In this document: positions 1 to 64,000 of the stretch, piece after piece
How the letters are laid out: each line of letters begins with the position of its first letter
Position numbering within the stretch: position 1 is the first letter of the stretch
Origin: Paecilomyces variotii
Lineage: Eukaryota
Direction: 5' to 3' (one strand)
Length of the DNA stretch: 64,000 bases
Assembly: GCA_004022145.1 (NCBI GenBank)
Contig: RCNU01000012.1
Made by a program: the position numbers and the translations under genes
Notes under the pieces: generated by a model
What the model was told of the DNA's origin: nothing
What the model saw: the letters and a program-made list of their open reading frames with translations, nothing else
Databases searched by the model: none

Positions 1-2
1 CC

Positions 3-1274
3 ATCCGCAAGCAGGTTAACGATTCTATTACTCTCGCCATTGGTGACGGTGCAAATGATATCGCGATGATCCAAGAAGCCCATGTCGGTATAGGTATAAC
101 TGGAAAAGAGGGTCTCCAAGCGGCCAGGATATCCGACTACTCGATCGCTCAGTTCAGATTTCTTCTGAAGTTACTTCTTGTGCACGGCCGTTGGAACTAT
201 GTCCGCGTTTGCAAGTACACACTGGGTACATTCTGGAAAGAGACACTGTTCTACCTGACCCAAGCTCTCTATCAGCACTGGAACGGGTACACGGGAACCA
301 GTTTGTACGAGCCGTGGAGTTTGAGTATGTTCAACACTCTCTTTACATCTCTGCCCGTCATTTTCCTGGGTATATTCGAAAAAGACCTTGCCGCGTCCAC
401 ACTTCTCGCTGTACCTGAGCTCTATACGAAGGGGCAGCGCCATGCTGGCTTCAACATCAGACTCTATCTCGGATGGGCTTTCATGGCCACATGTGAAGCG
501 GTTGTCATATTCTTCACGATGTGGGGTCTTTTTGGCGAGGCTATCATGAATATTGACGCTGGAATCTTCCCCATGGGTCTCCTCTGTTTCACCGCGTGTG
601 TAACTGTCATCAATATGAAGTTGCAGTTCTTGGAGATCCACTACAAGTCAGTATTATGTGTTGTCGTCATGATCATATCTGTCGGGGGCTGGTTCTTGTG
701 GAACATCATTCTCTCACGGCAATACAACAACATCTCCGGCAAAGGCGTGTACGACGTCCGTGACAATTTCCTGACCAGGACGGGCCAAAACTTGCCTTTC
801 TGGGTTGTACTCTTGCTCGCGGTTTCAGCAGTCCTCTTGCTTGAGTTCGCTGTCAGCGCAATTCGTGCTCTTCTCTTCCCCACCGACGTGGACATTTTCC
901 AGGAATTCGAGCAGGATCGCGAGATCCGCAAGCGCTTTGAAGAAGCAGCGGCAATGGAGTTGCAACAGGGTTGGGACAGAGGAAGTAAGAAATCTAGTTT
1001 TGAACTCGCCAGGGAGACCGAGGAGATGGAGGCTCGTGAGAAGCAAGTTCAAGAGCTCCTTGAGCGTCCCAGGGTTATGACAAAGACGGAATCTGGCCGA
1101 GAACAGGAAGTTGTAGACGTCGAGCTGGGAGCATATGATAATGGAGTCAGTGACTCCAGCGGAGAGGGTGAACATGATAGCTCCGGCGGTGCCGGGCCTC
1201 GTCGTTCTCTCGAAATTCACGAGTTGTTCAGCAAAGGGTTCGGTTCCATCAGGAAAGGTCATGATTTGCGATGA
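3..1274 (+). CDS. P4-type ATPase (phospholipid flippase, Dnf3-like), C-terminal part; 5' end lies outside the window
   Basis: Frame open from base 3: TLAIGDGANDIAMIQEAHVGIGITGKEGLQAARISDYSIAQFRFLLKLLLVHGRWNY, the P-domain hinge and P4-specific signature, followed by several TM helices (FNTLFTSLPVI, VPELY). Confidence 0.95.
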   Translation: MRKQVNDSITLAIGDGANDIAMIQEAHVGIGITGKEGLQAARISDYSIAQFRFLLKLLLVHGRWNYVRVCKYTLGTFWKETLFYLTQALYQHWNGYTGTSLYEPWSLSMFNTLFTSLPVIFLGIFEKDLAASTLLAVPELYTKGQRHAGFNIRLYLGWAFMATCEAVVIFFTMWGLFGEAIMNIDAGIFPMGLLCFTACVTVINMKLQFLEIHYKSVLCVVVMIISVGGWFLWNIILSRQYNNISGKGVYDVRDNFLTRTGQNLPFWVVLLLAVSAVLLLEFAVSAIRALLFPTDVDIFQEFEQDREIRKRFEEAAAMELQQGWDRGSKKSSFELARETEEMEAREKQVQELLERPRVMTKTESGREQEVVDVELGAYDNGVSDSSGEGEHDSSGGAGPRRSLEIHELFSKGFGSIRKGHDLR

Positions 1275-2330
1275 AAAATATCATGTTTGTTTTTAGTTTT
1301 TCTGTTTCGTTTAAAATACCCAAGGGTTCGGTCTCTCCTTTGAATTTACACATACATAGGCAGGCGTGTTTTGGCATTGCACTATACTTTGACTTTATTG
1401 CCCATGGATACTGTTCTGCAACTCTAGCATATGTTGCATCCTGCATGGCATTGTGATATCCTGCCGTCTAGCCACCAGGTACATACCTGATTTCTTATCT
1501 GTATATATACGGTTTGCAGATGCGGTGTGCCAGATAGCCATATTAGCAGCTAGTTGGATAGAATACGTTAGCTAGTCCTAATGTTCTAGCAGAACTTGTT
1601 CATACTTGAGGCCTGATGCTCGAACTAAACTTGAATAGTTACTACATACCTAGGTAGTATTATATCACTTTGTTAAGTGTTTGCTGGTCGCGGCCAGTGA
1701 TCTTAGGGTGCTTGTTTGCTTTGATCAACGTCCAGGTCGCGGGGCAGGAGCGGTGGGTGCCGAGGACGGTGAACCCTGTCCAGTTATTATTTTCTTCCTA
1801 GCAGGACTTATCCAGAGAACTAGAGTTCTTAACCCAATCTCGTCGCGTCTTGCCTTGCTAACAGCCTTCAGGGTCTAGCATCGCCTCATCCTTTCGTTTC
1901 GTGGTCACACTGCCTTCATCATCCCCGCTGTCTAGCAGCAGTCAGGCATCCAACAAACAGCAGTTGGTCGCCCACCGACTGCGCCGCCCAGTTTCAATAT
2001 CTAAGCAACGTCTGATATGCTCTCCAGATGTCAAGAACCAATTCATTATTGGTTTCTATCCGTCCTGGCTAGCCTGGACTCGGGCGCTTCCTTGGATATG
2101 ATTATTGGGCCACGATTCGCGGCGCTTATGCTGCATCAAACCAGCATGGCGAAACGCCGATCCGTTACACCCTGGTCAAATCCATGTAGCACAGCCTTGC
2201 TCGACAGGGTCAATTGTGCCTCTGTATGATGTATATATGTTAGCGATGCTTCGTCCATTCTTTGCGTTTGCGTTTGTATTTTACTGCTGTTGCGGCCCTC
2301 TGGAAACCGCCTCTTTGATATTTATGGGAA

Positions 2331-5300
2331 ATGCCATCCTTCAGTACCTCGCTTCCGGAGCTGAGAAAAAGCTTCACGCAAAGGACAAGACGGATCCGGG
2401 CGTCGTTTTATAAAGTCTCTGCGGACAAGAAGCTAATAGTGAAGGCAACCGCTGACCAAAACCTGCATCCGAATGAAAATGGAGCTATCCTTCATTGCCT
2501 GGAACCGAAAGGCGTTACCAGCGACCATCTTTGGAAGGAAGCATACGAAAAGCTTCAGCAGCAGCAGCCGGAGCTTATGAAGGACTTTGATGTTATTATG
2601 CGCACAGAGACTGGGACAGATGACTTTTGCCGCACCGTTCACGAAACCATTATCAACAAGAAGGTTGCTGCGTTCAGCAGCGATAAATGGAAATTCCGAC
2701 TCCGCAATAAGCCGATCTATGTGAGAGAAAGTGTCAATAATATTGTCAAGATTATTTCGTCACTTACAGCTTTCATGGAGCCCATATCAAATATGGAACC
2801 GCTCCATGCTGGGCTGCCCCTGGCAGCTGTGTGTCTCTTACTTTCTGTAAGTGGGAGTCTAGAGAAACCCAGTCACGCGGTATTTTAGCTATGAGAAACT
2901 GAGTAATGCGAATCAGTTTGCAGAGAACAATGAGGCCCAACGTACATCTCTCCTTGATGGATTGGAATATATCTCAACGACAATGCACTCTTTCACTGTT
3001 ACTGAAAGGATCTATCTGGCCGGAACGCTCACAAAAGCGACCAGTGACTTGAAACGTGCTATTATCGATGTATACGTACCAATCCTCGAATATGAGGTTC
3101 GGGCGTTGAGTTACTTCAATAAGAATCTGCTCAAACGATTTGGACGAAATGCTTTCAAATTTGATGACTGGAACGGCATGATCGATAAGATAAAGTCATA
3201 TGAAACTCACTGTAACACTTTCATCACGGTTTCCGACATTGAATGTCGTCAGGATCAAGCGCAACGGGTCCAGCTCTTGCTGGAAGAACTTGATCGCAGG
3301 AATGACGCACTGATCAGAGAAACGATTACCTGGCGGAAGAACGATCTTGAATATCAATGTTTTGAATGCTTTAGAACTATGGAGTATGAGCGCTACAAGG
3401 ATAAGAACCCTTGTCGTGTTCTCGGAACCTGCAATTGGTTTCTTGATCATCCAAGGTACCATAAGTGGCTGCAGGACCCGCAAGCGAAATTACTCTGGGT
3501 TTCGGCAGATCCAGGATGTGGGAAATCAGTATTGGCGAAGACATTGGTTGATGAGCAATTCATGAGCCTGAACTCGACCGCAGCGGATAATGTGTGCTAT
3601 TTCTTCTTCAAGGATGACGATCCAAGCTCAAGACAACCAACGAACGCCATAGCATCTTTTCTGCATCAGCTATTCACACAAAATCACTCCCTTATCAAAC
3701 ATGCTTTACCATCGTTCCAACGCAATGGAAACAAGTTGTCCGCGTTATTGCAGGAACAGTGGAATATACTGTTATCTGCCACTGCAGATCCCAGCTCAGG
3801 AACCACCATTTGTGTAATCGACGCACTCGACGAATGTGAAGATACAATGCGGAATTCATTCATCCAGTTACTTCGAGGTTTATCATCATCCCGTGAACCA
3901 CTTCAGCGTCTCAAGTTCCTTGTTACTGGGCGTCCATCGGCCTTCTATGGTCGCTTGACACCGGACGAAGTCCCTGGTACGGAAATTCGTCTCATGGGCG
4001 AGAGTGATCAAGAGAAGGAACATATCAGTCAAGAGATAGGGTTGTTTATCGATGCCAAGGTTGAAGCATTCCGCAGACAACGACAGCAATTAGGGCTTGA
4101 AGATGATGCCCACGAGATGATTCGAGAAAAGATCAATGCTGTCGACCACCGAACATATCTATGGCTATCTCTCATATTCCCAGAGCTAGCAGAAAATCCA
4201 GGTCTTGGGGTTGCACGACTGCGGCGGAAACTGGATCGAATCCCCCAAACGGTGGATGAAGCATATGAAAAGATATTGAACAGAACCACTGATAGAGGTA
4301 AAGCCCTGAGAATACTTCAATTGGTCGTGGCCGCCGCTCGCCCACTGACGCTAAAGGAGATGAATATGGCACTAGCATTAGCTGAAGTGGATGAAGTAGG
4401 CGAACTCAGCTTGGAGCCTGAGGTAACTTTCCAGGATACCCTGAAGAACAGTTGCGGTTCGTTCTTGGATATCAAGAACTCGACAATATATCTCATCCAC
4501 CAAACGGCTAAGGAATTCCTCCTGAGACATCAAGCTGCTTCTGAGAGATCAAGCTCCAGTTCATGGAAATCGTCGGTCGATTTTGAGGACGCAAACCTAT
4601 ATTTCGCCCAGATATGCGTGTCATACATCTTCCTTCCTCAGTTCGAAAGCGACATTATTATGGGCGATGTTTGGTGTCCTTCGGCCTCACAAATAGAAAA
4701 GCATGATCTCCTCAGATACGCTGCAAAATATTGGCCTCATCATCTCAACGAATGCACATCTGAAGCAAGTTCTCCGTTGGTGGATAACGCAATTGAGTTA
4801 TGCCATCCAGTTTCTGGCCGGTGTAAAAATTGGCTGGGGATATACTTATTCGAGCATCAGATCGACCTCAACTTGGATCGTTTTACAGATGAACTCGAGG
4901 TGATTGCTGTCACTGGCGTGAAACGTCTGCTAGAGGTTTATCTTCAAAGAGGAATCAACTCACTGGCAATGTTACAGGCCATTCTCCCTGCTCGTTTCGC
5001 TCAGCAATTTGATATTGAAAAGATCCTTCTAAGAGGAGGTGCAGAACCTCATCTAAGAACTGCGTACGGAGACACATACTTGTCTAATGCCGTGGCCTAT
5101 GGAGATTTCGCCGTCGTGAAAATGCTTCTCGATAGGGGCGCTGATCCTAATGAAGATGAATACGGTTCAAGTCCCCTATCCCGGGCAGCAGTCCATGGCT
5201 ATCACGACATAGTCCAAATACTACTGGAAAATGGTGCCCGCCTCGAATTTCGATGTAGAATGCGTGGCCGTACACCATTGTCATACGCGGTTGAGGGTAA

Positions 5301-6048
5301 ATACAGGAAACCAAGCTTTCATCAGCCCCCGTGCACATCCTCGCGACGTGACTACGCAAAAGTTACCGGAATATTACTTAGTCATGGGGCAGACATCTAT
5401 ACGCGGAGCCTTAACAGCCAGACACCACTCTACTATGCCATCACTGGTCAGAATACAGAAGGAGCGAAGCTACTTTTGGACTCAGGTGTCGACCCAAACT
5501 CTAAACTCTGCCAAAGGGAATTCGCCCTTCATGTTGCAGCTACAAATGAAGATGCGGCCATCGTGGAATTACTGCTTAGTAGGGGTGCCATGCTAGACAT
5601 ATTGGATGACTATGGACGCACCCCATTGTCACACGCTGCTGAGTGCGGGAGATTCGATACTGCTAGAGTTCTGCTTGATAATGGGGCGCATCCAGATCCG
5701 ATAGACAATAAAGGTCGGACACCTCTTTATTATGCAGCGGAAAGCGGAGAGGGGAAACTTTTCAGGATGCTCCTCGACAAGGATGCCAACCCCGACTCGA
5801 CAGATGCATGTAGCAGCACCGCTCTTTGGGCTGCTTGTTCATACGGTCACATCAATATCGTCAAGATGTTACTTGACAGGGTGAATAATCTCAACCCGGT
5901 CACGACTTGGGGTGAAACCGCACTGTCTGTTGCAGAGCGCCGCGGCCATGGACGTATTGTTGAACTATTGCAAGAAGCAATCAGGAACAAAAGCTCAAAT
6001 GAGCCGTCTCTTGAGTCAGAAGTGCAATTGCCCTCCAAGGTACTCTAG
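2331..6048 (+). CDS. NLR-like NACHT-ankyrin protein (N-terminal helical NACHT_N-type domain, NACHT NTPase, winged helix, ankyrin repeats), about 1215 aa
   Basis: Exon 2331-2846, GTAAGT..CAG intron 2847-2916, exon 2917-6048 join in frame. Walker A SADPGCGKS, Walker B ICVIDALDEC, KFLVTGRP, winged-helix IYLIHQTAKEFL, multiple ankyrin repeats (GRTPLSHAAECG, GRTPLYYAAESG, GETALSVAERRGH). Confidence 0.9.
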
Positions 6049-7528
6049 CATGATCATCACGAAGAGCTCCCAGAAACTGCGATGAGAGGAAATATACCCG
6101 TTTTAAGTGCAATTTGTCTCTACGCTTGGGGACCAAATATACTGCCGAGTTTACGCCAAAGCACGTCTGGAATTGCTAATTTCCTCGTATTCTTTTTGGT
6201 TGAATCTTGTATGTTATTTTTTTTTTCTCCCACAGTTACATGCAGGTTTCGGACCTTTTTCTTTTTGGAAAGTTTCTGTAGAGCATCTAGTCTCTTGGTG
6301 AAGAGTTGATTTCTGCCATAGAGTTTCCAGCGTCCTGGCTAATACCGCCTGGATCATATACTTATACCAATAGATAGTTTTGAGCAATATACCTTTTTTG
6401 GATTCATATTATCATGTCTTGAACTTGAAGGTTGGGAACTTTCTTTTCTTTCTTTTTGGCATGGAATCTAGTGTTTTGGGAGGATATAGCTTGCAGCACG
6501 GTACCAGCGCATAATTCCCAGGATGCTCAGAATGCCATTGACATGGTTCTCCTCCGTACAGACAGCCGGATTATTGTTCCTGGCTTGATCCGGTCGAAGG
6601 AAAAAAAAGCGAGTTTCTTTCGACGCCACAGGTCGGTAAAGATGCCGTGATCGCTGGACGGCTTACCCAGGACGGCTTGTTTTGAAAGGCTTTAACAAAG
6701 TTCAGTTATGAACCAGAGAAAGGCATTGACGGGGTCTTAACGGTTTGACCAGCGTCAGGGCCTTCCGGGAGGTAGACTACAATACATGTACGCATGCAGT
6801 CAGTCTCACAGCATCTGTCTCGGTTGTCTCTCGGAGATTATCAGATCATTCGATCAGAATGCGGCCGTGTGGCTGGCGATAACTCGACTGGGATCTAATT
6901 TCGAACCCAAGATCCTATACCTCACAACCTCGACGTCATGTTGCAGCCTTGCGTGGCCAACTCAGTTGAAGCCTTGTCCCGGGATAGGATTCATCATCGT
7001 CCATGGTCTAAAGGCGAGGACGCGCATTCCTCTTGGCTTACACCCCGCCTTGGCGTTTCTGATGGCTCGCCGAGCCCAATGACAGGCCGGGTTTGCTGAT
7101 TATCAAACCGACTCTGGCACTCCCCGAGATGCGTCGTGCGATCCCTTCCGTTTTGCGGCCAAGTTGGACGGCAGCGGCCATTCAGAATTTCAGAAGGAGC
7201 AGCGGAAGAAGACGCCGGCCGTGCAACGCCAGTCGACCTGAGAGTATCTCCCCAACGGTCAATCATCACTGGAAGGGGAGGGAGACACGGTTCCACTGAT
7301 GATCCTGACCTGGGAGGGAATCGCTCTACAATGGGCCCCATGGTCCACCCTCCGGTTCTTCATATGGAACAGTTTATGAACGGAACTGTGAGCCCGCATC
7401 TTTCGGTCACCGGCCGCTGATGTCGAGACGGCTCGTCACTCAGTATCTCTTTCCTCAAGAACCAAGATCAAGGGTGGACATCCATGTGCTGCTCTCCTGC
7501 CCACCATCCTTCCGATCGATGAACAGCA

Positions 7529-8974
7529 ATGTGGATGAAGACGTTGGAGAAGCTCTCCCGCGGTAGCTCCGCACCCAGCAGGAAGATTGGCCGTCTGCTT
7601 ATTGCCTCTCTCCTCGTGGCAAGCTGTTTGTTGCTATGGAACAACTTCAAGACCAGCTTCAATCAGAGCCGACTGCTAGCCAGCTTCAGACAATCGAAAT
7701 CCTCACCACAACCGCCATTACCACACTCCTGCAATGCTACAACAGAGACTATTGAGCGATACCAGCTCACGAGGCCGGTACAGTTCTTGCGGCGGGAGAT
7801 CATCGCCAGTCGATCGTCGTCCGACCTGAAATTTTCAGAACCGCTGGACGCCCCTCTGTTCGACTATCGCAGCGCGAATCTGACAGCCCAGCTGCTCGGA
7901 GAGCAAACGCTGGACGCTTGCTCGCACCCTCTTACCGTACCGGTCCCCACGCCGCCGGCGCAGGTGGACGCCTCACATATCGACTTTGGGGTGGCGACGA
8001 CATATGATCGATTATACGAGTCGTTGGACCAGTTCGCGCACTGGGCTGGCAATAGCAATGCGCGCATCTTCGCTCTGATCGAGCCGCATGGCGGCCACCA
8101 CACGATGATGAACAAGGCCCAAAGCCTGGGAATCCATTTGCATATTGTTGAGTCGGATATCGAATATAACGCGCGATATTTCTCATTGCTGAAGCTGCTC
8201 GAAGAAAATGCACTGGAAGAGACGGAATGGTCCTGCATCATCGACGATGACACGTTTTTCCTGTCGATGCCTGCGCTCGTTAAACGACTCGATCAGTACG
8301 ACTCGTCGAAGCCGCTCTATATTGGCGGCTTGTCGGAAAGTGTCGCGCAGATCGCAGTGTTTGGCATCATGGGCTTCGGCGGCGCCGGCGTTTTCGTCTC
8401 GCGACCGCTTCTGGACCAGCTCAGCGAGGTATTCGCCGAATGTCAAGCAATGGAAGGGACGGGAGACAAGAAGATCTCCCAATGTATCTACCAGCACACG
8501 TCGACGAAATTCATCGACGACCAGGGCCTGCGCCAGCTCGACCTGATGGACGACGCGTCTGGATTCTTCGAAGCTGGTCGCGAACAACCGTTGTCCGTCC
8601 ACCACTGGAAATCATGGTACCAGGCCGACATGATCAAACTGGCCACCATCTCCAAAATCTGCGGCGACACCTGCCTACTCCGCCAGTGGCGTTTCTCCGA
8701 CGACTGGATCCTCACCAACGGCTACTCGATCGTCAAGCGCAGTCGAGAAATTGCCCCAGGCACAATGGAGCGAACGTGGACCTACCACAACGGTGCAGTG
8801 CTGGAATCCTACTTCCACGCCCTGGGCCCTCTCGAAGACATAGACCCCGGAAAGATCAGCTATCGTATGGAAGACTCCATTATCGAAGAAGACGGTCGCG
8901 TAAGGCAATTCTACATCCATCGAGATGACGTCGAAGGCGATCGCGTGATCGAGTTAGTATGGCGATCTGAATGA
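7529..8974 (+). CDS. Glycosyltransferase family 31 (Fringe-like), type II membrane protein
   Basis: 481-aa intronless ORF with N-terminal TM anchor (LLIASLLVASCLLLW), FGVATT, DxD motif IIDDDTFF, YIGGLSE, GFGGAGVFVSRPL, PLSVHHWKSW. Confidence 0.85.
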   Translation: MWMKTLEKLSRGSSAPSRKIGRLLIASLLVASCLLLWNNFKTSFNQSRLLASFRQSKSSPQPPLPHSCNATTETIERYQLTRPVQFLRREIIASRSSSDLKFSEPLDAPLFDYRSANLTAQLLGEQTLDACSHPLTVPVPTPPAQVDASHIDFGVATTYDRLYESLDQFAHWAGNSNARIFALIEPHGGHHTMMNKAQSLGIHLHIVESDIEYNARYFSLLKLLEENALEETEWSCIIDDDTFFLSMPALVKRLDQYDSSKPLYIGGLSESVAQIAVFGIMGFGGAGVFVSRPLLDQLSEVFAECQAMEGTGDKKISQCIYQHTSTKFIDDQGLRQLDLMDDASGFFEAGREQPLSVHHWKSWYQADMIKLATISKICGDTCLLRQWRFSDDWILTNGYSIVKRSREIAPGTMERTWTYHNGAVLESYFHALGPLEDIDPGKISYRMEDSIIEEDGRVRQFYIHRDDVEGDRVIELVWRSE

Positions 8975-9627
8975 TCCGATAAATTTTCATTGATGGCTTC
9001 TTTCTGATCTGACTGGCGTTTCTTATCATTCCTGGTGTGCGTGCATGCGTGTAGAAGGGAGTTTTCGCGAACATTGGTTAACTACTTTCTCTCCTGAGAT
9101 CGAATCGAAAATGGTTATGACTAATTAGTAACTATGCTTAAACATTTTCGTTCTCTGTCATTTTATTTTCTGTTACTTTTTTGCTACTTTTCTATTTTTT
9201 TCTTTCTTTCTTATTATTTAGATTGATATCCATGGTAGCAAGAGCCAGTCACGGAGATGAGGAAACAGACGATTAATGTGTATTCTTAGAAACTAAAACT
9301 AATCTCTTCAAAGTTGCTTCTTCGCTGGAGGACTAAGTAATAATTCGTAGTTTAATAATTCAATAATTTATGTATTCATGTAGTCATGTAGTCATCACCG
9401 TTAGAGATCATACTGACTGCAAGTACTGTTTATGTATGTATGTACATACATCCATGGCGCAAACATGCGCGTCATGATGATGGGGTTAAATATCCACGAA
9501 ACAAAGAAAGTATATATATATATACAGCCCATAATCAAATGGAAAGAAAAAATAATTCAAATAAACCGCTCGAACTCCTCGACCCAAAAAAAGGGATGGA
9601 TATCAGGACGGACCCAATGTAATTGAT

Positions 9628-11638
9628 TCAAATAACCAACGCTGAAGCCATACCCAGCGTATAGTTTCCATTTTCAACCTCACAATAATTCTCAGTATCA
9701 TCAGACATATCATCATGATTGTTAATGTTAATGTCAATGTCAATGTTATTGTCAATGTTCGCGTCAGTGCCACTATCAGCATTATCAACCCAAAACAACA
9801 GATCTGACTCCACGTCCTGTATAGTATTACTAGGCGTATCAAGACCTAATATACTCCTTGAGCGTTCCAGGAGTTCTGGAAAGAGATATGATTGCGAGCC
9901 CCTGCTTTTGGATAATGCGTTGAGCATACCCCAGAGAAGTTCGCGGGGGTCGATGATTGTTAATGCGAGGCGTTGTGTGGCTGCGAAGCGTAATGAGCAT
10001 GCTACGTCTGCGATGGAGGTGCCTAGGTCGAAGAGTTTTTGTTCCTGTGTGTTCCAATGGAGGGGGTTAGTTAGGGGATGGTTTTGAAGGGAGGGAGGGA
10101 AGGAAAGGAAAGGGGAGGGGGGGGTCTTACCATCCCTATTCCATGCGCATCGAGCGCGCCCTGCGATACTGAACCTATCACGTCCATCACGGCTTTTCCT
10201 ACCAAAATGGGAAGATGGAAAGGAAGAACCGGCCCTCTGGTAGTAGTAGAGATAGGTATTATGGATTGTTGCGAAGAAGAAGAAGAAGAGTGACGGTGAC
10301 GATGACGATGACGATGATGAGCCAGGAAAGAAAGAGCCCACATTTTAGCTTGCAGCCATTGCTGCGTGATGAGGATATCGACTTGTTGAATCTCAAGCAC
10401 GCCGTCTAGCGTGATCTGGTTGGAGAGGTTGGATTGGATGGTGCGCGTGGGCGGTAGTTCGGAGTATCTGCTATCGCAGCCGGTGGAGACCCAGTCGTAG
10501 AGATTGACTGTGAGGGTTTCGAAGATGTTGATGAGGTTGAGGAAGCCGTATGTGAGGATGGGGTCGTCTGCGTAGAGAACTTTGGGTTTTTCGATCGAGT
10601 TTCGTAGCATTACGGGTTTGGCGCGTTGGAGGGCGTATGCTCTGGATGGAAGTTAGGAATCAAGGGTGAAATTGGGGGTGAAATTGGGAGGAGTGATTAT
10701 GTTATGTATTACCTTTCTGTTATGAAGAGTAGCCAGAAGACTCGTCTGCTCTCTTCTGCATCAACTATGTCCATGGTGGAATATGTTGATTCCCGATGTA
10801 AGCCTAGGGTATGTGCCATGGAGATGCTCTGGCTGAGGTAGAACCATGCATGGTCTTCTTTGTCTAAGTTTCCATAGGCGGCGAACAAGAAGAATGATGT
10901 TAATATGCTTTCGATGTTGACGTTGCTTAGCAGATCTAATTCTGCTCTTGCCCTTACTGCTTCGGTCAGGAGAGCCTCCCCATGCGGAGATGATGAACCG
11001 TGAGTGCTGCTGGAGTCTGTTCCTGAGGGGTCTGTCATGGACGACCCATCTCCATCGAGATTCAGTTGGATATGCGTCGCCGCGCATAGGGATGCCATGA
11101 AGGCATATCTCTGCGGAGACAGTTTGAGCGGTTCTGCACTGTCTGATAGCAACTGCTCCCGATGCACGACCGGCATGATGGGGAATAAGTACTTCAGGAA
11201 CACGTTCGCATGGGCGAGTAGAACCAGTGATGAGAGGCGTCTCGCGTGCGGACGCAACAGGGCGCTACTATCAGAGTCATATTGGAGGTTCAATGTCTTC
11301 AGAGAGGATGTGGATTCAGAGGATGAATAATTGCGCCGGTACAGATCTGGTGGAACCTGGTCTTGTTCTCCGGACCGTGTTGACGATTCTGTAGAGTCTT
11401 CATTGTGTGGATGAGAGCAGTATGTCGGGCTTCGACGATCTGTGGAGTGGAGTGGCGCCAACAGAGAGAGCCTGCGGAACTTCGGGCCCTTCCGCTGGAG
11501 AATATGAGCGTAGGTACATGAAAGGAGTAGTCTCTGGCATTTGTCGCAGGGATTGGCGCGGTTGCATTTGATCTTTCGCCGACGACAGTTGTCGCAGGCT
11601 TGTTTCTGCGGCTTGGGTGTTGATGCTGGTGATTCCAT
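9628..11638 (-). CDS. amyR: Zn(II)2Cys6 amylolytic transcriptional activator AmyR, about 617 aa
   Basis: ACDNCRRRKIKCNRANPCDKCQRLLLSC binuclear cluster followed by RKGPK; fungal TF middle domain (RRVFWLLFITERAYALQ). Introns 10642-10712 and 10045-10130 restore HGIGM/EQKLFDLG. Divergent from agdA as in Aspergillus amylolytic clusters. Confidence 0.92.
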
Positions 11639-11858
11639 TATGGTCCGCGGCTAATGAAGTATTTAACAAGAAACAATTAGGTGGGGAGTAAGTAAACAAC
11701 TCCTGAGAGGGATGTTTATATCTTCGGTTCGACTTTGTATATTATATGATGCTCCTTTGCCCGGTAACAGACCAGACCAGGGCTCACTGTGCGAATGTCC
11801 GTGCAAGGCCCGGGATGGAATATGGCGTGCCTGTTCGATGCAGAAATCGGGAGAAGAC

Positions 11859-12021
11859 CTGGGGTAGCGCGGGGTTGATGGCCGTTTTGGCGTCCGGTGA
11901 AGACTTTCGACGTCTGGAAGGAGGATAGTAAAGACATCTGGGGTTGACAGTCTGTCGAGTGCACTAAGATCGAAGATCCCTGATCGTCCTATCCTCTTAA
12001 TTCATCGGCTATAATCCGGGG
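11859..12021. promoter_or_regulatory. Cluster of CreA carbon-catabolite-repressor consensus sites (SYGGRG) upstream of amyR
   Basis: CTGGGG 11859, GCGGGG 11869, CTGGGG 11938, CCGGGG 12016, all 220-380 bp upstream of the amyR ATG. Confidence 0.55.
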
Positions 12022-12205
12022 ACGTGCTCGATTATTTTTTTGCGTCAATTTTTGCTTCACGCCGTTCCAGGTTGCTTACTACGGACGATGACCCGCTTAG
12101 TTCTGTTTCTATCACATGTTGGAACTAGAACTACTTAGTGAATTAGGTATACTAGCTGACTTTATGACCTTAAACGAAGTCGAATTGGGCTAAGTCCTTA
12201 CACCT

Positions 12206-12510
12206 TTGCGGCATGTCTTTCACTCGGAACTCGATCATTTTGAGCGAGAGGTGCTCGTCCAGGCCTTCTGCAACGAACGCGACTCCCATCATGTGCTCAT
12301 TTGCTCGTTTTACGTCAACAGCGCAACCTGCAGCGCTGATGCCGTAACGTCCACCTATTCGATGTTACCCATATCGGATCGGTACGTTCAACAGGCGGTG
12401 GTCCGGCGATTGGGGCAGAAGCATACCGTATCGTCAAGGTATATGACTACTACTACTACCTGACGCGATCGTTCAACACGCGCCAACTTTGCCTCAACTT
12501 GAACAAGCTC
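12206..12510 (+). pseudogene. Degraded fragment of an SNF2-like helicase C-terminal (Helicase_C) domain
   Basis: Switching frames gives VFHSELDHFEREVLVQAF..VLICSFYVNS / NLQR*CRNVHLFDV / QQAVVRRLGQKHTV / VKVYDYY..RSFN, resembling helicase motifs IV, V and VI, with an in-frame stop and frameshifts. Confidence 0.6.
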
Positions 12511-12850
12511 TTCCTCGAACTTCGTTCAGCAAGCTGCTGCCTGCCGAATTAAATCACGTGAAAGTTTATCCCTTGACGGCTTGACTAAGTATCAACCAGC
12601 AAGAAACGACAACCCAAGTCAAGGAAGGATCTGAGAGAAGTATTCTGGCCTATGTTTTGTTGAGGTATGTCAACCTGCTTCCTACATGCAGCATATCCTG
12701 GTATTGGCTAAGCAGACATCATGGCTGACAGAGACAAGGTGTTAACTAACTTAACTAATTCGTTATACAAAGGTACAAATTTACCTTATCAGTCAGTGAT
12801 TACCTCTTCGAAAATTTCCCATTAGGGAAATTTCTTCGAGAACTTCACTG

Positions 12851-13460
12851 CCCATACTAATATTACTAATACAGATCTACTTTTTATACAACGAATCCTC
12901 TATACAACGAATTACACTACCTGGCTAAAATGATTCGTTATATCCAGGTTTTACTACTGTACTGGGAAGTCCTCGAATAAAGACAATTAGCGCCAGGGAT
13001 CGGCAGTGCCTAGAACAACTCCGAGATTTGTACTTCCTTGATGAAATCAAGCCTATGACAGGAAGCAATACCAAGGGTTTGGAAAAGACAGAGAGCAGTG
13101 AAAAGGACCACAACCACAGAAATGAGGACAACGAATCATCGCCAAGAAAGGAACGCAAAAAAGAAGTTAGGGAGGACAACTACACTCGCCAAACTCGTCG
13201 ATTAACAAAAGATGCAAATTCTGATACCTCGGTTAAAGAGCGTCCAGCAGATTGGGTCCTAGGGCCCAGTCTATCAGCTGAGGATGCTGTTCACCGATAT
13301 GCGCCCCTTTTTGCACACGGATGAATAGGGAGATTATTTGTGGGGTCACAGAGGACAATAATACCTTTACTACAGTAAAACCTGGATATAACGAACCTGC
13401 GTATAACGAATACCTCGACATAACGAATTTGAGACCGTGTCAAAATTAAAATCCCATACA
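12851..13460. mobile_element. pogo/Tc1-mariner-like MITE remnants: two TIR-bearing ends facing outward
   Basis: Perfect 22-bp inverted repeat: TTCGTTATATCCAGGTTTTACT (12934-12955) and AGTAAAACCTGGATATAACGAA (13374-13395, preceded by TAC). Repeated subterminal ATAACGAA/ACAACGAA motifs next to both; no transposase ORF. Confidence 0.65.
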
Positions 13461-14530
13461 AAAATTTCTTCTAATAGAGATAGGTATGCCTTGACATGAA
13501 GTTAATGGACCCTGAGAACAATTTTCTGCCTGAAGAAATCAGAACCAATAGACATAGATTTCAATTGGGGCGCCCCTGCATAGTTTTCACCTTCATGAGC
13601 GATTTTCACTCGCCAACAGAGAAGTTTGACTGAATCTGACGTCTGCTCCGGGAGGGTGACATTGCTTCTAGAAGGATACCTTGGAAAACGGACAAGGAGC
13701 ACAAAATCCCGCACCCAGAATAATCTAGAAGGATGACCTGGGTCTTGGTGACCGGGCTGTCTCTGCGGGGTTTGTGTTGGTATTGGTGGATAGAACGCTA
13801 TAACAGCTTCGATTATTGATGTATGCTGTATCTATGCATAGCTAGATGATCTCCCTTCCAGAAGAGTTCCAGGCGATCAATGTAGGTTCGTCGTTTCGAG
13901 ATCGACCAATAATTAAGAGGCATTGCTAAGATCGTTGACATGCAGTTGGTTTCTACTTTTTGTGTTCACGTGCAGCGCGGGGTCTCATCCTTGCGATGCA
14001 AGGAATATGGCAGCTGATGGTTCCCAACGTCCAAAGAGAGTGAGCATCCCACCCAGTCAATGTGTATGAATACTGGACGAGTCCAGTGTAAAGGTGCAAA
14101 GACGCTCTTTGCGATATAGGTCCTCTCAATGGGGCATCAGAATGAGTAGGCTAGAAGGCAGCTGCACCCGAAAGATTCTATGGTATGGCTGTCAATCCGG
14201 GATACTCATGTCAACCGGCGACACCACATTGGTACGCAATGGCTACGGTACATTCTTTCAAGTCTATGAGGAGTCGAGGACTAACGGGGACATTATCCAG
14301 AACATTCCATCATCGCTCGACTTATGAGCCGACACGGACCGTACTTATCTCCGTACAGTGTGCAGTGAAGATGCCTCCGAGTGGGATCCGAATTTGTCTG
14401 TGCCTATAGTTTACTACTAACCAAGCCGGGCCGAACAGACAATAAAATGAAACTTGTGGCCGGCAGGCTTTGACGGCGTTTGATGGTGAAAAGCATATCA
14501 GAAGATCGACATTGCCGTCCCCGCAAGCAT

Positions 14531-14557
14531 CGGGCAATTGTCGGGGATATAGCCAAT
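14531..14557 (+). promoter_or_regulatory. AmyR site (CGG-N8-CGG) with adjacent CCAAT box in the agdA promoter
   Basis: CGGGCAATTGTCGG at 14531-14544 and CCAAT at 14553-14557, the layout known as region IIIa/IIIb in Aspergillus amylolytic promoters. Confidence 0.75.
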
Positions 14558-14921
14558 CATTGTGCACAACTAAGAATGACAGCCACAGCATCATGGACGA
14601 GTACGAACAAGTCACTCTGAATTTTGAAACAAACTCGCACCGGATAATTTGGGAAGAGAGGGCACGGCCTCAGATTCCACGCGCGACTCAGCGGATAGGA
14701 CATCTCTTTGCGTACCTGATCTTCTGTCCGTGTCCTGTCATACTACGGTACCTGCGTATTAGCATGAAGCTGCCGTCGCTCCGAGACGCAAAAGCCCCGA
14801 AAGCCGAAATTGACCAGGATAACAGATCAGAAAGAAGCGAAGACAAACAGAATACAAGTCATCTTCGAGACGCGGTTCTGCCTAAATCAGAGCTCCAGCT
14901 TCTCCGCAGTGCGCGGGCGGA

Positions 14922-15056
14922 CCCCGCAAGAATTAATAGTTAAACTGGATCTGGAAGGTCGGTAGAAACTCAACGGAGCTAATGTAATAATTAACATGTA
15001 TCGTGTATCATTACCTTTGCTAGCTTCGGGGAGAAAAGCGGGGGATCTCTCCGGGG
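14922..15056. promoter_or_regulatory. CreA consensus sites in the agdA proximal promoter
   Basis: CCCCGC 14922 (GCGGGG on minus), GCGGGG 15038, CCGGGG 15051. Confidence 0.5.
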
Positions 15057-15248
15057 TTTATACAATGAGGCTACAGTAGTAGTACAGAACATCTTGAGCT
15101 TTGCGGTTCGGGGACTCCCGATCCATTCTTGGCTCTGAAAGGTTATAGCATATAAGGTACGTGGATTTCCGGTGAAGAATTCGTTGCCAGCTTGTATAAT
15201 GTACAGTGACGGACTAGACAGCGTCTGACACCGGCATTGATCGACGAC

Positions 15249-18200
15249 ATGGGCGGTTTCACGCATTATATGCTGGCCAGCGCCTGGCTGCCTCTGACGC
15301 TGGGAGCGGCGATCTCACCAGCTCCAACTTCATCCACGGCGTCATGGGGACCAGTATTCACCGTGCCAGCGTCCGCCGACGAGGGTGCTCAGTTGGTAGC
15401 CAACATCAATGATCCCCAATCGGTCAATGCGCAAACGGTCTGCCCAGGCTATGTGGCGTCGAACGTCCAAAACAACGAATTTGGATTCACTGCTACATTG
15501 AACCTCGCTGGAAAAGCTTGCAATGTCTATGGGACAGACGTTAACTCTCTGAACCTGACGGTGCAATACCAAGCAAGCGACCGCCTGAACATCAACATTG
15601 GCCCAGCACATGTCGATGCTTCCAACGAATCTTGGTATATCCTGTCTGATGATTTGGTCTACAAGCCTACGGTTGATGGAACTGCTTCCATTTCACAGAG
15701 CGACCTGTTGGTCTCGTGGTCGAATGAGCCTTCCTTCAACTTCAAGGTCATCCGCAAGGCAAATAAAGATGTACTTTTCAATACAGAGGGTACAGTGCTG
15801 GTATACGAAAATCAGTTCATCGAGTTTGTCAGTGCACTACCTGAAAATTACAATCTCTATGGCCTCGGCGAGAGGATTCACGGGTTGCGACTGGGGAACA
15901 ATTTCACAGCGACCACCTATGCGGCTGACGCTGCAGACCCCATTGACGCGTAGGTTTTCCTCTGCAGTCTCCACTGTCATCTTCTTCGGTAGGATTTAGT
16001 TGACAGTTTGCTACAGGAACATATACGGAACTCATCCTTTCTATCTGGACACTCGATACTATGAAGTGGATTCTAAGCAGGGAACATATACTTTGCTCAC
16101 CACCAACGAAACAGATCAATCAAAGGAATACACTTCTTTCTCCCACGGTGTTTTTCTGAGAAATGCACATGGCCAGGAAGTTCTGTTGCGTCCCGAAGGG
16201 ATCACCTGGCGAACATTGGGTGGCAGCATCGACTTGTACTTCTATTCGGGTCCGACACAGGCTGATGTCACCAGGAGCTATCAGACAAGCACGGTTGGTC
16301 TGCCAACAATGCAGCAGTATTATACTTTCGGTTATCATCAGTGCCGATGGGGGTACCAGAACTGGTCCGTAATGGCCGATGTGGTCTCCTCGTTCGCAAA
16401 GTTCCAGATCCCTCTGGAGACCATATGGTAAGCTGAACCAGACGTTCTCATTGCAAGACTTGTCACTAACATAGTTCTCTCATTCCAGGTCAGATATCGA
16501 TTATATGAATGCGTATCGTGACTTCGAGAATGACGCGGTCCGCTTTTCGTATAGCGAGGGCGCGGAATTCCTTGGACAACTACACGAGAACGGCCAGCAC
16601 TGGGTTCCCATTGTCGATTCGGCAATCTATATCCCCAACCCCGAGAATGCCTCTGATGCGTAAGTGCCCCATAATATCCCCGGATGTAGCCTTATAAAAA
16701 CTCACAAATGTCGCAGATATGACGTCTACACACGCGGAGAAGCTGACGGCGTGTGGATGACAAATCCTGACGGAAGCCTATACATTGGAGCCGTCTGGCC
16801 TGGTTATACCGTGTTCCCAGACTGGCACAATCCCAAGGCTCATGAGTTCTGGTCAAATGAGATCGCAACATGGCACCAGAAAGTGGCATTCGATGGCATC
16901 TGGATCGATATGAGCGAAGTCTCCTCGTTCTGTGTTGGCAGTTGCGGTACTGGAAATCTGACTCTCAATCCTGTTCATCCTTCGTTCCTACTCCCCGGAG
17001 AACCAGGAGCTGTCATATACGATTATCCCGAATCCTTCAACGTCACCAATTCTACTGAGGCAGCCTCTGCGTCTGCCGCTTCGGTCAGTCAGGCTGCGGC
17101 CACAGCTAGCGCAAGCGCATCGACGACTACAAGCTATCTTCGAACAACACCCACACCTGGCGTACGTGATGTGAACCACCCTCCGTACGTCATCAACAAT
17201 GTCCAACCTGGACATGACCTGGCTGTTCATGCCGTATCCCCCAATGCTACCCACATTGACGGGGTCTCAGAGTATGACGTGCACAACCTCTGGGGTTATC
17301 AGATCCTCAACGCTACCTATCACGGCCTGCTGAAGGTTTGGGAAGACAAGCGACCTTTCATCATTGGTCGATCGACATTCGCCGGCAGTGGTAAATGGGC
17401 TGGCCACTGGGGCGGAGACAACACCTCGTTATGGGCGTACATGTTCTTCTCTATCCCACAGGCCCTGTCCTTCTCGCTCTTCGGCATTCCCATGTTTGGA
17501 GTCGATACGTGTGGTTTCAATGGGAATTCCGACGAAGAGCTGTGCAACCGCTGGATGCAGCTCTCTGCCTTCTTCCCTTTCTACCGTAACCACAACGTCC
17601 TGTCAGCAATTTCTCAAGAGCCATACGTGTGGGCTTCCGTCATTGATGCTTCCAAGGCCGCCATGAAGATCCGCTACGCGCTGCTCCCTTACATCTACAC
17701 CCTATTCTACCTCGCACACACCACCGGATCAACCGTTATGCGTGCCGTCTCTTGGGAGTTCCCCAACGACCCATCCCTCGCCGCAGTCGACACCCAGTTC
17801 CTGCTTGGGCCCTCTCTGATGGTCGTCCCCGTCCTCGAACCACAGGTAGACTACGTCAAGGGTGTCTTCCCCGGTGTCGCCAATGGCGAGGTCTGGTACG
17901 ACTGGTACACCCAGAGCGTATTTGATGCAAAGCCCGGCGTCAACACCACCATCTCCGCTCCTCTAGGCCATATCCCCGTCTTTGTGCGTGGCGGAAGCAT
18001 CCTCCCCATGCAAGAACCCGCTCTAACCACACGAGACGCGCGAAAGACACCCTGGGCCCTATTGACTGCTCTGAGTGCAAATGGCACTGCCTCCGGACAA
18101 TTATATATCGATGATGGAGAAAGCATCACTCCTAACGCAACTCTCAATGTCGACTTCGTTGCTTCTAATTCGAACCTCGTCGCATCTCCGCGCGGCTCGT

Positions 18201-18397
18201 GGGTGGAAAAGAATCCCCTCGCGAACGTGACTGTTTTGGGAGTTCCGACTGCGCCTTCGTCTGTGACTTTCAATGGTGCTGCTGTGCCGCGGGCTTCTGT
18301 GGCATATAACTCTACCTCGAAGACTCTATTCGTGGGAGGACTGCAGGATTTCACCAAGACTGGCGCCTGGGCTGATAAGTGGGTGCTCAAGTGGTAA
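15249..18397 (+). CDS. agdA: Secreted alpha-glucosidase, GH31
   Basis: Signal peptide MGGFTHYMLASAWLPLTLGA; introns 15950-16016, 16428-16488, 16660-16716; motifs GYHQCRWGY, WSDIDYM, catalytic WIDMSE, GHWGGDN, FFPFYRNHN. Confidence 0.95.
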
Positions 18398-18706
18398 GGA
18401 AGAAGAGATGGTTTGCAATTTCATAATGATAATCTCCGCTGGCATGTTATTCATCTGATTTATATGATGGGAAAATCTAGTTGGGATATATCCGAGATTC
18501 TTGAGCTAGGCTCATGACCTTATTCAAATGAAATGTTTGTCATTGCTAGCACAGGTATTTAGATGCTTGTTATATATGGAGATCAAAATATATACTCGAT
18601 GCATATCGACATCAACATACTGCCTATCTTGATCAATATCCCGCTTATATCTGGCTCGTATATTTCCCATGCTTTCTCTTGGAAGCAAGCCAAGATTTTA
18701 AATATG

Positions 18707-20811
<2,105 letters not shown>

Positions 20812-21287
20812 CTAAACGATAGCGACTTGTTATGCCCGACAGATAGCGGAACGATCCTTGAAGGTCTCTCCATGTTGATCGCTGATCGTCGCTTTATAGA
20901 GCGTTGTTTGGATGTACCTGACAACTCATACCCCGCACTCTCAACCTGACCTCGTGGTATAATGCAGGTCGCGAGCGATCGAGGCCAGAGATGAGATTGG
21001 TGGCTTGTGGCTTCACATGCAGTAGGTAAGTTGCCTGCATTTCCAGTCTCTTCTTGGCCAGAAACTAATTTAGAAAAGGGGCATGATCTGACCACATCTT
21101 GTTATAGATCACTTGCAGCTTAAACGACCCTTAATATCTTATGTTACAGCAGGAGTGGAGCTAAAAGGCACGCCTCGGCGCGGAGAATTCCACAAAGCAC
21201 CAAATAACATGTACTAGTATCAACAAGATCGAGCAGCTAACAGGTTCTGTCGTTTTATTGAAACGGTGTTATTGTAGGAACATTCCA

Positions 21288-21312
21288 CCGAATTGCTTCC
21301 GGTGTTTATCCG
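21288..21312 (-). promoter_or_regulatory. Overlapping double AmyR site (CGG-N8-CGG-N8-CGG) in the divergent glucoamylase/alpha-amylase promoter
   Basis: Plus strand CCG-AATTGCTT-CCG-GTGTTTAT-CCG, about midway between the ATGs at 20802 and 21813. Confidence 0.75.
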
Positions 21313-21812
21313 CCCCCTGTCGGATACATTAGCGTGTTTGCAGGGTCTAGAAGACAGGCAGACTACCCATATCTCGATTATTCTCCGATGCATGAATATC
21401 CCCATGTCTTTACAGACTGCTACACTGTCCTAGTTGCTGAGTAGGATGCGCGAATTTTCAGTTTCTATCCCGTCTCATGAGGAACCTGTAAAGTTCCTTC
21501 CTGATTTGGATATGGCTGCGGTTCCGGCTTCCAAAGCGCGGTCTTGCTGATCCTCGCGAGCGTGGAGTTTACTACTGGAATCTCGGATCGGTGGGATGAT
21601 GAGTTTCCGTCTTCTAGAACTATTTCCATAAGGTGCATGACCCTGGTCGAGTCTATTCCGCTTTGTTTCAAGAAGAATTGAGATGGTTACTAATTGTGAA
21701 AGCAGGCGAGACTATAAAATCTCATGAAGACGGGGAGGACAGAATATCGCCAATTCGTACACGAGATATCATTTTTATACCTTCTTCATTTGACGTTCTC
21801 AAGGGCGTCAAA

Positions 21813-23797
21813 ATGTATCGCCAGTCTTTCTTGGCCCTTATCGCCTCCTTAGTTGGACTCTGCATCGCAGCAACACCTGCCGAATGGAGAAGTCGGTCTA
21901 TATATTTTCTCTTGACTGATAGGTTCGCAAGGACGGATAATTCAACGACTGCTTCCTGCGACACTAGCGCAAGAGTATGTTCTACCTTGTTGGAAAGTTC
22001 ACTGGGTTCTTATATAACAACTAAAATAGGAATACTGCGGCGGATCATGGCAGGGCATAATAAACCAGGTAAGTAAAGCCGTCACGTTATTAGAGGGAGA
22101 TTCTAATATCATCAGCTTGATTATATTCAAGGCATGGGTTTCACTGCCATCTGGATTACACCCGTCACAGAACAATTGCAAGGCGATACTGGAGATGGAA
22201 CTGCATACCATGGATATTGGCAGCAGAAGGTGTACGTCTCTTCATAACCCTTGAGCAGCTCGGTTGACACAGTCAATTAATAACTTACAGCTACTCAGTC
22301 AATTCCAACTATGGCACGGCCGATGATCTGAAAGCCCTCGCGACAGCCCTACATGATCGGGGCATGTATCTCATGATCGACGTAGTTGCTAATCACATGG
22401 TGAGGAGACCAACAACCATCAACATTAACAATTGACCAATTGACCAACGAACACATAATAGGGATACGCCGGTTCAGGAGATTCCGTAGACTATAGCATT
22501 TTTGAACCTTTCAACAACCAGGAATACTTTCATCCATACTGCGAAATTTCCAACTACAACAACCAAACTGACGTTGAAGACTGTTGGCTGGGCGACACCA
22601 CAGTTTCCCTACCAGACTTGAACACAACCAGGTCAGACGTGCAAGATCTGTGGTATAGTTGGATTGGTTCTCTGGTGTCTAACTACTCTGGTAAAGTTGA
22701 TTGGACTCTTCTGCTGGCAATCGGAGTATACTGAATATTCTTTTTCTGCAGCCGACGGTATCAGGATCGATACTGTGAAGCATGTCCAACAGGACTTCTG
22801 GCCTGGCTATAATGATGCCGCAGGTGTTTACGCGGTTGGGGAAGTGTTCGATGGTGACCCATCATATACGTGTCCTTACCAGAACTATTTGGACGGACTA
22901 TTGAACTATCCAATGTGAGTGAAGAGGAGCTTTGTTTTCTATAGGCGACATTCTGATGCGCTGAGGTAGATATTATCCTCTCCTTGGAGCCTTCGAGTCC
23001 ACCAGCGGTAGTATTAGCGACCTCTATAACATGATCAACACCGTCAAGTCCGAGTGTGCCGATTCAACTCTTCTGGGCACATTTGTTGAGAACCATGATA
23101 ACCCCAGATTCGCCAGGTAAGGTCCCTCTGAGGAATGCATCGTTATATTGACCATCCCTAACTGCGACATCTAGTTATACATCCGATTACGCCCTCGCGA
23201 AGAACGCAATTGCATTTACGATCTTGTCAGATGGTATCCCGATTATCTATGCGGGTCAAGAACAGCACTACAGTGGTGGAAGCGACCCTGCCAACCGCGA
23301 AGCTACCTGGCTTTCGGGATATGACACAAGCAGTGAACTTTACACTTTCATTGCGGTTTCGAATGCCATTCGCAATCATGCGATAAACGCCGACGATGGC
23401 TATGTCACTTACAAGGTGGGTGGCATTAGTATTGCGGGCCTACTTCCAGAGCAGCTCTCTTTGATATCTTTCCCATTATAATCAAATAAACATAGAAAAC
23501 TGACGATCAGAATAGAATTACCCAATTTATCAAGACGACACCACCATTGCCATGCGTAAAGGAAGCAATGGCACCCAGGTGGTCACCGTGTTATCCAATC
23601 TTGGTGAATCGGGGAGTTCGTACACGCTGTCGCTATCAGGCACTGACTACAATGCGGGCCAGGAGCTAACAGAAGTCTACACCTGCACGAGCGTCACGGT
23701 CGACGAGAGCGGCAACGTCCCTGTTGCGATGGCAAGCGGGCTACCGAGGGTATTCTATCCGACTGAGAGTCTGAGTGGGAGTGGTCTTTGTCAGTGA
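21813..23797 (+). CDS. amyA: Secreted alpha-amylase, GH13 (Taka-amylase-like), no CBM20
   Basis: Signal peptide then [21 protein letters not shown]; eight GT..AG introns inferred (first 21975-22029, second 22069-22115); motifs [46 protein letters not shown]. Confidence 0.93.
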
Positions 23798-24087
23798 AAG
23801 ATCGTTGATCTATGGAGGTCACTGTGTAGCGTGCTAATTCAAAATATGTTCGGTCCTCTATGGGACTGCCTGTCGTTCCCGGAGCATGCAAGAGGACCTA
23901 TCGATCGCCATGATGATTAGACGTCGTCATGTTAACTATGAAATGTGAATTTTATGGTCATAAACTCGTATCCATTTCTTTTTGAGCTCCACGGTGGGTG
24001 GGCGTGGGCAAGGAATACTAACACTGGGAGCCTAATATGACGGCCAGCGCCATGTGCGGAGTGAATGATCGTCAACTATGGTAACAT

Positions 24088-26227
24088 TCAGTTATTGCAA
24101 GGATAGGACTGCAGGACTGTATTTGCCATTCCGGTAGTCATGGGGATATTCCCGTACACCGGGCCAGGAACAGACTGCGATGGAACGAAGCCAGCGAGCA
24201 GCTGCTCCAAGGACCCGTATCCCTCCGGTAATGTGTCCATCAAAGATGACATGAATTCGGTGTTTTCCGTGGTCACTCTGCGCGAGTCCGCAAAATCCTC
24301 GGTTTTGGTCACGCTAGATGGCTGAGGTACAATCTGGGTTGATCGTCGCTTGAGCTCGTTGATAATGCATGCAAACCGATACGCTATGTGCTCTTCATTC
24401 GGAGACAGGTGGATCAGAAATGCTTGGATCTGGTCAATTAGAGGATCCATGATATTGAATTCGCAGAGAGTCAGTGCGGCGTAGACGACCACGAAGAATA
24501 TGTGGTCGATAAAATCCACGGCGATGTATGGTTGAATCTGGAGAAATCTGGAAAGAATAGTACGGGAGCTCTTCATGATTTCAGGCAGGAGTCTTTCGCG
24601 GTCCGGTCTTAGCTTCAAGGACGTTCGATATAGCAATAACTGACAGAACCGCAGACCGAGGTCGAGAGTTGAGTGAGATTCATCTGCTGCAATCTATAAG
24701 CGCCTGGAACAATATTGGTATCGAAACGAGGAGGAGAGTGTTCTTACTGAAAAGATGCACCCAATCCGCTTTCCATCTTTCGATCTCATCATACTCTATC
24801 TCTCCACGTTGCATGCGCTGATTGTTGTTCTGAAGAGTCAAGGTGACAGCGTACAGCTGAATCTCAGCCACCATTTTCCCGTCATCGAATCTTGCCCCTG
24901 GGTGCTCAAGGATCCGAGAGCAATGATCTAGATACTTCTGTTGGAGGCTGAAAGGCCGTGCATTTCCAATAGCGAAGCTGCAAGGTGTTAGCAACTCCTC
25001 ACGTCTTGAGGTGCAAGGTTGCCATACTGTAGCTGGGTCAAACATAGAGCGTTCCACAAGCGCAACTTCTTGAGCATATCATCAGTTACTACAGGTTCTG
25101 CTGGTATTCGATCCAGGAATTCAAAGGCTATAATGGCGTGGTTAATTGAGATTCCGCTGAGTAGCCAGCTATCCATGGGAACTTCCGTCTGAACAGTAGC
25201 CGTCCAGAGGCAAAGGAGCGTCAACGCTTGAAGAGATTCGTACTTTAGAGGAGGTGCACTCCACAAGACACTCGCTGAGAGACGCCGTACTTGAAGGTAC
25301 ATGGCATGGATTACCGGTAGAGGAATACCCGGCACATAACGAGAGGCGAACAAACAGGCTGTGCTAAAAAGGAAGGGTTCATTCTGCCTGAGATTTTGCG
25401 GGAGGTCGGAGACATCATGCACGGAAATCCAGGGACCAAAATGTTCAACAAATCTTTTGCGTCCGATTAGTTAGAGTGTTCGACAGAGTTCAATAACAGG
25501 AGGTAGCTTACAGCTGTATGAGTCTCTTGGCCAGTTTCGAATCAATCAGTCCTTTTGATACGATATCCCCTAGAAGATGGGCCTCCGATGCGAAATCTTC
25601 TTTTCGTCCGAAAAACTCGGACTGCAATTCTCTGATGAGATGGACGGGCTTCGGGACATACAGAGAGAGGTGGACACCCTCTTCCGACCGGGAGTCATCT
25701 AGTTCAGTAGTTTGGGACCATCCCGTTGACCGCGACGCCGGGCTGTTGGATGGATTCGGGAATCGTTCGATCATCTGGCGCATCATGTTGGTTAACTCTC
25801 CCATGCTCCGCTCCAGGGAGCTCAGTCGATCTTCAATCGAGGCGGGAATGACCGCTGCCGCCTCTGACCAAACCAGCGCATTTTCCTGATAGCGCTCGGG
25901 GGTCTCTGGGAGCTCACAGTCGATCCTGCAGAGCGAGTTAGTTCTCTTGAGAAAATGCCAACGAGATGCTGTACACGCGGTACTTCTTTCTAACCTCAAG
26001 GACAGACAACGACGGCAAGCATGACTGCGCGGTTCGAGATCACAGCGGGTCTTAAGCTTGCGACAGGTATTACACGCCGTCATGGATCGTCGGATCCGAC
26101 CTTTTGGGCGAGCAGCATCGTCCCCGGTGCTTTCAGGCTTGATACTCCCGCTCTGGCTATTATTATTGTTGCCATTCTTCCCCTTCCACAATTGGGAGCC
26201 CTCGTTCTCCGATGGAGACTGGGCCAT
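24088..26227 (-). CDS. prtT: Zn(II)2Cys6 transcriptional activator of extracellular proteases PrtT
   Basis: ARPKGRIRRSMTACNTCRKLKTRCDLEPRSHACRRCLSLR matches PrtT; four introns inferred; next to the amylolytic genes as in aspergilli. An alternative in-frame ATG lies at 26272. Confidence 0.9.
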
Positions 26228-29200
26228 GAGCGTGGCTGATTCCCGGCAGCCCCCGGTCAGAGGAGTCAACATATGGCAAGAAACAAATGGAGTAATAGTT
26301 ACTCCAGAACTCAGGATTCCGTGACGGGAGTCGCTCTGTCTCTAAATAAAGATACGTAAGCAGAATGAGATTCTGTGAGGAGACAGCCGCTATTATCAGT
26401 GCGGGCGGGGTCTCTGAAGAGCCACCAGGGGCATTGGCGTCTTGTCCGTCGACTCGCGGACAAATTTGGTACTGTTCAGATATGGGGATGGTTACAGTGC
26501 GCCAACAAAAAAAAGCTTGACAAGATAGGCGGAACGGAAGCTAGCGGGTCTTTTATCCTGTCCCTTTCTGGAAGAAATGAATCTGAGATCTTGATTATTA
26601 TTGCTCGCGGATGGTGCAAGAATATGTGAATGGCTGCACATGGAGAGGATCGCGCTTTTTCTATTTCCTTCTGTGCTAACCATGGGCGATAGTTACTGTG
26701 TGATTATTAGTTGGTTCTTTTCATCTTTGGCGCCGCACGTTCCCCGGCCAAATAGCTAGTAAAACAAGCCATGATATCTCTGGGCATCGCGGAGAGCCGA
26801 GGTGTGGCTTGCACCACGGCCCGTCATGTCCATTATTGGCCTGGTCTTAAAATCTTCTAGAATATGACCAGAATGCGGCACATTTCCACGACGGCCTTCT
26901 GGTTGGGCGGACCCTGCAGTGTTATCAGCGTCGTTCCCTTCCAAGCGTTATCGCCGTTCGCTTGGGAAAGTTATATGTTGCAGTGGCAGAAGGGACGATA
27001 TCGTTTACCACAGCATATGATTACGGCAGTATCAGATCGGCTATCGACGGATATTTTAAGTTGGTCCCATCTTCCTTGCGCTGCACAGTCGTTGTGCCAC
27101 CATGCTCGACAGTATGCAACTATCACCGTTGCCAATCGATCCGGGGCCATTCGGCTCCATGGCGTCATTCTGGTTCGGGAATACATCCATTGCAGGAAGT
27201 CCGAGGTTTTCAAAGTGGTCCATAAATAATAATGACCCCCACGAAGGATGCGACCGACTTGGAAGGTCGTATCATCATCCCCGTCCCAGTTAGCACACAC
27301 ATGCATGTGGCTTAAACTCTCTAAAGGGGGGCGTGCAACCCTTTGGTTATCCCTGAACGATGACCGAGAGAATGATCACTTTCTCTTGATTCTAAATATT
27401 ACCAGGTACTGCGCATGATCTGGACTCTCTGGACCCTGGTTTTATGGCCTATATGTGGAGGTTCTCCAGGGTAATCTCACTGCAGAGGATGACTACACCA
27501 CAACGCTGAGCCCATCGTCGAATCACTTATAACATGCTCCCTGGAAGTCCTGTCGGTATGATTTATGATGGCAACAAGACAGATGAAGGCTCAGAGTCGA
27601 TTATGTCTGAGATCTCCGTCGTATTATTACCTACACCTTGTCCGGCAGATCTACAGTTTGCAGATCGCTATGGATTCGATGATTCAAATGATCCGAGGGG
27701 CCACCTGGGGAAGATACTTATGCAAAGACCCGAAACGCACGATGCAACCCTGGCAGAACACTATGGAACTTTCCTGCTAGGCGCCGTCCAGAAGCAGGCG
27801 AAAATGAATCGCGCCGCCAATAGCCGAATTCGTATTTGAGTTGGAACCAGAATATCTAGAAGAAGTCTATTAGAACAGTGTTTCAGATGCCTTGTATTGT
27901 GGGATGACATCAATGTTCCAGGGGAAAAGAAGGCATCCTACTAACTAGACACTGTGCAGAAGTTGGTGCCGACCGAACGTTCTTTTTTTTGAGTGGAATC
28001 TTATACACGCCTATGTCGTAATATTCATTTGTAAGGTTATCTGCCTTTCTAGAGTTCTCATGCACATAGTTTATTTGGAGGACTTAGGCATTGCGAGACT
28101 GGAGAGAATGACGGAATAAGGGAATGGGAACACATATAGTGCACTATCTGATTCCAATTTAGTAGTAAGCTGCTTAAACCAATATCTATATCGGCTTCGC
28201 ATCTTGTCGCAACACATGTGGAATACTTCTCTTTTATTTCACGTCTACAGCCAACTGTCATGCCAGCCAAAGCTACCCTAGAGATGGCGATGCAAATGTC
28301 TTTATCGAGAGTAGCGCTACTCACCAGGAACTGATAGGACATAAAGAAGGTAGCATACATCGGAAGAAAAGATGTCGTCGAGACGGTTGGGCCGAGCGAC
28401 AGTAAATTAAGACTACTCGCATTTTATCGCTGGCAGCACTGGATCCGTATATAGAAGTATTCACGCTGACTTGAAAAATACAGTCCTCCATGTCGTCCAC
28501 AGAGCCTACCTATGTATTGGCAGATCATAGCCTCGGTTGACTAACTATATAGATGGAGGCCGAACGGAACTCACATTAAATAATCTAAAAGAGAGCAGAA
28601 GAATCATATCATGCCTTAAAGAAACCTAAAAAGCAGGATATTGCAGACATTTTACTTAGAGTACATTGCAACTTCATCTGCAACATGTCTATAACCCTCC
28701 TTTGTCCCCTTCTAACGAGCAAGACTTTAGTCCTCCAACTGAAATTATCTCGAATATCGCTCGAGACTATGAACCCACATCTATATTCGCCTCGATAACT
28801 TATAACATCTATCGACAGATGGCCCCACATTGCACAGAGGTCAAGCTTTATTATTGTTGCCCAGCTTTTTACTGAAGCCACACATTGGCACAACAGCAAA
28901 AAGCTTTGATCGCTTAGAAATACAGTCCACTTCATTTTAGAGAGCTCTCAGGAATGTCCAATTGCGTGCTGTGAAAAGCAGATATTGTTGGTCTCGTCAA
29001 TAGTACATATACTTAACTTCCCCACATCGGATGCGGAGACAGTGACGAGGGGCATCCCGACCTGATGCGGGACCAAAAGAACATATCCAACACAAACTTA
29101 CAATAGCAGTAGCATCGGCCCCGCGGACAGGTCTTGTTTCTTTGAGATCCTCTATTGTTGTTCTTTCTTCATACTCCCTTTCCTTTATTGCGCAGTTGGA

Positions 29201-29266
29201 TACAATACTCTTCTTTTCTCTGGAGGAGACGTTAACAGATTTTGTATGAAGACGGCTGTAAGAAGA

Positions 29267-30508
29267 ATGGCGAATTTCTTCTCCCAAGAGACCTTCCGTC
29301 AGGCATACCCTGACCGGCCATTGCCGATGCTCAGTTATGGCCTTCGATTCCCCGAGGCTTGTGCTCGACATGTTGATCGTCTGGGATGCACGAAAACCTA
29401 CATTCTCTCCTCAAAGTCATTGGCTACCAAGACCGACGCTCTGAAGCGGCTTCAACAGAGCCTTGAGGGGAAACTCGTCGGAACTTTTGTTGGAATCAGC
29501 TCTCACACCCCTCTTATAGAGGTTCTGAAAGTTATCGAGGATGTGCGGAATCTCGGAGGCGTTGATTGCCTGATTACCTTGGGCGGTGGTAGTGTCACGG
29601 ACGCTGCGAAGGTGGTTCGATTCGCCCTCGCCAACTCAGCATATACGGCCGATGAAGTTGATACACTCTGGGGAGGACATTCGCATAACCCACGGCAACG
29701 AGATGTGCTTAATCCCCCTACCATCCCGCTGATTCATATCCCGACCTCGCTATCTGGCGGTGAGTATCAGCATATCGCCGGTGTCACGGATGAGAGGACA
29801 CATGCGAAGCGGACTTATGAACCGCACGTTGATCCAACTCTGGTAATTCAAGATCCAGAGCTTTGTCTGCATACTCCGGCCTGGTTGTGGCTCAGTTCCG
29901 GTATCCGAGCCGTCGACCACTGTGTGGAAACTCTCTGCTCGTTGCAGAGCAATGAGAAGGGAGACTCAGAAGCCAAGAAAGGTCTGGTGAAGTTGGTGCC
30001 TGGGCTTTTGAAATGCAAGCATAACCCCACTGATCTCGATGCACGCCATTTATGTCAGCTTGGTGTCGTGGAAGCCATGGCTGCTGTATCCAGCGGCGTG
30101 CCTCTCGGGGCCAGTCATGCCATTGGCCACCAATTGGGTCCTCTGGGTGTCGGTCATGGCGAGACGAGCTGCATCCTTCTCCCAGCAGTCTGCAAGTATA
30201 ATGCATCGAAGGGCGCCAACAACGATCGACAGGAGATCTGCAAGAAAGTGCTGTTGGAGGACGAAACCGTCCAGTCTACCCTGAAGGCTCGCAATGTCTC
30301 CAATCCGGACCTGGGTGATATCCTGGATGCAGTCATTCGCGAATTGGAGATGCCACGATCTCTGAAGGACGTGAATGTTGGAAGAGACAAGTTGGATGTT
30401 TTGGCGACCAACAGTCTCCATGATCTTTGGATCAAGACCAATGCAGTTCCTATCACGGAGAAGTCGCAGGTTATGGAGATTCTGGAGATAGCGGTGGGAG
30501 ACCAGTGA
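29267..30508 (+). CDS. Iron-containing (type III) alcohol dehydrogenase family protein, maleylacetate reductase/FUM7-like
   Basis: Intronless ORF; TLGGGSVTDAAK, HIPTSLSGGEY, SGIRAVDHCVE, HAIGHQLG..HGETS metal ligands. An alternative in-frame ATG lies at 29246. Confidence 0.85.
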   Translation: MANFFSQETFRQAYPDRPLPMLSYGLRFPEACARHVDRLGCTKTYILSSKSLATKTDALKRLQQSLEGKLVGTFVGISSHTPLIEVLKVIEDVRNLGGVDCLITLGGGSVTDAAKVVRFALANSAYTADEVDTLWGGHSHNPRQRDVLNPPTIPLIHIPTSLSGGEYQHIAGVTDERTHAKRTYEPHVDPTLVIQDPELCLHTPAWLWLSSGIRAVDHCVETLCSLQSNEKGDSEAKKGLVKLVPGLLKCKHNPTDLDARHLCQLGVVEAMAAVSSGVPLGASHAIGHQLGPLGVGHGETSCILLPAVCKYNASKGANNDRQEICKKVLLEDETVQSTLKARNVSNPDLGDILDAVIRELEMPRSLKDVNVGRDKLDVLATNSLHDLWIKTNAVPITEKSQVMEILEIAVGDQ

Positions 30509-33500
30509 TGAACTGTGGATACTATGCCCTAAATTATTATGTACTATGTATAGATGCGTAGTATCAAAGCAGAATAAATGTTCCGAAAACAGTTATTCTA
30601 AAGAGGAAGTGGGACATTTCTCCATATCCCTGTGATGTCAACTGGTAGTCACAGTTGTCCGTACTATATACATGGCAAACCGTTATTAATGTGGTCATAT
30701 CCCTTCTACAATCGCTGTAGCTTTATGGAACTAGTAGTGTATTGTCTTGTATAGCGGACCAAGGAATTTATCCGCTGCAGTAACCTCTACATGGAAACGG
30801 ATAGTCAGGTAATATCATACCAAAATCTTCCTCCACCGATTCTATCACCGATTCTATCTGGCATTAATTATCAGTTGCAGAGAAGAACATATCGTTGCGG
30901 TTCAAACTGCTTTGCTTCCAGACAACCTTTCAATGTGAGACAACAGTTATATCCCTGGATACAGAGGAAACTTGCCTAAGATGAGAGTATGAATATGCAT
31001 ATCAACTATCCAAGAACGGACTTGAGACCAAATATTTGAACACTATCCTATGTCCTAATGGAGACAGACATATCCTTTTCTGCTTTCTTAAGAATAGAAC
31101 ATAGTATGATCACAGGCTGACTACAAGGGCTAAGGTCTGAATCCTTGCAGTTTGCTGTCGCTCCTACCTTCCACTAAAGAGTCAAATAGTGAAATAGCCT
31201 CACAAGCAGTGACTGTAGGAAAGTGCCGCATCCATAGATAGGGAGAAATGAGACGATAAGTGTGTTTATCAAACACCGTATTTTCTAATTGTCGTAATCG
31301 GGTTAAACCAGTAGCAATTGCTGCTATACAATTTGGAAATTCGACGACAGCAAGCAGATGCCAACGCTTCCTGTCCGGTCACATGAGCCATGTGCATCTT
31401 TCTAGCAGGTCGATGACGCACCGGAGCACAGGTATCAGAGCGGATGACCGCAGATATCAGGAATGGCACACGTGGTTCCAAAAGTGCAGGTTAATGACAC
31501 ACTAGGAAGACAGTTATGACGCAGACTCTATTCGATACATTATTGCATTGGTGCAGATATGACAGCTCGAGACACAGGAATGTGCTGCTGCATGTGGGTT
31601 CCAAAACCTGGTGAATCAGATCGGTCTCACAGTAAAATCATATCGAGATTCTGCTTCAACGCCTATGATCTATCATATCTGATCCGTTGGGAGAACTTAT
31701 CTGCTCTGGGGGGCGCCATTATCAGATAGAAAATATGCGGGACGTTGGGACTTGTCGGACAATGCAAGCGATACGATCCTTGCTAAAGCCTGAACTCATT
31801 CATGGTCTGCCTGTATCGATCTCGCGTCAAGTACAGTTAGTCTATACGATAGATGTGAAGTTACACTTGAGCCCTTCAGGATGGCCGTACTGGTAGAGTT
31901 AAAAGGGGGTTTCAGCGGCAGCTCATCAATATGCGTCTTTACACCAGGCAAGATGGTAAGAAGGGACGTCACCAGGTGATGGAGACTAGGTTTGACCCCT
32001 TGCTATCGAAACGTGCTCTCTGTCCATAGAAGAAATCTTTTTCTAGATCTCTTTACTGATGTCTGCTGAGCGAGCCGAGCCCGGTCTCCTGCCGCTCTGA
32101 GGCCGCTCTAAATCTCATGATCGAGACTATAGATCTTGATTCAAGTCGTCACGATAGCTTCCGTTGCTCATCAGACCCATAGGTCTCAGAAAGGAATGGA
32201 CTATGTAAGGTTCAGGATCAGTATGTATGCAGTCGTGGAGTCACAGATGGGGAGGACCGAGGCTTTCCCAACGAGTCTCTTCGAGATCTCCATAAAGGAA
32301 TAGTAAATTCGTACTGTGTCGCAGATCTCTAGGTTTCTAGAGAAGTCAATCGTTAGTGAAGCGGACAAGTCAAACTACCGTGATGCGCGATTTCGGCACG
32401 GCGGCACAGCCCCTTTATTCCAGAAAATGTGAGTACATTGGTTTCTTCTGTTTACTGTATAATCTCGGCCAACAGAATAGGCCAACTACAGATACTTACA
32501 TGCACCACAGACAAGTACTCGTGCGTAAAGCATAAGAACATACACCCACCATGTAGCAAGCGAAAAGATCAAAGCAGATGAGCAACGATCTCGAAGCCAT
32601 GGATACAATAGACTGTCCTTTCGCCAGCCATATTAGACTACTACCTACCCTTCTTTACCAGAGATCAAGGTCGCGAAGATTCGGAGGCAGGGCTGTCCCG
32701 AGTTCCCGAATTCCTAATCTACACTCCCGAGATGGAGCGGCAATAGTGGGAACCCCTGGATCCTCTGTACGATCTTGGATCTCGATTGGCCTCCGGATGA
32801 GGCAGAGTAGATTCTGGAACATCGACTCGAACGGATGGTTTCCCCCAATAATGGATCGGAGGGAGATCTGTCAAGCGGCAAGATCAGTTTGTTATATCCA
32901 CCAGAGTGCTCCTGTCATTTGCCGGCGCCTGATCCGGACGTATTAGGGGGTATAGAACCGCGCAGCCCTTTCTATGACACCTGTTCGTTCGAATAATAGC
33001 ATCCGCAGGTTGTCCGCCGAAGGCTGCAAGAACCCCACAGCGTGGCAGTCTTACTTTAAAAGTTTAGACACCGAAGCTTTTCTCAAACTCACAGCCCCAG
33101 CCTTGAGCTTTTTGTCTCAGGCTGTTCCCACGGGTCGAGAGCGGGACGGTTTAGGACTGGGAAACCTTCTGACGTAGACGCCAAACCCAGGGCGGTTGTT
33201 CTGTTCCGTGTCGAGAATTTAAGTAGTACTGCAGACTATCTAGTGTTTTCCCAAATCTTGGGAACGCATCGCCCTATGGCAGCGCGAGAATTTGGGGTTG
33301 CGGCGCATGCATCGAAAGGTGGTTCCTGTCTCCTGCAGTATTCCAGTTATCGATAATATCGATCGATACGAGAATGTCTGAAGTTTGAACCGTTGCGGTC
33401 TCTGTCCGTCCGAGGAGGAGAGTTTGGGTCCTTGTTCGTCTGGACGCTCAGATCCTGGGGTGGCCGTAGCCCCCGATGGTGTTAGAACTAGTATACTTAC

Positions 33501-36213
33501 CGTTCCCCACGATGGTGGCTCTTTGATCCCATCAGAACCGCACGGCGTATCACCGGAGGGAGGGGGCAAGCGGACGAGATGAGGCGTCCTGCTTGGTGAG
33601 AGAGATATTAGTTATTTAGCCTCGCGGATCTCTGGATGCTGCTGGTTCCGAATTATTGCTGTCGTGGATGTTGAGCTTCTCTGGTTCTCTGGTTGAAGGT
33701 TCTCTCTGGTCAGGGACGGGTGGAGGTTTCGGCGATCGCCCGTCGGGAGAAGACCGGAAACAGCCCAGATTGCGTGCTCCCTCTGTTCTGCTTCTGCTTC
33801 TGCTTCTTCTCTAAGTAACCAAGTGCAGGAATCTCTCCAGGAACCAGGACCCACGAGATCATTCTGCACAACCCCCCAAAACCCAATCAATAATAATAAT
33901 AATCTATCGTGTATCCATCGGATGTACCGCGTCCTAGGGCCAGCCTACTGGACCCTCGCCCCGTGCTTGTCACTGCAAAGGCTAGCTGGCCATCCGCTCT
34001 CGTGGAATGAGGCTAACTGTTAGCTCAGGGCTTGTCGAACCATTGCTCCATCCTCAGTCTCTCCCCTCTCGGACGTTTTTGGGTTCGCAAAGCCAAGACG
34101 AACAGACAGCCTTCTAGAGAACACTTGCTGGCAATCCAGGACCATGTCACGGTCGCCCATGGTCAGCGTCTGCGACAGCACGTCCGGCTGGTTCCACGCT
34201 AGAAGCTGTCATATGTTGCAGGAATATCTCACTCTCCTTTCTCTGACGAGTATGCTCCAGTATGCTCCAGTATCCGGCTGCAACGATCATCCGTTGCTGG
34301 GAAAGAACGCTGGGAGAAAGAAAATAATAGGTCCCAATCCGTACGACCGGCGCTTGTACATACTTGTACTGCCAGCTAACTAGACCCTGGCGTTCCTGGG
34401 ACACCACAGATTGCAGCTAATCTGAGTGGGACCGATGAAGGAAGCCCGAGGAGATCTCCCATCCCTGTTCTCTTCGACCACGGCGGCAGTTCTCTCTGTC
34501 TCTTTTCTCGAAACATGACCTGGCAGCCTTGGCTCTGGGACTTAGTGGAAACTCTGCCAGCGCCGTAGTAACTACATGTCTCGATCATGCGTGGGTCGAT
34601 CATCAGTGAGATTCCTACGGTTGGCCCAAGTCAGCCGTCTGGGCGCTTACTCCGGATAGATGGTGCAGACGTCCTAAGCAATCGCCCGGGATCTGTGTCC
34701 GATTATTGACCTGCAGGGTACAATCTAGCGCCTCGCCTATCAACATAGGCTGCTGATTTTTCGAGATACAAATCTGTCTGGCTGGGTGCCTCCGTTGCAT
34801 CATGGTACCAGTACTCTACAACAGGTGGGTCGACCAGCGAGGGACTCATGGCGATCTTTGCCGTGGGCCTTGGTGTTCGGTAACCGCTGTTGAAATTTCT
34901 GCCCCCTTTGGGGATTTTGACTTCCAAACTATAGCGATCCCAAACCATTCCCGTGAAGACCATCCTTGCTCCTCCACGATTGACTTCCCGGCCAACCCCT
35001 GACGAACAGGTGCTCTCCTCGGCGTCAGGTACACCCGGGGGAAGTTCCCCCTTGGGTTCCTCGAGCGATCCTCATGTCGGTGGTCTCCATGGAATCTTCG
35101 TCCCCTATTATTATTATTATTATTGCAAACCACGGACGCTTTCTCTCGCTCTCTCTCGTCGGCGCTACCTGGGCTGTAATGTGTCCCCAGCATTGGCTGC
35201 GTTCTCACCTGGAGAAATCCAATCACACCGGCCCAGCTGATCCTGGCAAACAAGGGCGGGCGCTTGTCGTGGAGCTGACAATCGGTGACTCTGCGAAGGA
35301 CAGAACTGCAGTAATCCGCTAGTAGTCGGACGCTCCAGTGTGACCGTGAACCCCAGAAGCGACCGGGGAGCTTTGGAAATCAGATCCTCTATCGGAGGGA
35401 ACCACGCGCCTGTCCGTCTAAAGAATTATTAGCGTGGGCGCCCGGATAGCTGACTCGATTCACGGCGCCACCTTGCACATCATTCCCGCGCCCAGGTGTC
35501 AGATCCTTGGCTCCATCTGTCAAGACAACCTTAAGGATGGAGAGGTTTGCAGGGTCCTATTTGCGCCCTCTCCGCTCTACATACCTTTCTGGGCTTATGG
35601 AGTAGTGGCAGTAGTTTCTGACTACCGTACCCACTCTGACCACGATCGTCATTTTTGGGCAGCCCCGTAGTGGCTTTCCATGGGGTCGGCCAGATGTAAC
35701 AATGGTACGGATCTTGCATTCTAATAACTGCTCTGCCTGTCAGTTCGTCCTGCAAGTTCCCTGGGCACTCTCGATCTCAACGCGACTGGTGGCTTTCATC
35801 CGTAAATACCTCCCAGCCAGTCAGTATTTCGACTGGGCTTGGAATTGTCTTCCTTCAGCCTTGCATAACCTTGATTCAGCTGTCCCCATCAAGTCCCGGA
35901 CCGGCAATGTTAACCAAATCCACCTGACCCTCATGTGAGTACATTCATATGTTGCCCGCCCCTCTGCTCCTCAGCCGCGTGTCTTGCTTGCACTTTCACT
36001 CGAGGAAGAGAAACTATCCCATCGGTTGGGAAGAACGTCTCTAGATATCTTCTTGTCAAAGTACATACATTACAATATTTCCATACCCCTCTCATATACC
36101 GGGTTTTCCCATGCCTGTTCTAATCGCCGCGGGACAGAGTTAGAGACGAGATTCATCTCTTTTCCCATCCTATGTCCCCTAATAACTACCGCGGGAACGA
36201 AGAGAACAGGAAT

Positions 36214-37404
36214 ATGGCCGTATCATATGCTAGCGGGCTTCCAGCCGGTCGCTCACAGACTCTCCCACCTTTCCGAGAGGTAAGATGATCCCATACCTTA
36301 TGAGTGCGAGGACATAGCTGCTGACAGCTATACTTCAGTTACTACCTCCTCACTTGCACGAGGAGATAGATTCTACTCCATTCTATGCTTCTAGACAGCC
36401 TCAACAAGATCGTTCTCCGTCATATATCCCGGAATCAACGAGACCGCGATCTGTCCCAGGCTCTGCTCTCGGGTCTCCTGCGAAGCCACCCTCAAGTGAC
36501 ACCCTGTCTGACTTTGCCTCGCAACCGATCAGGGTCGAGGAGACTCAATTCGGAAACCACCGAGAACATGGTCTTCCACAGCCCCAGCCTTCCGGGAATT
36601 CATCGCCCATGGCTTCTGTCACAGGACAGCCTATGCAGTTCACATCTCGTGGACCTAGTCCGATCTTGCCGCCGATCCATAATCTACACTCTTTGCCTGA
36701 GCGCAATCTGAGTCGTGCGGGAACTTCATTCGACGATACAGCACTCCGCCCATCCTCGTTACCACGAGACTATGCCCATGAGGGCCTGGTCTTTGGCGTA
36801 AGGAATCGGAATGATTTGGACCTCGAGAGACAGAGCCCGCCGTCTTACACGGGCAGCAGTGTCCCTGTCTCGGCTTACAATCAGCAACCGTATGATACAC
36901 CGCCATACGTCCACTATCCCCAAGCCTATAGAGGGGAACTTGAATATCCATCGCAAATAGTTCCTAATCCACAGCACTCCAACTTCGGTATTCTTGGCGA
37001 CCCGATCGATTCGCGGAGCAAACGCAGACGAGGGAATCTTCCGAAGCCGGTCACGGATATTCTACGCGCCTGGTTCCACGAGCATCTCGATCATCCATAC
37101 CCAAGTGAGGAAGATAAGCAAATATTCATGACACGGACCGGATTGTCAATCAGCCAGGTACGGTTCCTTCCGTTTCTACCATTTCATCTCTTCAAACGCT
37201 AACCTAGGCTCCGTGGTGGGTTTCAAGATCAGCAATTGGTTCATCAACGCAAGACGACGACAGCTACCGGCATTGCGTAACCAGATTCGCAGCAATGAAA
37301 ACGAAAGGATTCCGCAGCGACAATCGCCCTTTAGCGATACTGAACAAGCCTCGTCTCGTGAATCTGTTTCCTCGCCGAGTCGCTCAGTACCCAGCCAACC
37401 GTAG
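36214..37404 (+). CDS. TALE-class (KN/TGIF-like) homeobox transcription factor
   Basis: Exon 36214-36279 (..TLPPFRE), intron 36280-36338, exon to 37157, intron 37158-37227. Homeodomain KRRRGNLPKPVTDILRAWFHEHLDHPYPSEEDKQ..ISNWFINARRR with the PYP loop. The stop overlaps a possible GTAGGC donor, so the 3' end is uncertain. Confidence 0.9.
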
Positions 37405-40400
37405 GCAATTCTAGGGACTTCGATCCTGCCATACGGGCTCGTTTCTACCCTATGGCTAGCAACTTGCGCATTTTCCTGTTCGAATACCACATAATACTTT
37501 TACCCATCAGCATCCAGCTGACATACGGAGTTCAGGGGATTTGGGATCTCAAAATTTATGACGACTATAGCATGGGAGGGCGAATTCTGAATTTGCGAGA
37601 GAAAAGCGACTTTCTGTTTAATCCTTTAATTCTGGATGATTTTTGATACCTGGGGAAGAGATACTCTTTCACCCCTTTCCTGTTGTCCCTATAGACGCCA
37701 ACATTTACCCAGCGAAAGGAACGATCAGGCATTTTGATACCCTTTCATTGTTGATGGGAGTCTATCATGTGAAATGATAAAATCATGGTGTACATCTCGC
37801 GCTTGAACAGTGACGGACGGCTTGCATCCCTTTTTCCTGTCATACCTTTTGTGTCTTGTGCCTCGTCCTGCGCCTCTTTTCTCAGTGACGGCCGATTATC
37901 AACATTGCTCTAGAATTCTGATCTACATTTCATGTGCTTACGTGAAAATAGGGGGAAGTGATTTCCTAAGGAGATTCGGTTCTATTCCCAATGACTATTG
38001 CTATGTACATTGAGATTGGTGCTTCGTATGCGTTGTGCCCACTAGGTTCCGGAAAAGGGATAGAAATTGACATCACATTTATGGATTGAAGGCTTAACGG
38101 CCCGGCAACCTACCATACGGAGGGCCAAAGTTCATTATTTTGGGCTCGCTTGTCATGGGCATTCGCCTCAGATCGTGACCGTCAATAATGATGGCCCGTC
38201 ATTGTCTGGTACGCTTTCCCGTTCGAGACTCACGCCGGGTGCTTCGGCCGAGACACCATCGTCGGTCCGTTCCAGCAAGATATATGTTTACATGCAAAGT
38301 TACGCTCGTGCGATCAAAGGTCATTATTGATTGACGATTGACATGCGTCAATTATGATGGCATGGTGGTTTATTGTTCTGGAGTCGATGTGGTCGTCCAG
38401 ATCCCTTGGCATGTCGCGAATCCACTCTCCAACGCTGCCAAACTCCTGTGGTTTCAGAACGGACACCTATTGGTACATCACACCAGCTGTGGTTCATCTC
38501 CAGTGATCCTTTACTGCAGAGCCTGCATCGTCCTGCTCAAAACGACTACTGATCAATGATCAACCCGAAGCCTGTGGCAAAAGTCCAATTATCTTGTGGC
38601 AGAATACTTAAGAGATACATGGAGAAAGCCGAATGATGTTTTTTACCTTACCCGCCCTGGCCAGCCAAGAAGCCGGCCAATGATCGGGACGCGCCGAAGT
38701 GGCATCGCTCGTCCGATAGATGCATTCGTTAGCGCGCCCAGAAATTGATTTGTGTTAAAGTTCGGCGAATGATGCCAGAAGCGCCGCAGTGACCAGTACG
38801 GAGACACCAGAGCTTTGCCCGCTTGAGGCAAGTCCTTTTACTCGTCACTATCACCTCCCCAACTTCGAAGACGCACTGGGCGCGTCAGCTTGCTTGTTGA
38901 CCAGTGAGTGGAATCCTCGTATTCGCGCGGCGGCGAGCCGGCGCTGTCTGGATTCTTGACTCTTCATCACGGCTGTCTGGTCATTTCTCTTCGGCGCGTG
39001 TACACATACCCACCAGTTCGTCACTTGTCGGGAGCCTTACCGGAACCAGCAATCTAATTTGTGCTACCGAGTGCCTTAGGGGGATATGCGCCATGCGGGA
39101 AACTTTGAAAATGGCCGGGAGTGGATGCACCACAGGATCGGGATCGACAGAGGAATCTTGCCGAACCTTGTGCAGGATCTTGCTCTTCAGCGCTGCCTTT
39201 CTAAGCAGTGGATCTCTTTGATCGCCGACATGTTCCATTTGGGCCGTCCTCGACGCTTGACCAGTCTTTGGGAAGACAACACTCCATTGACCTTTTTTTG
39301 CGGCCTCTCCAGATTCGAGCAATGACACTAAATATGGAAGGTCGGGCCTGGTTCTATGCGGCTACCCATGCTATTATTGTTGTCTCCCATGCTAGCAAAA
39401 GCGGTCAATGCGTACCCTATCGACAGAGACGATCTGCTAGGTAAGTAATTGATCTGGATTCCCGAGCATCACGATGGTTATTTGGTGCGAAAATACCCAA
39501 GTCCTAGACCGTCTAGAGAAGCCTACATCTCAAGTAGGGAAGCAGCCTTGGCATGGTTAAATGTCACTCGCGGTCTGTGTGTGGTTGACGGCTCTCGGGC
39601 CTCTCGCATGCTCAAGAGCGTCAAATAGTGATATGTCCAACAGTGATACATACATACAGTGCGCTGGTTGTTCCTTTTTTATATATTTTTCTTTTCTTTC
39701 TTTACTCATATTAGCAGAATAAATCAGTGGCAGAGGCCCCTGATCGCATCAAATCACCGGGATTGCAATACCCGTGCTGTGATGTTTAACGCATTGGTTC
39801 ACACGACGGGAGTGACGGGAGATGGGATTAGTGGATTTCGATATTACCGCCACATATATTGTCTCCTCACTTCTTCATAGGGGAAGTTACTATGAGGTCC
39901 AGGCGTCTGGCCAGTACTTATTGGTGTGAGTTTACTGGCCCCAGCCTCCATCATAAGTCATGAAAAGATGCTTTGAGCCCTATTCACTCACAGCCACATC
40001 TCGACTGGATTCCAATCAGTCGCAACGCAATTGGCAGGCAGCCACCAATACCAGCCCAATGCTTCCTGTAGCATCGCCTCTTTACTCTTGCCTTTATACT
40101 ATCAGCTCTGGTGGGCATCCTTGGCATATTGGGGACTCAAACTACCCTTGCGGTCGGGTCCCAGCTGAAGATTATGGCAAAGTGCCTACGAAGTCCGGAT
40201 TGTCCCGAAGATCCCTCGCACGTCAGCCAACACATCAAATCGATATGAGCATAGGAGCTCGTCCGGGTGAGTGGCACTTCGCATGGGATAATTGGGATTG
40301 TATCCGCATGTCTCCGCACCACCATTACTACGAACCCGGAAACCTGGGATCTTCGCAGTGTCGAATTCTAAATCTGTGGCTCCTCTATGTTGCGTGCTGA

Positions 40401-43400
40401 AAATCCTCGACTTTGCACCAATAAAGTGAGGCTGGGGAATATCGCTGTGGAAGAAGTGTCAGCCTAGAGCCTACCGGTAGTGTCCAAACGATATCTGTCT
40501 GGAAGGTCGAGCATTCAAGTGGACCGTATAAGCGGGAAATTGGCTATAGATGCCTAGTCATCAAGTCTAATTTCGAGTCTTGACGAACTACTGTCATTGA
40601 CGTGGAAACTCAACGAGCCACTTCTCCCACTTAGCGCTAGCTGCTCGAGGAGAACCGACCGGAAGGACGACTTGAACCTGCTCCGCCACGCTGGGAAGCC
40701 AAAAGCATGATGATCGAGAGCACTAGTGACCCAGGAAATACTAATTCTTGGGCTGTCAAAGTAGTTTGTTTCCCGGGCTTCCCAGGCAGTCATTTCACTG
40801 GCCACTAGACACATTTCTGTGGTCGAGATCATATGCGTATCCATGGTTCTAATCACTCTTATTTTGAATAATGCCTTATATTCGGCAACTCATTCCGGGT
40901 TATACCAGACTGTCCCAACATTAGGATTTGCGGGGTTCTGTTAGGTTGGAACATCCATTCTCTTCGAAAACAGTGTTCGGCCATGTAGCGATAGTTCACT
41001 AAGACGGTCTAGAGACCTCGCTTGCATGCATGGTCCATGTCATGCACGCGCCTGGGCCTTGAAGAGACATCGCGCTGACATGTTTCAATTCCCATCACGC
41101 AGTCTGACCTGGCCAGGTCTAAATTGCATTCTGCAAGCCATGAAAGCCACGGTTTTCCCCAGAAATATTGTCCAGTCGTGTTTGTATACATAATAATATG
41201 CCTTGGCAACAACTCTACTTGAGAAAAAACGGACATCGCCACATTCCAATACCATCTACCGCTTATTAGGTAGGTGGTTACGAGAGTGCCAGGTTTAAGG
41301 ATATATCTAACTGGGCCAGATGCCAAGGCAAGGTCTTCCCCGCTACAAGTCAGTATGTACGTACTATGTACTAAGCAACTGTGTGGAGGTTATCTAGCAT
41401 TTTTCAATAAGGTAGTTCGGACATGCTCGCACGCCCTGCATATGCAGGAAGGAGGACCTGCTGCCCGTACAGAGTCCGGTCAACTTCCCTGCGGACATGA
41501 GATGCATGCATCTTCTCCTGGCTTGTTCTCAAGTAGCACAAATCAGAGCCCCCAGGAATATCATCACAATTGTGGCTTTTATTTTCCCTGCTGAATACAA
41601 AGAGAGCACGCTGATTACGGAAAATCTTTCGACTCTCTTTTTTGTCAACGATGTGACATGTACCGTGTACGTCGACTCGCAGCTGCGGTGGCAAAAACTG
41701 ATACATGCCCGAGCATGTCCGCAGAGATCTCTTATCATTGATCGGTAATATTAATCAGTGAACATCTTACCTGGTCGTCGTCTGCCTTACATCTAGGATT
41801 CGTCAGCAGTTGGCTAACACGGGTCTAGATGATTCTCCTGTGTGCAGGGATCGCCAATAGCCATCTACTTTTGCTCCCGTCAGACATGATTCCATCCTAC
41901 TTTCTACTAATCTCAGTTCTTTACATCATCACGAACAACTATCCTACCAGAACATGCATGCTCAGTGATGATGCCATACTATGATTCTGCGTCCAGCCGC
42001 GAGGTTAATCCGCATACTTTGCTCTCCTTCCCTCTCTACAGATGGATATCCAGGCATATAAGTTATGTCTCTCTTGGGTATTGAGTGCTGGACATCACGA
42101 TGCTTCAGAGTGCAGCGCCACATGGCTTTATCTTGTCTAGTAGGATCTTTACCACACCGGGAACCCTATCTATAATTTATCGCCAGTCTGCTCCGGATGA
42201 GGAATGGAAATACTGCAAATATGCTCAAGCGCATGAGGAAATCCAGTGTTTGAGGCTGTTAGTCTCCTATCCCGAACGCGACTCACCTCTCGTGTATACC
42301 TCCTGAACTACGAGATGATGGTATTAATTACTGAGAGAACAGTTTGATATAGAGTATCGGATCACAATTACACAAGGTGAAATGCATTTTCTCATTCCTC
42401 CTTCTGAGGCCCCATCTCTGCAGGCACGGATTAAAGGTAGCACACTACTACAGATTAATGGGCATTGCTCACAGATAATGGCACACAGCAAGCATACTAC
42501 CGCGATCACAGGAATGGAAGCTCCGACGATACGACGACTCTTCTTGGAAGTATCCACGCCTGTAAATACTGGACAACCGGCTCAAAAGCAGAGAGCTTCC
42601 CTCCTAAACCATCAAAAGAAATGACCACGATTCTCATCTTCCCAAAGAGAATATTTACCACCCAAGAAACGAGGGACCAGGCAATTCAGCAGATACGTGA
42701 CAATGTGACATTCAGACCCCCAGCCCATGCAGGGACCAGCGAGCAGAACCTTAGGTTTGAAGGTCTATAGATCTTCCATTGTAGCATTCAGCTTAGCATC
42801 TTCTGCATCGGCAAGACGGTATCCACCAAATAAGCAGTACACAGGCCTTCCATCCCCTCGCTTAACCGTATCTCGGCAGTTGTTGAAAACACCAGCATGA
42901 CCGCACAAATACTGTACAAGTAGGTCAGAAGAAAGCTCAACGAAAGGAAAATCCAGCTCGAGAATGAAGCATTAGACTCTCGCTACCTGTATTAACATAC
43001 CTTTACGATTTCAGCATAGGATATCCCTCCTCCGTAATCGAAGTGAAGTATCTTCTTCCCATTTCCTCCCCGTAGATGAGTCGAAGTACTCCTCCATATA
43101 CTGTACGCCATCCTCATAAGTGGCCTCAAAAAGAATTTCCCGGAGACAAAGAAGAAGAAGTCATCTAGGACGGTATGAGATCGATCACTTTTCAATATGG
43201 TTGTGCGCTCCAGCTGCCTCAAATTTTTAAAGCGGAAGAGATCGGACTATCGTCTGTCTGGACTCTACAGAAGGATGGACGTCCGTCATCACTTTTCTGT
43301 TTGTTGATATCATTGTTATTCCTGCTTCTTATCAATTCGATATCTACTGGGAGACGACTGGCATTTGTTTTCTTTCTTTCTTTCCTTTCCTTTCCCAGAC

Positions 43401-45141
43401 CTCAGCTTTAGTTAGGGCTTTCGCTATTGGAGAAATCAATGCCATTTTTAAACCGAGCGTTACTTTTAAAATGGTGAACAAGTGAATCTTATCTGTATAT
43501 TGGAAATTACTTGGATCTTATAGTACCCGGAGGTTAGTGTCAATTTGAACTTTTGTTATAGTTATAACTGTATATCTCTTGTTATCCAGTTATTCACATC
43601 ACGTCTTGTCCAACCAAGCGAGGGTTTGCAAAAACAAGAGCAAAAAAGAAAAGAAAGAAAAAAAGAAGAGGGGAGAAGAGAACCTACAAGAAACAAAGAG
43701 TCATACTAAGAGCCGCGCAGGAAGATACACATACAATCCATACTCAATTCCATCCTCTTTTCCACCGCGCTCTAAACCAGCTCTCTCTCGAAGGCATAAA
43801 AGGAATGCCCATGAACCGAACTCAGGACCTTCACGACGACGTTGGGACTTGAAGATATAAGTAGGGTCCAGTTCATCATTGACGATGAGATGAATTTTCG
43901 AGATTTTCAATTTCTGTTAAGATATCCCGTGATTGTATACTTAGTTAGAAGGTCCTTGCTGGTAATTTATATTCGCCGTCCTCGAATATTCATAACATAA
44001 CTACAGTAAGTACTTAACGTAGTAAAGTCAGTATAGAACTAACCGAATCCATCTATATATGTTATTATTAATAATTAGTTAATAACAGTCCAGGAAGTAA
44101 CTAACTAATGACATTATGTCGAATCCTATAGTACGGAAGCAAGGTCTGACCTGGACGACTTGAATTGCTTGCTTGCTCGCCTCTAGGTCTAGGAGGGGGA
44201 TCTGATCCAATATTTATCTTGTGGCATACAAAAAAATCTAGTAGATCCTGGTAATCTAGTAATCTAGTGGTATTCCTATAATCAGGATTCAAAGAATCTG
44301 CCGCAAACGGATGATTGACAGATCACCTGGCGTTTGCTTTGTACGCCGACACATTATAGTTCTCAGCTGGAGTATGCAAAGGAGTAGTTGTACAGCCTAG
44401 ATTCTTGACTTAAGCGACCTTGCTGGAATGACACTTCGGAGATTGAAAGAAGAAGAAAAAGAAAAGGAAAAAGAAAAAAGAAAAAGACAGAACATTGCCC
44501 TGACGACCTACATTGCGCTTAGAATGTGGATGCTCCAGTTCATAGTTAATAAGTAACAAGTTCTCCCAAAATACATGTGTTTCCCCCTTGTCGGCTAGAT
44601 GATAGTGAGGGGGATGTGATTGTACAGTATTCTGGAATCAGACTACAAGCAAAGTTTACAGAAAAGCTTCGTGAACTATGTATATATCCCATTGCAGATT
44701 GAAATCTAATAACAGATAGCCACCCTGACCCATTGATTAAAGAACCTGACACCTAATGTTCTATGCAAATGAACAAAACTCACAGTAATAATGGTAATAA
44801 TGACAAGGACTGCTTGCAAAGCAGACGAAGTGCAATGTGGCAGCATCCAGACGGAAACAACCAATCCTTCCTCCTAACAAGATGTCAACCAGGGCTGCGC
44901 AGCCCCGGTGTGCCTTCATACTGAAAACGCGCGTTGTTGGACGCTAAGATAGCAAAATACCACCCCGTTGAATAGAAGAAACCAGGTCAAACGGGTGCAA
45001 TGCAAGACAACATCCAGGGAATCGTCTCAGAAAAGCGCAATATGTACATCCAAGGAACAGTGATAACAATACCACATATCCCCCAAGATCCTACGAGTCC
45101 ACTCGAAGATCTATAACCGGCGTGCGCGTCACCAGGCAAGA

Positions 45142-47331
45142 TCACCATGTCTCCTGCAGGGAAGTTAGTCATTGTAGCAAAATCTAATAAGACATAAAAA
45201 GGCAACTTACAGCAATGTACTGGCCAGCCTCCTTCTTCTGCTGCCAGAAGGAGTGCGCCTCCTCACGGTTGAGGTTACCCTTGGCCATGGCTACGTCGAC
45301 CAAAGCCTCCTCGACACCTTCTCCCATACCCTTGCTGCTGCCGCAGACGAAGATACGTCCATCAAGGGAGTTGATGACAAACCAGACCAGGTCTGCCTGG
45401 TGACGAACCTCTTCCTGGACATATCGACTCTCGCCGCGGCGGCTTTGAACCACCTTCTTCACTTTGTCTTCATGAACTCCCCATTCGCCACTGTACAGTT
45501 CATCCAGGAGAGAGTCACGAATACCCTGGAGCACCCAGACCTTGTTGGCGCAGTTGGCGGACTTCAGGCGTCTCTGGACGAAACCACGGAATGGAGCAAT
45601 GCCCACACCAGCACCGACCAACAGCATAGGACCGTCTGAAACGAACTCCCTGGCGAGCGGGTTGGCCATCAGGCCTCGGAACATAGGCACGTGAATATCA
45701 AGGGAGCGAGGGTCTTTACCCTCCCGTTCAGCAGCCATGACCTTTTGGGCAAGACGCTCCAGGAAACCGGATCCCACACCGGTCCTCTTTCCACCTCTCC
45801 AGTCGTCAGCCTCATGCACAGTAACGGCAATTTCAATTAGACGACGCGACTGCTCTCCCTTGACCGTCCGTGAGATTTGAGGGTCCTGAGAAAGAGAGTA
45901 GAATCGCGGCATAAGCTGGTTTAGGGCGGAGAGAAGGTAGTCGAGCGGCGGCTGGCTCGAGGGGAACGCGGTCAACAGCTGCGACAGCGTAATGTGGCAC
46001 CCGGTGCGGAGATCACAAAAAGCTCCCTGGCCCTGAGCTGAAGACAGATACATGAGAATCTTCTTCTCATTGGGCTCTGAAGCATATTCTGCAAATAGTC
46101 GGAAAAGAGGCTTGGTAGGCGGGTAACTGGTGATGTCCGAACACCAATTCAAGACCTCCCTTCGTGTAGTAACCAGGTCCCGCGGCTTGTCCTCGCCCCA
46201 AATCGTGGGCCAGCGACCCTTGGTGGTGTGCAGCGTGATCTTCTTGTCGCGGATAGCCTTAGGTATGCCGAGAAGGTCGAACACCATTTCCACTTCTTCC
46301 TCATTGTTCTTGGGGCACACCCCAATGGCTCCTCCAACGACAAAATCGACGTTTCCTCCTTCCTCGGGGTAGTCTGTCACGTCGATGTCGAAGTGGTAGG
46401 TGCGCTTCTCCGCACCCGGCCTGGTAAGCTCTCGCGCATGGTGAAGAGGCGCCCGGTAGACCTCATAGGGAGGATGGGGCTGGACGAATCTGGGAGGATG
46501 GTCCTCGGGAGTCGGTTTCATGTCAATGGCGCTGGCCGGAGCCGGAGAGATAGTGACTGTCTTCTCCGGCAGTGCGACAATGTTGGTCAACTCGCTGTCC
46601 AGACTCAAGTGGCCCAGCTTCAACCCCAAACTCTGGAAAGCTTTGTTCGTGGGCGGCACCACAGGATGGGCAGTAGAGCTAGAGCCATTATCCCTCAATG
46701 GCTGGCTCATGCAGCATCCGCCGCCGCAGCAAACTTTCTCGACCAACTGTGTACCTCCAGTGCCAACCTGTCCGAGGATTCTCTGCATGTCATCCGCATT
46801 CTGTGAGATGAGCACGGTCGACGCTCGTCGTCGACCAGGCTCCCTGGAGGGTTGCTTCTGTTCATCCCGTAGCTGCTCCAGGCCATCGTCTGACTGAGGC
46901 TCCGTCGCCGGGGTGGATGGAGCTTCCGAGTCACTCTCCGAAAGATTCACCGACTGCGACGACTGCGAGTCCGGAGAGGCGTCAAAGTTAGGGTCCGATA
47001 CTGTCAAATTGGGAATATCCCGCGGCTCTTCTGGAATCGGATTGTCTGGGTGCGAGGTCGAAGATTCTGGGACCGCAGAGCGATCATGCTGGCGGGTCAA
47101 CGTCGACGCCATCGCGGCCGACGACGGCGAGGGGGCTACCACTGCGTGCACTGCGTTCATTCCCAAGTCAGCAATGGCTCTTCCATGTCGCATTGAGTGT
47201 TCCTGAAGACTATCCCAGTTGTGATAGGGGTTCAATGCCCAGTGGTGCAGCGGTTCCATTGCTCCGGAACCTCACCAAGGGAACTGAAATTCTTGCCACC
47301 GCAGTATGGATAAAGAAAAAAACATACCCAT
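45142..47331 (-). CDS. FAD/NADPH-binding reductase of the CPR/methionine-synthase-reductase (FNR-like) type lacking the FMN/flavodoxin domain, about 651 aa
   Basis: RFYSLS, GVGSGFL, GAGVGIAPFRGF, YVQE, FVCGSSKGMG; last intron 45154-45210 gives the terminal ETW*. Proposed 4-nt first exon (ATGG, 47331-47328) and intron 47151-47327. N-terminus is low-complexity with a CCGGGCC motif. Confidence 0.88.
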
Positions 47332-48463
47332 CGAGCCGTGAGGTAGTCTTCTGCCAAAGACAAAAGTAGTCGTCCGTCTCAGAGGGAGTGAAGAGGATAT
47401 CCGCCGGGAGAGGAGGCGAGACGGTGCGGCGAACAATGTGACGGCTGGACGGAGGGAAGACACGGTGAGATCATATAGTTCAGCAAGGCCAACAGCGGGC
47501 GGAGAGCGGGAGCGTGTTTAAAATAGATTGGTGGAGATGGAGAAGACGGCAGCTGGCATCTAGAATAGGAGTCGAGTCAACGCTGGGGGGGGAAAACAGA
47601 AACAGATCCCGAAACGGAGAGAGAGAGAGAAGGTGTGGGATGAGGATGGAGTGTTGAATCCGACGGGATTCCTGGATGGGGCGAACGATGGCGGAATGGC
47701 GGGAGGTGGAGTGGGTAAGGCAGTTGTAATCAGTAATACGGAAAGAATAATAAATTACAGAAGACGCTGGAAAGTTAAGCAGAAACCCTTTTTTGCTTTG
47801 CTGGTACTTAACTTACTTAGTTACTCCAGATCGGGTGAAATACCTCGGTTGCAGAATATGCCTTCTGTTCACGCAGTCAAGTCATGCAAATGCAGCTGAT
47901 CATGTGGTGGAAGCCCTAGAGAACAAGGGAAAATGAATTAATAAATTATTAATTATTATCTAAGGGCAAAGTACAGAACAAATGCGTAATAGTGAATAAT
48001 ATCCAGACATTGGCCGCCCAAGCAGGTTCTTTCGACACTTTCCCCAGCCAAGCCAGCCTGTTCCATGGCTTCACTGTCATCTAACATAATTAATTACCAG
48101 TAACTAACTAGTAGTAGTAACTGCTAGAGTACGTTGAATTACCGATACCGCCACTCACGCTCGGTTCGCAGCCCGTTTGCCGCCCTGCCGAAGAAGACTG
48201 CAGCTGGCAGGAAACGGTGCATTTGGACTATCCATTATTGGGATCATTATTGGTCCACGATGGGCAAAGGTCCTCATCTTTTTTGCTGGAATGGGAATAT
48301 CAGCCCAGCTGGGATTTCTGTCTGGTATTACTACTATTTCCCCAGACAGAGTCCAGAGGAACGGCCGCGGAGAAAGGTAACCGAGCAGATGACCGGCAGC
48401 AGTTGGGCTGCCCATCACTGACAGACTTGCAGGCAGTATGTATTGACCAGGATATCTTAGCCC

Positions 48464-51424
48464 GATCAGATAATCGATGGCCGTCTCTTTCCCCATACCT
48501 ATGATTCTACAGTATCCTAACCTGGTGGCCAGAACAGGACATCGGCTGCGTTCCTAATCGCTACTATCCCCTGCACTACGGCCCAGTATTATTTCCCATC
48601 TTGGTCTCTCCAAGCGTCGTACGAACGCCAACTCGTTGGTGATAATAATAATTACCGACAGGCCGTTCCGGTTTGTATCCGTTGCTGTATTGGGACGAAT
48701 AATACATTAGCCGAGTCGGAAACCACAACGCCGGAAACGCTCGATACGCCACCCCAGCAAAAAAGAACAGGTATCTAATCAGATCGCCTCCCTTGCATTG
48801 CAGCACGCCCAAGACAGCTTGACAGCCCAAAAATGGAGAGGATGAATGAAAACATCGATCAGCAAGAGTGATTTATTTTTATCGCCCACCTAATCTGTCT
48901 GATGCAGCCGAGAGAATTGATTATTGTCGCGCAGGTTAGTTACATAGCCTTCCGAGACAGGCCCAGATCGCAGTCGGCCGCGGTGGACACGTGCGCGCCA
49001 CAATACCAAATCCGACGAAACGTTGACGAGCTGTCTGTCATCGCAGCGGATCAGATAAGGAGACAGGAGGAATTCCGCCGGCTCTGCCAACAGCCGAGTG
49101 GACTCACCGCGCAACACGCCATGGCCGTGAGAAGCAATGAATGACGGACTCACCGCTGGTTCTGCGGTAACTAACCATGATGTTTCTTGTCCAGGAAGAC
49201 GATCGTGTTAGATAGTTAGTCTAGCGGATTGCCAGGGAATCGTAAAATATCGTAATATCGTAATAATGGGCAAACTGGACCCCGAAGGCCTTTTTTCGGT
49301 GGTCGCAGGGCAATGGTGGGGCTGGCCGATGTCGGCTAGTTCAGCCCCACGGAAGGATCATATCAGATTAGACCGTCGCTCCCGACCCTGTGGTTGGGAT
49401 GCGCCTAGAGTTACAGACGGGCTTGATACAGCTACTTGTTCGTCGTACGACTCCATACCTCCATAATAATGGAGTCGCAGAAGGCTGAGAAGCCCATTTT
49501 CTACTCCACCACGCTAGAATCCCAATAGTAGCTCCAGAAGAAGATCGAGTTAGCTAAAGCAATGCGCTACATGATCCTGGGAACATCCGCTCTTCCCCGG
49601 TTCCAAATTCCCGGGGCGCGTGCTGATCATCAGACACCGGAACGTTCGCGCCAGGAAGTAAGTATCTATCGTAGACATGCGGAAAAAGCAAAAAAAGTGA
49701 CAGCCAACATGCGGGGGATGGATATGACATTGGACATATCACGGAAGTAAATTACCAGGGGAGGTCCCGTCATTTGCTTTCCTCGGGCTGACCTGACTGA
49801 GACACATATTTAATGATCTGACTGGGTTGTTCGACCCTTCCCAGCAAACAGATGGCCGACTAGCAACAGACACGGAATGGAGACTGACGCGGACGGCATC
49901 TTCTTCCAATATTGCGATCCTGGTTCGTCATGATCGTCCAGGGCTATGGTATGGAGTATCTAAGTAAATTAATTAATTACATCCACCCAGAGACCCAAAC
50001 GATGCCAAGGCGACGCAAGAAAGGGGCCGGTCGTTTGACAGCCTCATTGTCAGGCTTCAGCCTCCAGCAAAGTTATCTGATCGTGCTAATCCAGGACGGG
50101 AAACAGTCGAATGGCGCTGATCGGACAGGGATAAGAGCCATCTACGGAGTAGTCAAACATCAACAAGTATCCAGTCATCTTGCCCCTTGTCACCCGATCG
50201 AAGTCGATGGTCAGGGAGAGAATCATCCCCCTTTCCTTCCCTTACCGACCTGTAGAGTTAATTCGCTTCGACTGTCTGACGTGGACACTGTCCTCGTGTT
50301 GTCGCGTCTTTCGATCTTTTTGTTTACTCTCTGTATGACTCCCAGACGCGGTCAATCTTGCATTAGTACCTCTTTGTTTTCTTTTGCCTCCTTGGTTCTG
50401 GCCGGGGGACGATCATCCTAGACTAGGAGAAACGTTGCAGCAGAGTAGACTAACTACTGTCGAGATCCCCAGCGCTTTAGAACAGTCCCAATGTCTCGCA
50501 GGAAACTTTGAAGCAAGCGATATACTTGTCAACAACTTATTATTCACTCCATTCAACCATTCATATCAATCAACCCTACAAGAATTACAAATCCCTATCC
50601 CTTTCACATCACCAAAAGGAAAGTACCTAAAACCCACATATTCTCCTCGCCCGTATCGTGTCACGTAACACAACGGCATCGAGCATATAAATCTTCCTGC
50701 GAGATCAGCCCGATACTTTACTTTTCTTTTTTCTCTCCACTAGGAGCAAGAATTGATATGATCAAGCCACGTGTCGCGCCTTCTCTCACATCACATCACA
50801 TCACAACCATGTCATTTGCGCTACGATTCGATGCGCGGATTGAATTCAGAGATTCTATCAGTCCTCTTTTTTTTTTCTCCCTTTATTCGAACCCTCTCGT
50901 AGGGACTGAAATGGAAAAAAATTGAAACCGTCCTTTTTCTCAGCGCTTATGGTGCTATGAGCTGGATATTCAGCCAGCCCTCTTTGCCTGTAGTCTACAG
51001 AAGAAAGAGGTTAAATTGCCATAATACCAACCGGATCCCGTTCTGCGAACATAAGTAATTAATTACTGTAGTTTCTTCCAGCCATATCTAACTAACATGA
51101 GATAACTACCTACCTATCCAGCTATACACGAAAATGTCTCTCTTGGGCATCAATACCAACCTCAACGTCAACATAAATATAAACACGTATTTTGTATCTT
51201 CACTAGTTAGTCGATGGATGTCCTCCTTTCCTTTTTTTTTTCATGTCTACCCCTCACAACGCCATGAATTGTTTCCGGAAGATCAAGGATCACCCTGCAA
51301 CGTAACTATAACTAATTTACGTCGCGTGCATATCATATCTTATCAGATCGTTCTTATTTCTCGATATGTGTCCCACTTTATACAGCATAACACGCTAGGC
51401 TATGCTATGTGTCTTTATCAGATC
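48464..51424. promoter_or_regulatory. Cluster of five GATCWGATAA sites matching the SreA-type GATA consensus ATCWGATAA, upstream of the reductase
   Basis: ATCAGATAA at 48465 and 49050; TTATCTGAT at 50073; TTATCAGAT at 51340 and 51415; one-mismatch variants (ATCWGATTA) at 48776 and 49362. Confidence 0.65.
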
Positions 51425-51551
51425 TTGATGTGTAGGTGGGGGTAAGTAGTTAGTTAACTAGTGCAGTTTTGCCAACACATGCATGCTGGTTTTTTACTCA
51501 TCTTTTGTATTATGTGGAAGGCTGAAGGAGGGGTATATCTATGTTGTGTGG

Positions 51552-51612
51552 GTTGTTGTTGTTGTTGTTGTTCTTTTCTCGTCACTTTGCATATGTATGT
51601 ATGTATGTATAT
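51552..51612. repeat. Adjacent (GTT)n and (TATG)n microsatellites
   Basis: About 7 GTT units at 51552-51572 and a TATG run at about 51592-51610. Confidence 0.7.
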
Positions 51613-52044
51613 GCCTATGCGTTAGGAGCTAGGGATGTGGGAAGGAAGGACGTCATGCATTTGAGCTACATCAACAGGGGATAAATTTAGAATCAGAGTA
51701 CTGTGGTATGCCTTTTGTTTTTACGTGTTCTAGAGTTCTATGATACATACGCTGTACAGCATGGGTCGGAAATATCTCCCAGTGTCGGAAAAGGGGATCC
51801 GGATGTTGATCAATTGCATCATTACTATTGATGCATCGTACTCGATGCATCTTGATGAGGCTCGACTTGAGCCCTCCATATCTCTCCAATGGAATCTATT
51901 GCTCTTCTGAACTTGTGTCTTCGTCATGGGAGTGATTGAGGTTTCCCCATAAAAGTTATCGTGGAAGATATTGAATGCGCAAAACCCTATCGATGGACGG
52001 CTTATTTATTATCCAGTCCTCCTGAAATAGGCCATGTTAGGAAG

Positions 52045-53614
52045 TCAGGCAGGTCTGACTTCAATAATCAATTTATTGCTCCTAGGCGAACCGAGATTGG
52101 AGTCTTCCTGCTCGATCCCTTCATCGTCCACGATCGTAGTCGTGTAATTGGTGTATATGGCAGCAACTACCAGTTTGATTTCTAGAAAAAATCAGCATAT
52201 CTTTTTTTCTTTTTTCTCTCTCCTTTTTCTGAAACAAAATTCACATACCCTGCAAAGCGAAATCCTTTCCTAGACACATGCGCTCCCCGTTGCTGAAAGC
52301 CCAGAAGAATCGTCTCATATCCTCTGTAGGCTCGAGCCATCGCTCTGGCAGCCATCTTTCAGGGTCTGGAAACGCATCTGGGTTCCTGTGCAGGATGTAC
52401 GCCGAAGAGCTCACTTTGACTCCGCCTGGGATTCCTTCGTAGCCTTCTAGCGTGGTATCTATCGTCGATGGTGTCACCCGGCGTTGTAGGCCCGGGACAG
52501 CGCAATGCAGGCGAAGAGTCTCCTGTACAATGGCATTTAGTAATGGCAGGGCATTAATGTCTCGTGTCGGGGGCAGACGAGAGGAGTCATCATCTTTTGA
52601 CCCCAAAGGCTGCGAAGGGTAACTCAGTGCCGGCAGGAGACCTAGCAGTTCCTGACGCAGACGCGCTTGAAGGCTCCGGTCCCGAGACATCTGCCATATG
52701 AGGTAGGTAAGTGTAACACCTGACTTCTCAACACTTGCGAGTAGGTGACTGAGCATCTCAGATGCAATGACCTGCCTCATTGGTGTAAACCCCAAATCCA
52801 TACTTTGTAGACCCTCAGAAAGTCGCTTATATACCACCGGGTCAGTCTCGATTCCATGTATCGGATTCTCTCTTTCACCATTCTCTGCGTGCAGCCACGC
52901 TCCCGTCTTCTCGCATAGTGAGAAACAGAACCTCTCGATCTCAGTCCATAGCCGATCTCTCGGATCCTGCCTCTTGAATATCGAATAGACACCAAGCCAG
53001 TGATTCCTGTATTCTTCATGCCGAATAAAATCTGTGCCATTGGCAGCTCCAAATAAATATCCCGACATAAAGTCCATACTCGCAGCCTGCATCAAAGAAA
53101 GCACATTGACCGGTGTTTTGCTCTGTGCCAACTCTTCTAGGGCCGGCAGGAGCTTATCCAGAACAATACTGGATGAGGTGATGCGGAAATCCCTTGAGCT
53201 TTGCAAATATGACTTAGAGTATACATTCGCGAGAATATTCCTCCGCAGAGAATGCGGCGTATACTCCATCATGCTCACGAGGTTTTCCATCCCAAAGTGC
53301 TTGAGAACATCGCGATACCATCGGTCCTTATCAAAGGCACCCTTGTAGATAATTTTCAACCCACGTACTGAGTTGACACTGAGTTCATTTGGGCCCAGTC
53401 GGACTATAGTCCCATGTCTCTGGTGAAGGGCATGTATTGTGCGAATCTCCGTACCGCAGCGCCTCTTCCACCATATCCATATCGGTAGGACGGGCGCGGT
53501 GAAGTGAGCATTCGGGATTTTAGCCAGAGGAGAGATATATACCGGATAGATGACGTATTTGAGGAGAAACTGGAGGAAGAAGAGGATAGTAGCTAAGACT
53601 CCCACAGCAAACAT
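52045..53614 (-). CDS. Cytochrome P450 monooxygenase, about 500 aa
   Basis: N-terminal TM, SPLAKIPNAH, VRLGPNELS, ETLR (ExxR), PERW, heme motif FSNGERMCLG; intron 52182-52248 joins the last exon EIKLVVAAIYTNY. Confidence 0.92.
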
Positions 53615-55306
53615 TGCGCATGGAGGGGCCAGGGATACAACTCAGTCTGGGGTAATCTCCAGGCAACTCGTTGTATAAGGTACGGTAGACCAAAGAACCC
53701 TCCGCATCGCTGAGATGAGAGAACAGGGTCCAAAACAAAGGTCACAAATGCTTCTGCATTAAAGTCAGGAATACGGAGTTGAGGTCTGCTCTTGACGTCG
53801 AAGAAATCATCTACGTACTGGTTGCCCGGCTGTACCAGCACAGCCCCCACGGGACACTCTTCGGGCGCCCTGATCCCTAGTGTCACGTGATCTAGGCGAG
53901 CCTATGGTTCACCTAGCTCCTAGATCCAATCAAGCAAGCTTTCTCCCGCTTCCTTACTACCCTACATAAGTACGAGAAATCACGTGTTATAGGTCAGGAT
54001 ATCATAACTCCTGCTGAGCTTTTTACCACTTCCTTTAGGTCATGGTTTTTCAGCAGTCAAGGCTCAACTTATTCCCAATATATTCTAATCAGTCATCAAG
54101 TAACGGCATGTGGTTCTCGGGCTCCTTTCCATTTTCCTATTGTGAATGTACTATTTGCCCAAGCTCAATCCATAGGTAAGTAGTCTTCATTTCGAACGCA
54201 ACTGGCCAATATAATCGGCAGAGTTTCAGTGGTGAAGTTTTCAGTCTTTATCGATATCGATTATATCTTCGTCGAGCCTAGCGGACAGCATCTTGTTAAC
54301 CCGGATAGTTGAACAGAATTCTCTGATCCGGATTTATAACCCACTGAGACAGTTACTTTGGTCCACAGAGCACCGGTCACGGGCTTATAGCTCCACGTTT
54401 GTGCCAGCAAAATACCAGCTGCTTCCTCTGCCCCTGGACTACTGTTACCGGCATCTGCTGATCTGGCTTAAATCACGTGCTACGAATACACTGCTGTCTT
54501 TGTATTTTCCAGGTTCTGCTACCTTAGTTGCCTCGGACGATACGAGATCCCTTCTCGTTGTGCTGGATAAAGTAAGCTACTTTCATTCCGGCATAGATAA
54601 AGAGCTTTCTGCCGAGTTGACAGAAGCTGGGCACAACTCTCTTTGAAATTATTCTCCATGTTTTGACAACATCGTTGCTCTAGTTCTGCAAGTTGCGGTA
54701 AACAAGGCAGCCGCCAACCGGGATACTGCGAAAAACAGGCATCCTTGCTTGAGCAAATGACTCGCGGATATTTTCCCTTCTCTTAAGGTCTTTCTGACCT
54801 GGCGAGAGTACTGGCGGATGGCTTTTTGATGGGTGAGGTCCAAGACTGCGCAACATTTCTTCCAGGGGCTTTTGCTGACTGCCTTTGGGGGCTGACCCCG
54901 ACAATTTTAGACAGCAAATCCGGAGTGCATCTGTTAAGTGAGTGTGTATCATATGCCTGTCGGGAAAGATGAACAAGTTTTAGCTCTATCTCAAGGCCAC
55001 CAATATCTCGAATCCGAACGTGCTTAGGCCTTCGCTAGCCCACGAGATTCGGAGGCAGTGACCCAAGCACTTGAGACCAATAATGATAAGGACCAACATC
55101 TCAGCTCATGTTATGGATGGCCTGAAAAAGGGCAATAATGCTCACATGTTACATCGCCCCGAAATACTTCGGCACGTCCAGGGGGCGGGGGCGGGTTTAT
55201 TCTTACATATGATGCAATCTTCATAATCTGTTGCATCTCGGAAAAGAGGGCAATCGAGTCATATCGTGTATGTTTATATGCCTCTGTCAAGGTTAGGAGA
55301 AAAGGG

Positions 55307-55314
55307 TATAAATA
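55307..55314 (+). promoter_or_regulatory. TATA box of the secreted-protein gene
   Basis: TATAAATA about 120 bp upstream of ATG 55426. Confidence 0.5.
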
Positions 55315-55425
55315 GGCTTACCTCTCCGTTGTCAAAAGTCAAACTAAGGGGCAGAAACTGTACGCTTCTCCTCAGCTCTCTACTTATTTTGATATCTTTT
55401 TATCATCCGTGAGGATTTTCTCGCA

Positions 55426-56562
55426 ATGCCCAGATTTCAGACTTACTTCTTCTGCTTGTCTCTGACCGTTCTGGTCTTCTCCCCACTGGCAATAGCCGTA
55501 GTGGACAAATGGACTCCAGCCGGGTTCAACTGGTCCGCCGTCGACCCCGGTCCCAAGGAGAGCTGGAATGGTCTGTATCAGAATCTCAGCGACCCGTCTG
55601 TGGCTGTCAGTAAAGAAGTCATGGCCTTGGGGCATGTGCGCACGGCATCTGATGGCTCAACGGCGTTGGCTATTCCTTTCTTTCTCGGCCTCGCTTGGCA
55701 GGCGTTCAACCTTGTCCTCACCGGTGCTGGGCTGGCCGGGGCAATCGTATCCTGTCAACAGAGCGAAGGTTCACCTGAAAACATCTTTTTTTGTGTCACA
55801 GGCTTATTGAGCACGCTCGTTGGCATCGGCGGCGCGGCTTCAGCGGCCAAGACCTATGCCCAATCCCGCGGTTACTTGGGCGTCGCGGCGAATGCGTGGT
55901 CAAACTCGGGTCTCGAAAGCATTGCACTGGATGTTTTCAGCAAGCGCGATCTTCTCACTCCTGAATTGAAGATCGCGCAGCATGCCCATAACCATTTTGT
56001 CCATACCGCCATCCGTAGTCTGGCCGTGGATGGCAGCGTGGAATTTGTGGGATACGCCGAGGACACTCATCGGCTGGCGCGCCGTACGTCGAGCGAACAC
56101 CCGTTCGCCCCCATGTTTCGCTTCAATCACACCAAGCACGGTGCGATAGAGGTCACCTCGCGCGATCTGGGGGAGGCCAATGGGGGCATGCACTTCACTG
56201 TCTCCTATGCAGGTCATCCGGCGCATCATGCCGCTAGCACAAAGCGCGACGAGTATTTCCAGCACGAACGGCTCAACACCGATCTCTTCGAGGGACGCTT
56301 CGACTCTGGAGCATCTAACGCTGACCCAGCAACCATTTCCTTTGATGCAGCTGGTGCCTTCGACCAGATCGAGTCATCCGTGGAGTGCTACACGGACGGC
56401 AGTTGGCCGGATGGGAACGTATTGTCTGTGCAGATGTATGATCAGGCCAACCAAGCGACTTTTGGGTTTGCCTCAATTGGTATCTTCGCAGATAATAGCG
56501 TCGATTCCGGCCTTGAAGGATTTGAACCTTCAGGTATGCCGCTGGCTTCGCCGTCGTGTTAA
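55426..56562 (+). CDS. Secreted Kex2-processed protein with killer-preprotoxin-like organisation; function unassigned
   Basis: Intronless 378 aa; signal peptide (about 1-24); two hydrophobic segments around C110/C123; dibasic sites KR173-174, RR219-220, KR273-274; acidic C-terminal domain with C321 and terminal C378. The CDS is well supported; the toxin call is inference. Confidence 0.8.
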   Translation: MPRFQTYFFCLSLTVLVFSPLAIAVVDKWTPAGFNWSAVDPGPKESWNGLYQNLSDPSVAVSKEVMALGHVRTASDGSTALAIPFFLGLAWQAFNLVLTGAGLAGAIVSCQQSEGSPENIFFCVTGLLSTLVGIGGAASAAKTYAQSRGYLGVAANAWSNSGLESIALDVFSKRDLLTPELKIAQHAHNHFVHTAIRSLAVDGSVEFVGYAEDTHRLARRTSSEHPFAPMFRFNHTKHGAIEVTSRDLGEANGGMHFTVSYAGHPAHHAASTKRDEYFQHERLNTDLFEGRFDSGASNADPATISFDAAGAFDQIESSVECYTDGSWPDGNVLSVQMYDQANQATFGFASIGIFADNSVDSGLEGFEPSGMPLASPSC

Positions 56563-57228
56563 ACCTTTTCTCCACTTTCTGTTTGGCGATTGGTTCCACA
56601 TGGCCTGAGAAACGAAGGATAGGCGAGAAGGATTTTTGCTGTCGGTAGAAGAAGAGAGATGAGGGGAAAGAAGCTGAAAGAGGGGTTTGGCAAGGGTTAT
56701 AGTTGTGTTAAAGCCAAGTGGAATACGCACTTTTGAGAGAATCCGACGATCTTCACCTGGTCATTAACTGATCTACTGAATTAATGCCAGAAATGCTCGA
56801 GATGTAGTAAAGATAGGGTGCTAAAGGTAGTTTATGTAGTCTTCAACATATTGATGCAGAGTTCTATTGGCTTGTTAACGACTTGACTATAATCTGACTC
56901 ATAACATGGATCAACGCCAATGGGGGCCAGATGTGGGAATTACCCGAATCCGGGGCACAGTATAGAGTATGTCGGACGTACAAAGTAGACTTAGTGTTAT
57001 CCCCTAAATCATTATCATCAGAGTTCTTTGTCCTATTATCACAAGGCAGTTGTATTCAGCTCGCACATCATACATAAGTTAGGTCATGAGGTGCACTCAG
57101 CCTCACCAGCTTCCAACTGTCTTCTGCAACTTATACTTATTCTATCTAATTCACCTTCTTCTTCAGGCTCAGCCGCACTTGATGAATGGCCAAACTAGCA
57201 AATTCTACTATTATACTCCCAAATCACC

Positions 57229-57570
57229 ATGCCACAAACATACTACCGCCGACTTATTCCGTTGCGATTATTCTTCGCTGTCGTCTTTATACTGACCGTA
57301 CTCTACATAATTGCATTCTTTGTTTGGGACAGATCAAAGCCCTATGCCTGGATAATTCTCGGCATTGATATCTTCATCTGCCTAGTCGGTTGTCTGCTGG
57401 ATCCTCAGACAGCAATCACATCGGTTGGCACACTGGATGATGGCACTAGAGTCCGCATAAGGCGGCCTCTCATCGGATTTCGACACTTGGAGAGTCGCGT
57501 AGGTCTCACCGGCGGGTATGAAGTGAGACCGGATGGATGGCGGCATGAAGAAGCTCTGATTCGTATTTGA
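57229..57570 (+). CDS. Small hypothetical membrane protein (113 aa, two predicted TM helices)
   Basis: ATG in CACCATG context; hydrophobic LFFAVVFILTVLYIIAFFVW and YAWIILGIDIFICLVGCLL, then a charged tail (RVRIRRPLIGF..DGWRHEEALIRI). Confidence 0.6.
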   Translation: MPQTYYRRLIPLRLFFAVVFILTVLYIIAFFVWDRSKPYAWIILGIDIFICLVGCLLDPQTAITSVGTLDDGTRVRIRRPLIGFRHLESRVGLTGGYEVRPDGWRHEEALIRI

Positions 57571-58920
57571 GAACAGGACGGAGGTTTTTCCATCTGTGTA
57601 TAGGTGAGATATCTCCCATCCCTGTTTGATTAGGTACGCAGTAGAATAATTATCGTCTCTTTGTTCAGTCACAGAAATATCTCTGAGATTAAATGCAATT
57701 AAGGAAATTCCAATGATCCGGGGCTTATCAGCATACAAATCCTCGAATGTAACCCAAGTCTTCGAATAATATCAAGGAAAGGATCGCAATAGCAAAAAAA
57801 GGTAAACAGCATTGTCAGTGTGGGCGAGTGTCCAAGGCGTGTCACTCAAATATTTCGACATGACACTTCTTTCGAGAGCAGAGTCGAATCCTCTCGCTGG
57901 CGTTATTTCTTTTTCTTTTTCTTTTTTTAACTGCGGTGCAATCACTGGAATGAACTAGGCCTACTTTTGCTGTAGAGTAAATTAGCTTTAAAGCACATCC
58001 AGTGACATTCCATATGCTATCTCCATCAGGGTTTCAGACTAGCTTTTCCCTTCCCCTTCCCCAAATCAATAGTTGATGACCGCTACAACAAGAAATCGCC
58101 TTGCTCTAAATCATGCATTCTTCGTAAGAAGGGGGGTTGAGATGTCACGATTCTTCCTATGGAAACATCTTCATTTCTTCTTTTGATGTTAATTCGACAC
58201 TCTGGTCTGGGAGTTGATCTGAGATAGGTCATGATTATTACGCCTTGAATCCAAGCGAGGTTGTGTTGTCGCCAGTCAAGATGTCCTATAGTTTCCAGGA
58301 CTGAACATGCGTGTACTCGGGAATTGGACATGTTCTAATACCTAGATTTATTACTGAGTATACCGATTGATGGCAAGAGAAGAGTGCCCTCCACCAATGG
58401 TTTGTTGGATCCCATGTACTAGTATGATTCTTTCAAGGCAGGGAGCCAGAGACAGTCCCAGCTCAACAATACATGTACCAGGCAGTCGGTTTTCTGTGAG
58501 CCCTGTACTATGGACAGGAGGGTATGCTGCATCTCTTTGTCTTATGATTTCATTTTTGGCTAATCGGCCATCTAATATGTAGCGATCAGATTGCTTCCCC
58601 GAGATGATCCACTGCCAGCGATGTTATAAAATATACAATACGCTGAAGATGGCAAGACCAGACTTCTCTCTGGTACTTTATAAATAAACCACCCAAAATC
58701 CCAAAGACCTCCTAACTATAAGCTCCATACCCAAAGTCTATAAGATGCTTGCTGATAGCATCGGGCTCAATTAATTCGAAACGCCGTACAGTCGGGCGAA
58801 ATATACATGCAAATCTAAAGATCATTTACACGACACGGAGACTGGGATTGCTGACCAAATGTGGGTGTGATGATTTGCGTAGCGGAAATTGGACCGCTCG
58901 ATCTGAGTTAGAAGCGCGGG

Positions 58921-61055
58921 TTAAGCGCTGGGCGATGGGCGCTTGAACGGGTGCGCTTCCGTATTACTATTTAGGAAAAATTGAACGGTTAGTCTAAGAT
59001 CTGTCTCCGTACCTGGTGGCATCGTTGTTGTTGGGTGGGGGATCCATAGGCCGCGCGGAAGCCTACGCGTCTTCGGGGCCAAGGACTATATAATAGTAAG
59101 ACCACGAGTCGGGAGATCAACTTACAGGACATATTCGTCCAAACTGACAACGTCTGGCTCGGAGAAAACGAGGTAGAAATACTTCAGCGTCTCTGCAAGC
59201 CAGAAGCTCTCCATCTTATCCGACTTCCCGGTCTGGCGGGAACGGACATCAGTGATGCCAGCATTCGCGATGTCCGTCTTGGAGAGGTTGTCGATGCTCT
59301 GGAACATCCGCCATGCAGCGTCTTGATATTTCTTGTCGCCAGTGATCCGGTACATAATGAAGACAGACTCGATTGCCTCCGGCCTACGTCACTTTATTAG
59401 CTTGTGGACTCCAAGGGGAAAAGAGCCTCCCATGGGTGTTCTGACGGGGGCCTGCACAGCTACATGAGACTTACCTCAAGATGTATCGACTATCTTTGAC
59501 TTCCGTGATTCCAGGCTGGAGGCCGTGTTCCTCAATCAGCTTCTTGGCTTCCACTGCAGCTTCCTCGTCCGACTCGGTGCCGCCGAAACTGAAGTGCCGG
59601 CGGATGTCATGGTACCATTTCATTTCGTCCCAATCGCAATCCTCCTTGTGACTGCAGACGGAGGTATAGAAAATTTCAGGCATCACGCCCGTAGGCATCG
59701 AATCATAGGCCCAGATACACCCATCTGTCAATTTCCGTGCCGTGGCAAGCTCCTCAGGGCGATCGAAGATTCGCGCTCCGATACCGACCATGCCACCAAT
59801 GAAGCAAGTGAGATGTTGAGCTTGAGGCTCCAGCCCGATTCTGGTCGAAACGCTAACTTGTGTATTTCCAGCTATGAGAACGTCTTCGCCGTTCTTCGTC
59901 ATGGGACGGTAGAGCAACTTGTTGTTGATCTGGTCCATGGCGGCTTGGTACATATTTTTGTACTGCTGCAAACGGCCTCCTAGGAGTAAATATTCCTTAG
60001 GGAGATATTCATACGTGGAATCAGCCATTCCACCCATGGTGAAGCGGCGATCGGAGAAGTCGAGATGTTGCGCATCTACCATGACAGGCCACAGGCCGGG
60101 AATTCGGGTCGTTTTCTGGTGGTCTTCTAGGACATTCGTGACTCTCTGGACGGCATCAAAGAACTTCGGATCACCGGTGAGTTGCGTAAGACGTGTGAAC
60201 TCCATGCTCAGCGAGCCCAACTCTGCAAGCAACGTGTTGCGGCTAGGCCTGATATCCAAACCTACTGCGGACCTAGAGATTGGTCAACATTATGTCGTCT
60301 CACTTTGCGCGAAGCTTCGCCGTCTCCTCGCCAACTGTGTGCAGTTCTCACCTCATCCAGTCCCAGCGACTCTGCGGCATTCTATTCGGGGTATCGAAGG
60401 CCTTGTACAGCATTTCACCCAGCTGCTGGGCCTTCTGCAATAAGATCGGGTGCTTCCCTCCACTGAGATCGTATGCGCCGAGGAATCCTCCTACATAGCG
60501 AATGGTGGTTTCGAAGACGTTGAGCTGGGTGTCGTGCGTGGTCGTGAAATCGATCTTATCGAGCGCTGCCAGAGCCTGCTCGAAATCGTCGTCCAAACCC
60601 ATAATGATCAGCGAGTCAAGCGTGTCGACTAGCGTCGCCGCCCATCCACTGAAGGTGTTCCTCCAGAGACCTGTTATGGGAACCAGCTCGTCCTTCAACC
60701 AGGCATGCTCCTTGTATCCATTCCAGGCGTGTTGGAACGCCTTCTTTACGGCGGCCTGTCTGTGCTCCCGCTCCTTGCGGTCAGCTGCACTTTCGCGAGG
60801 AAAGTCGTACTGGATCTTGGGGATCGCAGGCGCATTTCCAGTCGGGAGAGGGATGTAGGAGGAGACGGGGTAATTATCCGGGTGGTGTTTCCAGTGGACG
60901 GTCTCCTCTACGACAGGATCGGTTTTGGTGGATTGTGCCTCGACTTTTTCCGTATTGGAAACGTCCGCACCAGGCGGTAGACGATGGAAGAGGATGTAAA
61001 CAAGGAATATCAACACGAATGTGGCTATAACCACATTCTTGCGAACGAACAACAT
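58921..61055 (-). CDS. Class I alpha-1,2-mannosidase, GH47
   Basis: Type II anchor; HAWNGYKEHAW, ATLVDTLDSL, FETTIRYVGG, ADSTYEYL, HLTCFIGG, LRPE, MESFWLAETLKY, NTEAHP; introns 60273-60351, 59384-59474, 58967-59125. Confidence 0.95.
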
Positions 61056-62129
61056 GGCTCAGTGGTACTGCCCTGAAAGAATATATTCTATAAATTCAAT
61101 TCACGAGTAACTGTTTTGAAGTGAGTGAAAGGCTCCAAGAGCATATGGATAAAAGAGTGTATGTGTGAGATTCAATGCAGAATGCCTGGAATACACATCC
61201 GACAGACAAAAAAAAACGCGACGATGGTGGCTGTCTACAGACAGACATGCCACTTTTCAAGAAGACAAAACACAAATAGGGGGGAAATGACAATGATAGT
61301 AGAAGCCAGAATGATAAGCAAAACAGGACGCAATGTCCATTTCTCCAAGCCACCACAGTATTATTCCCCATGGGAGCTGTTGGTGGGAGGAGCGTTGTCT
61401 CAGTATCCCGCGATCAGCGCCCAGACTCTCCACTGTTTGCGCGTGTCACGGCCTGTTCTGGACAGATTCTCCCGTTTCTTGCCTCGCCCGGAGTCCACTC
61501 GCGGCTTGGCGCTGAGGCGGCCAACTCTACGATCGTCTTTTGTTCCGACTCTGGGGAGACGGCAAAACACGAGCACTGGGCAACGCTGGAGATATCGAGG
61601 GTCAATGCGACTGATAGACGGATCTATCTATAAGTAGAGATTGAAGGCATCGACTCACCGCGCAAAGTGGTGTGTTGCTGTTGCTCAACATTCACTCTTG
61701 ACTATATACGTTTCATGATTGCCAGGATTTCAAGCGACCATATCTACACATCTGCTTGATTCGAAGATATACTGTTGCTTGTCTCTATATATATCTGCGG
61801 TTCTATAACTGTTGCCTGGAATATCTGTCATCTTTGGCCAAAGCAGAACGCTATATTGTCACTGTGCCGTGGTTCACTATACCTCTCTACTATTCCCAGT
61901 TGATATGTCATACTTGTCTGCCTACTGTCATACTGCCTAGAGTCATACTTCCTCGTCTTGTCTTTATACCAATTGTTTGAACTCTCTATTGTACATTGAT
62001 CTGAGTTGGTTACGTGCCTTTTCTTTCTGTCAGCGGCCTTTGCTTCCAGGGCCCCTTTGGAACGGTTATACGTCTTATCTTGGCCTTATACTAGAATCAA
62101 CCCCTTAGCTGGGTTAACCCAATATCAAA

Positions 62130-63241
62130 ATGACCATCACAGGGTATGGCTCCTTCCCTGCGTCCATCTTCATACTACGATCATGTTTCTGAGCAATTCA
62201 ACTAACCATCGCTACAGGGTTTTCTTTATCCCCTCAAACCCCAATGCTCCCAGCGCTCTTCCAATACTGACGGAGCGTCTGCGCTCCGTCTTCGCGGAGG
62301 AGCCTATCCCTATAGGCCGCTGGGCCCTGGAACACAAACTGATGCGTGACACGCCTTCCTGTCTACCAGCTTCAGCCCACGCTCCAAACCCCGTTCCGAA
62401 ACCGAAATATATGCAATTTCTCTCCCTCACCCACTACCCGAATCACGGATTCATATATGCTTCCGAAGCAACGGACCTACCTCAGGCATCTGTGGCAGCA
62501 GGCGGAAGTCACAGACAGACTCCTTTGCTGGGGACGATATCTGCTGCAGCTGGGCCGCCACAAGCGCAAGCGCAATCACCGACAGCCGCAGCAGGAGGCG
62601 CTGCGCCGTCGTCCAACGCATCCCAGTCCGGCATGATAATGCGTACTGTCCCTCTCTCTTCCTATGGTCCGCTCTTCCAGCATTTCATGCGCGCCTGCGA
62701 ACCTTTCTGGAACCATCGACACACCGTCACCGTCCCAGCTGGGGTCGTCTACGACATCGGTGATTTTCGCCTCCGCATAGGTGATGTACGGCAGACATTT
62801 CCCCAAGCACGAGCACGGGGCACAGTCGTGGAGGTGGAATGGAAAGGTCCATCACCATTAACCTCCTCCTCCTCCTCATCCCCTGCCAACTTCAACGAAG
62901 ACGGCTCATCCGATTCCGGCATCGACGTCACGACAGAACCGCTCGACGACTCCGAAATCGACGCCGAATATGCTCTTGTCGCGCAGCTCATCCGAGATTT
63001 CTGGTCCCAGCTAGGCATCGAAGGGGCCAGAGAAGCCATTCTCGTTCCTGACGTGGGCAAGGAGATTAAAGAACAGCACCGCAGGCGCAGAGCTGGTGAG
63101 AACTTGAAAAGAAAGAAACCCCGCACCCACGACGACGACGAAGAAGGATGGGGATGGTGGGATATAGAAGAGGATAAGAACCCGGATGCAGGTGTCGATC
63201 TGGCGAGGCAGTATATGGAGATATACAGGTTCAATCGATGA
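62130..63241 (+). CDS. med20: Mediator of RNA polymerase II transcription subunit 20 (Med20/Srb2)
   Basis: Exon MTITG (62130-62143), intron 62144-62217, then VFFIP..GRWALEHKLMRDTPSCLP..MQFLSLTHYP..YDIGDFRLRIGDVRQ..RGTVVEVEW..DLARQYMEIYRFNR, matching Pezizomycotina Med20 as recognised by eye. Confidence 0.8.
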
Positions 63242-64000
63242 CGTGGCTTTGCCTTTTTCTTTCTTTCTTTCTTTTTTTCTTTTTGTTTAGATGGGAACTG
63301 TTGGAAAGTTAAGAACTAAAGTACCATGTGGGACATTTCCTATATATACGGCTGTATTATTGTTGTTGTGTGAAGCGTTGTATGTATGTTGCATTTGCAT
63401 AGCGAATTGTTGGTGTTTGCAGATTTAGAGAAGAAAAAAAGGACATAATATTTGCCTTCTCTGTGTACTTCCTGACCCTTTCTTCAGATAAGTGCGTAAC
63501 AGCAGTGATACATTTTGGAGACCGCACGGATAAGCAAGAGTTCAACAGATGTTCTATCGATCGTTATCTATAAGATAAACCGTCAAAGCAGATCTCAGGA
63601 ACAAATAATATCATTTGATTGCCCAGAATTTGCAAGTCATCTTTGGGTCATATCCATCATCTCCAACCGCGTCTGGCTACGAACAAGATCCAATGGGGCC
63701 CGATGGGAAACTGAGGAAAGATCACTGGGATAGGTTGAGAATTCGATAGACTTGGAACAACAGTATATGATCGGCCACTCAAGCGGGATTGACGAGGGTT
63801 CGTGCACAGGCAAGGAAAATAATTAAAGGGACCTTCTCTACTTCGCTACCGGCATCTCATAACACCCTCAACTGGCGGCCCACACACCGTCCATTTCCAC
63901 TCTTTTCTCCCTCGCGAGACAAAACAGGAGCGATATACAAACCACGCTTGCACCATGAATCAACGGCTATGTAGCTCTGAAACGAAAACCCGGGTCCGGC

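Follow-up and report, generated by a model that had tools for sequence, protein, structure and literature searches.

An NADPH reductase without an FMN domain beneath conserved SreA-type sites in Paecilomyces variotii: a candidate soluble member of the ascomycete iron regulon

The closest described counterpart of the gene analyzed here is Afu4g10100 of Aspergillus fumigatus, which was placed among the 49 genes of the SreA regulon in a 2008 supplement (PMC2610380, Tables S1 and S2). Thirty minutes after iron addition, its log2 change was −2.75 in the wild type versus −0.79 in the sreA mutant; it shares an expression cluster with hapX, and its promoter holds three perfect and six near sites in the 2 kb scanned (PMC2610380). 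Its repression is transient, with a value of −0.47 at 240 min versus −1.67 to −4.69 for cluster-1 genes (PMC2610380). The orthologue is also a ChIP target of SrbA (peak 291 bp upstream; assigned to AFUB_067210 = Afu4g10100 by synteny), alongside cyp51, erg25, erg3 and erg5; its expression is −2.76 in an srbA mutant, and it is induced in hypoxia. Locking HapX in its starvation form lowered expression of the orthologue (−0.97) and raised that of sidA (+0.56). The orthologue is absent from the supplements of PMC5946477, which cover selected genes only, and PMC10294635 does not mention the gene.

At the protein level, Afu4g10100 was recovered in GrxD pull-downs with log2 values of 7.62, 4.11 and 2.49 at −Fe, +Fe and high Fe, respectively, and was among the top hits in iron starvation (9 peptides, 3/3 replicates). 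It was lost when GrxD lacked the Trx domain, as were Bol3 and Nbp35. The same table also contains ribosomal proteins and other likely bystanders, so that the recovery of Afu4g10100 may be due to its abundance or to an indirect contact. The grxD gene itself is described as SreA-repressed. Among other related systems, peptides of the HapX cysteine-rich regions (CRRs) bind [2Fe-2S] in vitro (PMC12390756), whereas mutating the region considered below (CRR-D, matched by order) had little phenotype. Our literature searches found no function, activity, Fe-S binding or phenotype assigned to any member of the reductase family, whose named counterparts include AN2042 and the fission yeast genes SPAC1783.01 and SPBC12C2.03c.

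The window, i.e., the whole stretch of P. variotii DNA analyzed, is 64,000 nt long, and its relevant features are collected in Table 1. Because RNA contigs place introns at 47151–47327 and 45154–45210, the ATG of the reductase gene lies at 47331, farther upstream than the sequence-only reading had assumed. The spliced frame encodes 651 aa with 0 mismatches to the database protein P0172, and the product is the orthologue of Afu4g10100 (73% identity). The contigs, which do not fix the true transcript start, give a 5′ leader of at least 435 nt. Consequently, the upstream interval, put at 4.7 kb and called non-coding, is 4.37 kb (4368 bp) long, and ~0.6 kb of the sequence taken as non-coding is N-terminal coding sequence and intron.

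Table 1. Features of the reductase locus (window coordinates).
Feature	Position	Strand	Remarks
Reductase mRNA	44688..47766	(−)	RNA-run contigs X1, X4, X10; two introns
Coding exon 3 (C-terminal ETW + stop)	45142..45153	(−)	Joint in X1, X4, X10
Coding exon 2	45211..47150	(−)	RNA contigs, spliced frame
NAD_binding_1 (PF00175), SR..YVQ NADPH-type motif	45325..45636	(−)	E 5e-9; CPR alignment
FAD_binding_1 (PF00667)	45778..46482	(−)	E 1e-45
CCGGGCC, residues 142–148	46711..46731	(−)	Putative [2Fe-2S] site, N-terminal arm
RRAST, residues 109–113	46816..46830	(−)	In 185/229 homologues
Coding exon 1 (start codon)	47328..47331	(−)	Joint 47150–47328 in X1 and X4
SreA-type site 1	48464..48473	(+)	1.13 kb 5′ of ATG
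Low-depth spliced upstream RNA	48481..49137	(−)	Intron ~49035–49107; joint in X1 and X4
SreA-type site 2	49049..49058	(+)	Within intron of the upstream RNA
SreA-type site 3	50068..50088	(−)	Lies in a 21-nt block found unchanged at orthologous locus L008
SreA-type site 4	51340..51349	(−)	4.0 kb 5′ of ATG
SreA-type site 5	51415..51424	(−)	4.1 kb 5′ of ATG; ~0.3 kb beyond P450 gene 3′ end
Cytochrome P450 gene	51699..53783	(−)	Upstream boundary of intergenic region

All five perfect ATCWGATAA sites noticed earlier were recovered at 48465(+), 49050(+), 50073(−), 51340(−) and 51415(−), each extended to GATCWGATAA, and one-mismatch copies proved to number four (48776, the overlapping 49360/49362, and 51097) rather than two. 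Based on the genome-wide frequency of ATCWGATAA (762 sites across 30.1 Mb), 0.11 sites are expected in 4368 bp versus 5 observed (Poisson P(>=5) = 1.3e-7; ~9e-4 once all such windows are counted). When the interval was shuffled 300 times with its dinucleotides preserved, no shuffle gave more than two sites. Among the first 100 of 231 listed genome-wide, this GATCWGATAA cluster was the densest, with the runner-up having three sites. The genome encodes SreA, with two GATA fingers and the intervening Cys region (contig C12 of assembly G000, near 1999222); its hapX gene has one perfect site upstream, and sidA has none in the 1.5 kb upstream examined. Scans for SrbA, AtrR and HapX motifs revealed no enrichment in the window or upstream of orthologues.

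Footprinting across orthologues revealed perfect sites upstream of 18 of 22 independent loci, amounting to 36 sites versus 1.35 expected, with none in 100.8 kb downstream of the orthologues and none farther than 3 kb upstream (81.9 kb examined). At the remaining four loci the perfect site is absent, and at two of these near sites are absent as well. A de novo 8-mer search upstream of the orthologues ranked words of the ATCWGATAA motif highest, and the sites stay with the reductase gene across loci although the neighbors vary. Together with the published A. fumigatus data (PMC2610380), this footprint gives good support to the iron/SreA control proposed earlier, and the P. variotii gene is very probably repressed by iron through SreA. 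Such control is not new, having already been published, within supplements, for the A. fumigatus orthologue; what is new is the conservation of the sites across orthologous loci.

Pfam scans confirmed the FAD and NADPH domains and the absence of flavodoxin: in a search covering forms of up to 1208 aa, none of 13 family members scanned has an FMN flavodoxin domain, and precomputed Pfam annotation shows none in the best 120 + 120 homologues listed. The RxYS, GxxS, GxGxAPF, SR..YVQ, CG and C-terminal Trp signatures are all found (R417–S420, G459, G514, S571/R572/Y578, C604 and W651), and we take these residues to function as in diflavin reductases. No membrane anchor was detected (best 19-residue hydropathy, 1.4). 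The reductase is not a member of the bacterial siderophore-interacting proteins (SIPs) to which it was likened earlier: only PF00667 and PF00175 match at E<=0.001, with no SIP/FAD_binding_9 in the Pfam scan, no SIP model among the NCBIfam matches, and CC-x3-CC in place of the FhuF spacing CC-x10-C-x2-C. A sulfite reductase alpha label was rejected, its match being far under the NCBIfam cut-offs and the genome having a separate Met10-like gene, in addition to CPR-, Tah18- and CYP505-like proteins. In a quick tree of 76 rows, the family (support 100, long stem of 1.55) nested with fungal methionine synthase reductases (MTRRs; SH-aLRT 95/94), and the reductase gene is the best match of Phycomyces MTRR in the genome (reciprocal best hit). 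ESM Atlas searches returned the reductase's own cluster, MTRR and NDOR1 for a full-length orthologue and no usable match for the N-terminal arm. By sequence comparison, then, the reductase is assigned by orthology to MTRR. Because the fungi reported to use cobalamin lie outside the Dikarya (PMC8085122), the MTRR substrate is probably gone.

In place of the FMN domain, the N-terminal arm carries a short segment with four conserved cysteines (C142, C143, C147 and C148). The CCGGGCC motif occurs in 120/120 of the best homologues listed and in 76/109 further proteins; Cys variants are seen in yeasts and Taphrinomycotina, and in Pneumocystis and one of the S. pombe paralogues the cysteines are sparse or their spacing differs. 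Short homologues of 511–547 aa without the cysteines appear to be truncated gene calls, because 7/9 of those inspected start at the Met next after the motif. Counts from metagenome loci were left out as evidence, since the motif was itself among the search patterns. Genome-wide, CCGG-x(0-7)-GCC has five matches in a scan that sees unsplit motifs and misses intron-split ones, and only two, the reductase and HapX, lie in long reading frames; a second CCGGGCC-coding match (C34:970413) is off-frame within an SRP54-like gene, and the C3 and C12 matches lie in frames of just 58 and 42 residues. The arm around the motif is predicted to be disordered (pLDDT 50–60), and this low-confidence model lends no support to closeness of the motif to FAD. 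The motif probably binds an Fe-S cluster or iron. The nearby RRAST is presumably a PKA-type phosphorylation consensus.

Taken together, the gene is best read as encoding a soluble cytosolic NADPH reductase that belongs to the ascomycete iron regulon. The four-Cys motif, the descent from MTRR and the connections to GrxD and SrbA, all overlooked in the sequence-only reading, point more to Fe-S or iron-cofactor handling. It is quite possible, though still a tentative assignment, that the enzyme is an NADPH-FAD-[2Fe-2S] reductase acting with GrxD on cytosolic iron/Fe-S pools. In such a scheme, the FMN domain would have been lost and the CCGGGCC arm would then have acquired a labile [2Fe-2S] cluster of the HapX type, which GrxD would insert or take out. 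Electrons would pass from NADPH through FAD to the arm cluster or to a GrxD-bound cluster, and the reductase would serve cytosolic iron/Fe-S handling under iron or oxygen shortage, either loosening clusters for recycling or returning iron cofactors to the reduced state, as MTRR does for cobalamin. A complex prediction of residues 100–651 with the genome's GrxD, FAD and [2Fe-2S], made with alignments not used, scored 0.08 and was given no weight in either direction. A bolder version, which we consider doubtful, is that ascomycetes recycled an MTRR orphaned by cobalamin loss, a HapX-like arm replacing the FMN domain, and that this enzyme, acting together with GrxD, is the cytosolic reductase still missing from the fungal iron-starvation response, where it would release iron from Fe-S clusters or ferrisiderophores.

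The role originally proposed, ferrisiderophore reduction, gained some distributional support and lost ground on identity, genomic linkage and expression. Here the protein would be the reductase that fungi are lacking for ferrisiderophores, or for ferric chelates in general, passing electrons from NADPH via FAD (and [2Fe-2S]) to Fe(III)-ferricrocin, -ferrichrome or -ferrioxamine and so combining the jobs of bacterial SIP and FhuF in one chain. The enzyme of reductive iron release in fungi is stated to be unidentified (PMC10500206), FhuF holds its [2Fe-2S] cluster with vicinal cysteines (PMC8068687), and SreA and SrbA control is common to sit1 and the orthologue. Among the best 120 homologues listed, the only named budding yeasts are Tortispora and Lipomycetaceae, lineages reported to retain hydroxamate siderophore synthesis (bioRxiv 399394), a pattern confounded by their early branching and by the cut at the best 120. 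Pneumocystis, which retains a possible siderophore transporter, keeps the reductase but has no siderophore synthesis. For S. cerevisiae and C. neoformans, which both import siderophores, no orthologue was determined. None of the 20 window ORFs scanned is a siderophore gene, the nearest upstream ORFs at 19 loci share no mutual homology, and neither the transient repression nor the response to locked HapX follows the siderophore genes (cluster 1 and sidA, respectively). With the SIP match and FhuF spacing also lacking, we regard this role as unlikely.

A further alternative is that the reductase acts as an in-trans electron donor for cytochrome b5 or a flavodoxin domain feeding iron- and oxygen-dependent enzymes such as sterol oxidases, desaturases and P450s, the gene being raised to sustain these enzymes in iron or oxygen shortage and the Cys arm acting as a sensor or degron. 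Direct SrbA targeting beside the sterol genes, induction in hypoxia and an intact FNR-like core are in keeping with it, and Met10/Met5 provides a precedent for an FMN-less module with flavodoxin in trans. Nevertheless, the protein has no anchor, the genome already has the diflavin-type proteins named above, and the adjacent P450 is kept at only 1/22 orthologous loci, which also led us to reject that P450 as a partner or as the target of the sites; overall, we find the in-trans role quite unlikely. The wiring of the sites could also differ, with several being surplus or serving an upstream RNA that is non-coding or begins at an alternative start and that may repress the reductase gene via transcription across its promoter. 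Same-strand RNA in runs from two studies carries site 2 in its intron, a further contig spans 50200–51032, and two window sites lie ~4 kb away, versus none past 3 kb in the orthologues; our attribution of site 4 to the reductase gene is less sure. However, the upstream RNA has a contig depth in the tens versus ~1200 (contigs give neither level nor start), its translation holds no ORF >72 aa, and the sites accompany the reductase while neighboring genes change. This reading, which we judge improbable, alters the wiring and leaves the target, and the iron regulation of the gene, in place.

The preferred reading, a GrxD-linked cytosolic reductase, concerns a gene that lies under SreA-type sites across filamentous ascomycetes, is bound by SrbA and pulled down with GrxD, and had no assigned function in the searches made. 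It bears on which enzyme reduces siderophore-bound iron within fungal cells (PMC10500206) and on what donates electrons for the removal or transfer of [2Fe-2S] clusters by GrxD during iron starvation. If correct, it would exemplify the repurposing of a B12-pathway enzyme, and a diflavin reductase with a small Fe-S arm replacing the FMN domain would be an architecture undescribed within the literature searched.

Compared with known systems, the A. fumigatus locus shares the domains, the motif and the amylase-homeobox-mannosidase neighborhood with that of P. variotii, but the upstream neighbor is a GABA permease rather than a P450, and the P. variotii sites spread over 1.1–4.1 kb, whereas the A. 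fumigatus scan covered 2 kb. MTRR, CPR and NDOR1 (Tah18) have the FAD, connecting and NADPH domains in common with the reductase; the human MTRR FNR module superimposes on it with a TM-score of 0.76–0.77, and the reductase nests with Mucoromycota/Olpidium MTRRs. Unlike all three, it lacks the FMN domain, whose place is taken by a disordered arm bearing RRAST and CCGGGCC. Bacterial SIP (YqjH/ViuB type) and the ferrisiderophore reductase FhuF are likewise iron-repressed and cytosolic, SIP sharing the FAD/NAD(P)H chemistry and FhuF the vicinal-Cys cluster, which is putative in the reductase; in contrast, the reductase matches neither of these families, has a CPR-type fold with a connecting domain and lies outside siderophore loci. 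The HapX cysteine-rich regions also place four Cys in a short flexible stretch, and CCGG...GCC occurs in both proteins, CCGGGCC resembling the fourth region with a spacer 5 residues shorter. This likeness is short and glycine-rich, and, judged from sequence, may be convergent rather than homologous. Both genes are SreA-repressed and both products are GrxD-bound, but the Cys region sits on a bZIP factor in HapX and on an enzyme in the reductase.

A pattern scan of the window confirmed the five-site cluster described in the sequence-only reading: five perfect ATCWGATAA (SreA-type) sites, all carrying the 5′ G (GATCWGATAA), lie at distances of 1.1, 1.7, 2.7, 4.0 and 4.1 kb upstream of the reductase start codon. 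Because the upstream P450 mRNA has its 3′ end near 51699, the intergenic region spans 4.37 kb rather than 4.7 kb, and it holds four one-mismatch copies instead of two. The background rate (762 sites per 30.1 Mb genome) gives 0.11 expected sites in 4,368 bp, in line with the earlier estimate of ~0.1; the probability of at least five is 1.3e-7 (genome-wide, about 9e-4), and five were reached in 0 of 300 local shuffles of the region. One-mismatch sites showed no enrichment across the window (40 against 36). The SreA gene was found in the P. variotii genome.

The spliced reading frame encodes 651 aa ending in ETW, identical to the P. variotii protein P0172; run X2 lacked splicing across the region and was DNA-like in appearance. 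Low-depth RNA contigs also lie between the genes, and one such RNA is spliced, on the reductase-gene strand, with site 2 within its intron, possibly representing a non-coding or alternative-start upstream transcript. Some of the sites may serve this low-level RNA, though that is unlikely.

Features of the window and the observations that define them
Feature	Window position	Observation
NACHT-ankyrin NLR-like gene	2319-6048	domain scan
Starch-use cluster (Zn2Cys6 factor, GH31 alpha-glucosidase, GH15 glucoamylase)	10709-20022	domain scan
SreA-type site group	31675-31729	one perfect and three one-mismatch sites inside 55 bp, ~1.2 kb past an iron-containing alcohol dehydrogenase ORF, upstream of a homeobox gene
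Spliced plus-strand RNA	42000-43549	alternative acceptors 42343, 42353; no long ORF; perhaps 3′ part of the homeobox gene
Short element directly past reductase 3′ end	44117-44353	many high-depth loose-ended contigs, 4/4 runs; looks like a dispersed repeat
Reductase mRNA, minus strand	44688-47766	to 44688 in 3/4 runs; to 47766 in run X1
Intron	45154-45210	3/4 runs
RRAST codons	46816-46830	~30 residues ahead of cysteine motif
Intron	47151-47327	2/4 runs
Reductase start	47331	
SreA-type sites 1-5	48465, 49050, 50073, 51340, 51415	pattern scan
Intergenic RNA	48481-49137, 50200-51032	low-depth contigs
GH47 mannosidase/Med20 neighbourhood	59471-63241	loci L001, L002, L012, L016, L017

Footprinting used 62 metagenome loci holding orthologues, of which 34 had at least 3 kb upstream, forming 22 independent groups. 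At least one perfect site occurred within 3 kb upstream in 18 of the 22, with 36 sites altogether (28 with the 5′ G) vs 1.35 in shuffles; none turned up in the 100.8 kb covered downstream or in the 81.9 kb lying beyond the 3-kb upstream regions. Site 3 falls within a 21-nt block identical in one locus (L008). The genes upstream of the reductase vary from locus to locus, and the sites therefore follow the reductase. Two loci (L002 and L012) with an intact CCGGGCC cysteine motif have no perfect or near site in 3 kb upstream and may have lost this regulation. In the upstream 2 kb, TGTACAAA occurs in 11/22 loci (1.0 expected) and ACCCCACC in 9/22 (0.9 expected), possibly as sites of a second and third regulator. 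GH47 mannosidase (4/22) and Med20 (2/22) recur beside the reductase as old synteny; no functional link with either was seen in the 22 loci.

The orthologue is Afu4g10100 in A. fumigatus (AN2042 in A. nidulans). It belongs to expression cluster 3 together with hapX, freB and mirC, and 10-240 min after iron addition its log2 values were 0.75, −2.75, −2.13, −1.66 and −0.47 in the wild type and −0.06, −0.79, −0.50, −0.42 and −0.40 in the sreA mutant; its promoter has three perfect and six near SreA sites (PMC2610380). The proposed iron and SreA regulation is well supported, with a conserved footprint; it was already known for this orthologue and is not new. GrxD pulled the protein down (log2 7.62/4.11/2.49 in −Fe/+Fe/high Fe; none without the Trx domain) under the label "(Methionine synthase reductase)", and the excerpted main text does not discuss it (PMC6762210). 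AFUB_067210, matched to the orthologue by neighbouring genes, has an SrbA peak and changes by −2.76 in the srbA mutant (PMC4223079), and the protein is reduced in a dicer mutant (bioRxiv 2022.07.28.501871). Neither a functional study of the family nor a mention of CCGGGCC was found in open-licence PMC and bioRxiv main texts, and the excerpts of PMC10294635 do not mention the gene.

Pfam matches were FAD_binding_1 and NAD_binding_1 only, as expected for the FMN-less reductase first described. The protein keeps the FAD- and NADPH-binding motifs and the C-terminal Trp. In an AlphaFold2 model (123 sequences), a disordered arm extends to about residue 160; the core that follows is modelled with confidence and resembles CPR and the FNR module of methionine synthase reductase (MTRR). 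No hydrophobic membrane anchor was found in the sequence, and AspGD annotates orthologues as cytosolic. The arm has two conserved islands: RRAST, which we take to be a PKA-type site (185/229 homologues), and CCGGGCC, present in 120/120 best matches listed and in 76/109 further proteins, the remainder being spacing variants or apparently truncated gene calls. Other Cys groups occur in Tortispora, Neolecta, Pneumocystis and one S. pombe paralogue; the second has scattered cysteines only. The arm probably binds metal.

The family was found in Pezizomycotina, Lipomycetaceae, Tortispora, Schizosaccharomyces, Neolecta and Pneumocystis; basidiomycetes and Saccharomyces-type yeasts were absent among named organisms in the matches listed (best 120 or 150). 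A quick tree was built from 76 rows: 14 from the family, five genome paralogues and 57 further representatives 520-900 aa long. The family comes out as a single clade (support 100) with a long stem, nested among the fungal MTRRs (support 94 and 95) and separate from the paralogues of CPR, Tah18, Met10 and CYP505 type. Phycomyces MTRR best matches human MTRR in PDB and the reductase gene in the P. variotii genome. The reductase is an uncharacterised MTRR-derived variant. Cobalamin use has been placed in non-Dikarya fungi (PMC8085122).

A core of this type should oxidise NADPH at FAD. Since FMN is absent, the electron would need another one-electron exit, and a labile [2Fe-2S] cluster on the four-Cys arm could be that exit or a switch. 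The arm's four cysteines, the association with GrxD and the regulation shared with grxD point to such a cluster and to a function in the turnover of iron or Fe-S in the cytosol, a reading that we hold tentatively, at somewhat less than even; against it, the cysteine-motif likeness to HapX is short and GrxD pull-downs also catch bystanders. A ferrisiderophore reductase would fill a real gap, the reductive release of iron from siderophores in fungi (PMC10500206), and the distribution of the family among named yeasts in the matches listed parallels the reported retention of siderophore synthesis (bioRxiv 399394). However, the gene lies apart from siderophore loci, orthologue expression is back within 4 h of iron addition (PMC2610380), it moves opposite to sidA with HapX locked in the starvation state (−0.97 against +0.56; PMC12390756), and the reductase survives in Pneumocystis, which lacks siderophore synthesis (PMC4764891); this role is doubtful. 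A role as electron donor for sterol enzymes, or for others that use iron and oxygen, fits SrbA control and is, on balance, unlikely.

Among named systems, the reductase is neither an intact diflavin reductase nor a member of the bacterial ferrisiderophore reductase family SIP, given the two Pfam matches, and FSR (FhuF) membership was likewise rejected. The functional analogy with SIP first proposed is kept as a doubtful prospect; the enzyme may work like SIP or FSR from outside both families. In FhuF, vicinal cysteines hold a [2Fe-2S] cluster (PMC8068687). The fourth cysteine region of P. variotii HapX reads CCGG-x5-GCC, whereas the reductase has CCGGGCC; a genome-wide search for the shared pattern gave five matches, of which the two in long frames were HapX and the reductase gene, and peptides of the HapX cysteine-rich regions bind [2Fe-2S] (PMC12390756).

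Follow-up and report, generated by a model that had tools for sequence, protein, structure and literature searches.

The open reading frame at positions 55426..56562 (+) of the window, by which we mean the whole 64,000-nucleotide stretch of Paecilomyces variotii contig RCNU01000012.1 that was analysed, probably (at roughly 55%) represents a chromosomal gene of the K45 family of killer toxins, part of the K1 superfamily, and its product is a reasonable candidate for an antifungal weapon of this filamentous fungus. The assignment draws on the features of the open reading frame, its conservation across fungi, its unspliced transcription and a match to K45 at the level of the predicted fold. A killer-preprotoxin architecture had already been proposed from the letters alone in a first-pass annotation, and the proposal gains support from the fold match and from the published cysteine, length and Kex-site pattern of K45.

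The frame runs from ATG to TAA (378 codons plus the stop; Table 1), and a protein sequence search returned a P. variotii hypothetical protein that is 100% identical to its product. A script run on the translation places cysteines at residues 10, 110, 123, 321 and 378, sequons at N35 (NWS), N53 (NLS) and N234 (NHT), and dibasic pairs at three sites only, KR173-174, RR219-220 and KR273-274. Residues 175-274 hold 12 His, whereas residues 275-378 are acidic, with 18 Asp and Glu, 2 Arg and no Lys (net −16). With a 19-residue Kyte-Doolittle window and a cut-off of ≥1.4, hydropathy maxima are centred at residues 13-20 (the signal), 88-102 and 128-132, the two non-signal peaks scoring 1.76 and 1.93. 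These results bear out the first-pass annotation, which had listed a signal peptide, the three sequons, KR174, RR220 and KR274, hydrophobic segments around C110 and C123, a spacer with 12 His and an acidic, Lys-free C-terminal domain with C321 and C378. Its caveat that no dibasic site precedes the alpha part is likewise correct, as the script finds no dibasic pair before residue 173 and R72, conserved in the closer subfamily only, stands alone ahead of the hydrophobic part. Signal cleavage is predicted after AIA24, before the conserved VVDKWTP, at a site placed by the −3/−1 rule rather than by a predictor program; the A-(V/I)-(V/I)-DKWTP junction is conserved in the family alignment. Residues 25-72 are modelled as short strands at pLDDT 73-86 and may thus remain within the fold.

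Table 1. Features of the gene and its flanks, in window coordinates.
Feature	Position	Strand	Basis or content
TATAAATA box, putative promoter element	55307-55314	+	read from the sequence; ~110 nt upstream of the ATG
K45-family preprotoxin-like precursor (probable), intron-free ORF	55426..56562	+	colinear RNA contig
Predicted signal peptide, residues 1-24, with C10	55426..55497	+	hydropathy peak 13-20
Delta-like N-terminal segment, residues 25-72, sequons N35 and N53, ending at single R72	55498..55641	+	
Alpha-like part, residues 73-174, ending VFSKR174	55642..55947	+	secondary structure model and hydropathy
Candidate Kex2 site KR173-174, between alpha and gamma	55942..55947	+	pair in 26 of 35 relatives
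Gamma-like part, residues 175-274	55948..56247	+	helix and four strands, 12 His, RR219-220, N234
Candidate Kex2 site KR273-274, between gamma and beta	56242..56247	+	pair in 34 of 35 relatives
Beta-like part, residues 275-378	56248..56559	+	strand, helix, two strands; C321, terminal C378
3' UTR up to likely poly(A) site	56563..56763	+	one RNA contig

The gene is transcribed, as RNA contigs from three metatranscriptome studies and one culture study lie over the open reading frame. One contig follows the window colinearly over 54910-56870 and passes unspliced through the frame, having lost an upstream intron by splicing, which supports the earlier claim that the gene has no introns. The TATA box that had also been claimed is found as the TATAAATA element of Table 1, and RNA contigs reach further upstream than this box. 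At the other end, one RNA contig stops matching at 56763 and continues in 12 non-genomic A's on the + strand; coming from one contig of one run, this is only a hint of a poly(A) site. The three differences seen within the frame in those RNA runs are all synonymous. In pure culture the gene is expressed, though apparently at a low level, and the transcript also occurs in food-fermentation communities. The neighbouring genes encode a P450, a GH47 mannosidase and Med20. A mobile or RIP-affected accessory region was considered for this locus and rejected, given that GC is flat across the window (0.43-0.54) and that the GC3 of the frame (0.62) falls inside the range of its neighbours (0.46-0.64).

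The product is one of a small group of related fungal proteins, with 68 representative clusters among 1.8 billion proteins and relatives at 36-69% identity across many fungi; named Sordariomycete proteins are 66-69% identical to that of P. variotii, and several distinct subfamilies exist inside Aspergillus. Across 35 near-full-length relatives, the four non-signal cysteines are kept in 34, 33, 34 and 34 proteins, the losses being confined to three shortened gene models. The mid-gamma dibasic pair is retained in 30 of the 35, alongside the 26 and 34 that retain the alpha/gamma and gamma/beta pairs, and the alpha/gamma pair is a single Arg in eight Aspergillus-clade members and one Penicillium protein. 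C110, C123, G126, T130 and G135 are nearly invariant in the alpha-like part. Conservation of this kind among 35 relatives argues that the features listed above are more than chance. An allele from another P. variotii strain (DTO271G3) is without 26 residues and three of the conserved cysteines, and appears to be disabled; the gap may be a 78-nt deletion, a frameshift or an artefact of the gene model.

Domain searches gave the family no Pfam domain, and sequence searches gave it no relative of solved structure. Pfam gave noise only for the 378-residue protein (ThrE and Acanthaporin, E 0.35 and 0.68), and for 59 relatives it gave no family common to more than two members. A PDB search with the single protein likewise returned noise (E > 1), and one with a 59-sequence profile returned no match at E ≤ 10. 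In the ESM Atlas, only the protein's own Ascomycota clusters were recovered, all other structural rows having TM ≤ 0.31.

An AlphaFold model built from the 59 relatives is of moderate quality, with a mean pLDDT of 70.6; an earlier model from 27 sequences was set aside as too poor (pLDDT 52.4). The modelled elements are a strand at 85-93, a helix at 118-147, four strands within 200-261, a strand at 288-292, a helix at 308-323 and strands within 331-353, with the gamma part as the best-modelled region; in the alpha part, residues 95-120 have pLDDT below 50. Strand 85-93 of the alpha-like part is hydrophobic, as is its long central helix (118-147), and C110 and C123 also fall in this part. Both boundary pairs lie in or next to poorly ordered stretches, KR173-174 at residues 165-173 and KR273-274 in region 270-285 (both pLDDT <50), and the linker around the latter varies in length among relatives. 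Against the PDB, Foldseek of the 27-sequence model found nothing (best E 0.07), and for the 59-relative model the best E was 0.17, the nearest toxin row being Zt-KP4 (8acx, E 1.5). A complex prediction for alpha (73-174) with beta (275-378) scored 0.00, a value obtained with alignments unused and the partner's fold uncertain, so that it speaks neither for nor against binding.

Foldseek against BFVD, a library of predicted viral protein structures, yields one significant match. At rank 1 is the K45 killer preprotoxin (A0A2D1CM61; E 1.6e-6, probability 1.00), aligned over its full length (TM 0.42/0.43, 401 columns, target 370 aa) at 16% identity in the structural alignment. Among at least 500 BFVD matches, it is the only one at E ≤ 0.001; the next row has E 0.079, a gap of more than four orders of magnitude. 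The comparison is between two predicted models, that of the query having pLDDT 70.6. The K45 preprotoxin is encoded by the Saccharomyces paradoxus M45 dsRNA satellite (UniProt A0A2D1CM61, GenBank ATN38271.1) and has given its name to a 'K45 family', with the proposed gene name KTF, that is placed, among the ionophoric killer toxins of yeasts, in the 'K1 superfamily' (PMC13211469). In its published model, one alpha, four gamma and three beta strands surround a central helix (PMC13211469), and the order of strands and helices in our 378-residue model reproduces this description.

The printed features of K45 (supplementary Tables S4-S6, PMC13211469) agree with those of the P. variotii protein beyond the fold (Table 2). 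Both precursors consist of a signal, an N-terminal piece, a hydrophobic alpha, gamma and beta in the same order; each contains five cysteines, of which a single one lies in the signal region and the other four fall by their spacing into the same two intradomain pairs (spacings of 13 in alpha and 57 in beta for P. variotii vs 14 and 56 for K45), with no interchain disulfide predicted for either. The boundary sites stand at near-equal positions, and the P4-P1 residues at alpha/gamma are similar. Of the 14 positions of the central-helix motif, 6 carry the same residue in both proteins, among them all four that hardly vary within the family (C123, G126, T130 and G135); helix 118-147 begins around C123, and C378 is the last residue of the protein. 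Unlike K45, which is carried on a yeast dsRNA satellite, the P. variotii gene sits on a chromosome of a filamentous Eurotiomycete, and its product lacks a dibasic delta/alpha site (IHRR56 in K45) and a counterpart of FAKR97 while having RR220 in mid-gamma. Processing at delta/alpha is nonetheless conceivable, as K1 and K2 use single-Arg sites there (Table S4, PMC13211469). Killer activity is demonstrated for K45 strains, whereas for the P. variotii protein it is predicted; introducing M45 by cytoduction yields strains with the K45 killer phenotype (PMC5666360). K45 itself is characterised to the killer phenotype only, its processing and pore formation being predictions (PMC13211469). K45 was not among the results of two family profile searches, and a degenerate DNA pattern of its printed helix motif found no stretch in viral contigs. 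Homology to K45 is hence suggested by one Foldseek match of predicted models together with the printed motifs.

Table 2. Features of the K45 preprotoxin and their likely counterparts in the P. variotii protein.
Feature	K45	P. variotii protein
Alpha/gamma Kex site	GFKKR179	VFSKR174
Gamma/beta Kex site	RAKR267	STKR274
Alpha disulfide	C123-C137	C110/C123, predicted
Beta disulfide	C311-C367	C321/C378, predicted
Signal-region Cys	C27	C10
Precursor length	370 aa	378 aa
Central helix	DCVVGAVDTGVTLG	FCVTGLLSTLVGIG

Other killer toxins resemble the protein less. The first-pass annotation had taken K1/K2-type toxins as its model; the relative indicated by the fold match is K45 rather than K1 or K2. The K1 family (K1, K1L and KKT) shares the delta-alpha-gamma-beta precursor logic, the hydrophobic alpha and Kex2 boundaries, and K1 also has a mid-gamma dibasic site (YVKR188, PMC13211469; RR219-220 in P. 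variotii); in the BFVD Foldseek search K1L matched only weakly (E 0.16, probability 0.23), and sequence similarity to K1 or K1L was not detected. In K1, alpha and beta are joined by the interchain disulfide C92-C239 (PMC13211469), whereas in the P. variotii protein each part has its own cysteine pair, a pattern predicted to suit two intradomain bonds better than an interchain one. K2, K21 (K66) and KHS1 are similar in precursor length, in the hydrophobic alpha and in a C-terminal cysteine that pins the tail; KHS1 is likewise chromosomal, and a non-covalent alpha/beta pair is predicted for the K2 family as for the P. variotii protein. DUF5341, the beta domain of the K2 family, is absent from the 24 families matched by the 59 members (Pfam, E ≤ 10), so that none of the 59 matches a K2-type domain, and no K2-family protein is found among the best 50 of at least 500 BFVD rows. 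Alpha-gamma-beta processing, as predicted here, is also that of SMK toxin (PDB 1KVE), and the literature proposes to unite SMKT and KP4 (1KPT) with K2, K1 and K45 in a single structural superfamily. Among the PDB Foldseek matches listed there was no significant match to any solved structure, and SMK toxin was not among them.

Read as a K45-type toxin, the gene would work as follows. The signal peptide would bring the precursor into the endoplasmic reticulum, where it would be N-glycosylated and would fold so that the long hydrophobic helix from C123 is buried, an antiparallel sheet of one alpha, four gamma and three beta strands lying over it. Two intradomain disulfides are expected, C110-C123 to pin the start of the helix and C321-C378 to pin the C-terminal tail. 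In the late Golgi, a Kex2-type protease may cut behind KR174 and behind KR274, each in a loop that is poorly ordered and exposed; this would free gamma and let alpha and beta exit the cell as a non-covalent pair. The freed hydrophobic alpha could then enter the plasma membrane of a competitor and cause leakage.

One difficulty for this scheme is gamma. The first-pass annotation was right about the position of residues 175-274, although its description of them as a spacer does not hold: they carry 10 of the 13 invariant alignment columns, several His, Arg and Gln among them, and form the best-modelled part of the protein, which argues that they are not a throw-away linker. Such conservation is unexpected for a discarded piece; identities of 66-69% between fungal classes are higher than one would expect if conflict drove rapid evolution of the family, and the missing dibasic before alpha and the single Arg at alpha/gamma in some relatives also speak against a toxin. 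It is possible, if less probable, that a protein of the K45/K1-superfamily fold has been domesticated as a secretory-pathway, wall or membrane protein of moulds, with a role in housekeeping or development, in which gamma is retained and functional, and the ordinary neighbours, GC and GC3 of the gene, its low yet present expression in pure culture and the annotation of many K2-related proteins merely as cell-wall proteins (PMC13211469) fit such a role. On the other hand, the patchy distribution of the family (the 68 clusters) and its several Aspergillus subfamilies disfavour a housekeeping role, the gamma/beta dibasic kept in 34 of 35 relatives within an otherwise variable linker argues for cutting there, and the second-strain allele that is short of 26 residues and three conserved cysteines indicates that the gene can be lost. 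An enzymatic function of the His- and Arg-rich gamma part was also considered, and no family or fold match supports it.

That the protein is an unrelated integral membrane protein, with 80-109 and 119-141 as a transmembrane hairpin and the K45 match a coincidence, is unlikely. Its Kyte-Doolittle peaks do lie within the usual range of membrane helices, the 27-sequence model drew both hydrophobic segments as helices, the Pfam noise was to ThrE and Acanthaporin, and neither sequence nor Foldseek searches of the PDB found a relative of solved structure. The deeper alignment, however, models the first of these segments as a sheet strand, as in K45; the K45 alignment spans the whole length rather than the helices alone, its E value is better than that of any other row by more than four orders of magnitude, and cysteine spacing, domain lengths and boundary motifs agree with K45 independently of the fold search. 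A chance frame or decaying relic is very improbable, for although one other strain's allele looks damaged, the 378-codon frame is open, is matched in many fungi by relatives of 36-69% identity, is transcribed in several RNA libraries and differs only synonymously (3 of 3) in them.

To our knowledge, nearly all K1-type killer toxins that have proved to be functional weapons come from yeasts. Homologues of K45 in filamentous fungi have already been counted in print, a 2026 survey giving 490 K45 homologues with 96 in Eurotiomycetes (Table S2, PMC13211469), and our literature search found no paper testing any of the filamentous-fungal ones. A speculative reading is that functional K45-type toxins that attack membranes may be produced from ordinary chromosomal genes by moulds such as P. 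variotii and Aspergillus niger, and even by mushrooms of the genus Mycena. Were this true, gene transfer would carry the family across fungal classes and phyla, M45, the dsRNA satellite of yeast, would have taken its toxin from a chromosomal pool of fungal genes, and the conserved gamma would be a sequence-specific guard, an intramolecular chaperone or self-immunity factor, that masks the pore-forming helix in the producer. The P. variotii gene offers a clean test case, being intact, intron-free and transcribed, with the conserved cysteines and boundary sites all present, and the apparently disabled allele of the second strain could act as a natural control. Should the protein prove inactive, it would reveal another role of the K45-type fold; if active, it would mean that moulds share the membrane-attacking toxin design of yeasts, and would both trace a virus-borne toxin to a chromosomal source and add a candidate antifungal protein.

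Every feature of the killer-preprotoxin-like architecture that the first-pass annotation had read from the sequence (alpha, gamma and beta parts, named after those of the yeast toxins) was recovered by a script run on the translation of 55426..56562, and its caveat, that no dibasic pair lies ahead of the hydrophobic part, is correct. With 27 sequences, a first structural model of the product was of low quality (pLDDT 52.4); with 59, a second model reached a pLDDT of 70.6 and a pTM of 0.64, with pLDDT below 50 at residues 95-120, 165-173 and 270-285, the latter two being loops that carry KR174 and KR274. In a Foldseek comparison of the 59-sequence model with a library of predicted viral protein structures, exactly one protein reached E <= 0.001, the K45 killer preprotoxin encoded by the M45 satellite of Saccharomyces paradoxus. 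It scored an E of 1.6e-6 at a probability of 1.00, with TM 0.42/0.43 over 401 columns and 16% identity to the 370-aa target; the following row had an E of 0.079, and the K1L toxin stood seventh at E 0.16. K45 is a genuine killer determinant: transferring M45 by cytoduction yields K45 killers (PMC5666360). Together with the printed K45 layout, the fold match upholds the predicted architecture and points more sharply to the K45 family.

Features of the ORF, its product and its neighbourhood (nt, position in the window; aa, residue of the product)
Feature	Position	Strand	Detail	Basis
Open frame	55426..56562 nt	+	378 codons, ATG to TAA	
TATAAATA	55307-55314 nt			read in window sequence
Cysteines	10, 110, 123, 321, 378 aa			script on translation
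Sequons	N35, N53, N234			script on translation
Dibasic pairs	KR173-174, RR219-220, KR273-274		exactly three	script on translation
Histidines	within 175-274 aa		12	script on translation
C-terminal part	275-378 aa		Lys-free, acidic, net charge -16	script on translation
Hydrophobic peaks	signal peptide, ~88-102, ~128-132 aa			script on translation
Short strands	50-82 aa			59-sequence model
Hydrophobic strand	85-93 aa			59-sequence model
Long helix	118-147 aa		begins at C123	59-sequence model
Helix, then four strands	179-197, then between 200 and 261 aa		pLDDT 81-90	59-sequence model
Strand, helix, strands	288-292, 308-323, 331-353 aa			59-sequence model
Alpha/gamma boundary			dibasic pair in 26/35 members	
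Mid-gamma			dibasic pair in 30/35 members	
Gamma/beta boundary			dibasic pair in 34/35 members	
FAD/NAD reductase-like ORF	45184-47271 nt	-	FAD_binding_1 + NAD_binding_1	
P450	52241-53641 nt	-		
GH47 mannosidase exons	59471-61058 nt	-		
Med20	62000-63241 nt	+		

The agreements with the layout printed for K45 (PMC13211469) do not depend on the Foldseek score. K45 has 370 residues, with a signal to ~27, delta at 28-56, alpha at 57-179, gamma at 180-267 and beta at 268-370, whereas the present protein has 378, with a signal at 1-24, an N-terminal piece at 25-72, alpha at 73-174, gamma at 175-274 and beta at 275-378. The alpha/gamma Kex site is GFKKR179 in K45 and VFSKR174 here, and the gamma/beta site is RAKR267 and STKR274, respectively; in contrast, the delta/alpha site IHRR56 of K45 faces none here, only a single R72, and the extra dibasic site is FAKR97 in K45 but RR219-220, in mid-gamma, here. 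The modelled or inferred disulfides are C123-C137 and C311-C367 in K45 and C110/C123 and C321/C378 here (spacings of 14 and 56 versus 13 and 57), and the signal-region cysteine is C27 and C10, respectively. The central helix of K45, DCVVGAVDTGVTLG, and its counterpart here, FCVTGLLSTLVGIG, agree at 6 of 14 positions, including the four that are nearly invariant in the family (C123, G126, T130 and G135).

The product matches a hypothetical protein of Paecilomyces variotii at 100% identity. A word-seeded search gave 33 relatives of similar length, the named ones all Pezizomycotina (Aspergillus species, Thozetella, Pseudomassariella, Gnomoniopsis, Hypoxylon, Tricladium), and phmmer, run exhaustively against 1.84 billion representatives, gave 68 proteins with E <= 0.001, of which many were fragmentary. 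With a profile search the set was extended to Penicillium, Aspergillus wentii, A. sclerotialis and two Mycena species (Agaricomycetes). As neither the product nor any of 59 relatives has a convincing Pfam family, and sequence searches found no related PDB sequence, this is, by sequence, an unnamed fungal family; DUF5341, the K2/KHS1 domain, is absent from the 24 Pfam families matched by the 59 members at E <= 10. Several short predicted proteins (P0109-P0114, 169-202 aa) match the N-terminal and alpha part only and, after a common 'DGTVDLV', finish in unrelated residues; they are probably gene models of the A. wentii-like subfamily cut at an unrecognised intron, not alpha-only toxins.

Among 35 near-full-length members, C110 is retained in 34, C123 in 33, and C321 and C378 in 34 each, the losses being confined to three shortened gene models. 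The gamma/beta dibasic pair persists within a linker that otherwise varies freely in length and sequence, the pattern expected of a processing site. At the alpha/gamma boundary the exceptions are a single Arg ('ARD') in eight Aspergillus-clade members and HRHPPR in one Penicillium protein. In mid-gamma, R220 is invariant across 27 sequences and RR220 lies within a confidently modelled short helix, where it may have a structural role; Table S4 of PMC13211469 nevertheless gives mid-gamma sites for K1, K2, K28 and KTS1 as well. Gamma is the most confidently modelled part of the protein, and of the 13 columns that never vary in the alignment of 27 sequences, 10 fall within its residues 175-274 (window 55948-56247; invariant gamma residues include Q185, R220, H225, R232 and R246), which is unexpected for a presumed discarded segment.

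We infer every step after transcription by analogy with the K1 superfamily, in a scheme consistent with the model. The signal peptide would be cut off after A24, and the precursor would fold in the ER with two intradomain disulfides and with its hydrophobic helix concealed beneath a sheet supplied largely by gamma. A Kex2-type protease would cleave after KR174 and after KR274, each in an exposed loop, alpha and beta would be exported as a non-covalent pair, and alpha would then attack the plasma membrane of a competitor. Gamma would wrap the helix within the precursor, which is proposed to explain its strong conservation, and would perhaps protect the producer. That conservation fits equally well a protein that retains gamma and does something other than killing.

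A maximum-likelihood tree of 35 rows, excluding fragments under ~290 aa and P0002, which is identical to the ORF product, resolves a number of deeply separated subfamilies. Both P. variotii alleles adjoin a Sordariomycete clade, weakly (80/50), apart from the main Aspergillus clade, and A. wentii falls with one Penicillium protein in a distant subfamily. The basidiomycete homologues P0100 and P0101 (Mycena vitilis and M. polygramma, 40-41% identical) are nested in an ascomycete clade with Tricladium and Hypoxylon proteins (98/95), a placement that may stem either from gene transfer across phyla or from contamination. The patchy tree fits an accessory gene gained and lost. The allele of a second P. 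variotii strain (P0003), 89% identical and shorter, is without 26 residues (101-126), and thereby without C110 and C123, and, besides C321Y, differs by 14 other substitutions; provided that its gene model is correct, the species would contain a disabled allele that offers a natural control.

The neighbours of the ORF are ordinary genes, GC is flat across the window, the GC3 of the ORF (0.62) lies inside the neighbours' range, and no mark of a mobile element was found around it in the window. The reductase-like ORF and the cytochrome P450 lie upstream of the ORF on one strand, separated by a few kb, and may form a redox pair.

The stretch is contained in 18 of 24 listed sequencing runs, nine of these recorded as RNA, from six studies, and four (X2, X3, X7, X13) were compared with the window. 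A 2064-nt contig of the metatranscriptome X2 skips 54832-54909 (GT..AG), and thus derives from RNA, and is then colinear from 54910 to 56870 across the ORF, which accordingly has no intron. X13 shows this splice too, as does X7, which is labelled P. variotii and covers the ORF in five pieces at a depth of 3.5-9. An X13 contig ends at 56763 with 12 A's absent from the genome, a hint from one contig that suggests a poly(A) site ~200 nt past the stop on the + strand. The X3 library contains DNA as well, as its 23-kb contig shows. Three differences lie within the ORF, all synonymous. The 78-nt upstream intron (+) lies ~500 nt from the ORF within 53650-55420, where the longest stop-to-stop frame is 136 aa and no obvious gene was seen; the spliced RNA may represent a spliced transcript missing from the annotation, belong to a small gene, or form an extended 5' leader to the toxin-like gene.

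The K45 family in filamentous fungi is already in print, with 490 PSI-BLAST homologues counted (96 in Eurotiomycetes, 90 in Sordariomycetes) and the name KTF proposed for them (PMC13211469). Our literature search found no tested K45-type toxin of a filamentous fungus and no killer toxin of P. variotii. The ORF is a clean candidate that is expressed, and another strain carries an apparently damaged natural allele of it; it does not represent a new kind of system.
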